Source of the DNA: Chiloscyllium plagiosum | Lineage: Eukaryota | Length of the DNA: 63,685 nucleotides | Direction: 5' to 3' | Assembly (NCBI RefSeq): GCF_004010195.1 | Contig: NC_057758.1 | Span: 6,131,352-6,195,036 of the forward strand | Shown here: in pieces, positions 1-63,685 of the stretch | Layout of the letters: each line of letters starts with the position of its first letter | Position numbering within the stretch: the first letter of the stretch is position 1 | Translations under genes and position numbers: made by a program | The notes under the pieces: model-generated | What the model was told of the DNA's origin: nothing | Databases searched by the model: none | What the model saw: the letters and a program-made list of their open reading frames with translations, nothing else

Positions 1-1735
1 TGAAGTGAGAGGAAAAATAAAATTGATTCAGGTGAAATTCGGAGACATAATTCAAATACCATATTTTTGGGCTATGTGTCAAATTTTGGGGCACACTTGA
101 ATAGAGCAGTGGAGATGGCTACACAGCATTTAAAACTTTCACAGCATACAATGCAGGAAGCAGACGCGAAATCGAAAACACTGAAATTTTTCAACTGGAG
201 ACCAATTGTTAGTGGCACTTCCAGTGGCAGGTGAACCTTTAAATCCAAGGATTACGAGACCTTATCAAATCGAAAGGAGATTGTGAGCTGAACAAGTTGA
301 TAAGAACTCCACAGAGAAATAAAGATCACAGAGTGTGTCGTGTGAATAAGCACAATATTATTTTCAAAGGATGGGAAAACTCGGGGAGAATGTGTTATTG
401 ATTGCAAAACAGAAGGAAGAACCAAGTTCAGAACATTCTGAATTGGACTCTCCCCAAGTTAGGTTACTGAATGGGGAAGATGTCAAAACGTGGGATAATT
501 TTTTGAGTTACTTTCTCGTGGAAAACCCGAAAGACCTCATACACTTAAAGCGATCGTTATGAAGATGTGGGTTTGCTATATCTTTAAGAGAGTTCAAAGA
601 CAGCAGAACTACCTGACAACACCAAATGCCCTGAACAAGATATAATGTAAAATGTGGTTCAGTAACTGGGTAGCTGGTTGCCTGGAAACGACCACATAGA
701 TTTGAATTAGGTCAATCATTTTAAATTATACACCCCACGCAAAAAAATTGAAACTCCAACTAAATCTGAATTTAGTATATTGGCAATCTTAAAAGCCAGT
801 GACACAATCAGATGGTTTGGAGGTGTAAGACCGGGCAAAATTGAACAGTTGGGAGGAGAACTGTCACGCCATCAGCATCTGCAGGCAGCCCGGATAATCG
901 CTAATTTAAAGGTGCCTTTGTTGAAAATTGACCTGTGAGACAGAAATCCCGAAGAAGAAAAGAAGATCGATGCAGAAATCTGGCTAGTTTTGAAAACTTG
1001 AACAGTTGGTAAATCTTAATCGTGGGGGTTTAACAAGATTAGAAATGTAGAAGGGCAAGGTAAAAGATAGGTTAGAGGGGTGAGTTGTGAACAGTTGTTA
1101 GGTAAGTATTCTCTGTTAAACCACAAGGAATAAAGATGTGAATTCTTACTTTAAATAGTTGTTGAACTCTGTAATTTTCACAGATTAGTGCAAGAGTTAA
1201 ACCTTCTCCATATTGCTGGTTTAAATTGAGCAGGAGGCTTACCCTGTGTGTGTTACTGTTACAAAGCGAGACAGTTAGAACAAAGCTGGAAAATGTGACC
1301 TAATTATGCCTGATGTCGATATCAGAGATGCTGTTCCGATGCAGCAACATCCTTATCGGTATAACCCTCTAATGTTGGCAAAGTTTTAAGACGTTTGAAT
1401 GCACGCACCAAGACGACATAGTCAAAATGGGTTACTATGACTGGATCTCACTCATAGTAATGGTGTCAAATTCAGGTGCATATCAAACTTATGAATGAAC
1501 TATTTAAAAGTGAATGAAGTACCAAAGTTTAATTCAGATACGCTTACACATGTGGAAGACTATGTTGGACAGATCAAACAAGCAATTGATATTTCTGTTT
1601 GGATTTGCTCAGAGGATACTGGCAGGTACTGTTGTCCAAAATAACGAATATAGTATAGGCTTTCCTCAGACAGAATGGACTGTCTCAGTTTAAAGTCAAA
1701 CCATTTGTTATGAATAATGCACAGCCACATTTCGA
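1..1735 (+). repeat. Segmental duplication copy A (partial): Gmr1-like integrase C-terminus, nested solo LTR and RT N-terminus
   Basis: Matches the reverse complement of ~8234-9976 almost base for base (e.g. tgaagtgagaggaaaaataaaattgattcagg vs cctgaatcaattttatttttcctctcacttca at ~9945-9976). Also matches 48666-50848 directly. Ends at the N gap. Confidence 0.95.
555..1263 (+). mobile_element. Solo LTR nested in a Gmr1-like pol (copy A)
   Basis: Begins cgttatgaagatg (cf. TGTTATGAAGG at the 2726 LTR), ends ...tgttaca and contains AATAAA at 1129. Interrupts the INT-RT coding remnant. Confidence 0.65.
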
Positions 1736-2235
1736 NNNNNNNNNNNNNNNNNNNNNNNNNNNNNNNNNNNNNNNNNNNNNNNNNNNNNNNNNNNNNNNNN
1801 NNNNNNNNNNNNNNNNNNNNNNNNNNNNNNNNNNNNNNNNNNNNNNNNNNNNNNNNNNNNNNNNNNNNNNNNNNNNNNNNNNNNNNNNNNNNNNNNNNNN
1901 NNNNNNNNNNNNNNNNNNNNNNNNNNNNNNNNNNNNNNNNNNNNNNNNNNNNNNNNNNNNNNNNNNNNNNNNNNNNNNNNNNNNNNNNNNNNNNNNNNNN
2001 NNNNNNNNNNNNNNNNNNNNNNNNNNNNNNNNNNNNNNNNNNNNNNNNNNNNNNNNNNNNNNNNNNNNNNNNNNNNNNNNNNNNNNNNNNNNNNNNNNNN
2101 NNNNNNNNNNNNNNNNNNNNNNNNNNNNNNNNNNNNNNNNNNNNNNNNNNNNNNNNNNNNNNNNNNNNNNNNNNNNNNNNNNNNNNNNNNNNNNNNNNNN
2201 NNNNNNNNNNNNNNNNNNNNNNNNNNNNNNNNNNN
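1736..2235. other. Assembly gap (exactly 500 N)
   Basis: Run of 500 N. A fixed size is typical of scaffolding joins. Confidence 0.99.
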
Positions 2236-2249
2236 AGCTGTACTGCGAA

Positions 2250-2725
2250 AGCAAGATGAGGATGTGATTGAACTGCCAGTTGGTTACCTTTTGAAGAAAC
2301 GCAACATCCAGCAGTGGAAATACTCTACGATCGAAAAAGAGGTATTGAGTTTGGGACGGGCCTTACATATTTTAATATGTATGTCACGAACGATTTGTCC
2401 AAGACGGTTGCATGTGCATTCTTAAACAGCTATAAATACAAGAATATGCGACTACTTCTTTGCAAGCTTAGGTTGCAGAGTTTTAACTTAAAAATCGCAA
2501 ATCTTGCAGGTTGTATGAATGTAATCGCAGGTACATTATTGTCGATTTGGTTGATAAAGTTTAGCTCAGAATTTTTTTTATTGAATGGTTCATATCTCGC
2601 AGTATATGGGAAGAGGTTAAGGTGAACTGAAGTTAAAGTAATCTGTATGTTAGGGTGATCATTTTTCATCCTCCAAAACAGACATCTTTTTATTATGATT
2701 GTTCATTGTTTCTTAAGGACGGAGG
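2250..2725 (+). mobile_element. Gypsy (Gmr1-like) RNase H 3' remnant and polypurine tract
   Basis: Decayed LPVGYF..K..YSTIEKE.L.L..AL..F..Y and L.LQ.FNL.I...AG..N..A RNase H motifs across frames. Purine-rich aaggacggagg lies immediately before TGTTA. Confidence 0.8.
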
Positions 2726-3382
2726 TGTTATGAAGGTGTAAACGGTAGTGTACATTTGAGAACGTTAAAGGTGAGCAGGGTTAATTGGCACAGCATCAAG
2801 TGTTCTGAACAAACTAACTGTTAAACATTTGGACGAACAGCTGGAGGAGCTGGATTGCCTGAAGACAACAGAGACAAATGCAAATTCGGTCAATCAGGTT
2901 AAATTATGCTGCAAAATACCAAACTCCAATCAAATTGAATGGTCGTTTTTGACAGTGATGACAGCACTGAAACGATCCATGATGTAAAACACAGAAATCA
3001 AATGTTGGAGGAGAACAGCAAAAAGCCCAACAGATAAAGGCTGCCAGCAAGAACTGTCTGGCAGGTACCTTTTCACATCGAAAATGATTGACACCGACCC
3101 TGGAGAACAAATCTACAGCGGAAGGAACGAAGGGAGAATTGTATAGGTGGTTGGTTTTGAAATTTGAATTTTTCTCTAATTATGAATCAGGTAGTTATAT
3201 CGCACCAGTATTGTCAACGGGAAAGGAAAAGATACTTCAGAGAAAGGGGTTGGAAGTAGTTTCCAGTTAATTATTCTGTGTTAGACGTTAAATATTAAAG
3301 TTCTCATTTTTTTCATTCCATGGTAACTTTTGCGATAGTTCTTTGCCAGTCGAATTTTCAGATTACAGCACGGTGTGTAACA
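2726..3382 (+). mobile_element. 3' LTR of Gmr1-like element
   Basis: TGTTA...TAACA inverted termini directly after the PPT. Paralogue at 54858-55516. Confidence 0.8.
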
Positions 3383-3389
3383 TTTCTGT

Positions 3390-3760
3390 GCGTCAGGTTT
3401 AAATCAGGAGAGAGCATTTCCGCGTGACATAACAGCGCGTTCATGAGATCGATGATGCAGGATTGACCAGCATTTTCCACTTCTTCTACTTCCTGAAAAA
3501 AGAAATCTCGGCACTGGTCAGCAGCTCCTTGTGCTGCCGGTCCGACGTCGGCTCCCTCGTCTCGAATCCAGATGGCAGGATGACCTGTCACAGCTAAGCA
3601 CGGAGAATGCCAGCTTTCTAGACGATCCCGTCCCTCTTGACGACCTGGACACTCGAATGGCTCTCGAGTGGTTAGTCGCCGTGGCTGAACGGACTGACTA
3701 TGGAGTGTTTTTGGCCAATCTGGGAATAGAACAGGAGACAAAATGTGTGCTGCTCACTGG
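3390..3760 (+). mobile_element. Tx1/L1-clade LINE ORF2 fragment (linker into RT N-terminus)
   Basis: Frameshifted FFY.LKK..GQQLLVL..., SQLSTENASFLDDPVPLDDL and, in copy C, LSSGQSLWLNGLTVECLWAIWE. These resemble the Tx1 motif LPQLS...LD.PLTL.EL...L..GKSPGLDGLTVEFF.AFW. Confidence 0.7.
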
Positions 3761-4259
3761 TCGAACGCCAAGGCAAGTCCAGTTTCATCAATTCATGGCG
3801 GCGTTGTTGAAACGCAAATGGGAAATATCGACCAGATTTGGCTTGCATCACAAGGTGAAGAAACCTTTAAGCGGGCAAAACACAGATAAAGGATCTCCCT
3901 GTTACAGACACCATGTATCAGTACAAGAGGCCACAAATCTCTCTCCGTGAAGTCACCCAACTACACAAGGAAAAGAATAGGCAACTGAGAGCTTTGTGGC
4001 GAATCGCTCCACAACACACAGTCACAAGCAATAAGTTCAATACCCTTCCAACTTATTCCTCAACTCTGCAATCCTACAATTCTCCGATTATTTATTAATC
4101 ACCTGGTTATCAAGAGTGCACCTAACAATTTAGATTTCCTCCATTCGCTACCACTTGAGGAAGTGAGAGCAAAAATACGTTTCCTGAAAAGCGTTTCAAA
4201 TAGAAGCCCCGTTATTATAAAAAAAATTCATAATTTCCCTATTTTTTACTGCACAATCA

Positions 4260-5030
4260 CAACTTAGGTATGAATGCAGAATGTACAATTCGTGAGTTTG
4301 CAGATGACTTGAAATTTGGCATTATTGTTGAACGTGACATGGATCATTTCAGCAGAGTGTCTGATATTGGTCAGCAACTAAATTGCGCACAGCAATGGCA
4401 GATACAATTAATCCCGAAAGGTGCAAGGTGATTAATTTTGGGGTGTTTAATAAGCGAAGAATGGGAGTAACGAATGGTAAGTCGCCAGGGAGCACCGACA
4501 AACAAAGAGATCATAGTGTATGAGGTAAAAATCTCTTCATATGTCAACACGATTCGACAGCGTGGTGAGGTGAACTGGCCAAGCTGAATCTGCCATCGTG
4601 TTCAGGGTTGTGTGGGTGAGATACATTAGTAGGGGAACCGTAGCGCAATAGCGCAGAAGAATTGGTCTGGGTGGGATACCCGTCGGAGGGCCAATGTGGA
4701 CATTTTTCGAAAATGGCCGGTTTCCACACTGTGGGGATTCTATGATGATGAAGGAGGCATTTAGCAGCTTGATTTCTTTAGCAAGTGTGAGGAATATGGA
4801 GCAGAAAATTCCTGTTGCAACATTTTCAAATATTGATTCGTTCACAGATGGAAAACTGTGTTTATCTCTGTTCGCCCTATTGTAGAGGATGTGGTTGCAT
4901 CGGGATGTGTGCGGGCAGATTCACCACGATGTTGCAAATAAATATCCCAGTTATGAGGAAAGACTGGGCAGTCCGTCTTTGTTCCCCTTGAGACACATGA
5001 TGCCGTTGTGGGTCTACTTGTGATATACAA
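4260..5030 (+). mobile_element. Decayed CR1 LINE ORF2 C-terminal fragments
   Basis: gagtttgcagatgac (FADD motif), ...WQIQ.NPERCKVINFG..., and agttatgaggaaagactg (SYEERL). The middle part is of uncertain origin. Confidence 0.6.
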
Positions 5031-5509
5031 AATTAAGAGAGTTATTGATGGCTCAGATTGTGAGAATATCTTCAACATGGGAGACATACATGAGAGCACA
5101 GTGTATTAACTTAAAGTGAGGAGTAAGTGGCCTGGAACAACACACAATTCTCCCTCTGGACCTAACGAATAATATTTACAGCTCCATCATATATTACTTG
5201 CAATTGGACAATATCCAAATATCATCTCATGTATTTTCGATATCTGTGCTGCTGCCTTCAAAGCACCATCAACTTTCCCACCACTGTGCCTCTCATCCTC
5301 TGTATTTATTTGCCGCCCAACATTCTTCATGAGCATCTTGTCCTGTGAAATTGTTTCCTCAATTTCTGTCTTGCTATGATGCGGCACATCTACACAGCTT
5401 GTATAATTGATCACCTCACTATGTGATAGCATATAGACTGCTTTAGAAGCATCACAGGTAAGACAGATATTAAACAGTGACTGAGACAGGCACTCTTCTA
5501 CCATTTGGT

Positions 5510-6470
5510 CGGAATTTCCGATAAAACCCACTAAATCCCAGGAAATATAATACTATTCTCTTTATCGCCGCATGGGGAACTCCACACTTACACTTGTTTT
5601 CACATTCCTTGGGGCATTTGTGCATATCCAGTAACACGGCCCAGGATAATAACTTGGACTTTCACGAATTAATTCTGAGTCAGCTTTGTCAACGAGCCTG
5701 CCTTGGAAAGTCAATCGAATCATTTCAATAAATTCTGAAAATTTCTATTGCATGTGTGACAAAAAAACTAGTTCTTCAATATACACTACGCAGTTGTGTA
5801 ATACGGAAATTACTTTATTGCTGTGTCTCTGAAATGTGATGCCACATTTTTCATACCAAATAGCATGAATTAAATTGATACAGTTCATTCCTTGTTTCAA
5901 AAACGAAATTTATCTTTACTTTTGCAGATAAAAAGCACCTGTCAGCATCCTCTGAATATATTTCTGAGATAGAAATATATCTAGCTTTTCTGACCTTTTC
6001 AATGCAAAGTTCTATTGCAGAATCGGAGAAGAATCACATTTTGTACCTGCAGTTGTTTTGCAATTGTTCACATCTAAGTGCTGGGTATGATCTGGGTTTA
6101 GCAACATTACGATGGATGGAAGTGCAACTCACATCCTATATGCTGTCTTACAGCATGCGTTCAATCTCTTTATGAACCTGTGTCAATTTACTGGAATAAG
6201 TCGATAAGGCTGCTGTTTAATTGGAATAGCATTTTCTCTGTCTACATTATGCATAATCAGATGAGTTCTTCACCAGCTCAACCCCACATATCTTGCCATG
6301 CAACATCACTTACTCTTTCAGGTCGTTTCGGTTTTCCTCTGCAAGGTAACTCAATAATGTATCCCTGACATTTTGTAAATTTCTCATTGCCCAAGATAAT
6401 GTAAGTAATGCCCAATTCATAATCCTTGGTTCTTAATCTGTGTGTCACAAGTAACACATTATTCTTTTTG
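5510..6470 (-). mobile_element. Decayed Gypsy RT fragment
   Basis: Minus-strand remnants GFYRKF.P, FGMKN.A..F.R and C.VYIE, plus qhpy-like RT N-terminus. Partial paralogue at ~51720-52290. Confidence 0.65.
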
Positions 6471-6472
6471 CA

Positions 6473-6772
6473 AGGTTTGTGAAGATTTGTAGCTCAGGTT
6501 GAGGTTTATGGTGTAGGTTTGCTCGCTGAGCTGTACGTTTGATATCCAGACGTTTCATTACCTGGATAGGTAACATCATCAGTGGCGACCTCCAAGTGAC
6601 GCGAATCTGTTGTCTCCTGCTATTTATTTATATTTTACATAGATAAAAATAGAAAGCAGGAGACAACAGCTTCGCTTCATTTGGAGGTAGCCACTGATGA
6701 TGTTACCTAGCCAGGTAATGAAACGGCTGGATATCAAACCGACAGCTCAGCGAGCAAACCTACACCCTAAAC
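6473..6772. mobile_element. Penelope-derived fold-back element with a hammerhead motif in each arm
   Basis: Inverted arms ~6504-6632 and ~6638-6772. Each arm has CTGATGA-stem-GAAAC. Absent from copy C because it falls inside a deletion. Confidence 0.8.
6546..6585 (-). ncRNA. Minimal type I hammerhead ribozyme motif
   Basis: Minus strand reads cca-CTGATGA-tgttacctatccaggtaat-GAAA-cGTC-tgg: stem I cca/tgg, stem II gttacct/aggtaat, GTC cleavage triplet. The plus-arm copy (6691-6730) has GTC>GGC. Confidence 0.7.
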
Positions 6773-6908
6773 ACTCTGATTTAGTTTTTCATTCCAATCA
6801 TAATACATTATGAGCATATTCACATGCCATATTCTGTGAGATTTCTTTCGATGTGGAATCCTTATCAAATCATTCACTTCGGTCAATCTCCTTTGATTGT
6901 GATAATGT

Positions 6909-7513
6909 TCACGAACACTTAATTTTGAAATAAAGACTCCCTTAAAGCATTTTTAAAAAGTTTGCCCAGAGCGTAACTTTCCTAATTGATTTGAGCAGAC
7001 ATTTGCTCCAGGCGCGTCACAATTGGTCAAAACACTCGGTTGTAAACAATACAGAATTTATTTACACACAAACAAAACGAAACCAAATTTAGAATGACTT
7101 AACTGTTTGAGAACAAACTGACACGAACATGCAACTTAACAAAGATATGTTTCGATTTACTGCAATATCCCATAAAACCCTCTGAGCAAAAAGGTACATT
7201 CAAGTAAAGATTCTAACAGGAGATGGCTTGCAGAGAGATAAATAGATAGTTGAGAGAGAAGGGGAGAGATAGAATCAGGATGGAGCTGGTTCTTTGGTCC
7301 CCAGCTAAACACCTGGCCAGCAGCTTCATGCTGATTACTTGATAAAATGAAAGTAGAAAGAAAAACGTGAACTGGGAGAACTAGCCGCTCGCCATCATGA
7401 TACATACGTTTTGAAAGTGTTTTGAGGGAGATTTATCCCAGCATTTGGGATCTCTGTCTTTCTGAAGAATGAACGAACGTCGAAATAACCTCATGAAAGA
7501 AGCAGAGTTGTCA
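6909..7513 (-). mobile_element. LTR-like fragment (Gypsy family)
   Basis: Shares ggtcaaa.cac..g.t...aaacaa.a.agaatttatt with the LTR-like block at ~31015-31990. Non-coding, ends ttgtcac. Confidence 0.45.
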
Positions 7514-7603
7514 CTCATTCGTCAATACATGAAATGACCAATCAGCATCCAAGATTGCCTTCATTTTAAAACCTCTGTAAGCTTACAATCTTACTACACT
7601 CCA

Positions 7604-7652
7604 ACACACACACACACACACACATATATATATCTATATATATATATATATA
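7604..7652. repeat. (AC)n(TA)n compound microsatellite
   Basis: Seen directly. Collapsed to gatatatatgtgt in copy C (~51432-51444). Confidence 0.95.
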
Positions 7653-8705
7653 ACATTGTGTATAACCATGCAAACAAGATCTACGATGGTCTGCCTTCTT
7701 ATCGTCTTCCAGCAAGTGAATTGCTGACATCCACATACTTGAAATAATAGACAACTTGAATTTTTGTGTTATTAGGTGTGGTTAATACTGGGACGATGGT
7801 TACCACCGCTTGCCGGCGCTTTCTGACAATCTGTCGTTCACTGAAACGTCTTGCCTTACCTCGGTAATTCAGTGAATGCAGCAACCACATTGCTAAAACG
7901 TGGTGCGAATTCCGAATAAAATCCACTTAATAATACGAGCGATAGCATTGCTTTTCTTGTCGATGGCATGGGAAATTTCCGACTCAGCTTTGTTTTTACA
8001 TTCCGTGGGGGCAATTGTCTATGTCCAATAATATTACCCACGAAGTTGACGTCGTGGTAAAGTTTGGTAAAGTTAATGATAGCCAGTTTTATCACCAAGC
8101 CTGCCTACCGAAGTCGTTTGAAGAATTCTGATAAAGTTGGCAAATGTTTTTTCCATGTGCACCTAAAAATCACCAGGTCATAAATATTTACTGTGCAACT
8201 TGGTATGCCAGAAATGATTTTGTTGGTTAGTCATCGAAATGTGGCTGTGCATTATTCATAACAAATGGTTTGACTTTAAACTGAGACAGTCCATTCTGTC
8301 TGAGGAAAGCCTATACTATATTCGTTATTTTGGACAACAGTACCTGCCAGTATCCTCTGAGCAAATCTAAACAGAAATATCAATTGCTTGTTTAATCTGT
8401 CCAACATAGTCTTCCACATATGTAAGCGGATCTGAATTAAACTTTGGTACTTCATTCACTTTTAAATAGTTCATTCATAAGCTTGCTCTGCATCTGAATT
8501 TGACACCATTACTATGAGTGAGATCCAGTCATAGTAACCCATTTTGACTATGTCGTCTTGGTGCGTGCATTCAAACGTCTTAAAACTTTGCCAACATTAG
8601 AGGGTTATACCGATAAGTATGTTGCTGCATCGGAACAGCATCTCTGATATCGACATCAGGCATAATTAGGTCAAATTTGCCAGCTTTGTTCTAACTGTCT
8701 CGCTC

Positions 8706-9424
8706 TGTAACAGTAACACACACAGGGTAACCCGCCTGCTCAATTTAAACCAGCAACACGGAGAAGGTTTAACTCTTGCACTAATCTGTGAAAATTACAG
8801 AGTTCAACAACTATTTAAAGTAAGAATTCACATCTTTATTCCTTGTGGTTTAACAGAGAATACTTACCGAACAACTATTCACAACTCAACCCTCTAACCT
8901 ATCTTTTAACTTGCCCTTCTACATTACTAATCTTATTAAACCCCACGATTAAGATTTACCAACAGTTCAAGTTTTCAAAACTAGCCAGATTTCGAACCTT
9001 TTCTGCATAGATCTTCTTTTCTTCTTCGGGATTTCTGTCTCACAGGTCAATTTTCAATAAAGGCACCTTTAAATTAGCGATTATCAAGGCTGCCTGCACA
9101 TACTGATGGCGTGACAGTTCTCCACCACCTGTTCAATTTTGCCCGGTCTTACACCTCCAAACCATCTGATTGTGTCACTGGCTTTTAAAATTGTCAATAT
9201 ACTAAATTCAGATTTAGTTAGAGTTTCATTTTTTTTTGCGTGGGGTGTATAATTTAAAATGATTGACCTAATTCAAATTTATGTGGCCGTTTCCAGGCAA
9301 CCAGCTACCCAGTTACTGAACCACATTTTACATTATATCTTGTTCAGGAGATTTGGTGTTGTCAGGTAGTTCTGCTATTTTTGAACTCTCTTAAAGATGC
9401 AGCAAACCCACATCTTCAAAACGA
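8706..9424 (-). mobile_element. Solo LTR nested in the Gmr1-like element (copy B)
   Basis: Reverse complement of 555-1263. Confidence 0.65.
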
Positions 9425-10904
9425 TCGCATTAAGTGTATGAGGTCTTTCGGGTTTTCCACGAGAAAGTAACTCAAAAAATTATCCCAAGTTTTGACATGT
9501 TCCCCATTCAGTAATTTAACTTGGGGAGAGTCCAATTCAGAATGTTCTGAACTTGGTTCTTCCTTCTGTTTTGCAATCAATAACACATTCTCCCCTAGTT
9601 TTCCTATCCTGTGAAAATACGTTTGTGCTTATTCACACGACACACTCTATGATCTTTATTTCTCTGTGGAGTTCTTATCAACTTGTTTAGTTCACAATCT
9701 CCTTTAGATTTGGTAAGGTCTCGTAATCCTTGGATTTAAAGGTTCACCTGCCACTGGAAGTGCCACTAACACTTGTCTCCAGTTGAAAAATTGCAGTGTT
9801 TTCGATTTCGTGTCTGCTTCCTGCATTGTATGCTGTGAAAGTTTTAAATGCTGTGTAGCCGTCTCCACTGCTCTATTCAAGTGTGCCCGAAAATTTGACA
9901 CATAGCCCAAAAATATGGTATTTGAATTATGTCTCCAAATTTCACCTGAATCAATTTTATTTTTCCTCTCACTTCATGATGGAAAACGATTTCAAGCGGA
10001 CAGAATGTGTTCAATTCATTTCATGCATCTCTGTTCACAAAACTACAAATGGAATTACTTCATCACAATCATTTGATTCGTCTTGAATGTCAACTCTGAA
10101 CATAGTCTTTAATGTCTGACGCCACGTTTCCAGCCATCGATGCAACTTTGTATGGGGCGCACTGTATTTGAAGTGTTTTATTCCTGAGCTGTCCGTAATA
10201 TCATTGCTTAATTTTGGTTCAAAGTGTGACCCTTGGTCTCTGTGGGTTCAGTTGAGATGGGATATTGCATAAAGAAGTGCGTGTGCAAGTCTCGTGGACA
10301 CATCCACTTATGTTAACGCAAATTGATTCCCACTTTTTGTTCTACGTAGGCGATCCTACAAAATCAATTATGACTCTTGTCAGAGGTCCCTCAAATGCAG
10401 AAATTGCTATAAAGATGCAAATTTTACTACTACCCGCGGTTTTCCAATTACTTGACAGGTATAACATGACTGACAAAATGTAATTACATTCTTGGAAGGT
10501 ACAAGTCAGTTAAAATATTTTTATATTTCAGTTTGAATCTTTCTTGCTCCTAAATAACCTCGTAGTAATTCACGTGTTACCCGCAACACCTCCTTTCTTC
10601 AGCTCATTGGCAATATAACTTGATATCCTTCAGACTATCCCTATCTGAATGAATATGTGGTGGCCTCCAATTCATTATTAAGATACCACTTTTAAGAATG
10701 CGAAAAAAGGAGATGCATATCGAGTCTTCTTTTGATTATGCTTTTTGATCAATTCCTTCCATTTCGCACCTTTCAGCTGTCACTCGGTTAATTTTCCAGA
10801 CTTGAAGACCTCTCCTTTATCACCCATTTACTCCTGTTTTCTATCAACCATCGAATCAAACAAGGTATCTGCAAAATCCATTTGAAGGTCCTTATCTGAT
10901 CTCT

Positions 10905-11990
10905 GTTTTCTCTCCTTTTTCAACTTGTAATTTTTTGTTACCACACAGTGAGCAAAAATCTTGGGATATGCTTGCAGTAATAGCACAACGTCCGCTCTCC
11001 CTTGGTCCAGGAACACCCCACACACGATTGGGATACCACCCACAAACTCCAGCTCCTCCGTGGATTTTGTTTCATTGGCCCAAAACACCTCATCTTTACA
11101 ATGGGCATCCAGTCCCTGTAGGCCTCTATCCATCATGGTGAAGACCTGCAAGCACTCCGTTTCCATCCCTGCCGCTAACCCAACCAGTACCCCAATACTA
11201 CCATGATACATTCATTCGATTGGCTAAACTGGTCCGCACCTTCAACAATTTCTCATCCGAATTCTCCCACTTCCATCAGGCCAAATGGGTAGCCATGGCC
11301 CTACCTACAGGTACCTCTTCGTCGGATATGTAGATCAGTCCATCTTCAGCAGTTACACTGGCATGATTCCACACCTTTTCCTCCTTTACATTGATGAGTG
11401 TATCAGCGCCATCTCGTTCTTCCACGAGGAGGTTGACCAGTACATCAACTTTACGACCATCATTCTCCTTGAACTCAAGTTCATTTGAACCAGCTCGGAT
11501 CCAGCCCTCCCCCACCTGAAACTCTCTGTAATCAATCCGGCAACGGACCCAACACGGGCATCTAATTCAATACCCACAGCTGCGAATACCCACAGCTCCG
11601 TGGAGTGAACACTCCTCCCTTCTGTAATATCACTGTCCCTTACTCTGATTCCTCTGTCTCCATCGCATCTGCTCCCATAGGGAGTAATTCCACTCCAATG
11701 TATCCCAGACTTTCTCGTATCCCGAGTACCACAATTTCCTCTCTGACACGTTTAATAATGCTCTCCAGCGCATCTCCTTCACTTGCTGCACCTCCACCTT
11801 TGAACTCCATTGCTCCAATCACAGCAAGGATACCTTGCCCACGTCCACACCCTCCACATTCCTAATGAACGGCTTATACCCGAAAGTGGATTCTCCTGTT
11901 ACTCGGATGCTGCCTGACCTGCTGTACTTTTCCAGTGCCACACTTTTCGAGTCAGGTTTTCAGCATTTGCAGTCCTGGGTTTCTCCTGAA
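10905..11990 (+). mobile_element. Penelope-like element RT fragment with 3' pseudo-LTR, inserted between PR and INT of the Gmr1-like element
   Basis: LIFTMGIQSL*ASIHHGEDLQALRF and MGSHGPTYRYLFVGYVDQSIF...LYIDECISA match Penelope RT motifs (FTMD..SLYT.I, GxAMG.....YA.LF.G..E, RYIDD). Degenerate hammerhead attcctaatga...cccgaaa at ~11858-11890. Confidence 0.85.
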
Positions 11991-13179
11991 GTAAACAACT
12001 GTCTATTCAACTAGAGTTGCCAGCATTCCTAACTCTGAACTAGCTATATGAGTAGCTATAACAGATTGTGTTCCTGGAAGGGAGCATTTGCCCCGTTTTC
12101 CTACCACGACTTCTCCACACTTCACTTGACACTTTTTCCTCAATTTTTGTAATTGAACACTTCTTCTCTCACACTGAGTTCCAATGACTCTCATATACTC
12201 CGATAACTAGTCTTCAGAGGTACATATGTTCTCATTTTTGAACATCAAAGATTGTGAGGATCCCGTATACCTTCCTATTGTAACATCTTTACCTGCTGCT
12301 CCTATGCGAGTAAGTTTTAACTTGGCAGGTAAATAGTTTGTAAAGGTCTGACACTTCCTTCTAATCCAACCTCCGACTGTCTTGAACATTCTGGTGTTGG
12401 CGTCAAGCCTCCACTTTGCCTTACTTTATCACTTCGACAAACTCACTGGCTTAATATGTTTCCTACTTCTGGCTTTCCATGCTTTTTAGTACTCATCAAC
12501 ATTGTTATTAACGTGTCCTACTTCAGTGCAGTGAAAATACAGGAGCTTTCCAACTTCTCTTTCAGTTTGAAGCTATTCCTTCATTCTGATTGTGCTCACC
12601 GAGTTCCAAACTTTCCTTGCCACGCCAGATTTTCTCTTTTCCTAATGTCTGTCCCTCATGGACTGAAATTGATGTCAGAACCAAACTTTGACTTCTGAAC
12701 CAATTCATAATTATCGATCATTTCTGCTGTGAATCTTGCCGTTTTAACGCTGTGCCTTCCACATGAGTACTCCATACTCTCCTCCAACATAAAATTCCCT
12801 CTTAGTTTTTTTTCACTTATCAAACTTACTTTATTTCAATGTCGTTTGCCTCGTTAGCGTCATGAAACGCTGGCACAAGCTCAGATGCAGTTAAGATGGG
12901 TTTGTTCACCTCCTCATATGCACCAAATATGAGGAGGTGAACAAACCTCCTCATGAGTGAGTGAGGCAAATTTGAGTGAGGCAAATTTCTTACTCGCTGT
13001 TTTGTTTTGTTGAAGCCGTAGCGTCGAAACACATTTACTGAAAGTAACGCTAACACTTGATCTCTGAGAGCAAAATTGTGGATTTTATTTTGATTTCGAG
13101 GGTCCTAGATTCAAAGAGACCCCCGGCGAGGAGGCAGGCACTTTCAAGCAAACAGTTTCATGCAGACCAGAAAGTCTAT

Positions 13180-14730
13180 CCACGCTTGCACCATTCCCCA
13201 GCAAATAGCCCATATCCCCCTTAATATTCCTGTTCATGCATTTGCCCAAACGGCTTATAAACTTTGTGAACATACTCGCCTCAGCAACGTCGTCAGGTAG
13301 CTCATTCCATATCCGTACCAAATTCTAAGTAAAGAATTTCTCCCTCAGTTCCTCTTCCTTTCTTTCTCCTCTAACACTGAACTGATGACTTCCCACGCTC
13401 AATTCTGGAACCCTGCGAAAACAAATGTGTGCATTCAAACTATCCATTCTTCATGGTCTCTTAAACGTCCTTAAGATCCCCCCTCAGTCTCCTACACTCG
13501 AAAGAAAAATCCAACCCTGTCCATCCTGTCCATTTAGCTCAGACACCTGAGTTCTGGCAACAAACCATTTATTTCAGAGTTCTTTCCAGGTAAAAAATAT
13601 TCCTCCGATAGCAAGATGACCGAAATTCATTGCAATACTCCAAGTGCTGCCTCACCAACGTCCTGTACAACTGCAACATAATCTCCCAACCTCTATTCTG
13701 AATGCCCTGACTGACGAATGCCAGTGTAGCAAAAGCCTTCTTCAATGCCCTCTCTACCTGTGACTCTGCTTTCAGAGAATCTGAACAAAAATATTCTTTC
13801 TGTTCGCCTCCACTCCTAAAGTCCTACTACACACTATTCACTATAGGACAGCTACCTTGAATCGAATTTCCAAAATGCAAAACCTTCCACTCATCTATAC
13901 GAAACATCCTTTGACTTTTCTTGGCTTACTGCTCCAGCTGATCAAGGTCCTAGTGCAATTTTTGATAACCTGCCTTAAGTTCCACTGTGACACTTATTTC
14001 GTGAGATCTGTAAATTTTCTATTCACGCCTAATACTTTTTCCTTCCAATTTATATGAATAGCAAACAATAATGGGACCAACAACGAGGCGTACTCTGAGG
14101 CACTCCACTCGTCACAGGCCTCCAGTTTGAAAAGTATCCCTTCACTATTAACCTGAGTTTGCTAACATAAAGTCAATTGTGTATCCAATTTATCATCTCC
14201 GCCTCCATTCCATTCGAACTCGCATTCCAGATCAACCGAGCATGTGCAACATTATCAAAATCCCTACCGGTTACGTGTACCAACCTGCCCTCGTCCAGCT
14301 TCCTATTACTTCATTAAAAACCTTGATCAAATTTGTTGCCCTGATCTCTCACGCTTAAAGCCATGCTAACCATTTCTAATCAAACCGTATTTTACCAAAT
14401 GCATGTACGTCTTATCTCTCAGATTCTTCTCAAGTATTTTACTTACCACAGATGTTAGGCTTACAAGTCCATCATTCCCATTACCTTTTTTCATGTTGTA
14501 TCTCTTGAATACGATCACAATATGGCTATACTTACTTTCTTTGTTGGAACCTCACCAGTGCCTAACGATGAGGGGATTATGGCGGCCAGGGCCTCTATGA
14601 TTCCAGTTGTCGCCTCTAACTGTGTTCTTGGATATATATGGTCAAACTCTGTGCATTCTCAGACATCTAACATCCGCTCTACTGTGATATGAACTGTTCA
14701 AAATATCACAACTGACAAAATATCCCAAGT
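13180..14730 (-). mobile_element. Decayed CR1 LINE ORF2 (RT to 3' end)
   Basis: MVRIWNELPDDVAEA (C-terminal RVV.xWN.LP motif), LVRQHLEYC and VTSGVPQ. Confidence 0.85.
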
Positions 14731-15299
14731 TCCCAAGTCTTAATGACATTCTCCACGAAAAACACAAAGGTGAAGTTCGCATCGCGCACATGTCCTGCAT
14801 TTCTACACATATGTCCACTTTGGAACTTCAGTGCTCCTACTCTCTCCATATGTTCCTTCCCCTTTAATCTACATAAAGATCATACTTGAATGCAACCTAC
14901 TAATCGTCCCAGCTACGTGTGTCTCTTCTTCAGTCAACTACTGAATCCCTGTGTACCTCCAAGAAAACTCTTGATCCCAGCTGTCTGTGGCTACGCTATA
15001 CATTGCTCGTTTTTCTGATCAAAGCATCAAGATCTCTTCATATTCAGTTTGTATACTGCAGAATATATTGCGTTTCAAACTCAACGGTCCAATGAGCTTG
15101 AACTCGACATATCCAGCTAATTCACGTTTCCGGGCCTTCCACTTGCTGGAGGTTATTTTATCTGGAAACAAACTCTCTGATCAAGAGACTTCCTGTTTCC
15201 TCATAGAATGTGTTTTTTTAATGTTGACTAGTAAACGCTCCCGTTCAATTTAACCGTTCCCTAAACTTTGCCGCCGTTGTACAACCCCATTTTTCCACT

Positions 15300-16560
15300 T
15301 TCTCCCCTAACCTTTCATCCCGTTGGCAATCAAGAAATCGCCTATCCCTACATAAGTAATATACTCAGTACCGTGTCCCCACAGCCTTCCATGGCAATGG
15401 TTTCCACAGATTGCCCACTCTTCAGCTGAAGATGTTTCTCCTGATTTGCATTTAAATGATATTCCCTTTACAGTACGGCTGTGCCCTCGGGCCCTCCTCT
15501 CTCCAGCCAATGGAACCAACTTCCCAACGTCCACATTGTCAAGGCCGTGCAGAATTCTGTAAGTTTCAGACCGAGCCTCCCCTCATCCTTCTAAACTCCA
15601 TCGAACGTAGTCCCAGAGTCCTCAAATATTCATCACATGTAAAGCTTTCCATTCCTGGGATTACACTCCTGAACAACGTCTTGATCCACTCTCGGGCCAA
15701 TATGTCGTTTCTCAGAGATGCGCCCCCAGATTGCTAACCGCAGTCCTAACGTGGTTTTATTGAAGCCTTATAAAGCCTCAGAAGTACATTCCTGTTTTTA
15801 TAGTCTCGTCTCTCGAGATGAATGAAAATATTATATTTGCCTTCCTAACTCGACAAACTTGCAAATTTTAAATAACAGGACATTTTCTCATCCAATTTCT
15901 GAATTATCTGACCATTTCGAAAATACTCCACGCATGTATTCTACCTATCAAAGTGCAAGACCTAACACTTTCCCATGTTGCATTTCAAATGCCAATTCTT
16001 CTCCCACTCTATTAAGCTGTAACGTTTTCTTGCAGCCTCCCTGCCTCCTTAATACTAACTGCTCTTAGATCCACCTTTACATTAGCTGCAAACTTAGCCA
16101 GAATCCCCTCTGTTCATTCATCCAGATCATTAATGTGTAAAGAGACAACGTGTTGTCCCAATACTGACTCCTGTGGTACACTACTTGGTAGTGTCTTCCT
16201 TCCTGAGAACGGCCATTTTATTCACAGTTTCTACCGTCTGCCAAACTAACAATCTTCGATCGATGTTTGCACCTTGCCTGTAATACAGAGCAGCCTCCTG
16301 TGCAGCACCATAACAAAGGCCTTCTGGAAGTCCAGGTAGATGGCATCCAATTCCTCTCCTTGGTCTCACCATTTGTTACTTCCTCAAAGAATACTTATAG
16401 ATCTGTCAGTTATGACCACCCCTGAATGTGCATTTACCTATGTTACCATGCACTTCCACGTATCCAAAAATTTGAATTTTCATAATAAACCCCAAAAGCA
16501 TAACAACGACTGAGTCAGGCTAAACGGACTAAAAAATCCCAATTCTTTTGCTTACTCCCT
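15300..16560 (-). mobile_element. Decayed CR1 LINE ORF2 fragment
   Basis: KLVPLAGERRARGHS, YLDFQKAF and WLSL.L (KFAA) RT remnants. Confidence 0.8.
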
Positions 16561-16598
16561 TCTGAAACAAGGAGATTTTCAAATCGTCTGAGACCCTT

Positions 16599-16895
16599 GG
16601 GGCAGCACGTGGCTCAGTGTTTAGCACTAATGCCTAGGTTCGATTCCAGCCTCATTCTACTGTGTGGAGTTCGCACCTTTTCCCCGGGTCTGCGTGGGTT
16701 TCCTCCAGGAACTCCGGTTCCCACCTCTAGTCCAAAGATGCGCAGGTCAGGTGAACAGGCCATGGTAAATTGCACATAGTGTAAGGTGCATTAGTCAGAG
16801 GGAAATGGGTCTGGCTGAGTTCCTCATCAGAGGGTCGGTAGGGACTGGTTGAGCCGAAGGGCCTGCTTTCACACGACAGGGAATCTCATCTAATC
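16599..16895 (+). mobile_element. tRNA-derived SINE (HE1/V-SINE-like)
   Basis: A-box tggctcagtgt, B-box ggttcgattcc, V-domain-like tgtgtggagtt.gcac.tt.tcccc..gtctgcgtgggtttcctcc, and (aatct)n-like tail. Confidence 0.85.
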
Positions 16896-16919
16896 CCCCT
16901 GACTCCAGTGATACCAAAT

Positions 16920-18660
16920 GATTGGAATTAAAGCTTCTGCTGTCTCTCAACATATCTCATTCTGAGCTGCGTGCCGAGTGGATCCGGCTCTTCGTGATCC
17001 ACCTATTTTTAGACCTTTCAATTTTGCTAGCAGCTTCTTCAACGGTGCTGGTCACCATTCCCATCTTCTCTCCCAACCCGCCTTAACCGACCCTCTTGGA
17101 TTTCTGTGATATAACATATCTCTTCCACTGTGCAAAATGATTAATTGTGCTTATTCATTTCCTTAGTTTTTTCCCCATTAATCCTCCATCATCTTCCTGT
17201 GATCCGCTAACAATCTTTGCCTCACTCCTGCCCATTATATATCCAAAGAGACACCTGCAATCTTTCCTAATATTACTCTCAAGCTCACACTCATATTTAA
17301 TGTCTCCACCTTTATTTCTTTCTTCACTGTCCTGTGTTGGTCTTTTTCCACTGTCCAATTCCAAGTCTTGCCAATAGCAGTCGCCAAATCATTTGCTTTG
17401 TCTGTTGCTTGTGAGCTGTCCCTGACTTCCCTCGTCAAATATTTGCATCATCCTCCTTTAGTCTACTTGTTTGTCTCGGATGGAGTTTTGCTGTTTCTCT
17501 CTCAATTCTACGGGAAGCTCCTGTCATTGCTGTTCCAAAGTCACTCCTTGTGGTTTCATCTTCCAGTCAATTATTGCCAGCTCCACTATCGTGCAGCTGT
17601 ACTTGCCTTCTTTCGACTGTTATACTGTTAGCTCAGAATCCATGTTCTCCCTAAAGGTTGCATTGTACGTTCCAGCATGTCATGGTCACTGATCTAGGAA
17701 TTTCTTTAACTTTAGCACCCTTATCAAATCTCTGTCATTGCAAAACAGTAAATAATAAACTGCCTCTTCTGCCTGGGATCCAACAAAAAATGCTGAAAGA
17801 AAACGTCTCATAGACGTTCTACAACTAAGTTTTGATGCGATCCACGACCAATCTGATTTTGCAACTCTATCTGAACATTGAATTCAATCATTATTACTGT
17901 AATCTTGCCTGACTTGTCCCACCCTTCTGTCTCTTGGTTAATCGTATGCCCAAAATCCTGACTATGATTTGGAGCTCTGTAGATTACTACCAGACTAGTT
18001 TTGTTTAACTTTTCCGTATCCTCCACACACAGATTCTACATCACCTGACCTTACTTCATATACTGTTATAGATTTACCTTCATTTTTACAAAGAACACAA
18101 CCCCACCTACTCTGCCCACCTGTCTGATTTTTTTGTGGAACGTTACCCACAGATAATTTGTCACTTGTCCCGACTCCCTTTCAGCCACGTCTCTGTAACC
18201 GCCCATGCCTGCCTGTTTTCTTTCACGCCTCAAACTCATTTACCTTATTTCGTATATGGCGTGATTTCGGAAATCACACCTTTAGTTCTGCATTGATCGT
18301 ACCTGTTCTGATTGTTATTCGTTAATCAAATTTGTTTAAAGTATAGTTTCTAACCCATTCCAAACACTCTGCACTATTTTGTGTGCTGTAAAATTTAATC
18401 AACCCTCCTGAGTTGTTCCGTATTTTCTCTTTTTTTCATACATGTCAATGTAGTTGAATCCAAAACCATAGATCTAAACTGCAGATTCGCTTCCATTTGT
18501 GCATTACACGTTTTGGAGTTTTTCCCTGCCCTTCTGCTCATTTATTAGGTTAAAGTCCTGTTGATCACCCGAGTTACCTTTTCTGCTGGAACACTGGCAC
18601 CAACGCGATTTAGGTATCGGTACAGATCCCTTCTGCTCCAATACTAATGCCAGTGCCCCA
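16920..18660 (-). mobile_element. Decayed CR1 LINE (ORF1 end, endonuclease and linker)
   Basis: KTSLVVIYRAPNHSQDFGHTINQE and I.VTETWLK endonuclease motifs, plus KYECELESNIRKDCR.LFGYI. Confidence 0.75.
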
Positions 18661-18675
18661 TTTTGCAAGTCGTAA

Positions 18676-18875
18676 GAACTTGACATACTATGATGGGTTA
18701 CTTGACCAATCTGAAAAGATAACCTGGCTCTCAGACTTGCAGCTACAGTGGAAAAATATTGCTTGAAAAAGAGACTTAGGTTGTGTGATTTCGTTTAATG
18801 AATTATAGAAAGTGTATCTTATCCAGTTTTACCAAGACAGCTGAAAGGTTGAAACAAAATCACTGAGAAAAATAA
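18676..18875 (+). mobile_element. Putative 5' LTR remnant of an endogenous retrovirus
   Basis: Colinear similarity to 22903-23080 (ttgacatact..tgat.gg.tacttg.ccaa..aacc.ggctctcaga.ttgcagct..ttgtgt..gaattataga.agtg.atctta..tgagaaaaat). Confidence 0.55.
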
Positions 18876-18959
18876 CTTGCATCATAAGGTGGAAATATTA
18901 CGGTAACAGGTATTGGTCCTCATCGTTCCACTGGGTCACTGGTGTTATGGTCCTCCGTG

Positions 18960-19980
18960 AAACACGAGATTGTGGGTGCGTCATTGCCTTTTGTTATGAT
19001 CTTTTCATATAGTCCAAGGACCGTTGGCTCTATGAAGAATCGTTTGACTTAAATAAAATTAGGAATGGCAAGAAATTACTTAGGAAGTTGTTGTCGATCC
19101 AACTGGGACAAATGTCATAAGATGCATAGTTTCATTAAATGGTTACACATTGCTGAACGTCATGAATTTAAAAATTCCCTCGCAAATGTAAAACAAGCAA
19201 AGATTCCAATGAATTCAGAAACCACCTTCATTTGCCTCGATGGGGCTGTATCCTCAGAATGAATATGGCAGGACACAATTCAGGAGAATATCCCCCTGAC
19301 TACGGCCGAACAACAACAGTCCCCCCCTCCCCCCAGCAGTACCATCCCAACTCTAATCAAACTTCGCAGTGCCGGGAATTCGTGCAGATTACTGGCATGC
19401 CAATATCCTCACCTGATTCTACCCACCACATTATGAGGCAGACTAGCCTCCAGGTTTAAATGCGTCCCCTGGATATAGCATCTGGGTCACTCACCGCCAC
19501 CACTGATGCTAATGAAACTTTTAATTTCACTTATCTTGCCACATGTGTGCCCGGGTCCTGGTCGATGATAGAGCTGACCTGAAGCCTTGATCACCTCTGA
19601 GGTTCAAAGCATGAATAATGATGCTCCTGACCCATTGAGGAAGCCTGCGCCTTAAATAACTGGATTGTCCATACCTGCCAAATTTAGGGACATCCTTACA
19701 CGGGTATATTCTTCTTCTGCTCAAAGTTACATATTGCAATGCAATGGTGGCTTCTAAGGATTCTTGTCTCAGTCCCGGACACGGAAAATATGTATGGTTA
19801 TAGGAACCCAAAAAGGAAGAGTGGGGTCAGGGAAACATCGCCAGAAAGGGTGGCCCCGCAATCAAGCTGTGCAGGCCACATAAAATGGGGTTAGGCAGCA
19901 TCGTGTTTTTGGGGCGATCACTCGATGCCTTCATAAGAAAGGAGAATGCCTTACTGATTCTGTCCCCTATATTAAGGACC
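18960..19980 (+). pseudogene. gag: ERV gag remnant (matrix-like, PPxY late domain, capsid N-terminus-like)
   Basis: WLYEESFDLNKIR at 19025-19063 (class I ERV MA WPxxGxFDxxxI-like). PPDY at 19292-19303 followed by a Pro-rich tract. SWSMIELT...APDP at ~19556-19635 (RPWT..EL...LPDP-like). Frameshifts and stops are present. Confidence 0.5.
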
Positions 19981-19989
19981 CATTCAACT

Positions 19990-21600
19990 TAACAACATAG
20001 AACATAGAACAGTATAGCACAAAACAGACACTTCACCTTTGCTGTAGTGCTGGCATTCAGTTCTACTCAAAAAACCAGATGAACCTACTTACCCTTTATT
20101 ATACTAAATTCCATGTGCCTATCCAAGAGTACCTTAAATGTATCTAGCCTATCTAATTCTACAACCACTGCTGGCAATGCATTCCCAAGTCTCTGGCTTT
20201 CCACTCTGTCTAAGCCTCTCCTCATCTTTTACACCTCTATCAATTCACCTTTCATCCTTCTTCGCTCCAATGAGAAAAGGCGAATCTCACTCAATCTTTA
20301 TTGGTAAGACATGCCCTCCAGTCCAGGCAGTATCCTGGTAAATCTTGCTTGCAACCTCTCTACAACTTCGACAACTTTTCTATTATGAGGCGAACAGAAC
20401 TGGACACAATATTCCAGTTGTGGTCTAACTCGGACTCGAAAGATTTTCAGCATAACCTCGTGGATCTTGAAGCCAATTCCCCCTGTTAATGAAAGCCAAA
20501 ACAGCATACGTCATAGTAACAAGCCAATCAACTTGCGTGGCAACTCTGACAGATCTGTGGACAGGGAACACAAGATTCCTCCGCTCCTCCATGTTGCAAG
20601 GAATCCTGCCTGAAAACCTATAATTTTTACATTCACTTTCAACCTTCCAAAGTGAATGACTTTACATTCTTCCAGGTTGAACACCATCTGCCACTTGTCC
20701 GCCCCATTCTGCATCTTGCCAATGTCTCATTGTGATCCACAGCAGCCCTTCACTATGTCTACTACTCCGCCAAACTGTGTGACATCAGCAAGCGTAGTCG
20801 CCAATCCTTTCACTTCCTCATTCGAATCATTTATAACAATCACAAAGAACAAAGGCCCCAGAACCAGTCTCTGCAGAACATTGGTCACTTCGTTCGAGGC
20901 TGAACACTTTCCATCTACCACCACCATCTGTCTTCGGTTGACTAGCCAATTCTCGACCCAGCCAATTACGTTGCGCTGCATCCATGCCTCGTTACTTACT
21001 AAATGAGCAAAAGTCCCGGAACTTCATTATTACCACCAACACTACTCTAATTTCATCAACATATTTTGTCACATCCTCAAACTTTTCAAGAAGGATTGTG
21101 AGGCATGACCTGCTCCTGCTCATGATGCCTATCTCTAACCAATCTGAGGTTCTCTGAGTTATCATAAATCTGTCTCTCGGAAGTGTCTCCAATAATTTGA
21201 ACACTACAGACATAACATTTACTGGTCTATAATTATCAGCATTATCATTTTACCCTTTGTTGAACATGGGAATGGTGTTTGCAACCGACCACCATTTGGC
21301 ACTACGCCATTGGACAGCGAGGATTCGAAGATTTGTGCCAAAGGCCCAATCTCTTCCCTCAATTCCCTTAGAAACCTCGGGTATATCCCGTCCGGTGGAT
21401 GGGATTTGTCTATCCTCGATATTTTCAAACTTTGCTGCACATCATTCTTCCTAAAATCAATCTTTTATTTCATGCACGACTATTTCAAGCTCTCATCACA
21501 AAAGTGAATGTCCCACTAAGTAATGAATAGTGAAGCAAATTATTCACTAATGTCTAACACTGCATCTTCTGACTCCACGTGGAAGCTCCCATCCTGTCGG
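19990..21600 (-). mobile_element. CR1 LINE 3' fragment inserted in the ERV
   Basis: VRPQLEYCVQFCSPHNRK, WVENWLVNRRQMVVVDG...VLGPLFFVIVIND and DKSHPPDGIYPRFLRE. 3' tail (aacatag)n at ~19994-20009. Confidence 0.9.
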
Positions 21601-22087
21601 AATCATTCGTGGGAGTACTCCTGGGAACAAAAAAAATTGTATTTCGCGCCAGCTCGCTCCGGTTTCCAAAATTATCAATCTCATCTGGAATAGGCAGAAT
21701 TGCAGGGCTGTTTTTAAACCTCTCATTTATGTGGACTGACATGGTTGATTTAACCAGGTGTCTTAGGGTCTGAATGCCAGTTTCTCCAACATAACCAATC
21801 TTGTCAGGAAGGCACCAAAAGTATTGCCCACACCAATTGGATGGGTTGGCAGTGGATGGTTTAGTCAAAGGATAATAAAGGTTTCATTCGCTGTGATCAG
21901 AAGGATCTTTGGGCAAGAGATTGTTGAGTGCAGTTGGCTGCTCCCCCCTGAAAAGTACAGGTGTGTGGCCTTGCATTATGAATCAGCTGTGTAATGTTGG
22001 AGCAATGGGATATGTCTAAACACGAATCATAGTTTTATGTAGGATACCTTTACACCGAAGCTCAAGATTTCCTTCACCTGTTTGCTC

Positions 22088-22312
22088 ACCCGAGTGGGCA
22101 AGTCTTCTCCTCCTGGAGCCAATATACCAACCATTGCAACGAACAGCTGGATCTGACAATCGGAAGTGGCAGAGACAAACCATTATAAATGCCGGAGGAA
22201 ACATCACAAAAGCGCTTCATAGGAGGCTCCCAAGCACTGAGGATGTCACCTAGACAGGGACGAAACGTCTGCAATACAAATTCCCAGCTTGGCGAACAGA
22301 ACCACAACATCT
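22088..22312 (+). mobile_element. Penelope 3'/pseudo-LTR fragment inserted in ERV env
   Basis: ...EPIYQPLQRTAG (Penelope C-terminal-like) followed by a hammerhead motif. Paralogue at ~38523-38730. Confidence 0.65.
22234..22272 (+). ncRNA. Minimal type I hammerhead ribozyme motif
   Basis: gca-CTGAGGA-tgtcacctagacagggac-GAAA-cGTC-tgc, with intact CUGANGA/GAAA/GUC core and stem I gca/tgc. Confidence 0.7.
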
Positions 22313-22710
22313 TCCACTCCTATTTGAACCTGTTAGCATTCCCAAGAATTGGGCAAATTAGAAATAGTGTTGGAAATTGTCGACAATGATAGCATTGAGG
22401 GCCTGACCGAGAGCAATACTGAGCACGTCGAATATAGAACAGTCCTCCCTGTAAACCGCTTGGCCTTTGGTTTTCTAATATCGCAGGGGGGTGACATTTG
22501 TGCTGTTATTGTTGCCGAATGCTGTACCCCCTACCAAATAATTCCGAAAATCTATCCGATTTCGTGAATCACTGAAATTACGAAATTACGCTCTTGTTTT
22601 AATTCAGGAGGGCTTTTGCACTCGCCTGGCTGGATAAAAGGGGAACTTCCACGCACTGGGATCGTCACCTTTGCTATCATATTCTTGTTGTGCGCAGTTT
22701 GCTCCTCCCA
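22313..22710 (+). pseudogene. env: ERV env transmembrane subunit remnant (heptad repeat, ISD-like segment, CX6CC, membrane anchor)
   Basis: ORF 22349..22567 LEIVDNDSIEGLTESNTEHVEYRTVLPVNRLAFGFLISQGGDICAVIVAECCT matches the gamma-type TM consensus LQNRxALDxLLAxQGGxCAxIxxECCTYIPDNS. Hydrophobic GIVTFAIIFLLCAVC lies at ~22658-22702. Confidence 0.85.
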
Positions 22711-22885
22711 CATTTTTTAGTCCAAATCCAGTGATCATCTACTGGACTCTACCCCATCACGATTCCTCCGATGAGAAAATATATATAAGTATGCTCCCTT
22801 TTCCAGAAGGAAATGCGCTCCCTTTATTGGATGAATCGGTATTGTAAACTTAGATTTTAATCTGGAAGATCAACAAGGAAGGGAT

Positions 22886-23266
22886 TGTGGAAGCAGGAAA
22901 AAAATTGACATACTGCTGCATGATCGGATACTTGGCCAAGATGGTAGGTAACCCGGCTCTCAGAATTGCAGCTGTCATCGAAACGTAATTCTGGAGATAA
23001 AGACTGACATTGTGTCATATTATTTCACGAATTATAGAGAGTGCATCTTACACTCCTAATCTCTCTGTCCTTGAGAAAAATCAAATTTAAAGAGAGAAAT
23101 GGCACTGTGCTTATGGTTATGTTGAATTATTGCATTCTACATTACTTGATTGCGGAATGTAATCTAAGTAAAACAAGCAACGTTTTATGCATCATTGTAT
23201 AAACATAGGCTGAGTGTTCAACTCGAGAAATTGTAGTAAGACAGTGAAGCCTGTGGCAGCCTTTCA
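22886..23266 (+). mobile_element. Putative ERV 3' LTR preceded by a PPT
   Basis: PPT aaggaaggga(t) at 22875-22885, then TGTGG. Similar to 18676-18875. The 3' end at ...tttca is tentative. Confidence 0.55.
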
Positions 23267-24234
23267 CGGGAAAAAAAGAGGTTTCTTGAAACAAGTCTCA
23301 AAATTTCAGACGATCTAATTTCCTCGACTCCCATAATAAGGAACCTCTCGTTCCTGCCTCACTTCTTGACAGCACACCCAAACCAAACCATAATTCATTA
23401 ACCAGTCCATAATATTCAGCCATTTTAACTGCTGATGCTGCCGTTGTCACTCTGCTCTTCCCCGTGAGTTCTCACTGCCTCTAGAAGTAAATATTTCAAT
23501 GGCTCCGAAACCGTCGGCTCCCTTAAGAGTTACATATATGAATTTTTTTAATGTCTGTCCTCATCTGTCAGCATTGTTTTGTTTGTTCCTTTCACATTCT
23601 ATGTATGTTTAACCTGGTCCCTCCTTGGATTCAGATATGGTCTCTTCTATTTCTGTCACCAGCTCATGTGCATTTAAGAGAGCTTCCTTCACTTCAACAG
23701 ACTCTCAAGATACTCCTGTAATAACACCTTATGAGTTCTACCTACCAGTTCTGATTGGATCGACGAACCCCATAGTCACTGGCCACTGTGCTGTTTTAGT
23801 CATTTTCTCAAATTGAATGAACAAGACTTCTGTTTCCTTTCTATCAAATTCAGACAATGCTTGGATATATATATATTAGACCGATTCCAACCAGGCCTTT
23901 CACTACGATGGGTTTGTTCATCCACACTCTCTTCCTCACGATGTGTACCCTACAATCTTTTAAGCCAATTCCTTAATTTCAAGGTCTCTCTATTTCTACC
24001 TTTCATCTCTCTGTTTTTCATCCTTCACAAGTTTTACCTCTTTCTTCAGCTCAGTCTTTCATCTCATTGTCTTTATGGTCGGCTTTTAACCGTAACTGAA
24101 ATTGTACCATTTCAATTTCGTCTTTATGTTGCCTCGTCTGCAATTGAATTCTTGCCGTTTCCAAAGATTTAGTTGACGTTACCAGCAAATTTAACAAACA
24201 AGTTATTTTTATTATCACTTAACTTTTTTCTCAT

Positions 24235-25417
24235 AGACGAAGCTGCGTCCACTGCATCCTTGTGCAGAGAATTCCAATGATTCACTACTCTCCGGGAAAA
24301 TCAGTTCGTCCCCTTCACTGTCTTAAATTTTACTCCCCCTAACCTTGAGGCTATGTATCGAGTTCTAGTCTCACCCACCAGCGGAAACAATTTTCTTGCC
24401 TTATTCTTAACAATCCCTTCCATAACTTTATATGTTTCTGTATGGTCCCATCTATTCCATCTAAATTAGAGCGAGTACTGCCTAAGGCGGCTCAAACTTC
24501 CCTGATCGGGTGACCCTCTTATCTCTGGAATCAGTCTGGTGAACCTCCTTTGAAAAGCCTCCAAGGCCACTATGTCCTTCCTCAAATAATGAGACCAGAA
24601 CTGCAGAAAATATTGAGAGTGCGACCTCACCATCTCTGTGTGCAACTGCAGCAGAAACTCCCTCGAGCAACGAAGCCAATATTCCGTTTATCTTCCTGAT
24701 TACCTGTTGTATCTGCGAATCAGCTTTTAGGGATTCATGTACAATCACCTCTACGTCCGTGTGCACAGCAGTATGCTTCAATCGTTCACAATTTAAATAA
24801 TGCGCTGGCTTACTATCATTACTTTCAAAGTGAACAACGTTACTTTCACCAATATTGTACTCCACATGCTAAACCCTAGCTCACTCACTTAATCGAAATC
24901 TCTCTGCAGCCCCACCACATCCTCTGCACAGTTTGCTATTCCACTCAATTTAGTGTCATTAGCAAAGTTGGATACCTTTCACTCGATATCCACTTCCACA
25001 TAATTGATGTATACAATGAACAGTTTTGACCTGATCACTGATTCCTGCGACACCCTGGTGAAGACCGATCTCCAATCAGTGAAACAAACATTCCCTGCAC
25101 CTCTCTGCTCTCTATTGATTGACAAATCTTCCATCCATGCTTGTAAATTCCCCACAACTACATGCATTTGTATCTTATGAATGGGTATTTTATGCAGCAT
25201 CTTATCAAATGCCGTGTGTATGGCCAAGGTGACAACATCCAACTGTTCTCCCTCATCCACCATCTTTGTTACATCCTTAAAGAACTTCCAGTAGACTTGT
25301 CACGAACGACCTTCCCTTCTTGTATTGATTTTACGTTCTGCCTGATGGACCCTTTTTTCCAGATGTCTCACTATTTCCTGTTAAAAAATGCACTCCAAAA
25401 TTTTCCCAACTACAAAT
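24235..25417 (-). mobile_element. Decayed CR1 LINE RT/3' fragment
   Basis: VDEGEQLDVVTLAIHTAFDKMLHK...FIVYIN and, in copy C, KLFPLAGETRTR...FSQRVVNQWNSL. Continues at ~25905-26770. Confidence 0.85.
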
Positions 25418-25418
25418 A

Positions 25419-25495
25419 GGTCGGAGGTTTAGCTCAGATGGTAAGAGAGTGCTGTAATAACGCCAAGGTCGTAGTTTAACTCCTCAAACTGACCA
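25419..25495 (+). pseudogene. tRNA-Ile(AAT)-derived pseudogene
   Basis: ggtcgg...tagctcagatggtaagagagtgctgtAATaacgccaaggtcgtagtttaactcctcaaactgacca aligns to vertebrate tRNA-Ile-AAT (TAGCTCAGTTGGTTAGAGCGTGGTGCTAATAACGCCAAGGTCG...ACTGGCCA). The T-arm is broken. Confidence 0.75.
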
Positions 25496-25555
25496 GGTGT
25501 GTCTTTGGGATTTGCAAGTCATGGGTTCACACTTGCAGGGTATGTGTTTGAGGAA

Positions 25556-25905
25556 GCACGTTCACGCAGTCGTGAGCAATGCTGCCGCACAAAACCAGGG
25601 ACCCGGATTCGATTCCATACTCGGACTATCTGCGTGCAGTTTGCACATTCTCACCGTGTCGACGTGAGCTTCATCTGGGTTCCCTGGTTTTCTTCCAGAA
25701 TTCCAAAACGTACAGGTTAGGTGAATTAGCGAAGCTGAATTGTCCATAGTGTTCAAGGATGTGTAGATTAGATGCATTAGTCAGGGGTAAATATCAGGCA
25801 ATAAGGTAAGGCAGTGGAGCTGGGTGGGTTTGTCTTCAGAGGGTTCGAGTGGACGTGTTGGCCCTAAGGGTCTGTTTACATACTGTCGAGATTCTAAGTT
25901 CTAAA
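25556..25905 (+). mobile_element. tRNA-derived SINE (HE1/V-SINE-like)
   Basis: ccagggacccggattcgattcc B-box, gtgcagtttgcacattctcaccgtgtc V-domain-like segment, and attctaagttcta tail. Confidence 0.8.
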
Positions 25906-26044
25906 ATGCTAATCTAACTGCCTTTAATTTATCTGCCTTTTACCTACTCACTTTTAAAAACAGCAACATGCCATTCGCTGTCTTCCAGTCCACTGCGAGC
26001 AGCCAGTGAATCTGGCAAATTAACATTAACGCTTCAATTACATT

Positions 26045-26262
26045 GGAGGAGAAAGTGAGGTCTGCAGATGCTGGAGATCAAAGTTGAAACTTTATTGCTG
26101 GAACAGCACAGCAGGTCAGGCAGCATCCAGGGAACAGGAGATTCGACGTTTCGGGCACAGGCCCTTCTTCAGGAATGAAGAAGGGCCTGTGCCCGAAACG
26201 TCGAATCTCCTGTTCCCTGGATGCTGCCTGACCTGCTGTGCTGTTCCAGCAATAAAGTTTCA
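26045..26262. mobile_element. Young non-autonomous Penelope-derived fold-back element with 14-bp TSD
   Basis: Perfect 87-bp inverted arms 26085-26171 and 26176-26262 around a ggaa loop. Flanked by gcttcaattacatt at 26031-26044 and 26263-26276. Confidence 0.92.
26141..26176 (-). ncRNA. Minimal type I hammerhead ribozyme with intact core
   Basis: Minus strand reads attc-CTGAAGA-a-gggc-ctgt-gccc-GAAA-cGTC-gaat: stem I attc/gaat, stem II gggc/gccc, palindromic acgt minimal stem III. Confidence 0.85.
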
Positions 26263-26859
26263 GCTTCAATTACATTTCCGCCATTCCTTTCAGCAACCTG
26301 GATGGATTCTAGGGGACTTAACGATCGTTCGACCCTCACGTTTGCTGAACTTTACTCCGATAGTGAGAACATTTGAATTGATAACCTGATCTCCCATCAT
26401 ACTTAACACCATTCTTTTGGCATGTAAGACATATTCTCCACTGTGAAGACTGACGGAAAATAGTTATTCAAGGCCGTACCCATTTCATCGTTGCCCAACG
26501 TTAATTCCCATTTCGGCTCCTGCAATGGCCCGAAATCTACTTGAGCCAGCCTTTTATGTTTTCAAAATTATAAAAACGTTTCCTACCTGACTATTTACTC
26601 TATGTTGGTTCGCATTTATCGTCTATCTTTCCTTTCTTTATTGCTTGCTTCGTGCTTTTATTTTGTTGCTTTTTAATTTGTTTTAACCAATCTTCCCGTT
26701 TCCTCCTAGAGTACTATTGGCTACTTTGTAAGCCTGAGCTGTTAGTTGGCTGCCTTCTTTTAAATCCATAGATTATAGAGTAGTACCCCACAGTACAAGC
26801 CTTTCGGCCCTTGATGTGGTGCCAATATTTTATCCTGCTCTAAGTTCAAACTAACCTAC

Positions 26860-27470
26860 TGTGACGATGATGCACGTTTGACAAGGTTATGCTGTCCTTG
26901 GCTTTTTTTTAATTTCAGAGAGGTCGGAAAAGGCACAGACTCAGAAGCATCCAAGTTTGAAAGATGTTTGGACCAATTTGATTACCGCACACAAATTCTG
27001 CCTCATGGCAAATGGTTATCAAGATTAGAAGAGAACACTTGTACAATGAAAGATGGACGTCCATTTCTCCCAGCTCAGCATTTTTCTCAGGTTTTACTTA
27101 TTTTTGTCAATCTGGCTATTCACCCAAAGCAGTCGAGTGGGCAGATTTTGTACGCTGATGGACCCAAATATGTCGGTTATTGCTCAATATTTCTTTGACA
27201 TCTCTCCTGTAATCCACTGCACTCCATGGCACCTTTTGTAACAAGGACTATTTATGGGGAGACTTGCAATTATTTTTGCCATCATCATTAAGTTGAGGTG
27301 ATCTGTTGGGTTTTTGGATAGTGTATTATGTTGTTTTTCGTGTATCATTCGGTAACGTTCTAAATATATATGGTTTTGTTTCAAACGAAGTGGTTCAATC
27401 ATCTCTATTACTCCTGCAATATCTGGGTTACACCCATTTAAAACAACGAGCAAAGTTACGATCTAGGCTT
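26860..27470. mobile_element. Gypsy LTR-like start plus decayed RT fragment
   Basis: TGTGAC-initiated LTR-like sequence at 26860. Minus-strand gtggattacagg (C.VDYR) remnant near 27210. Confidence 0.45.
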
Positions 27471-27489
27471 ATTTCTTGAAATGTTTCGA

Positions 27490-29760
27490 TGTGGTCTGTT
27501 CTGGTCCAGAACACGACATACCGTACATTTTACGATTATCCATACGCCTGTGCAAAATTGCTCCAATGTCCCGAATGTACCTGACTCGACTGCCACTGCT
27601 GGCAGTGCATTTTACGCATCCACCACACTCTCTGTAAAGAAACAATATCTGATGTCTATCCTGTACCATTTTTCCAATCAACTTAAAATTATGCCAGCTT
27701 GTGATTGCCATTTTCGAACGGGGAAAATGAATATCTATGACTATTCACTCGATTTATGAAGGTCATCATCTTGTACACCTCTCTCAAACGTTCCTCTTAA
27801 TACATGCCCTCCATTCCAGGGAGCATCCAGGTAAATCTCCTCTGCACTCTATCTTAAGTTTCCACATCCTTCCTATGACGAAGAGACCATAACTGAACAC
27901 CATTTTGCAAGGCTCGACTAACCAGAGTTTTATAGAGCTACAGCATAGCCTTGCGGCTCTTTAACTTAATCCCTCAGCTAAAGAAACCAACGCACCATAT
28001 GCCGTATTAACAACCCTATCAATTTGGATGGAAACGTTGCGGGGCCTATAGATGTGGACCCCAAGATTCATCTTCTACTCCACACAGCCAAAAATCTAAG
28101 ATTCAACCCTGTAAGCTACATTCCAGTTCGACCTTTCAAAATGAACCACTTCACATGTTTCCAAATTAAACGCCATCTTCCACTTCTCAACAACATCTGC
28201 ATTCTGTCAATGTCCTGTTGCAATCTACAACGGCACTCCACATTCACCACAACGCCAACAACTTTTATGTCATCCTCAAAATTACTGATGCACCCTTCCA
28301 TTTACTCATTCAAGACATTTATACAAATCACAAAAAACAGAGGTCCCAGAACCGATCTCTTTGAATCACCAAAGATCACCGAGCACACGGCTGAATACTC
28401 AACATCCATAGAACATTACCACAGGCTGTCTTCTATGTCCCTGTCAATTTTGCACCCCGACAGCTATATTTCCCTGTATCCCTTGCCTCCAAACATTATC
28501 AATGAGCCTACCATGAGGAACCTCATCAACTCTGTGGCTGAATTGCAGATGCATCACTGACACTGCTCGACATTTTTCATTGTGTTTTATTGCATACTCA
28601 GAGAATAAACTGCGAGGAATGACGTGCCCATCACAAGGGCATAAAAAAACTATGTCTAATCAAGCTACGTTTTCCCAAATACTCATAAACCCTGCCTCTC
28701 AGAATCCTCTCCTACAATATTGCCAGCAGATATGAAAGGCAAGCAGGCCTGCAATACACAATGTTATCCATAATCATTTTCTTGAATAAGAGAATATCAT
28801 AACCGCCCTCCAAACTTCTGATAATGCACCAGTGGATTGTGAGGACGCAAAGACCTTCGCCAAGTATGCAACACTTCCCTTACATTCCGGAGAAAACTTT
28901 TATATATGCCATCTTGCCCAGGTAACTTATCTGTCCTCAACAATCCAAGGCTGACCCATCCTCCCCTTGCTGTCCTTATTTCTAACAGGAGTATACTTTC
29001 CTTCAACGCTGTGAAAAGATCTTATTGTATTTCCTCAACTGTTACTCAAATCTACTACAACATAACTTGTGTTCCTAGTGCAATTTAACCAGCTCCTTCC
29101 TCATCCCATTATAGTATCCCTTGTTTAAGCAAAAACACCCTGATTTTCAGTGATATTATTTCAATGCCCATTTGTGTCCGAAGTTCGACCATATTGTGAG
29201 CACCCTTTCCAAGAGGATTCCTAAATGCAATATCATTCTAATTTCCTGTCTGGTTACAGAGGACCAGATCTAAGATTTCATGCTCTCTTGAAGGTTCGGT
29301 AACATGCTGTTCAAGATTGTTATCATGGATGTGTTACTTTCACTCGTCTTAATACTGCCTCAACAGACTTGATTTGGTCAATCAGTGTACATGTTGAACA
29401 CCTGCATGACTGTTGCCGTTCCATTCATACTTGCGTCAGTTACTTCTTGATTGATTGCCTGTGCCATTATTGCGTCGGCGGCAGAATCATCCTAAGGTGA
29501 CTTCTTTCCTTTACTATTCCTGATCTCCACCCAAATGAATTCAACATATTTCTCATACATCTGTGTCGTCTCTCCCTATTGCCCCAATCCCATTCTTAAT
29601 TAAGTGTGTGACACCATCTCCCATTGTCCTGCCTGTCTTTGCTGATTACAAGATACCCTTGGATATTTAGTTCCGAACCATCATCTTGCTGCAACCACGT
29701 TTCTGTAATGGTAATCCTTTGTCGAGACTTGCACAAGTTCATTGAATTTATTTCGAATAC
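27490..29760 (-). mobile_element. Decayed CR1 LINE ORF2 pieces (endonuclease to 3' end)
   Basis: ITITETWLQQDDGSELNIQGY, DKLPGQDGIY..FLRNVRE and EGCISNFEDDIKVVGVVVNVECRCRLQQDIDRMQ. Confidence 0.85.
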
Positions 29761-29989
29761 TACGGGCATTCCGAATGCTGCCGTTTTACTCATTGTTTCT
29801 GTCGATTCGAGGTAGACTTTGGAACTATTTTGTCGCCCAATTTTACTTTTATTTCTTTTCTTACTTTTGCTTTGGTCTCAGCATTGCTTCCTTCTGCTTT
29901 TTTGCGTGGACTCACGTCGTTTTACCATTTTTGACGAACCTTCCTCAAAGTCTTTCTGTTTGTTACATCTGCCATCCAACCAAACGAGG

Positions 29990-30390
29990 AATCTTCTCAC
30001 CTGATGCTAGGTTTCACAAACACCGTCGCCGCGGCCAATCTCGTTTCAAGCTTCCCCAGCAACTCTAGAAAACCTCCCGGCAAGCATACTCGTCCCCTTC
30101 GAGTTCAGGTGCAACCCAACTCTTTCGTACATTTCAAAGCTTCTTCAGAAGAGAACCTAATGTTGCACAAATCGGAAATCCTGTCCCGCACTCCGCATCA
30201 ACTCTTCAGCCAAGCATTTGCCTGCCAAACGTCTTATTTTTTTCCCTCACTGGCGCGTGACATAGCGAGAACACCAGCGTTTACTATTCTTGTGGTGCTT
30301 CTTTTTCGCCTCCTTCCTAACTCCTTAAATTCAGTTGCCATGCCGTCATGCATTTTCCTAACTGTGTCACCTTAACCATGACTTCTTGCT
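29990..30390 (-). mobile_element. CR1 ORF1 SGNH-esterase remnant
   Basis: Minus strand reads EFKELGRRRKRSTTRIV..GVL..SRASEG..NAWLKS...GLHLNSKGTSMLAGRFSRV. Confidence 0.8.
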
Positions 30391-30399
30391 GCTCACGCT

Positions 30400-30720
30400 C
30401 CCCTGACACAGAAATGCAACAAACTGTGCCTGCATGTTTTGATGCCTCCGCCAATGACATTGTCCATCACTTTGCTGAGAATAACTTTTGCCGAATGAGA
30501 GATTTGATGTCGCTGGATGGGATAGTTATTTTGCCTTGTGTTATTCAAAAGAGGCCACATGCGGAATAATTCCCAGATTGTCATGTCGCTGCCAGTGATG
30601 CGTGGTGTATGAAGTGTGTGCTTTTCCATCTTACATGCAATATCTTTGCGTATTTGATACTGGAGACCGTGAAGTGATGGCAAATTTTCTGGTCGGATCA
30701 CCAAATGCATGATGATTGGC
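30400..30720 (-). mobile_element. LINE RT N-terminal fragment (CR1/L2/Jockey group)
   Basis: ...ILSKVMDNVIGGGIK resembles the YRPISLLSIISKVMEG.IN..IK region. Confidence 0.5.
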
Positions 30721-31014
30721 TGGTGGAGGCTCGGACTATCCCTGCGCTATCAATACACGACCAGCAAACTCATGTTCTGTGGATTCACCTTCGAATCTTA
30801 TAATGGTTATCAAATTCAAATAGTTTAATGAAAAGATGAAACATCTACTTTACTGACATTCTTTCGGGAAGAAAATCTATGGTCCGTATCTGATCAAATT
30901 TTTCATTTGTCATGTGACTAATTCCTGAATGCCCTGCAGGGCAGAAAGGAATGGGAAACGAATGTTGCTTCTGGCAGCAATGCCTGCATGTCATGGATAA
31001 CTGCTGTCGATATT

Positions 31015-31990
31015 ATTATGGACCACGCCAGAAATTGTCAAAATATTTTAAGAAGGTGGACTACACAATAAACTTATTTTTTATGTAAATGCAGATGCAG
31101 AGTGGATTATCCTGCACTGATGCAGCTGGTCAAACCACAGAGCTTTAAACAAAATAGAATTTATTAAACCACTATGAATGAAACAGGAACACAGGAAAGC
31201 ATGATTGCGTATAAATTACTGAAAACTTAATTAACACGATTTCGCAACTTAATAAAACTGCAACATCCCATGATCATACATCATGTAAAAGTATAATGCA
31301 AGCATAAGTGGTATCAGAGAAATTGTTCTGAAAAGACCACGGTTGAAACGAGAAACGCATTTTTCAATGTGGCTGCTTCGCTCAGTCCAAGTAGAATTGT
31401 TGCTCTTCCTACAACTTTGGATGGAACGCAATGGATTTAGATTGTTTTATTTGGAAGCTGTACATAGCTTCCTTGAATAATTCTGATGTACTTTGTCCCC
31501 AGATCGGACTGATTCCCCGTGGATAATCAATACTGTATTTAAAAAGAATAACTCTTAAGCAATCCTTTGAGCTGTGATTTTGCATAATGGAAGAGCCTCT
31601 TTAAATCTAGTGGACAAATACCATATTGTTAAGAAATACTGATTTTCCACTTTCTAATTCAGGGAGGAGTCCTTCGCAATCAATTAAGACTCTTGTGAAA
31701 TATTACTGAAATGCAGGAATGGGTAGTCAAAGAGCAAGCTTCATTACTCTCTGCGGTTTACAATTAACTGATACGAGTGACATGTCTGGCAAAATTCAAC
31801 TATATCCTTGAGCAGTCTGTGCCAGGAAAAATGATTTTGCATTTTATCTTAAGAGTTTTGAACCCGTAAATGACCTGCTATTTGGAGGCTGTGCACAATC
31901 CAAAGCAACTTCTTCCGTTAACACACTGGTATATAACTGCATGAACTTCCACTCATTACTCAATTGTCCGGACATGTGATGGACTCAATT
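31015..31990 (-). mobile_element. LTR-like block (Gypsy family)
   Basis: Shares motifs with 6909-7513. Non-coding; boundaries approximate. Confidence 0.4.
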
Positions 31991-32004
31991 TTATCACTAA
32001 GACA

Positions 32005-32310
32005 TCACAGAACACGGAACATAGAAAATAGAGCATTGCAGTTCTGCACAGGCCTTTTGGCCCTCCATGTTGCGTCGGCCAGTGGAACTAATCTGAAGCC
32101 TGTATATCTTAAATTATCCCATTTTATTTATATGTTTTTCCAATGATCATTTAAATGTCCTTGAAGTCGGCGAGACTTCTACTGTTGTAGGCAGTATGCT
32201 CCACATCGCTATTAATCTCTGAGTAAAGAAACTACCTCTGGCATCTTTACTGTATCTATCATCCCTCAATTTAAAGCTGCGTCCCCTCGTCCGAACTATC
32301 ACCACGTGAG
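32005..32310 (-). mobile_element. CR1 3' end
   Basis: RTRGRSFKLRDDRYSKDARGSFFTQRLIAMWSILP, with aacatagaa-type tail. Confidence 0.85.
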
Positions 32311-33559
32311 GACTGGGAATTCTACTGCCAATCCAGGACAAACAGCACCACTGCCTTTCCGACCCCCCTCTTGACGTAAAAAATAAATGACAAAATAAAC
32401 TTGTGAAAAGGCAGTATCGTCACAGTAACAACCAATGGATTTTATGCTTTTGTGAGCTTAATGCCAACGGAACAAAACTCTCTCGCCCAGGATTTTTTAT
32501 ACTCAATCTGTCCTGCAGAATGTTTATGAAGGCGGTTTCAATGGAGATGGAATCACGTGTTAGTAAAAGGATTGGTTTTGTTCGTTTATCAGAAGTCCCT
32601 AGCTGCACCATCCCCAAGAACCCAAGGTCTCTAAACAGGATAGATCTCAGCCTCCACTGAGCGATCCAGATGATAAAACAGCATTGATGACAGAGATAAT
32701 TCTGGCATTAACAATTGCTAAAACCACAACACAGATAGAATCCATGATGTGCACTGTGGGGTCAAACAGTAACACACGCAAACTGACACAGGTATATGCA
32801 CTCACATTCACAGAAACACAAACTCAACTCCATTGACACACATACACAGACAGTAATGCCAGCAGATACATAAGCATGACTGCGCTCACTGACTGACACA
32901 TATGCATGCAGACACACACACTCAACACAAACATACACACAATTACAGAGAGATACCCCCTGATGCGCAAAGAGACATTAACTGCAATAATATTAATTCA
33001 ACACAGTGAGAAAGCAGATACTGGGGCATCAGCTGATATTCAGCTGCTGAATGGTGTCAATCAATGGAACGACGACTGTGGAGGCCAACTAATGTTTGGA
33101 AACACAGCAATATGCAAAATGTTTATTGCCTATAGAAATAAAATGACGTAGTACTATATGTGATGTGAGATAACTAATATATGAACTCTCAGCAGTGTGC
33201 AAAATGTACATTTCTGCAATAGTACAATGTCTCGTGCGGGACTACTGAAATTTGCATGCTTAGCACATTAGAAACAGTGTACTGTGTACAGGCAGGCAAT
33301 GGCTATTGTGGGAGACTGATACGTGCACATTCAGTTGTGCAACCCCAGTATTTAAAACATGAGCGCAAGTGAAATACTTCATCATTTCCGGTCTTTGCAT
33401 GAAAACAACGTAGCCTTTCTTGAGCGCTGAAAGATTAAATACAGCCTTGTAACCAGCGAGGTCCTTTTTCGAGGTGAATGTTTAACAAACCATCTAACTA
33501 TCCAAAATGATCCGAGATTAGTACCCCACACATCACTGAACGTATATCGTAGAATGTTC

Positions 33560-34489
33560 AATATTGAACATTGAACATTACAGTGCAGTACAGACCCTTC
33601 GTCCATCGATGTTGTGCTGACCAGTGAAACCATTCGAAAGCCCATCGAACCTACACTATTTCATGATCATTCATGTGATTATCTAATTACCATTTCAATC
33701 CACATAATATTGCCGAGTCCACTACTGTTGCAGACAGGTCTTTCCACATCCTTGCTACTCTCTGAGTAAATAAATTGCTTGTCACAACTGACCTATATCT
33801 ATCACACCTCAATTTAAAGCTATTTCACCTCTTGCTAGCTATCACCATCCAAGGAAAAAAGGCTCTCACCCAATCTCATGCTCTGATCATCTTGTATGCC
33901 TCTATGAAGTTACCTCTTATTCTCCTGATCGCGAACAAAAACAGCCTCATGTCTCTCACCCTTTTCTTATAAGACTTTACTAAGATACTAGACAATATCC
34001 TGCTAAATCTCCTCTGCACGCCTTTCCAAAGTTTCCACAGACTTCCAATCATATGGCTGCACCAGAGTTTTGTACAGCTGAAACAACGCCACACAGCTCC
34101 AAAACTCAAATCGTCTGCGAATAAAATCTGAAAAACTAAACGTTTTCTTTAACAACCCTATCAACCTGAGTTAAATTCATGGCTGCAGATGCTGGAGGAC
34201 AGAGTCGAAAAGTGTGACGCTGGGAAATGTACACCCCTTAGGCAACATCTGAGGCTTAGGAAAAGTCCTGCAGCAGAAGAGCCATTCCTGATGAAAGACT
34301 TATGCCCGAAGCGTCAATTCTCCTGTTCATTGAAAGCTGCCGAACAGGCTGTGACTTTCCAGCACCACATATATCAGCCTTTGTGGCAAATTACAGGGAT
34401 GCATTCACATCGACCCAGAGACCTCTGTGCTCATGCACACTGCCCAGAGTCTTACCCTGAGCCCAGTACGCTATATGCCTGTTCCTCGA
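33560..34489 (-). mobile_element. Decayed CR1 3' fragment interrupted by a Penelope-derived short element
   Basis: VQRRFSRILS..VKSYKKRVRDMRLF..RRIRGNFIEAYKM, with (attgaac)n tail at ~33562-33578. Confidence 0.8.
34170..34380. mobile_element. Decayed member of the 26045-type fold-back family with a degenerate hammerhead
   Basis: ctgcagatgctgga start. attcCTGATGAaagacttatgcccGAAgcgtcaatt at 34284-34319. Confidence 0.65.
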
Positions 34490-34989
34490 NNNNNNNNNNN
34501 NNNNNNNNNNNNNNNNNNNNNNNNNNNNNNNNNNNNNNNNNNNNNNNNNNNNNNNNNNNNNNNNNNNNNNNNNNNNNNNNNNNNNNNNNNNNNNNNNNNN
34601 NNNNNNNNNNNNNNNNNNNNNNNNNNNNNNNNNNNNNNNNNNNNNNNNNNNNNNNNNNNNNNNNNNNNNNNNNNNNNNNNNNNNNNNNNNNNNNNNNNNN
34701 NNNNNNNNNNNNNNNNNNNNNNNNNNNNNNNNNNNNNNNNNNNNNNNNNNNNNNNNNNNNNNNNNNNNNNNNNNNNNNNNNNNNNNNNNNNNNNNNNNNN
34801 NNNNNNNNNNNNNNNNNNNNNNNNNNNNNNNNNNNNNNNNNNNNNNNNNNNNNNNNNNNNNNNNNNNNNNNNNNNNNNNNNNNNNNNNNNNNNNNNNNNN
34901 NNNNNNNNNNNNNNNNNNNNNNNNNNNNNNNNNNNNNNNNNNNNNNNNNNNNNNNNNNNNNNNNNNNNNNNNNNNNNNNNNNNNNNNNN
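34490..34989. other. Assembly gap (exactly 500 N)
   Basis: Run of 500 N. Confidence 0.99.
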
Positions 34990-35441
34990 AGTCGTTGAGC
35001 TCCCACATCAAGCACGTAGCGCACTGAACCAGCTGGGCAGTCATGTCTTCACCCTCTTCAACTGTGGTGTAATCACTTCACTCAACCTCCTTGTCAAAGA
35101 TTCCTGAGCTGAAGCCTCACTCTTCGATCTAAACTTCTTTAGACCCTCTTTTTGTGGCCCGTCTGTGGACTCTTAATTAAGGTTTGAGGAAGAGGGAGGG
35201 AGGGAGACCCTACTTTGTAGGACCTGGGGTTTAGAACACACCCACTCCAACTGCAATCACTTACCTTCCCGACCGGCTTTGCTCTCCGTCTGAACTTCCG
35301 CCCAGCTCCCGCCGCTCTCGGCTGCGAAAAGACCGTTGGCGTCGAGGTAAGTTCTTTATATAGTAATCACTTACCTTCCCGACCGGCTTTGCGCTCCGTC
35401 TGAACTTCCTCCCAGCTCCCGCCGCATTCTGCTGCGAAAAG
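34990..35441 (-). mobile_element. 5' end of a CR1 LINE: CpG-rich 5'UTR with 110-bp tandem repeat and ORF1 start
   Basis: ATG at 35044 gives MTAQLVQCATCLMWELND (CR1 ORF1 CxxCxMW zinc-finger start). Repeats at 35255-35331 and 35365-35441 each contain GGTAAGT on the minus strand. Confidence 0.75.
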
Positions 35442-35497
35442 CTACGACCTTAGCGTTATTACTGCACTCTCTAACCATCTGAGCGAAACCTCCTATC
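35442..35497 (-). pseudogene. 3'-truncated tRNA-Ile(AAT) pseudogene (copy C)
   Basis: Minus strand ggaggtttcgctcagatggttagagagtgcagtAATaacgctaaggtcgtag is the paralogue of 25419-25474. It abuts the CR1 5'UTR. Confidence 0.7.
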
Positions 35498-38084
35498 TAT
35501 TTCTAGTTGGGAAAATGTTGGAGTGCACTTTCTAACAGGAAATAGTGAGACATCTAGAAAAAAGGGTCCATCAGGCAGAACGTAGCATCAATACAAGAAG
35601 GGAAGGTCGTTCGTGACAAGTCTACTGGAAGGTTTTTAAGGATGTAACAAAGACGGTGGATGAGGGAGAACTGTTGGATGTTGTCACCTTGGCCATACAC
35701 ACGGCATTTGATAAGATGCTGCATAAAATACCCATTCATAAGATACAAATGCATGTAGGTGTGGGGAATTTACAAGCATGGATGGAAGATTTGTCAATCA
35801 ATAGAGAACAGAGAGGTGCAGTAAATGTTTGTCTCACTGATTGGAGATCAGTCTTCACCAGGGTGTCGCAGGAATCAGTGATCAGGCCAAAACTGTTCAT
35901 TGTATACATCAATGATGTGGAAGTGGATATCGAGTGAAACGTATCCAACTTTGCTAATGACACTAAATTGAGTGGAATAACAAACTGTGCAGAGGATGTG
36001 ATGGGGCTGCAGAGAGATTTCGATTAAGTGAGTGGGCGAGGGTTTAGCATGTGGAGTACAATATTGGTGAAAGTAACGTTGTTCACTTTGAAAGTAATGA
36101 TAGTAAGCCAGCGCATTATTTAAATTGTGAACGATTGAAGCATACTGCTGTGCACAGCGACTTAGAGGTGATTGTACATGAATCCCTAAGAGCTGATTCG
36201 CAGATACAACAGGTAATCAGGAAGATAAACGGAATATTGGCTTCGTTGCTAGAGGGAGTTTCTGCTGCAGTTGCACACAGAGATGGTGAGGTCGCACTCT
36301 CAATATTTCCTGCAGTTCTGGTCTCATTATTTGAGGAAGGACATAGTGGCCTTGGAGACTTTTCAAAGGAGGTTCACCAGACTGATTCCAGAGATCAGAG
36401 GGTCACCCTATCAGGGAAGTTTGAGCCGCCTTAGGCAGTACTCGCTCTAATGTAGATGGAACAGATGGGACATTACAGAAACATATAAACTTATGGAAGG
36501 GATTGTTAAGAATAAGGCAAGAAAATTGTTTCCGCTGGCGGGTGAGACTAGAACTCGATACATAGCCTCAAGGTTAGGGGGAGTAAAATTTAAGACAGTG
36601 AAGGGGACGAACTGGTTTTCCCAGAGAGTAGTGAATCAATGGAATTCTCTGCACAAGGATGCAGTAGAAGCAGTTTCGTCTATGAGAAAAAAGATAAGTG
36701 ATAAGAAAAATAGCTTGTTTGAGCTGAAGAAAGAGGTAAAACTTGAGAAGGATGAAAAACAGAGCGACGAAAGGTAGAAATAAAGAGACCTGGAAATTAA
36801 GGAATTGGCTTAAAAGATTGTAGGATACACATCGTGAGGAAGAGAGTGTGGATGAGCAAACCCATCGTACTGAAAGGCCTGGTAAGAATCGGTCTAACAT
36901 ATATATATCCAAGCGTTGTCTGAATTTGATAGAAAGGAAGCAGTTCCTTTCACATTCAATATATTAAACATATATTGAATGTGAAAGGAACAAACAAAAC
37001 AATGCTGACAGATGAGTACAGATATTAAAAAAAATCATATATGTAACTCTTAAGGGAGCCGAGGTGTTATTACAGGAGTATCTTGAGAGTCTGTTGAAGT
37101 GAAGGAAGCTCTCTTAAATGCACATGAGCTGGTGGCAGAAAGAGAAAGAGACCATATCGGAATCTAAGGAGGGACCAGGTTAAACATATATTGAATGTGA
37201 AAGGAACAAACAAAACAATGCTGACAGATGAGTACAGATATTAAAAAAAATCATATATGTAACTCTTAATGGAGCTGACGGTTTCGGAGCCATTGAAATA
37301 TTTACTTCCAGAGGCAGTGAGAACTCACGAGGAAGAGCAGAGTGACAACGACAGCATCAGCAGTTAAAATGGCTGAATATTATGGACTGGTTTATGAATT
37401 ATGGTTTGGTTTGTGTGTGCTGTCAAGAAGTGAGGCGGGAACGAGAGGTTCCTTATTATGGGAGTCGAGGAAATTAGATCGTCTGAAATTTTGAGACTTG
37501 TTTCAAGGAACGTCTTTTTTTTTCCTGAAAGGCTGCCACAGGCTTCACTGTCTTACTACAATTTCTCGAGTTGAACACTCAGCCTATGTTTATACAATGA
37601 TGCATAAAACGTTGCTTGTTTTACTTAGATTACATTATGCACTCAAGTAATGTAGAATACAATAATTCAACATAACCATAAGCACAGTGCCATTTCTCTC
37701 TTTAAACTGGATTTTTCTCAAGGACAGAGAGATTAGGAGTGTAAGATGCACTCTCCATTATTCGTCAAATAATATGACACAACGTCAGTCTTTATCTCCA
37801 GAATTACGTTTCGATGACAGCTGCAATTCTGAGAGCCGGGTTACTGACCACCTTGGCCAAGTGGCCGAAAATGCAGCAGTTTGTCAATTTCATACTGCTT
37901 CCACAATACACTCCTTGTTGACCTTCCAGATCAAAATCTAAGTTTACAATACCGATTCATCCAATAAAGGGAGTGAATTTCCTTCTGGAAGAGGGAGTAT
38001 ACTTATGTATATTTTCTCATCGTAGGAATTGTAATGGGGTAGGGTCCAGTAGATGATCACTGGATTTGGACGAAAAAACTGTGG

Positions 38085-38520
38085 GAGGAACAAACTGCGC
38101 ACAACAACAGCCTGTAATTCACGGTAGGATGTAAAGTATCCGGAATATGATAACAAAGGTGACGATCCCAATGCGTGGAAGTTCCCCTTTTATCCAGCCA
38201 GGTGAGTTCAAAAGCTATCCTGAATTAAAACAAGAGCGTAATTTCGTAATTTCTGTGATTCACGAAATCGGATAGATTTTCTGAATTATCTGGTAGGGGG
38301 TACAGCATTCGGCAACAATAACAGCACAAATGTCACCCCCCCCCCCCCCCGCGATATTAGAAAACCGAAGGCCAAGCGGTTTTCAGGAACGACTGTTCTA
38401 TATTCGACGTGCTCAGTTTTGCTCTCGGTCAGGCCTTCAGTGCTATCATTGTCGACAATTTCCACACGACTGCTAATTTGCCCAATTCTTGGGAATGCCA
38501 ACAGTTCAAATAGGAGTGGA
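38085..38520 (-). pseudogene. env: ERV env TM remnant, copy C, frameshifted by a G15 run
   Basis: ORF 38286..38591 reads ENRLAFGFLISRGGGGV; the CAVIVAECC codons follow out of frame. Confidence 0.8.
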
Positions 38521-38560
38521 AGATGTTGTGGTTCTGTTCGGCGAGCTGGGAATTTGTGTT

Positions 38561-38600
38561 GCAGACGTTTCGTCCCCTGTCTAGGTGACACCCTCAGTGC
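38561..38600 (-). ncRNA. Hammerhead motif with a core substitution (CTGAGGG)
   Basis: gca-CTGAGGG-tgtcacctagacaggggac-GAAA-cGTC-tgc. Paralogue of 22234-22272. Confidence 0.55.
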
Positions 38601-41600
38601 TTGGGAGCCTCATGTGAAGCGCTTCTGTGATGTTTCCTCCGGCATTTATATTGGTTTGTCTCTGCCACTCTCAGTTGTCAGTTCCAGCTGTTCGTTGCAG
38701 TGGTCGGTATATTGCGTCCAGGAGGAGAAGACTTGCCCACCTGGTTGAGCAAACGGGTGAAGGAAATCTTGAGTTTCGGTGTAAAGGTATCCTATATAAA
38801 ACTATGATGCGTGTTAAGACATATCCCATTGTTCCATCATTACACAGCTGACAGGTGCTCTTGGCACTCATAATGCAAGGCCACACACCTGTACTTTTCA
38901 GGGGGGAGCAGCCAACTGCACTCAACAATCTCTTGCCCAATGATTCTTCTGATCACAGCGAACGAAACCTTTATTATCATTGGACTAAACCATCCACTGC
39001 CAACCCATCCAATTGGTGTGGGCAATACTTTTGGTGCCTTCCTGACGAGATTGGTTATGTTGGAGAAACTGGCATTCAGACCCTAAGATACCTGATTAAA
39101 TAAACCATGTCAGTCCACATAAATGAGAGATTTAAAAAAACAACCCTGCAATTCTGCCTGTGCTAGATGAGATTGATAATTTTGTAAACCGGAGCGAGCT
39201 GGCGCTCAATACAATTTTTTTTTGTTCCCAGGGGTACTCCCACGAATGATTCCGACAGGAAGGTAGCTTCCACGTGGAGTCGGAAGATGTAGTGTTAGAC
39301 ATTAGTGAATAATTTGCTTCACTATTCATTACTTAGTGGGACATTCACTTTTCTGAGGAGAGCTTGAAATAGTTTTACATGAAATAAAATATTGATTTTA
39401 GGAAGAAAGATGTGCAACAAATTTTGAAAATATCGAGGATAGACAAATCCCCTCCACCGGACGGGATATACAGCTTGATTGCCTCCCTTTCTGGCGATGT
39501 TTCTGTGACCCCACATTTGGGAGGGCATTTTTACATTCATAACGTTCAGCAACGTGTAACCATTTAATGAAACAATGCATCTTATAACATTTGTCCCAGT
39601 TGGATCGACAACACCTTCCTGAGTAATTTCTTGCCATTCCTAATTTTATTTAAGTCAAACGATTCTTCATCGAACCAACGGTCCTTGGACTATCTGGAAA
39701 GATCATAACAAAAGGGAATGGCGCACCCACAATCTCGTGTTTAATGGAGGACCAAAACACCAGTGACCCAGTGGAACGATGAGGACCAATACCTGTTAGC
39801 GTAATATTTTCACCTTTTGATGCAAGTTATTTTTCTCAGTGATCTTGCTTCAACCTTTCAGCTGTCTTGGTAAAACTGGATAAGATACACATTCTATCAT
39901 TCAGCAAACGAAATCACACAACCTAAGTCTCTATATCAAGCAATATTTTTCCAATGTAGCTGCAAGTCTGAGAGCCAGGTTATCTTTTCAGATTGGTCAA
40001 GTAACCCATCATAGTATGTCAAATTCTTACGACTTGCAAAATGGGGCAATGGCATTAGTATTGGAACAGAAGACATCTGTACCGACACCTAAACCGCGTT
40101 GGTGCCAGTGTTCCAGCGGAAAAGGTAACTCGGGTGATCAACAGGACTTTAACCTAATAAATGAGCAGAAGGGCAGGGAAAAACTCCAAAACGTGTAATG
40201 CCCAAATGGAAGCGAATCTGCAGTTTAGATCTGTGGTTGTGGATTCAACTACATTGACATGTATGAAAAAAGAGAAAATATGGAACAACTCATGAGGGTT
40301 GATTAAATTTAAAAGCACACAAAATAGTGCAGAGTGTTTGGAATGGGTTAGAAACTATACTTTAAACAAAATTGATTAACAAATAACAATCAGAACAGGT
40401 ACGATCAATACAGAACTAAAGGTGTGATTTCCGAAATCATGCCATATACAAAATAAGGTAAATGAGTTTGAGGCGTGAATCAAAACTGGCAGGCATAATG
40501 TCATGGGCGGTTACAGAGACGTGGCTGAAAGGGAGTCGGGACAAGTGACAAATTATCTGTGGGTAACGTTCTACAAAAAAAATCACACAGGTGGGCACAG
40601 TAGGTGGGGTTGTGTTCATTGTAAAAATGAAGGTAAATCTATAACAGTATATGAAGTAAGGTCAGGTGATGTAGAATCTGCGTGCGGAGGATACGGAAAA
40701 GTTAAACAAAACTAATCTGGTAGTAATCTACAGAGCTCCAAATCATAGTCAGGATTTTGGGCATACGATAAACCAAGAGACAGAAGGATTGGGCAAGTCA
40801 GGCAAGATTACAGTAAGAATGATTGAATTCAATGTTCAGATAGACTGGCAAAATCAGATTCGTCGTGGATCGCATCGAAACTTAGTTGTAGAACGTCTAT
40901 GAGACGTTTTCTTTCAGCACCTTTTGGTGGATCCCATGCAGAAGAGGCAGTTTATTATTTACTGTTTTGCAGTGACATAGATTCGATAAGGGTGCTAAAG
41001 TTAAAGAAATTCCTGGGTCAGTGACCATGACATGCTGGAACGTACAATGCAATCGTTAGGGAGAAGATGAATTCTGAGGTAACAGTATAGCAGTCGAAAG
41101 AAGGCAAGTACAGCTGCACGATAGTGGAGCTGGCAATATTTGACTGGAAGATAAAACCAGAAGGAGTGACTTTGGAACAGTAATGACAGGAGCTTCCCGT
41201 AGAATTGAGAGAGAAACAGCAAAACTCCATCCGAGACAAACAAATAGACTAAAGGGAGGATGGTGCAAATATTTGACGAGGGAATTCAGGGACAGCTCAC
41301 AAGCAACAGACAAAGCAAATGATTTGGCGACTGCTCTTGCCAAGACTTGGAATTGGACAGTGGAAAAAGACCAACACAGGACACTGAAGAAAGAAATAAA
41401 GGTGGAGACATTAAATATGAGTGTAAGCTTGATAGTAATATTAGAAAAGATGGCAGGTGTCTCTTTGGATATATAATGGGCAAGAGGGAGGCAAATATTG
41501 TTAGTGGATCACAGGAAGATGATGGTGGATTAATGGGAAAAAACAACTAAGGAAATGAATAAGCACATTTAATCATTCTGCACAGTGGAAGAGATATGTA

Positions 41601-41790
41601 ATATCATAGAAATCCAAGAGGGTCGCTTGAGGTGGGGTGGGGAGAGAAGATGGGAATGGTGACCAGCACCGTTGAAGAAGCTGCTAGCAAAAAAAAAAAG
41701 CCGGATACATTCGGCTCGCAGGTCAGAATGAGATATCTTGAGAGACAGCGGAAGGTTTAATTCCGATCATTTGGTATCACTGGAGTCAGG

Positions 41791-42089
41791 GGGATTAGAT
41801 GAGATTGCCTATAGTGTGAAAGCATGCCCTTCGGCCCAACCACTCCCTACCGACTCTCTGATGAGTAACTCAGCCAGACCCATTTCCCTCTGACTAAAGC
41901 ACCTTACACTATGTGCAATTTACTATGGCCTGTTCACCTGACCTGCGCATCTTTGGACTGGAGGTGGGAACCGGAGTTCCTGGAGGAAACCCACGCAGAA
42001 CAGGGGAGAAGGTGCGAACTCCACGCAGTCGACTGAGGCTGGAATCGAACCTAGGCATTAGTGCTAAACACTGAGCCACGTGCCGCCCC
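41791..42089 (-). mobile_element. HE1/V-SINE-like SINE, copy C
   Basis: Reverse complement of 16599-16895. Confidence 0.85.
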
Positions 42090-45000
42090 AAGTGTCTCAG
42101 ACGATTTGAAAATCTCCTTGTTTCAGAAGGGAGTAAGCAAAAGAATTGGGATTTTTTTTGTCCGTTGAGCCTGACTCAGTCGTTGTTATGCTTTTGGAGT
42201 TTATTATGAAAATTCAAATTTCTGGATACGTAGAAGTGCTTGGTAACATAGGGAAATGCACATTAAGGGGAGGTCATAACTGACAGATCTATAAGTATTC
42301 TTTTAGGAAGTAACAAATGGTGAGACCAAGGACAGGAATTGGATGCCAGCTACCTGGACTTCCAGAAGGCCTTTGTTATGGTGCTGTACAGGAGGCTGCT
42401 CTGTATTACAAGAAAGGTGCGAACATAGATCGAACATTGTTAGTTTGGCAGACAGTAGAGACTGTGAATAAAATGGCCGTTCTCAGGAAGGAAGACGCTA
42501 CCAAGTGGTGTACCACTAGGGTCAGTATTGGGACAACACGTGTCTCTTTACACATTAATGATCTGGATGAATGAACAGAGGGGTTCTGGCTAAGTTTGCA
42601 GCTGATGTAAAGGTGGATATAAGATCAGTTAGTATTAAGGAGGCAGGGAGGATGCCAGAAGACGTTACAGGTTAATAGAGTGGGAGAAGAATTGGCATTT
42701 GAAATGCAATATGGGAAAGTGTTAGGTCTTGCACTTTGATAGGAAGCATACATGCATGGAGTATTTTCGAAATTGCCAGATAATTCAGAAATTGGATGAT
42801 TAAATGTCCTGTTATTTAAAATTTGCAAGTTTTGTCGAGTTGGGAAGGCAAATATAATACTTTCATTCATCTCGAGAGACGACACTATAAAAACAGGAAT
42901 GTACATCTGAGGCTTTATAAGGCTTCAATAAAACCACGTTAGGACTGCTGTTAGCAATCTGGGGGCGCGTCTCTGAGAAATGACATGTTGGCCCGAGAGT
43001 GGATCAAGACGTTGTTCAGGAGAGTAATCTCAGGAATGGAAAGCTTTACATGTGATGAACATTTGACGACTCTGGGACTACGTTTGATGGAGTTTAGAAG
43101 GATGAGGGGAGGCTCGGTCTGAAACTTACAGAATTCTGCACGGCCTTGACAAAGTGGACATTGGGAAGTTGGTTCCATTGGCTGGAGAGAGGAGGACACG
43201 AGAACACATCGGTAGTGTAAAGAGAATATCATTTAAATGCAAATCAGGAGATACATCTTCAGCCGAAGAGTGGGCAATCTGTGGAAACCATTGCCATGGA
43301 AGGCTGTGGGGGACACGGTACTGAGTATATTACTTATGTAGGGATTGCCAACGGGATGAAAGGTTAGGGGAGAATGTGGAAAAATGGGGTTACACAACTG
43401 CGGCAAATTTTAGGGAATGGTTAAATTGAACGGGAGCGTTTACTAGTCAACATTAAAAAACACACATTCTATGAGGAAACAGGAAGCCTCTTGATGAGAG
43501 ACGTTTGTTTCTAGGTAAAATAACCTCCAGCAAGTGGAAGGCCCGGAAACGTGAATTAACTGGATATGTCGAGTTCAAGTTCATTGTACTGTTGAGTTTG
43601 AAACGCAAGATATTCTGCAGTATACAAACTGAATATGAAGAGATCTTGAGGCTTTGATCAGAAAAAACGAGCAATGTATAGCGTAGCCACAGACAGCTGG
43701 GATCAAGAGTTTTCCTGGCGGTACACAGGGATTCAGTAGTTGACTGAAGAAGAGATATCCATAGCTGAGGCGATTAATAGGTTGCATTCAAGTATGACCT
43801 TTATGAAGATTAAAGGGGAAGGAACATATGGAGAGAGTAGGAGCACTGAAGTTCCAAAGTGGACATATGTGTAGAAATGCAGGACATGTGCGCGATGTGA
43901 ACTTCACCTTTGTGTTTTTCGTGGAGAATGTCATTAAGACTTGGGAACTTGGGGAAGTCAGTTGTGATATTTTGAACAGTTCATTTCACAGTAGAGCGGA
44001 TGTTAGATGTCTGAGAATGCATAGAATTTTGACCATATATATCCAAGAACACAGTAAGAGGCGACAAATGGAATCATAGAGCCCCTGGCCGCCATAATAC
44101 CCTCATCGTTAGGCACTGGTGAGGTTCCAAGAAAAAAAAAGTAAGTATAGCGATATTGCGATCGTATTCAAGACAGACAACATGAAAAAAGGTATTGGGA
44201 ATGATCGACTTGTAAGCCTAACATCTGTGGTAAGTAAAATACTTGAGAAGAATCTGAGAGATAAAACGTACATATATTTGGTAAAATAAGGTTTGATTAG
44301 AAATGGTTAGCATGGTTTGAAGCGTGGGAGATCAGGCTCACAAAATTGATCAAGGTTTTTAATGAAGTAATAGGAAGCTGGACGATGGCAGGTTGGGACA
44401 CGGAACCGGTTGGGATTTTGATACTGTTGCACATGCTCAGTTGATCTGGAATGCGAGCTCGCATGGAATGGAGGCGGAGATGATAAATTGGATACACAAT
44501 TGACTTTATGGTAGTAAACTCACGTTAATAGTGAAGGGATACTTTTCAACTGGAGGCCTGTGACGAGTGGAGTGCCTCACAGTACGCCTCGTTGTTGGTC
44601 CTATTATTGTTTGCTATTCATATGAATTGGAAGGAAAAAGCACAAGGCGTGAATAGAAAATGTACAGATCTCACGAAATAAGTGTCACAGTGGAACCTAT
44701 GGAAGGTTATCAGAAATTGCACTAGGACCTTGATCAGCTGGAGCAGTAAGCCAAGAAAAGTCAAATGGGATTTAGTATAGATAAGTGGAAGGTTTTGCAT
44801 TTTGTAAATTCGATTCAAGGTAGCTGTCCTATAGTGAATAGTGTGTTGTAGGACTTTAGGAGTGGAGGCGAACAGAAAGAATATTTTTGTTCAGATTCTC
44901 AGGTAGAGAGGGCATTGAAGAAAACTTTTGCTACACTGGCATTCGTCAGTCAGGGCATTCAGAATAGAGGTTGGGAGATTATGTTGTAGTTGTACAGGAC

Positions 45001-46647
45001 GTTGGTGAGGCAGCACTTGGAGTATTGCAATGAATTTCGGTCATCGTGCTATCGGAGGGATATTATTTACCTGGAAAGAACGCTGAAAATAAATGGTTTG
45101 TTGCCAGAACTCAGGTGTCTGAGCTATATGGACAGGATGGACAAGGTTGGATTTATCTTTCGAGCCTAGGAGACTGAGGGGGGATCTTAAGGACGTTTGA
45201 GAGACCATGAAGAATGGATAGTTTGAATGCACACATTTTTTTTTTCGCAGGGTTCCAGAATTGAGCGTGGGAGGTCATCAGTTCAATGTTAGAGGAGAAA
45301 GAAAGGAAGAGGAACTGAAGGAGAAATTCTTTACTTAGAATGTGGTACGGATATGGAATGAGCAACCAGACGACGTTGCTGAAGCGAGTATGTTCACAAA
45401 ATGTAAAAGACGTTTGGGCAAATGCATAAACAGGAATGTTAAGAAGGGTATGGGCCATTTGCTGTGAAATAGTGCAAGCGTGGATGAAACAGTTCGTGTG
45501 AAAGTGTCTGCCTCCTCGACGGGGGTCTCTTTGAATCTATGATCCTTGAAATCAAAATAAAACTCATAATTTTGCTCACAGAGATCAAGTGTTAATGTTA
45601 CTTTCAGTGTTTGTGTTTCAACGCTGCTGCCTCAACAAAACAAAACTGGTACTTAAAGCGAGTGAGAAATTTGCATCACTCATACAGTGTATTTGGTGCA
45701 TATGAGGAGGTGAACAAATCCATCTTAACTGCATCTGAGCTTGTGCCCGCGTTTCATGAAGCTAACGAGGCAAACGACATTAAGTTGGAAAGGATCAAAT
45801 AAAGTAATTGTGATAAGTGAAAAATTCGAGAGGAATGTTAATGTTGGAGAAGAGTATGGAGTACTCATGTGGAAGAGCACAGAGATAAAACGACAAGATT
45901 CACAGCAGAAATGATCGATAATTATGAATTGGTTCAGAAGTCAAAGTTGGGTTTCTGACACCAATTTCAATCCATGAGGGACAGACATTATGAAAAGAGA
46001 AAATCTGGCGTGGCAAGGAAAGTTTGGAACTCGGTGAGCACAATCAGAATGAAGGAATAGCTTCAAATTGAAAGAGAAGGTGGAAAACTCCCGTAGTTTC
46101 ACTGCACTGAAGTAGGACACGTTAATAACAATGTTGGTGGGTAAGAAAAAAGCATGGGAAGCCAGAGGTAGGAAACATAGTAAGACAGTGAATTCGGTCG
46201 ATGTGATAAAGAAAGACAAAGTGGAGGCTAAATGTCTACACCAGAATGTACAAGCCAGTCGGAGATTGGATCAGAAGGAAGTGTCAGATCTTTTCAAACT
46301 ATATACCTGCCAAGTTAAAACGTACTTGCATAGTAGCAGCAGGTAAAGAAGTTACAATATGAAGGTAAACAGGATACTCACAATCTTTGATGTGCAAAAA
46401 TGAGAACCTACGTACCTCTGAAGAATATTTATCTGAGTATATGAGAGTCATGGAAACTCAATGTGAGAGAAGAAGTGTTCAATTGCATAAATTCAGGCAA
46501 AAGTGTCAAGTGAAGAGTGGAGAAGTCATGGTAGAAAAACGGCACAAAGTCTCAGTTCCAGGAACACAATCTGTCATAGCTACTCATATAGTTAGTTCAG
46601 AGTTAGGAATGCTGGCTACTCTGGTTGAATAGACAGTTATTTATATC

Positions 46648-47720
46648 AGGAGAAAATTAGGATTGCAAATGCTGAAAATCAGAGTCGAAAAGTGTGGCGC
46701 TGGAAAAGTACAGAAGGTCAGGCAGCAGCCGAGTAACAGGAGAATCCACTTTCGGGTATAAGCCGTTCATTTGGAGTGTGTAGGGTGTGGACATGGGGTA
46801 GGTATCCAAGACTGTCCAATGCTTGCTGTGGTCGGTGGAGTGGAGTTCAATGGTGGAGGTGTAGCAAGTGAAGGAGATGCGTTGGAGGGCATTATTAAAA
46901 CCGTCAGAGAGGAAATTGTGGTACTCGGAATACGAGGACGTCTGGGATACGTTGGAGTAGAATTGCTCCCCGTGGGAGCAGATGCGGTGGAGACAGAGGA
47001 ACCAGAAAGGAACAGTGTTATTACAGAGGGGAGGAGGGGTACTCCACGTAGCTGTGGAAGTTCGCAGTTTTGAATTAGATGTCTGTGGTGGGTCAGTTGC
47101 CGGATTGATTACGGGGAGATTCAGGTTGGGGAGGGCTGTATCCGAGCTGGTTCAGATGAACTTGAGTTCAAGGAGGAAAATGGTTGTGAAGTTGATGTAC
47201 TGGTCAACCGCCTCGTGGGAGAACGAGTCTGCGCTGATACACTCATCGATTTCAGTGGGGAAAAGATGGGGAATTATGCCAGTGTAACTGCCGAAGAATG
47301 GCTGATCTACATATACGACGAAGAGGTAGGTATAGGTAGGGCCATGGCTACACATTTTGCCGAATGGAAGTGGGAGAATTCGGATGAGAAAATATTGATG
47401 GTGCGGACCAGTTCAGCCAATCGAATGAATGTATCATGGTGGTATTGGGGCGCTGGTTGGGTTAGCGGCAGGGAAGGAAACGGAGGGCTAGCAAGCCTTT
47501 ACCATGATGGGTAGAGGTCTACAGGAACTAGATGTCCATTGTGAAGATGAGGTGTTTTGGGCCGATGAAACAAAAGCCACGGAGGAGCTGGAGTTCGTGG
47601 GTGGCATCTCAATCGTGTGCGGGGTGTTCCTGGACCAAGGGAGAGCGGATGTCGAAGTATTTCTCCAAGCACATCCCAGGATCTTTGCTGACTGTGTGGT
47701 AACAAGATATTACAAGTTGA
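46648..47720 (-). mobile_element. Penelope RT fragment, copy C
   Basis: MCSHGPTYTYLFVVYVDQPFF...EIDECISA (47152..47355). Confidence 0.85.
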
Positions 47721-49722
47721 AAAAGGAGAGAGCAAAGAGAACAGATGAGTATCTTCAAATGGATTTTGCAGATATCCTGTTTGATTCGACTTTTGAAAGA
47801 AAGTAGGAGTAAATGGGTGATAAAAGAGAGATCTTCAGCTCTAGAAAATTAATCGAGATACAGCTGAAAGGTGAGAAACAGAAGGAATTGATCGAAAAGT
47901 ATAATCAAAGAAGACTCTGGATGCATCTCCGTGTGGTGCATTCTTAAAAGTGGTACCTTAATAATAAATTGGAGGCCACCACTTATTCAGTCAGACAGAG
48001 ATGGTCTGAAGTGCACCAAGTTATATTGCCAGTGCGTTTTAGAAAGGAGGTGTTGCAGGTAACACGTGAATTACTACGAGGTTATTAAGGAGCAAGAAAA
48101 ATTCAAACTGAAGTATAAAAACATTTTTACTGGCTTGGACCATCCAAGAATGTAATTGAATTTTGATAGTCATGTCATACCTGTAAAGTAATTGGAAAAC
48201 CACGGGTAGTAGAAACATTCGCATCTTTATAACTATTCCTGCATTTGAGGGACCTCTGACAAGAATCTTAATTGATTTTGTAGGATCGCCTACGTAAAAC
48301 AAAAGGTGGGAATCAATATGTGTTAACATAAGTGGATGTATCCACGCGATTTGCAGACGCCACTTCTTTACGCAATATCCCAGCTCAATTGAACTCACAA
48401 AGAGAGCAAGGTTCACACTTTGCACCAAAATTACTCAAGGATATTACGGGCAGCTCAGGAATAAAACAATTCAAATACAGTGTGCCCCATACAAAGTTGC
48501 ATCGAGGGCTGGAAAGGTGGCGTCACACATTAAACACCATGTTCAGAGCTGACATTCAATACTAATCAGATGATTGTGATGAAGTAACTTCATTTGTAGT
48601 TTCGTGAACAGAGATGCATGAAATGAATTGAACACATTCTGTCCGCTTGAAATCATTTTCCTTCATGAAGTGAGAGGAAAAATAACATTGAGTCAGGTGA
48701 AATTCGGAGACATAATTTAGAGATCAAATTTAAGGCCAAGTGTCAAATTTTCGGGCACACTTAAATAGAGCAGTGGAGATGGCTACGCAAAATTTAAAAC
48801 GTTCACAGCATACCATGCAGGAAGCAGACACGAAAACGAAAACGCTGCAATTTTGAAATTGGAGACCACGTGTTCGTGTTACTTCCAGTGGCAGGTGAAC
48901 CTTTAAAACCAAGGATTACTCGACCTTATCAAATCGAAAGTATATTGTGAGCTGAACAAGTTGATAAGAACTGCAGACAGAAAGAAAGATCACAGAGTGT
49001 ATCGTGTTAATAAGCACAGAAGTATTTTCACAGGCTAGGAAAACTAGGGGAGAATGTGTTATTGATTGCAAAACAGAAGGAAGAACCAACTTCAGATCAT
49101 TCTGAACTGGACTCTACCCAAGTTAAATTACTGAATGGGGAAGATGTCAAAACGTGGGATAATCTTTTGAGTTACATTCTCGTGTAAAATCCAAAAGACC
49201 TCATGCATTTATAGCGATCGGTATGAAGATGTGGGTTTACTGCATCTTTAAGAGAGTTCAAAGAACCTGACAACACAAAAAGTCCTGAACAAGATATAAT
49301 GTAACATGTATCTCAGTAACTCGGTAGCTGGTTGTCTGGAAACGACCAAATAGACTTGCGTTAGGTCAATCATTTTAAATTATACCCCCCACATAAAAAA
49401 GAAACTCCAACTAAATCTAAATTTAGTATATTGGCAATCTGAAAAGCCAGTGACACAATCAGATGGTTTGGAGGTGTAAGACGGGGCAAAATTGCACAGT
49501 TGGGAGAAGAACTGTCGCACCATCAGCATCTGCAGGCAGCCCGATAATCGCTCTTTTAAAGATATCTTTTTCGAAAAGTGACCTGTGAGACAGAAATCCC
49601 GAAGAAGAAAAGAAGATCGATGCAGAAAAGGTTCGAAATATGGCTAGTTTTGAAAACTTGAACTTTTGGTAAATCTTAATCGTGGGGGTTTAATAAGATT
49701 AGTAATGTAGGATGGCAAGGTA

Positions 49723-50628
49723 AAAGATAGGTTAGAGGATTGAGTTGTGAATAGTTGTTAGGTAAATATTCTCTGTTAGACCACAAGAAATAAAGGTGTG
49801 AATTCTTACTTTAAATAGTTGTTCGCCTCTCGAATTTTCACAGATTAGTGCAAGAGTTAAACCTTCTCGGTGTTGCTGGTTTTAATTGAGCAGGAAGGTT
49901 TCCCGTGTGTATCACTGTTACAGAGTGAGACAGTTAGAATAAAGCTGGAAATTGTGACCTAATTATGCCTGATATCGATATCAGAGATGCAGTTCCGATG
50001 CAGCAACATCCTTATTGGTATAACCCTCTAATGTTGGCAAAGTTTTAAGACGATTGAATGCACGCTCCAAAACGACATAGTCAAAGAGGGTTACCGTGAC
50101 TGGATCTCACTCATAGTAATGGTGTCAAATTCATATGCATATCAAGTTTATGCATGAACTGTAACAAAGTGAATGAAAGATAGGTTAGAGGATTGAGTTG
50201 TGAATAGTTGTTAGGTAAATATTCTCTGTTAGACTACAAGAAAGAAAGATGTGAATTCTTACTTTAAATAGTTGTTCGCCTCTCGAATTTTCACAGATTA
50301 GTGCAAGAGTTAAACCTTCTCGGTGTTGCTGGTTTTAATTGAGCAGGAAGGTTTCCCGTGTGTATCACTGTTACAGAGTGAGACAGTTAGAATAAAGCTG
50401 GAAATTGTGAACTAATTATGCCTGATATCGATGTCAGAGATGCAGTTCCGATGCAGCAACATCCTTATCGGTATAACCCTCTAATGTTGGCAAAGTTTTA
50501 AGACGATTGAATGCACGCTCCAAGACGACATAGTCAAAGCGGGTTACCGTGACTGGATCTCACTCATAGTAATGGTGTCAACTTCATATGCATATCAAGT
50601 TTATGCATGAAATGTAACAAAGTGAATG
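49723..50628 (+). repeat. 453-bp tandem duplication specific to copy C
   Basis: 49723-50175 and 50176-50628 are near-identical. A and B have a single copy. Confidence 0.92.
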
Positions 50629-52369
50629 AAGTAGCAAAGGCTCATTCAGATTCGCTTACACTTGTGGAGGACTATATTGAACAGATTAAATAAGCAATTG
50701 ATATTTCTGTTTGGATTTGCTCAGAGGATACTGGCAGATGCTGTTGTCCAAAATAACGAATATATTGTTAGGCTTTCCTCAGACAGAATGGAGTGTCTCA
50801 GTTTAAAGTCAAACCATTTGTTATGAAAAATGCGCAGCCACATTTCGATGACTAATGAACAAAATCATTTCCAGCATACCAAATTGTACAGTAACTATTT
50901 ATTACCTGGTGATTTTTAGGTGCACATGGAAAAACCATTAGCCAACTGTATCAGAATTCTTCAAACGACTTCGGGAGGCAGGCTTCGTGGTAAACCTAGC
51001 TATCAGTAACTTCACCAAAGCTCAAATTAACTTCCTGGGGAATATTATTGGACAGAGACAATTGCCCCCACGGAATGTAAAAACAAAGTTAAGTGGAAAC
51101 TTTCCATTGCTATCGACGAGAAAAGCAATGCCAATGCTTGCATGGTTAAGAGGATTTTATTCGGAATTCGCACCATGTTTTCGCAATGTGGCTGCTGCAC
51201 TCACTGAATTACTGAAGTAAGGCAAGACGTTTCAGTGAACGACAGAATGTCAGAAAGCACTTGACTGCTTGAAAGCTGTGGTAACCATCGCCCCAGTATT
51301 AACCACACCTAATAACACAAACATTCAAGTTGCCTATTATTGCAAGTATATGGACGTCAGCGATTCACTTCCTGGAAAACGATAAGAAGGTAGACCATCG
51401 TAGATCTTGTTTGCATGGGTATACTCAATGTGATATATATGTGTTGGAATGTAATAACACTGTAAGCTTACAGGGGTTTTAAAATGAAGGTAATCTTAGA
51501 TACTGATAGATCATTTCCTGAATTGACAAATGAGTGACAATTCCGCTTCTTTTATGAGGTCATTCAGACGTTAGTTCTTTTTTCAGAAAGACAGAAATTC
51601 TGAATGCCGGGAAAAATCTCCATCAGAACGCTTTCAAAACATATGTATCATGATAGCGAGCGGCTAGTTCCCCCAGTTCAGGTTTTTCTTTCTGCTTTCA
51701 TTTTATCAAGCACTCAGTAAACAATTGCAAAACCACTGCACGTACAAAATGTGATTCATATCCGATTCCGCAGTAGAACTTTGCATTGAAAAGGTCAGAA
51801 ACGCTAGATATATTTCTATCTCAGAAATATATTCAGAGGATACTGATGGGTGCCCTTTATCTGAAAAAGTGAAGATAATTTTGTTTTTATTTATAACAAG
51901 GAATGAACTGTATCAATTTAATACATGTTATTTGGCATGAAAAATGTGGCATCACATTTCAGGGACACAGCAATAAAGCCATTTCCGTGTTTTACAACTG
52001 CGTGGTGTACATTGAAGAACTAGTTTTTTTTTGTCACACATGCAATAGAAATTTTCAGAATTTACTGAAATGATTCGATTGGCTTTCCAAGGCAGGCTGT
52101 TTGACAAAGCTGACTCAGAATGAATTCGTAAAAGTCCAAGTTATTATCCTGGGCCGTGATATTGGATATGCACAAATGCCCCAAGGAATGTGAAACCAAG
52201 TGTAAGTGTGGAGTTCCCCATTCCGCGATAAATAGAGTAGTATTACATCTCCTGGGATTTAGTGGGTTTTATCGGGCATTCAGAACAAATGTTAGGAGAG
52301 TGCCTGTCTCGGTCACTGTTTAATATCTGTCTTGCCTGGGATGCTTCTAAAACAGTCTATATGCTCTCA

Positions 52370-52801
52370 GTTAAAAATCACACAACACCAGGTTATAGGC
52401 CAACAGGTTTAATTGGAAGCACACTAGCTTTTGGAGCGACGCTCCTTCATCAGCTGATTGTGGAGGGCTCGATCGTCACACAGAATTTATAGAAAAAATT
52501 TGCAGTTTGATGTAACTGAAATTATACATTGAAGAATTGATTGTCTGTTAAGCCTTTCATCTGTTAGAATACAGTGATAGATTCACTTCGTTCATGTGTA
52601 AATCACAAAACCCTTTTTTTTAAAGTTGCATTCTCGGGTTAGCTGTGAACAATGGTGACAGCTAGACAATGTGTTGAAGGTGTTAGCCCCCTGTGTTCTC
52701 TGTCTATGACCTGATGTTTAGAATGATTCCAATCTAAAAAGTGAAAAAAACAGAGTTTTACATAAATTCCTGCAGTTTTTGAACTCAGAGTTCGACATGA
52801 A
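52370..52801. mobile_element. Penelope-like short insertion with 14-bp TSD, specific to copy C
   Basis: tctatatgctctca at 52356-52369 and 52802-52815. Empty site in B at ~5424-5437. Minus-strand CTGATGA-aggagc-gtc-gctcc-AAAA-gcta hammerhead with G>A in the GAAA box (~52422-52456). Confidence 0.85.
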
Positions 52802-54857
52802 TCTATATGCTCTCACATCGTGAGGTGAACAATTGTACAAGCTGTGAGGATGTGACGCATCAGAGCAAGACAGAAATTGAGGAAGCAATATCACAGGTCA
52901 AGATGCTCACGAAGAATGTTGGGAGGCAAAGAATTACAGAAGATGAGAGGAACAGTGATGGGAATGTTGATGGTGTTTTGAAGGCAGCAGCACAGATATA
53001 GAAAATGAATGAGATGGTATTTGGATATTGTCCGATTGCAAGTAATATATGATGGAGCTGTATATATGATTCGTTCGGTCCAGAGGGAGAATTGTAAGCT
53101 GTTCCATACTTCTTTCTCCTCACTTTAACTTTATACACTATGTTCTCATCTGTCTCCAATATGGAAGATATTCTCAAAATCTGAGCCACCAATAACTCTC
53201 TTAATTTTATACATCGCAAGTAGACCCACAACGGCATCATGTGCCTCAAGGGGAACAAAGACGGACTGCCCAGTCTTTCCTCATAACTGAGATAGTTATT
53301 TGCAACATCGTGGTGAATCTGCCCGCACACATCCCGATGCAACCATATCCTCTACAATGTGGCGAACAGAGAAAAACACAGTTTTCCATCTGTGACTGAA
53401 TCAATGGTTGAAAATGTTGCAACAGGACTTTTCTGCTCCAATATTCCTCACACTTGCTGAAGAAATCAAGCTCCTGTATGGCTTCTTCATCATCATAGAA
53501 TCCCCACAGTGTGGAAACCAGCCATTTTCCAAAAATGCCCACATTGGCCTTCCGAAAGGTATCCCACCTAGACCAATGTTTCTGCACTATTGCGGTACGG
53601 ATCCCATACCTAATGTGCCTCACCAACACAGCCCTGAACACGATGACCTATTCAGTTTGGCCATTTCACCTAACCATTCTGTCGAACCGTGTTGACATAT
53701 GAAGGCATCTCTTGCCTCATACACCATGATCTCTTTGTTCGGCAGTGCTCCATGGCGACTTACCATTCGTTCTTTCCATCTTTCGCTTATTAAACACCCC
53801 AAAATGAATCACCTTGCAGCTTTAGAGATTAATTGTATCTGCCATTGCTGTGTGCAATTTACTTGCTGATCAATATCAGACTGTCTGCTAAAACGATCCA
53901 TATCACATTAAACAGTAATACCAAATTTCAAGCCATCTGCAAATTTACGAATTATGCATTCTATATTCATACCAAAGTTGTGATTGCGCAGTTCAAAATC
54001 AGGAAACTAGGAAAATATCTTGAAAATAACGGGGCTTCTATTTGAAACGCGATTCAGGAAATGTATTTTTCTCTCTCAATTTCTCACGTGGTAGCGAATG
54101 CAGGAAATTTAAATTGTTAGGTGCACTCTTGATAACCAAGCGATTAATAATAATCAGAGACATGTAGGATTGCAGAGTTGAGGAGGAAGCTGAAAGTGTT
54201 ATTGCTTGTGACTGTGTGCTGGGGAACGAGTCGCCACGAAGCACTCAGTTACCTATCCTTTTTCTCGTGTGGTTGGGTGACTTCACGGAGAGAGATTGGT
54301 GGCCTCTCGTACTGATACATGGTGTCTGTAACAGCGAGACCCTTTATCTGTGTTTTGCCCTCTTAAAGGTTTCTTCACATTGTGATGCAAGCCAAGGCTG
54401 GTCGATATTTCCCCTTTGCGTTTGAACAACTCCGCCAAGAATTGATGAAACTGGATGTCTTGGCGTTCGAAGAGGGAGCAGCACACGTTTTGTCTCCTGC
54501 TGTATTCCCAGATTGCCCATAAACACTCCACAGTCAGTCCGTTCAGCCACAGCGACTGACCACTCGAGAGCCATCCGAGTGGCCAGGTCGTCAAGAGTGA
54601 CGGGATCGTCTAGAAAGCTGGCATTCTCCGTGCTTAGCTGTGAAAGGTCATCCTGCCCTCTGGATTCGAGACGAGGGAGCCGTCATCGGCCGGCAGCACA
54701 AGGAGCTGCTGACCAGTGCCGAGATTTCTTTTTTCAGCAAGTAGAAGAAGTGGAAACTGCCGGTCAATTCCTGGAGAAGCTGCATCATCGACCTCATGAA
54801 CGCGCTGTTATGACACGGGGAAATGCTCTATTCTGATTTAAACCTGACACACAGAAA

Positions 54858-57800
54858 TGTTTCACACCGTGCTGTAATCTGCAAATTCGACTGGCAAAGA
54901 ACTATCCCAAATGTTACGAGCGACAGAAAAAAATGACAACTTTAATATTAAAAGTCTAACACAGAATAATTAAATGGAAATTAATTACAACCCCTTTCTC
55001 TAAAGTATCTTTTAACTTCCCGTTGAAAACACTGGTTCGATAAAACTACCTGATTCAGAATTTGAGAAAAAATCATATTTCAAAATCAGCCACCTATTGA
55101 ATTTTCTCTTTGTTTCTTCCCCTATAGATTTTTTTTTTCTCCAGGTCGGTGTCAATCATTTTCGCTGTGGAAAGTTACATGCCAGAGAGTTTTTACTGGC
55201 AGCCTTTATCTGTTGGGCTTTTTGCAGTTCTCCTCCAACTCTTCATTTTATTTTGGTATTTTACCTCAAAGCATGGATCTGTTATCATTGTCAACAAAGA
55301 CAATTCAAAGTGCTTGGATTTTGGTATTTTACTGCATAATTTAACCTGATTGACCGAATTTGCATTTGTTTCTGATGTCTTCAAGCAACCCAGCTACGCC
55401 AGCTGTTCGACAAAATGTTTCACAATTACCTTTTTCACAACACCGATGCTGTATCAGGTGACAGTGCTCACCGTTAACGTTCTGAAAGGTACAATACCCT
55501 TTACACCTTCATAACACCTCCACTCTTAAGAAATAATGAACCATCGTAATGAAAAGATGTTTGTTTTGTAGGATGAAAAAAGGTTACCCTAACATACAAA
55601 TAACTTTAACTTAAGTTCACCTTAACCTCTTCCCATATACTGGGAGATATAAACCATTCAATTTTTTTTTAAATAGCTAAACTTTATCAATCAAATCCAC
55701 AATAACGCACCTGCGATTGCATTCATATGGCCCGCAACATTTACGATTTTGAAGTTAAAACTCTGCAACCTAAGCTTGCAAAGAAATAGTCGCATATTCT
55801 TGTATTTACAGCTTTTTAAGAATGCAAGAGGATTGTTTTCTGCATACGCAACCGACTTGGACAAATTGTTCGTGTCACACATATTAAAATATGTAAGGCC
55901 AGTCCCAAACTCAATACCTCTTTTTCGGTCATAGAGTATTTCCACTGCTGGATGTTGCGCCTCCTCAAAAAATAACCAACTGGCAGTTCAATCACATCCT
56001 CATCTTGCTGTCCAACTCCGATGTCTCTATCATCAATGCTGATTATAAAAGACATTGAAAAGCTGGGTGCAGGTAAAACTGGTTTGGTGATTAACAATGC
56101 TTTCTAATGATCGAATGCCTCCTGGCATTTTTTCTGTCTATTGAAGCTTAGTGTTTTTCTTCAGCAAGTCGGTTTAACGGTGCCACTACACTTCTGATGT
56201 TTGGAACAAACATCTGATAGAATACGCTAATCCTCAGAATTGAAGCTTTCTTCGAGGTTTGTCATGGAAATTCCGCCATGGCCTTCGTGTTTACGTTCCG
56301 TGGGGTCAACCTTCCATGACTGGTGTTATGCCTCAAGAACGTCACCTCTGTTTTAACGTATTCATATTTGTTTAAGTTTACCATGAGTTTTGCTTTTGGT
56401 CGTCATTCAAAGTGCTCTCCAACTGTAACATGAGACTCTGCTAGAACTTACTAAAGGTCACAACATCGTCCACACAGACTTCACAGTTTGCTAACCCAGC
56501 CACAATTCCTTTAATGAGTCTGTGGAATGTGGCTGGTGCATGCTTCATTCCAAAAGCCATCAAGTTAAACTTATGTAGTTCTTTTGGTGTTACAAATGCA
56601 AACATTTCTTTTGCTGTCCCTGACAAAGGTACCTGCCAATAACTATGCTATACGTTCACCTTGTTGATGAGACTGGCTTGTTAACGTTCTCGATATAGTC
56701 CTCCAATCTAGAAATGGGATGTGAGCCTGGTTTTGTAAGGGCGTTGACCTTCCAATAACTCACGCAGAATTGTTCTGTCCCCTCTCTTAGTTTTGGAACT
56801 AAGGCAATCAACGAACTCCACTCACTCTGGCTTGGTCTGATGGTATCCTCTTCAGGCATGGCCTTTAATTCCTTTGGTATCTGTCTGGCTTTGAGAGGAT
56901 TAAGCTGTTAGGGTTTAGTTTCATTGCAGCAGTATTATCGACATCTACTTTATATACAATATCATTTGTCCTCCCCCAACAATACGTACATTATGTCCGA
57001 AACTGCTTCAACAAATCTTTCAATTACGTTCCATGGTCTTGGGACAGGCAGTTTACTGACCTATCCCACTCCTCAAGATCTTCTTCACTTTTGAATCTAT
57101 TTTGAGGCACATCAAAAACTGTATGATCTGGATTTGATTCCTCACTTTACGGGGCAATATCTAACACGTCTTTTTCCAGTTCTTTCTCATATAAAGAGGT
57201 TGCAACATGTTCAAAATGACGGACTGATACTTTTTTTTCCTATCTGACATCTTTACTCTTAGTATACCTCGCTCAACTTTTTCTCAGTTTCATAGGGACC
57301 ACTAAACTTCGCTTTGAAGGGATCTCCTGTCCCGGGAAAGAGCACTACCACGTCATCCCCTCGGGAAAATTTCAGGGTCTCAAAGCTTTGATCTGCCACC
57401 TGCTTCATTCAATACTGAACCCTTTAGCAGTGTTATTTGTTTACTCACCTGTTCGATTTAGTCTCCCTCACAACGATACAGAATCTAACAATGGGATCTC
57501 CCAGTTTAGTCCTGCCATTTTTTTTCTTGAATTAACCTCAAGCGCCTCTCACTTTATGACCGAATATTAACTGGAAGTGAGTGCACTGAGTCGTTTTGTT
57601 TGCTTTATTTATAACTGTAAACAATGCGTTTGGGATACATTTAGCCCAATAATTTCCGTTAAACCTAACAGTCTGCTCACAACAAGTTCTGATGCTCCTT
57701 GCGAGTCAAGGTCTATGCACTGGATTTAAAGTGTTATATACCTAAGCTACCATAACATCCTTAGACAACTTAGAATAGAATTTGACCTTTGGTCCAAAAA

Positions 57801-60800
57801 AATCTCTCTGGGCAGCCCATACACTATGAAGAAAACTACAAACTCCTCCTTTACCCTTTTTGCCTTGATAATCCACAGTGTAATTGCCTCAAGAACACTG
57901 GTAGGCATATCCATTACAGTTAACAATTATTACTTCCCATTATTAGTCTCGGGTGGGAAGTAATACTTTCAATTGGAACCCGTGTGACAGGTTCTTCGAA
58001 GGCGGGAATTGGATCGAATTCCATTTCAGGTCAACAACATTGGTTTGTTCTTAAGCCGGAGTCCTTAGCATCCCAGGTGACGTCCTATCTGTAGTTAATG
58101 TGGGACCCATATACCTCCTGTCTGTATGCTACTAGCAAAGCAATCTGGTGCACTTCGGCCCATGACTCCTCTGCACTAACCTGCTGTAGTCGCCATTTCC
58201 ATCTTAAGATTCCATGTTTCAGATAATTACCCTCTGCAATATTCTCTGCCTCTTTATCAAAGTATGCATCCATATATATATATATTTCATCATCCTGTGT
58301 TGCAATTGCAAGCCTCTTACCCTTTCAGGACAAAGCACTTCCGCCTGACCCTCTGCCTGTTCAGGTTTTTCCTGCATTTTTACGTCAAACAGGGTGACCG
58401 TGAACTGAACCTCAATTGCTTTATCGTTGTCTTTATTTTTGCTTCGTGCTCTGACTTATGATGGTGGGATCTGGTTATGACACAGCCTCGGAAAATACCA
58501 AGACGTTCCTGTTTTGACTCTTCAGTTCCTTGGTCTTCCTTGGATTTCTGCACAACAAGAGGTGTCACTCCACATTGGATCCTGGTTATCATGCCAAAGA
58601 ACAAATTGAATTCCTGGAACTGACACTCTGTCAGTCATTCCCACTGTTACTTCCCCAGTCTTGAGTTAGTACAATAACCTAATCTCATATCGGAGAAAGC
58701 TAAATTTCTGTTCATCTATCCCACAAATTATCACACTCTCGGGTAACCGATCAGAAAGAATGCATATTCGCTGATCTAATCGTTACAGCGTCTGGTTTGA
58801 TCCTGTATCCCTCAAAATTGTACACTTTTGTCCTTCTGTCCGTGTTCTTTCTGGGAAAACTTTGCCAAGAAGCTCATTCTTTGTCGAGATCAGGTACGAC
58901 TTCCATTTCAAGCCCCTGCCCAGGCTGTGCGCTCTTCTGCAGCTCCTCCACTGGGGTTTCCTTTTCTAACTTCACTAAAACTACTGACCTAGCTTCATTT
59001 CAATATATTTTCCCACAGTGACTTTCTTTATCGACCAGCAATGTGACCGTCCGTGTTCGACCTTCTGGCACTGAAAACATATTTTCCCAGTGCCCTTCTG
59101 AAATCACCAGTACTGTAATTGTCTGTGTCCCACTCCATTACAGTAAAAACAGATGAAGCCTTTCACCTCCGTTTCAACCCCTTGGGCTTCTTTTACATGT
59201 GGCAAATTCTTATCAGTTCTCTCTACTCATTCTTTCATGGGGACGGATCCCCCTCAAAGGAAGAACTTCACCAACATTGATTCATTTCGTAATCCTGCTG
59301 CCCTTCTCACTTCCTGAAGTTTCTGCTCCTCCACGTGAATTCTTACTACCTCGAGAAGGGAGTTTTCAAACTCCTGCAGCAGAATGATCTCTTCGAGAGT
59401 CTCAATGGTCTTATCTCTTTTTAAAGCACGCAGTCATCTATAAAAAAAGTGACTGTTTCATTCTTTCAAAGTCAACAGAAGGCTGACCTGGTTTCCTTCT
59501 TTACGATTTGAACTGCTGCCTGTATACTTCTGGTGCCAATTTATAAGCACTTACAATCTCCTGTTTCAGCTCTTCACAATTACTTGACCCCTCATCTAAC
59601 GGCGCAGCAAATTTCTCAAAAGCTCTGCTTACCAGCTTAATCTGAAATTGCATTACCCATAAATCTTCGGACTACTCAATTTAACGAGCCAATATGTGTT
59701 AAATCAAATAATGACGGCTTCGCCATCTTTCTTATCGAAATGTAGCATAATGTTGACACATTTGTACATATTACTAAGTTTTATTTCAATCGCCATCCTG
59801 TCAACTACATTGTGCTAATGTGTCGCAACTTCTCAAGGTCAAATTCTCTCTGTTCTTGCTAACCTAAGAAGTTATTCGCTTTCTTTTTCTTCACTCTCCC
59901 TTTCTCCTGAGTCTAAACTCTAACTCAATTTCCTCAATATTAATTTCAGTTTTTCTACCTCTTGTCTGTTTATCTGGCATATCTAAGTGTTTGAGTAATT
60001 CCCTTATAATTTCAACTTGCGTTGTGCTTCGTTGGTTAAACCCAAGTGCAATTTCTTTCCTAATTCTAAAAGCATCGCCTTTTTCTTGCCTTCTAAACTT
60101 CCGTGGCAAATTTGAGAATCAACATAAAATCTCAGAAAGTATTCAACAATTTTAAGAGCTATTTCTCTCACTTATAATTTAATCAACGACAAGTCAGCGA
60201 AATTGTATCACCTACATTTTAGCGAAAAATCAAACAAGTGTTTAAATCTGCTGGGATTATTTGTCGCCCCAAATATATTCACAAGTGTCTAATCTACTGC
60301 AAAACTAAGACTGGATCTATCTAAAACAGTTTAAATAGAGGACAGAAGCCTCCAAACTGTTACGACATGACAATCACCGATTGCTAATTTAAACAAGCAA
60401 CACAGAAAAAAGGCTAACCCGTGTTGTAAACTGTTAAAATTCGAGAGACCAAGGACTATCATAATAGTCAAAATTTAAAATAAAATCATTGTTTTTTTAA
60501 AAAAAGTCTAACTGAGAATAATTAGCTATAAACTATGCGCATCTCCTCTCTCTAGCATATTTCCCTCTTGTTGACTGGTCCAATAAAACCACGGATTAAG
60601 ATTTACAGAAAAATTCAAGTCTCAGAACCAGCCAGCTGTTGATTATTTTCTTGGTATCTTCCACTATAGATTCTCCATCGAGGTCTGTGTCGATGTTTTT
60701 CTCTGTGCAAACTCCTTCTCTGTACTGGTACCTCTCAGAGAGTTCTGACTCTCAGCATACACCTGTTAGTCTTTCGGCATTTTGTTCCCAACTCTTCAAG

Positions 60801-61065
60801 TTGTTAAATATTTATACCCCAGAGAATCAGATCGTTCCATTGGCTTAAACTTTGTCTAAATACCAAATGCAAACTTTATTGATATTTAGAATTTCATGTA
60901 CAATTTAAACTTATTGGACGAATTCGAATTTTTATTGGTCTTATCACAGCCCCGGTATGTTAACTGCTGGACAAAACATTACATTATAAGTTTTGCACCA
61001 CTTTGTATCCTTGCTGAATCCTTCACTCTCTTAAAGGTACAGTACACCTCTGCACCTTCATAATA
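54858..61065 (-). mobile_element. Near full-length decayed Gmr1-like Gypsy element (LTR-PBS-gag-PR-INT-RT-RH-PPT-LTR)
   Basis: 5' LTR 60358-61065 followed by PBS-like gtttggaggcttc. gag ~59400-60110. INT YLKHGILRWKWR..SAEESWAEVHQI (58085..58273). RT IRPSQSEWSS...FCVSYWKVNALTK..HPISRLEDYIE and FGMKHAPATFHRL..CVDDV. RNase H 55691-56097. 3' LTR 54858-55516. Confidence 0.85.
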
Positions 61066-63685
61066 TGAGAAACAGGATTTACGATTATTTGGAAGATCAC
61101 ATCTTGATTAAAGATAGTCAGCAAGACCTAGTGAGAGACAGATCATGCTTCACAAGATTTACTGAATTCTTTGAGAATGTAACAAAACACGTTGATGTAG
61201 GTGGAGCAGTGGATGCGATGTACATGGATTTAAGCAAGGCGTTTCATAAGGTTCCCTATTGTAGGCTCATTAATAAAGTAAAGAGATGTAGGATACAGGG
61301 AAACTTGGCGAACAGGATACGGAATTGGTTGGCCCACATTCGAAAGATAGTATTCAACCTGGAGCTCAGTCACCAGTGGTGATACGTAAGGATCGGTTCT
61401 GGGACCTATTCTCTATGTGATATTTATTAATGTCTTGTGTGAGGAAGTGCAAGGGTGAGTCAGTAAGTTTTCCAATGACACGAAGTTTGCAGATAGTGGG
61501 ATGGAGACCTGTTTCAGGTTACAACGGTACGTTGACAGGATGCAGAGCTGGGCTGAGAAGTGGCAGATTGCGTTCAACCTGGAAAAGTGTGCATTGATTT
61601 TTTTTTGTTAAATCTAAACTGAATTCAGAACACGGGGTTAAAGATCGGATTTTTTTCAGTGTGGAGGAATGGAGGAATCTTTTGTCCTCATCCACAGTAC
61701 GCTCAACTCTAATACCCAAGATGACAGGGGTATAAGAATGCGTCGGGTGTGTTGGCTTTCATTGGCACCGGGATTGAGTTTAACACGACTGAGACTATGC
61801 TCCACCATAAAGTGTTTTGATCCCTCTCAGAACCTGCCATTATACCTCTGTTTAGGTCGTCAGAATTTTGGGGACGGGACGATCACTTCCCTACTCCAAA
61901 TTGTATGTACTGCACAGGTGCGATCTTTTCAGTCTATCTCTTCGCCTGAGGTGTGGTAACCGTCCAGTGAAACTACCGCCAGTTTCTCCGCAATCTAATG
62001 ATTTTGCTACTTTATAAAGGTTATTTCGCCTTTTTTTCCACATTCGTCAAAAAGGCACAGGCTCTGGTTGTCTCGTCAGAAAATTACAAATCAGTAAGGC
62101 AGCGTGAGCTAGCAGAGGGTGTGTCAGCTTTGATCGAACAACGCTGAAATTTGTTCACAAAAGACAAAATAACGTAGTTACAGATATTTCAAGGCAATGA
62201 TTTGCAAGATCACTACTGAAACCTAATAGATATTCCAAACTGCGAAGGAGAAAGACGAAATCAAGCAGTTGCAACCTTACTTCAAAATATTGGAATGAGT
62301 CAATAATCTTGGATTGTTTAGCCTTATAAAGGCACCTGCAGATCAGTTTGGATCAATGCTTGGAAGAACGTGCACGAGTGGAATCGTTCTCAAAGCGAAA
62401 ATATCGGGGAGAAAATACAATGTTAAATTTATGTTCATTCGTCGAGAACATTTAGTCTGAACATATGACAGACTTATTGGAGTTCACAAGACGATGTTAC
62501 ATTCAGGGAAATTACAATGAACACGCATTCTCAGGAAGTGAAATGAAAAGTGTCTTGTTCACAGACGTTTTGGTAAGATGCGACTTTGTGACTGTTGTTG
62601 AGAACATGGCTTTGTGCCTGCTGGTCTGAAAACCAATCAGAAACATATGGGTGTAGATAAGTAGAACAGAAGACAGATGGTGAAAGGCATAATGTAGTGG
62701 GATAATGGGTTACATTACATTATAAATTTTGCAGCACTCTGTGTCCTTGCTGAGTCCTTCACTCTCTTAAACGTACAGTACATCTCTGCACCTTCATAAT
62801 ATGAGAAACAGGATTTACGATTATTTGGAAGATCACATCTTGATTAAAGATAGTCAGCAAGACTTTGTGAGAGACAGATCATGCTTCACAAGACTTACTG
62901 AAATCTTTTGAGAATGTGACAAAACACTTTGATATAGGTGGAGCAGTGGATGTGGTGTACATGGATTTAAGCAAGGCGTTTGATAGGTTTCCCTGTTGTA
63001 GACTCATTAATAAAGTAAGGAGGTGTGGGATACAGGGAAATTTAGCTAACTGGATACGGATTTGGTTGGTCCATATTCGAAAGAGAGTGGCAGTTGATTG
63101 AAAGTATTCAGTCTGGAGCTCAGTGACCAGTGGTGATACGCAAGGATCGGGTCTGGGATCTCTTCTCTATGTGATTTTATTAATTTCATGTGTGAGGAAG
63201 TGGAAGGGTGAGTCAGTCAGTTTTCAAATGACACGAAGGTTGCAGATAGTGGGGTGGAGACCTGTTTCAGGTTACAACGGTACATTGACAGGATGCAGAG
63301 CTGGTCTGAGAAGTGGCAGATTGCGTTCAACCTGGAGAAGTGTGCATTGATGTTTTTTGGTAGATCTAAACTGAATGCAGAACACACGGTGAAAGATAGG
63401 ATTTTTGGCAGTGTGGAGGAATGGAGGAATATTTTGTCCTCAGCCACAGTACGCTCAACTCTTTTACCCAAGTTGACAGGGGTGTAAGAAGGCGTCGGGT
63501 GTGTTGGCTTTCATTGGCACTAGGAATGAGTTTAAGTGGAGTGACGCCATGCTACATCGATAAATTGTTTCTATCCCTCTCCCAACCTGCCATTTCAGCT
63601 CTGTTTATGTCGTCAGAATTTTGCGGACGGGACGATCACTTCCGTACTCCAAATTGGTAGTACTGTGCAGGTGCGACATTCGCAG
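60976..63685 (+). repeat. Direct repeat, period ~1736 bp (LTR end + CR1 fragment + flank)
   Basis: 60976-~61932 matches 62712-63685 (window end), including the identical LTR/CR1 junction cttcataatatgagaaacagg. Confidence 0.92.
61065..61800 (+). mobile_element. CR1 RT fragment
   Basis: RIYDYLEDHILIKDSQQD..RDRSCFT.FTEFFENVTKHVD.GGAVDAMYMDLSKAFHKVP. Confidence 0.9.

Follow-up and report, generated by a model that had tools for sequence, protein, structure and literature searches.

The question raised by this locus, a stretch of 63,685 nucleotides from Chiloscyllium plagiosum (hereafter the window), is whether a short and broken open reading frame reminiscent of a retroviral Env represents what remains of an endogenous retrovirus (ERV), and, if so, of what type, of what age, and by what route it came to be present twice. 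We consider it likely that the locus is a dead, internally deleted ERV with a gamma-type Env, acquired in the ancestral shark germ line and copied passively by host duplication (features in Table 1). In the history that we propose, a retrovirus would have integrated in the germ line of an ancestral shark roughly 140-290 My ago, pol and most of gag would have been lost, whether ahead of integration or after it, so that ~2.4 kb of native sequence is left from one LTR start to the other, and the element would then have decayed neutrally, taken up CR1-like and Penelope-like inserts and, after both insertions, been multiplied by host segmental duplication alone; it would make no protein and have no evident function.

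Table 1. Features assigned to the element and to its second copy (positions in the window)
Feature	Position	Strand	Basis or remark
5' direct repeat, probable U3 side of 5' LTR	18662..18821	+	start aligns with TG of 3' copy, reads TT
Rest of LTR, leader, possible 5' gag stub	18822..19738	+	motifs only: WLYEESFDLNKIR 19025-19063, PPDY 19292-19303, Pro-rich ~19320-19335
Possible start of env SU	19739..19990	+	placed by spacing; profile test null
5'-truncated, decayed LINE insertion, presumably CR1-like	19991..21595	-	nhmmer matches to numerous copies elsewhere in the window; very high contig depth
Low-copy stretch between inserts, probably decayed env SU	21596..22111	+	placed by position; profile tests null
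Very high-copy insert directly upstream of TM, presumably Penelope-like	22112..22309	+	contig depth >1e5; reads end loosely at 22112 and at 22309
Decayed gamma-type Env TM	22343..22728	+	HR1, ISD, CX6CC at 22499-22525; frame break near 22530 and stops; HR2/membrane-anchor region in another frame
Polypurine-tract-like (PPT) run aaggaaggga	22875..22884	+	ends at left edge of 3' repeat; TGT at 22886-22888
3' direct repeat, probable U3 side of 3' LTR	22886..23050	+	begins TGTGG
Second ERV copy in inverted segmental duplication	37742..40040	-	more deleted; further frame breaks in TM

As to the first part of the question, a sequence-only reading of the window had recognised a TM motif in a short frame, and NRLAFGFLISQGGDICAVIVAECC is indeed present there, within stop-to-stop bounds of 22337-22567 (76 codons). 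The ISD and then CX6CC follow each other at 22454-22525, and this combination is accepted as the mark of gamma-type Env (PMC9967133). The ISD had been read as LQNRxxLD; it is recognised as such along with CX6CC, but it is degenerate, retaining 8 of 14 invariant residues, with the Q and the D of the QNRxxLD pattern lost, and only 62-76 open codons are left in the TM. A phmmer search of the ORF against 1.84 billion proteins returned 16 matches, 12 of them carrying TLV_coat, one just below the curated cut-off, and the remaining four being repeat-protein artefacts. Ten of the matches were looked up; the named ones comprise Env-like proteins of Scyliorhinus and a salmonid fragment that is ERVV2-like, the best named relatives being the catshark (Scyliorhinus) proteins, with 45-48% identity over 62 TM residues. 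Retroviral TM profiles match the region singled out in the earlier reading (22349-22567): a 12-protein TM profile gives 63.7 bits on 22316-22528 and 27.4 bits on the second copy, whereas among 2442 tiles nothing outside the two copies scores above 5.2 bits; hhalign gives a probability of 98.7; and with a 39-protein profile the frameshift-aware score, which bridges one frame break within 22340-22728, is 77.5, the highest among shuffles being 17.7. Profile positions 272-403 are matched by 22340-22728, with HR1 before the ISD and HR2 and the membrane anchor after it, and the score of the part after CX6CC is reached, in both copies, by none of 300 control stretches. Pfam gave no match at E<=1 for the TM ORF alone and nothing among 13 ORFs and 16 frames taken from the element, and viral-contig scans found nothing. 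The gamma-type identity of the TM therefore stands, from the phmmer, profile and frameshift-aware scores and the accepted ISD/CX6CC signature, and 22343-22728 is, as judged by homology, a decayed, ERV-derived gamma-type Env TM.

The same cannot be said of the proposed placement as class I, gamma- or epsilon-like. No pol is present, fish gamma-type Env being reported alongside pol of the class I epsilon, class I gamma and class III snakehead-like types (10.1101/2021.11.23.469661), and because gamma-type Env also pairs with class III pol, the class I label cannot be given. The suggestion of an uncatalogued lineage is weak as well. Among the 85 relatives produced by an Env-based search are annotated proteins of ten elasmobranch genera, along with ones from bony fish and hagfish; ERVs with gamma-type Env (ERVs-GTE) are reported from six cartilaginous fish, in three of them with >500 copies (10.1101/2021.11.23.469661), and cartilaginous-fish ERVs are described throughout the retroviral tree (PMC6001957). 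In a TM tree of 53 rows and 63 columns, which leaves out 2 of 47 labelled proteins for want of the motif, the sequence from this locus is unplaced, on a long branch.

As to the ends of the element, the segment 18660-18821 is repeated, in direct orientation, at 22884-23050, with 120 of 161 positions identical and a score of 136, reached by 0 of 500 shuffles (shuffle maximum 36; BLASTN E 1.7e-17). The copies are ~4.2 kb apart, and the purine tract, found together with its TGT just as the sequence-only reading had described them, stops 1 nt short of the 3' copy; a purine run ending within 3 nt upstream is true of only 0.54% of window positions. The LTR pair of that reading is upheld as a significant direct repeat, but its length is ~160 nt, not 200 or 380, and there is no support for an end at 23266, no LTR 3' end having been found. 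Similarity past 18825/23052 is at chance (51 of 500 shuffles reach it), as is similarity upstream of the repeats (334 of 500), and an apparent extension past 23200, which a tandem provirus would produce, did not hold up, its scores being reached by 63 and by 453 of 500 shuffles. The TG of the TG...CA ends is present at the 3' repeat only, a TSD scan gave nothing convincing (one 4-mer, at an implausible end, 23376), and no PBS was found by eye. By their sequence, the two direct-orientation LTR-like repeats, with a PPT before the 3' one, are provirus-type ends, significant over ~160 nt.

These observations leave some room, in our opinion not much, for an unlikely alternative, namely that the env remnant and the 3' LTR are real while the 5' repeat is a related LTR of another insertion or a recombinant junction; the locus would therefore not be one provirus, and the LTR date would be too old. 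The short significant span and the failure to find a TSD or a PBS are in line with it, and one part of a contig of organism B aligns to the 3' repeat and another part to the 5' repeat, 22940 being joined to 18724, so that other related LTR copies exist; recombination and erosion are, moreover, known to mislead LTR dating (PMC5962544). Set against this, both repeats share orientation and left edge, the native spacing suits a deleted provirus, gag-like motifs come after the 5' repeat, and the decay of the TM independently implies deep age.

If the element is one deleted provirus, its interior has to be accounted for. Without inserts, the native sequence between the repeat starts is ~2.4 kb, and gag, pol and env of the intact relative L013 take ~9.9 kb. 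There is no room for pol because the native length is only ~2.4 kb, and the pol ORFs (PR-RT-RH-IN) of L007, L008 and L013 have no match inside the element, in agreement with the earlier statement that no pol is recognisable. Two integrase candidates were rejected, one being the WIVHTC stretch at 19652-19678 as an integrase C-terminus, whose score is reached by 14 of 150 controls and which the IN profile did not pick, the other a minus-strand stretch, 23270-24190, read as integrase-like, whose score is reached by 44 of 100. The gag of the sequence-only reading is not supported: the motifs on which it was based (WLYEESFDLNKIR, PPDY at 19292 and the Pro-rich tract) are present, while every homology test for gag was null, so that only motif-level hints are left. 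The gag, IN and SU tests relied on tblastn, on pairwise alignment and on frameshift-aware profile scoring, with random stretches of the window as controls; with L013 gag, 105 of 250 controls reach the score, a weak null, as gag queries were few, with one full-length ERV-type gag (L013) among them. A weak search with the PPDY ORF found no relative, and a search for gag relatives from L013 only four near-identical fragments. Eight PPxY motifs occur in the 127,366 codons of the whole window, two of them at 19292 and 19423, the chance expectation being 0.04 per 560 nt, and the spacing from PPxY to W-x3-S-F-D-L resembles, by eye, that of PPPY in L013 gag.

For env, an ATG at 19739 stands ~294 native codons ahead of the NR of the ISD, the corresponding distance from the start being 264-292 codons in four relatives of 404-421 aa and 372-428 in three longer ones, and the repeat core lies roughly 0.9 kb from this position. 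By this spacing, an env of ordinary size would begin near 19739, leaving <1 kb for the LTR end, the leader and a gag stub. Profile tests for SU on 21596-22111 were null, the scores being equalled or exceeded by 96 of 400, 17 of 150 and 48 of 150 controls, and no SU with a CXXC motif and a furin site was significantly matched in this decayed region, split by inserts. As neither gag nor IN nor SU can be detected, the internal layout is drawn from position; from 5' to 3' it would consist of an LTR, a short leader or gag stub, a broken env, the PPT and the second LTR. Rfam had no match in 18400-23600, no tRNA genes were found, and the ERV parts drew next to no reads in ~2% of one single-cell RNA run, a sample too thin to weigh.

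The two retroposon inserts are confirmed as high-copy repeats interrupting the ERV. The first (19991-21595), which we take to be CR1-like from its translation and tail, has a related copy in the window that overlaps an ORF with a weak RVT_1 match. The second, by its sequence presumably Penelope-like, was correctly noticed earlier, but it maps, by loose read ends, to ~22112-22309 and not to 22088-22312; one contig of organism B is without it and joins to 22317. The claim of amplification by segmental duplication also holds, the second copy residing on the minus strand in an inverted duplication (8451-25477 versus 35439-50177) that is 90-96% identical, and 94-96% around the element. This copy is without about 19190-19820 and 19871-21380, with 2-nt microhomology at both junctions, and it retains the 22112-22309 insert and the last ~215 nt (21381-21595) of the CR1-like one; both inserts therefore predate the duplication. 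Contig depth over the ERV bins does not exceed flank depth in any of three contig runs, parts of the inserts being 10-1000 times deeper, and low-depth contigs ~85% identical, among the matches listed, cover the flanks and parts of the element; the search was done at 80% likeness, so relatives below 80% identity are missed, and contig depth is not copy number. This pattern agrees better with an element carried along passively as the host segment was copied than with one that spread as a family.

It is also what makes us regard as improbable a non-autonomous, pol-less, env-bearing element (from a deleted genome or a reverse-transcribed spliced env RNA) that would have formed a family of its own with helper enzymes. 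The ~2.4 kb native length, the roughly 0.9 kb from the repeat core to the inferred env start and the retention of both LTR-like ends would suit such an element, but the depth of the ERV is not above that of the flanks, and the diverged contigs include flank sequence.

We now turn to how the internally deleted ERV that we favour compares with known systems, a literature search having found no publication on this locus. One example is the ERVs-GTE described from anamniotes, which, like the copy here, possess a TM with HR, ISD, CX6CC and membrane anchor and retain paired LTRs in few copies; in contrast to them, the copy here is without pol, broken throughout and low in copy number, with a repeat divergence of ~0.3. 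Another example is presented by the ERV-PABLB-like or syncytin-like Env of elasmobranchs (RefSeq, UniRef; XP_072343862.1 of Scyliorhinus torazame and XP_038630100.1 of S. canicula), with the same ISD-CX6CC spacing; these are long open frames, whereas here SU is no longer recognisable. A third example is the CmiERVs of the elephant shark (PMC4422223), chondrichthyan ERVs that likewise have flanking LTRs and env and were dated from the divergence of these LTRs; they are, however, 9.6-10 kb long and possess pol, with an LTR divergence of 0.024-0.033, about ten times below the 0.32-0.36 found here. Decayed ERVs with gamma-type Env are thus already known in sharks, and the locus is ordinary as a type, its possible great age being the unusual point.

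The filovirus and reptarenavirus GP2 have the ISD-CX6CC TM module in common with the element, with a much weaker match and in viruses without an LTR or PPT context. That the TM-like ORF is an endogenised glycoprotein of either type, or a co-opted, syncytin-like host env, seems to us very improbable: among 40 PDB matches, 39 belong to filovirus GP, with E 0.0084 at best, and some shark relatives are auto-named syncytin-like, but retroviral Env of sharks and fish match far better (E 4e-7, 1.8-billion library), a PPT and LTR-like repeats are present, GP2 has the TM motif by known homology (PMC9967133), and stops, frame breaks and inserts break both copies, with no intact ORF.

As to the age of the deleted ERV, the claim that it is great is borne out by the divergence of the repeats and the decay of the TM. 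The K2P distance separating the repeats amounts to 0.317 for copy 1 and 0.356 for copy 2 (SE ~0.055, 159 sites). The dS reported for the whale shark versus the zebra shark, 0.061-0.111 over ~50 My (PMC13100897), converts to 0.6-1.1e-9 per site per year, and at this rate, which comes from two other sharks, the repeats would have diverged for 142-291 My (2-SE range 94-385 My), a depth at which LTR dating is described as unreliable, recombination and sequence erosion being the cause (PMC5962544). The rate of 2.2e-10 assumed in PMC4422223 was rejected, as it gives >700 My, which is impossible, and the date thus depends heavily on the rate. The TM shares a mean identity of 43% with 16 relatives that share 65% among themselves, by our own estimate close to the level expected after ~0.16-0.18 neutral substitutions per site; such decay, along with the 8 of 14 invariant residues, agrees, on the side of sequence, with a deep age.

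We entertain only tentatively, as a possibility that is rather doubtful, that both repeats belong, as a genuine LTR pair, to one integration ~140-290 My old, which would be among the oldest individually datable retroviral integrations. If so, it would be older than the ERV-L orthologue of 104-110 My that a 2017 review names as the record (PMC5962544), and older than the published dates of 36-75 My for shark ERVs, with catshark ERVs at ~36 My (PMC10699275); it would still be readable owing to a slow shark clock, orthologues would be expected across shark families, and a direct calibration point would be gained for gamma-type Env in fishes. The value of the locus would thus be as a dated fossil: should orthologues confirm an integration of Mesozoic or older age, the look-back for single ERV loci would be lengthened, and gamma-type Env in cartilaginous fish would be dated directly. 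Screens that start from pol, as in PMC4422223 and PMC10699275, would pass over a pol-less, insert-broken locus such as this one.

Most of the window consists of nested segmental duplications, both inverted and direct (1-25477 vs 35439-56012), with identities between copies of 86-96%, and these duplications differ in age. No host genes were found among the 83 ORFs scanned in the window.

Within the decayed endogenous retrovirus (ERV) with a gamma-type Env TM, transversions exceed transitions between the direct repeats, the probable LTR pair, in both the first copy (18662-18821 vs 22886-23050) and the second (transitions to transversions, 17:24 and 17:28; small samples), and likewise when duplicate copies of the repeats are compared with each other (2:6 and 6:9; again small samples). 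Such an excess, albeit from small samples, is atypical of neutral vertebrate decay.

As to the flanks, the translation of the left one (17300-18660, minus strand) resembles a decayed CR1 endonuclease region, which the ERV either directly adjoins or sits inside. The right flank (23378-23851) weakly matches three other sites in the window (59296-59742, 45635-45956, and 12676-12930), which makes it another old repeat.

The Penelope-like insert carries CTGAGGA ... GAAAC boxes (22237-22266) that resemble a minimal hammerhead ribozyme core. An Rfam search covering 18400-23600 returned no match for these boxes, and the fold z-score of the stretch is -0.54. Hammerhead ribozyme motifs are borne by Penelope-like elements (PMC6155905).

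In two metagenome contigs, L001 and L002, a gamma-type env ORF precedes a gag-like one, which may reflect tandem proviruses, circular assembly, or an env-first layout. The RT/RNase H pieces in the window are unrelated in position to the ERV.

Retroelement features in the window and the two metagenome contigs
Feature	Sequence	Coordinates	Orientation
Decayed RT/RNase H piece, another LTR retroelement	window	50930-51313	+
Decayed RT/RNase H piece, another LTR retroelement	window	55819-56103	-
Decayed RT/RNase H piece, another LTR retroelement	window	56510-56677	-
Gamma-type env ORF	L001	142-1458	same strand as gag-like ORF, upstream
Zinc-knuckle gag-like ORF	L001	3009-4670	same strand as env ORF, downstream
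Gamma-type env ORF	L002	473-1459	same strand as gag-like ORF, upstream
Zinc-knuckle gag-like ORF	L002	3010-4689	same strand as env ORF, downstream
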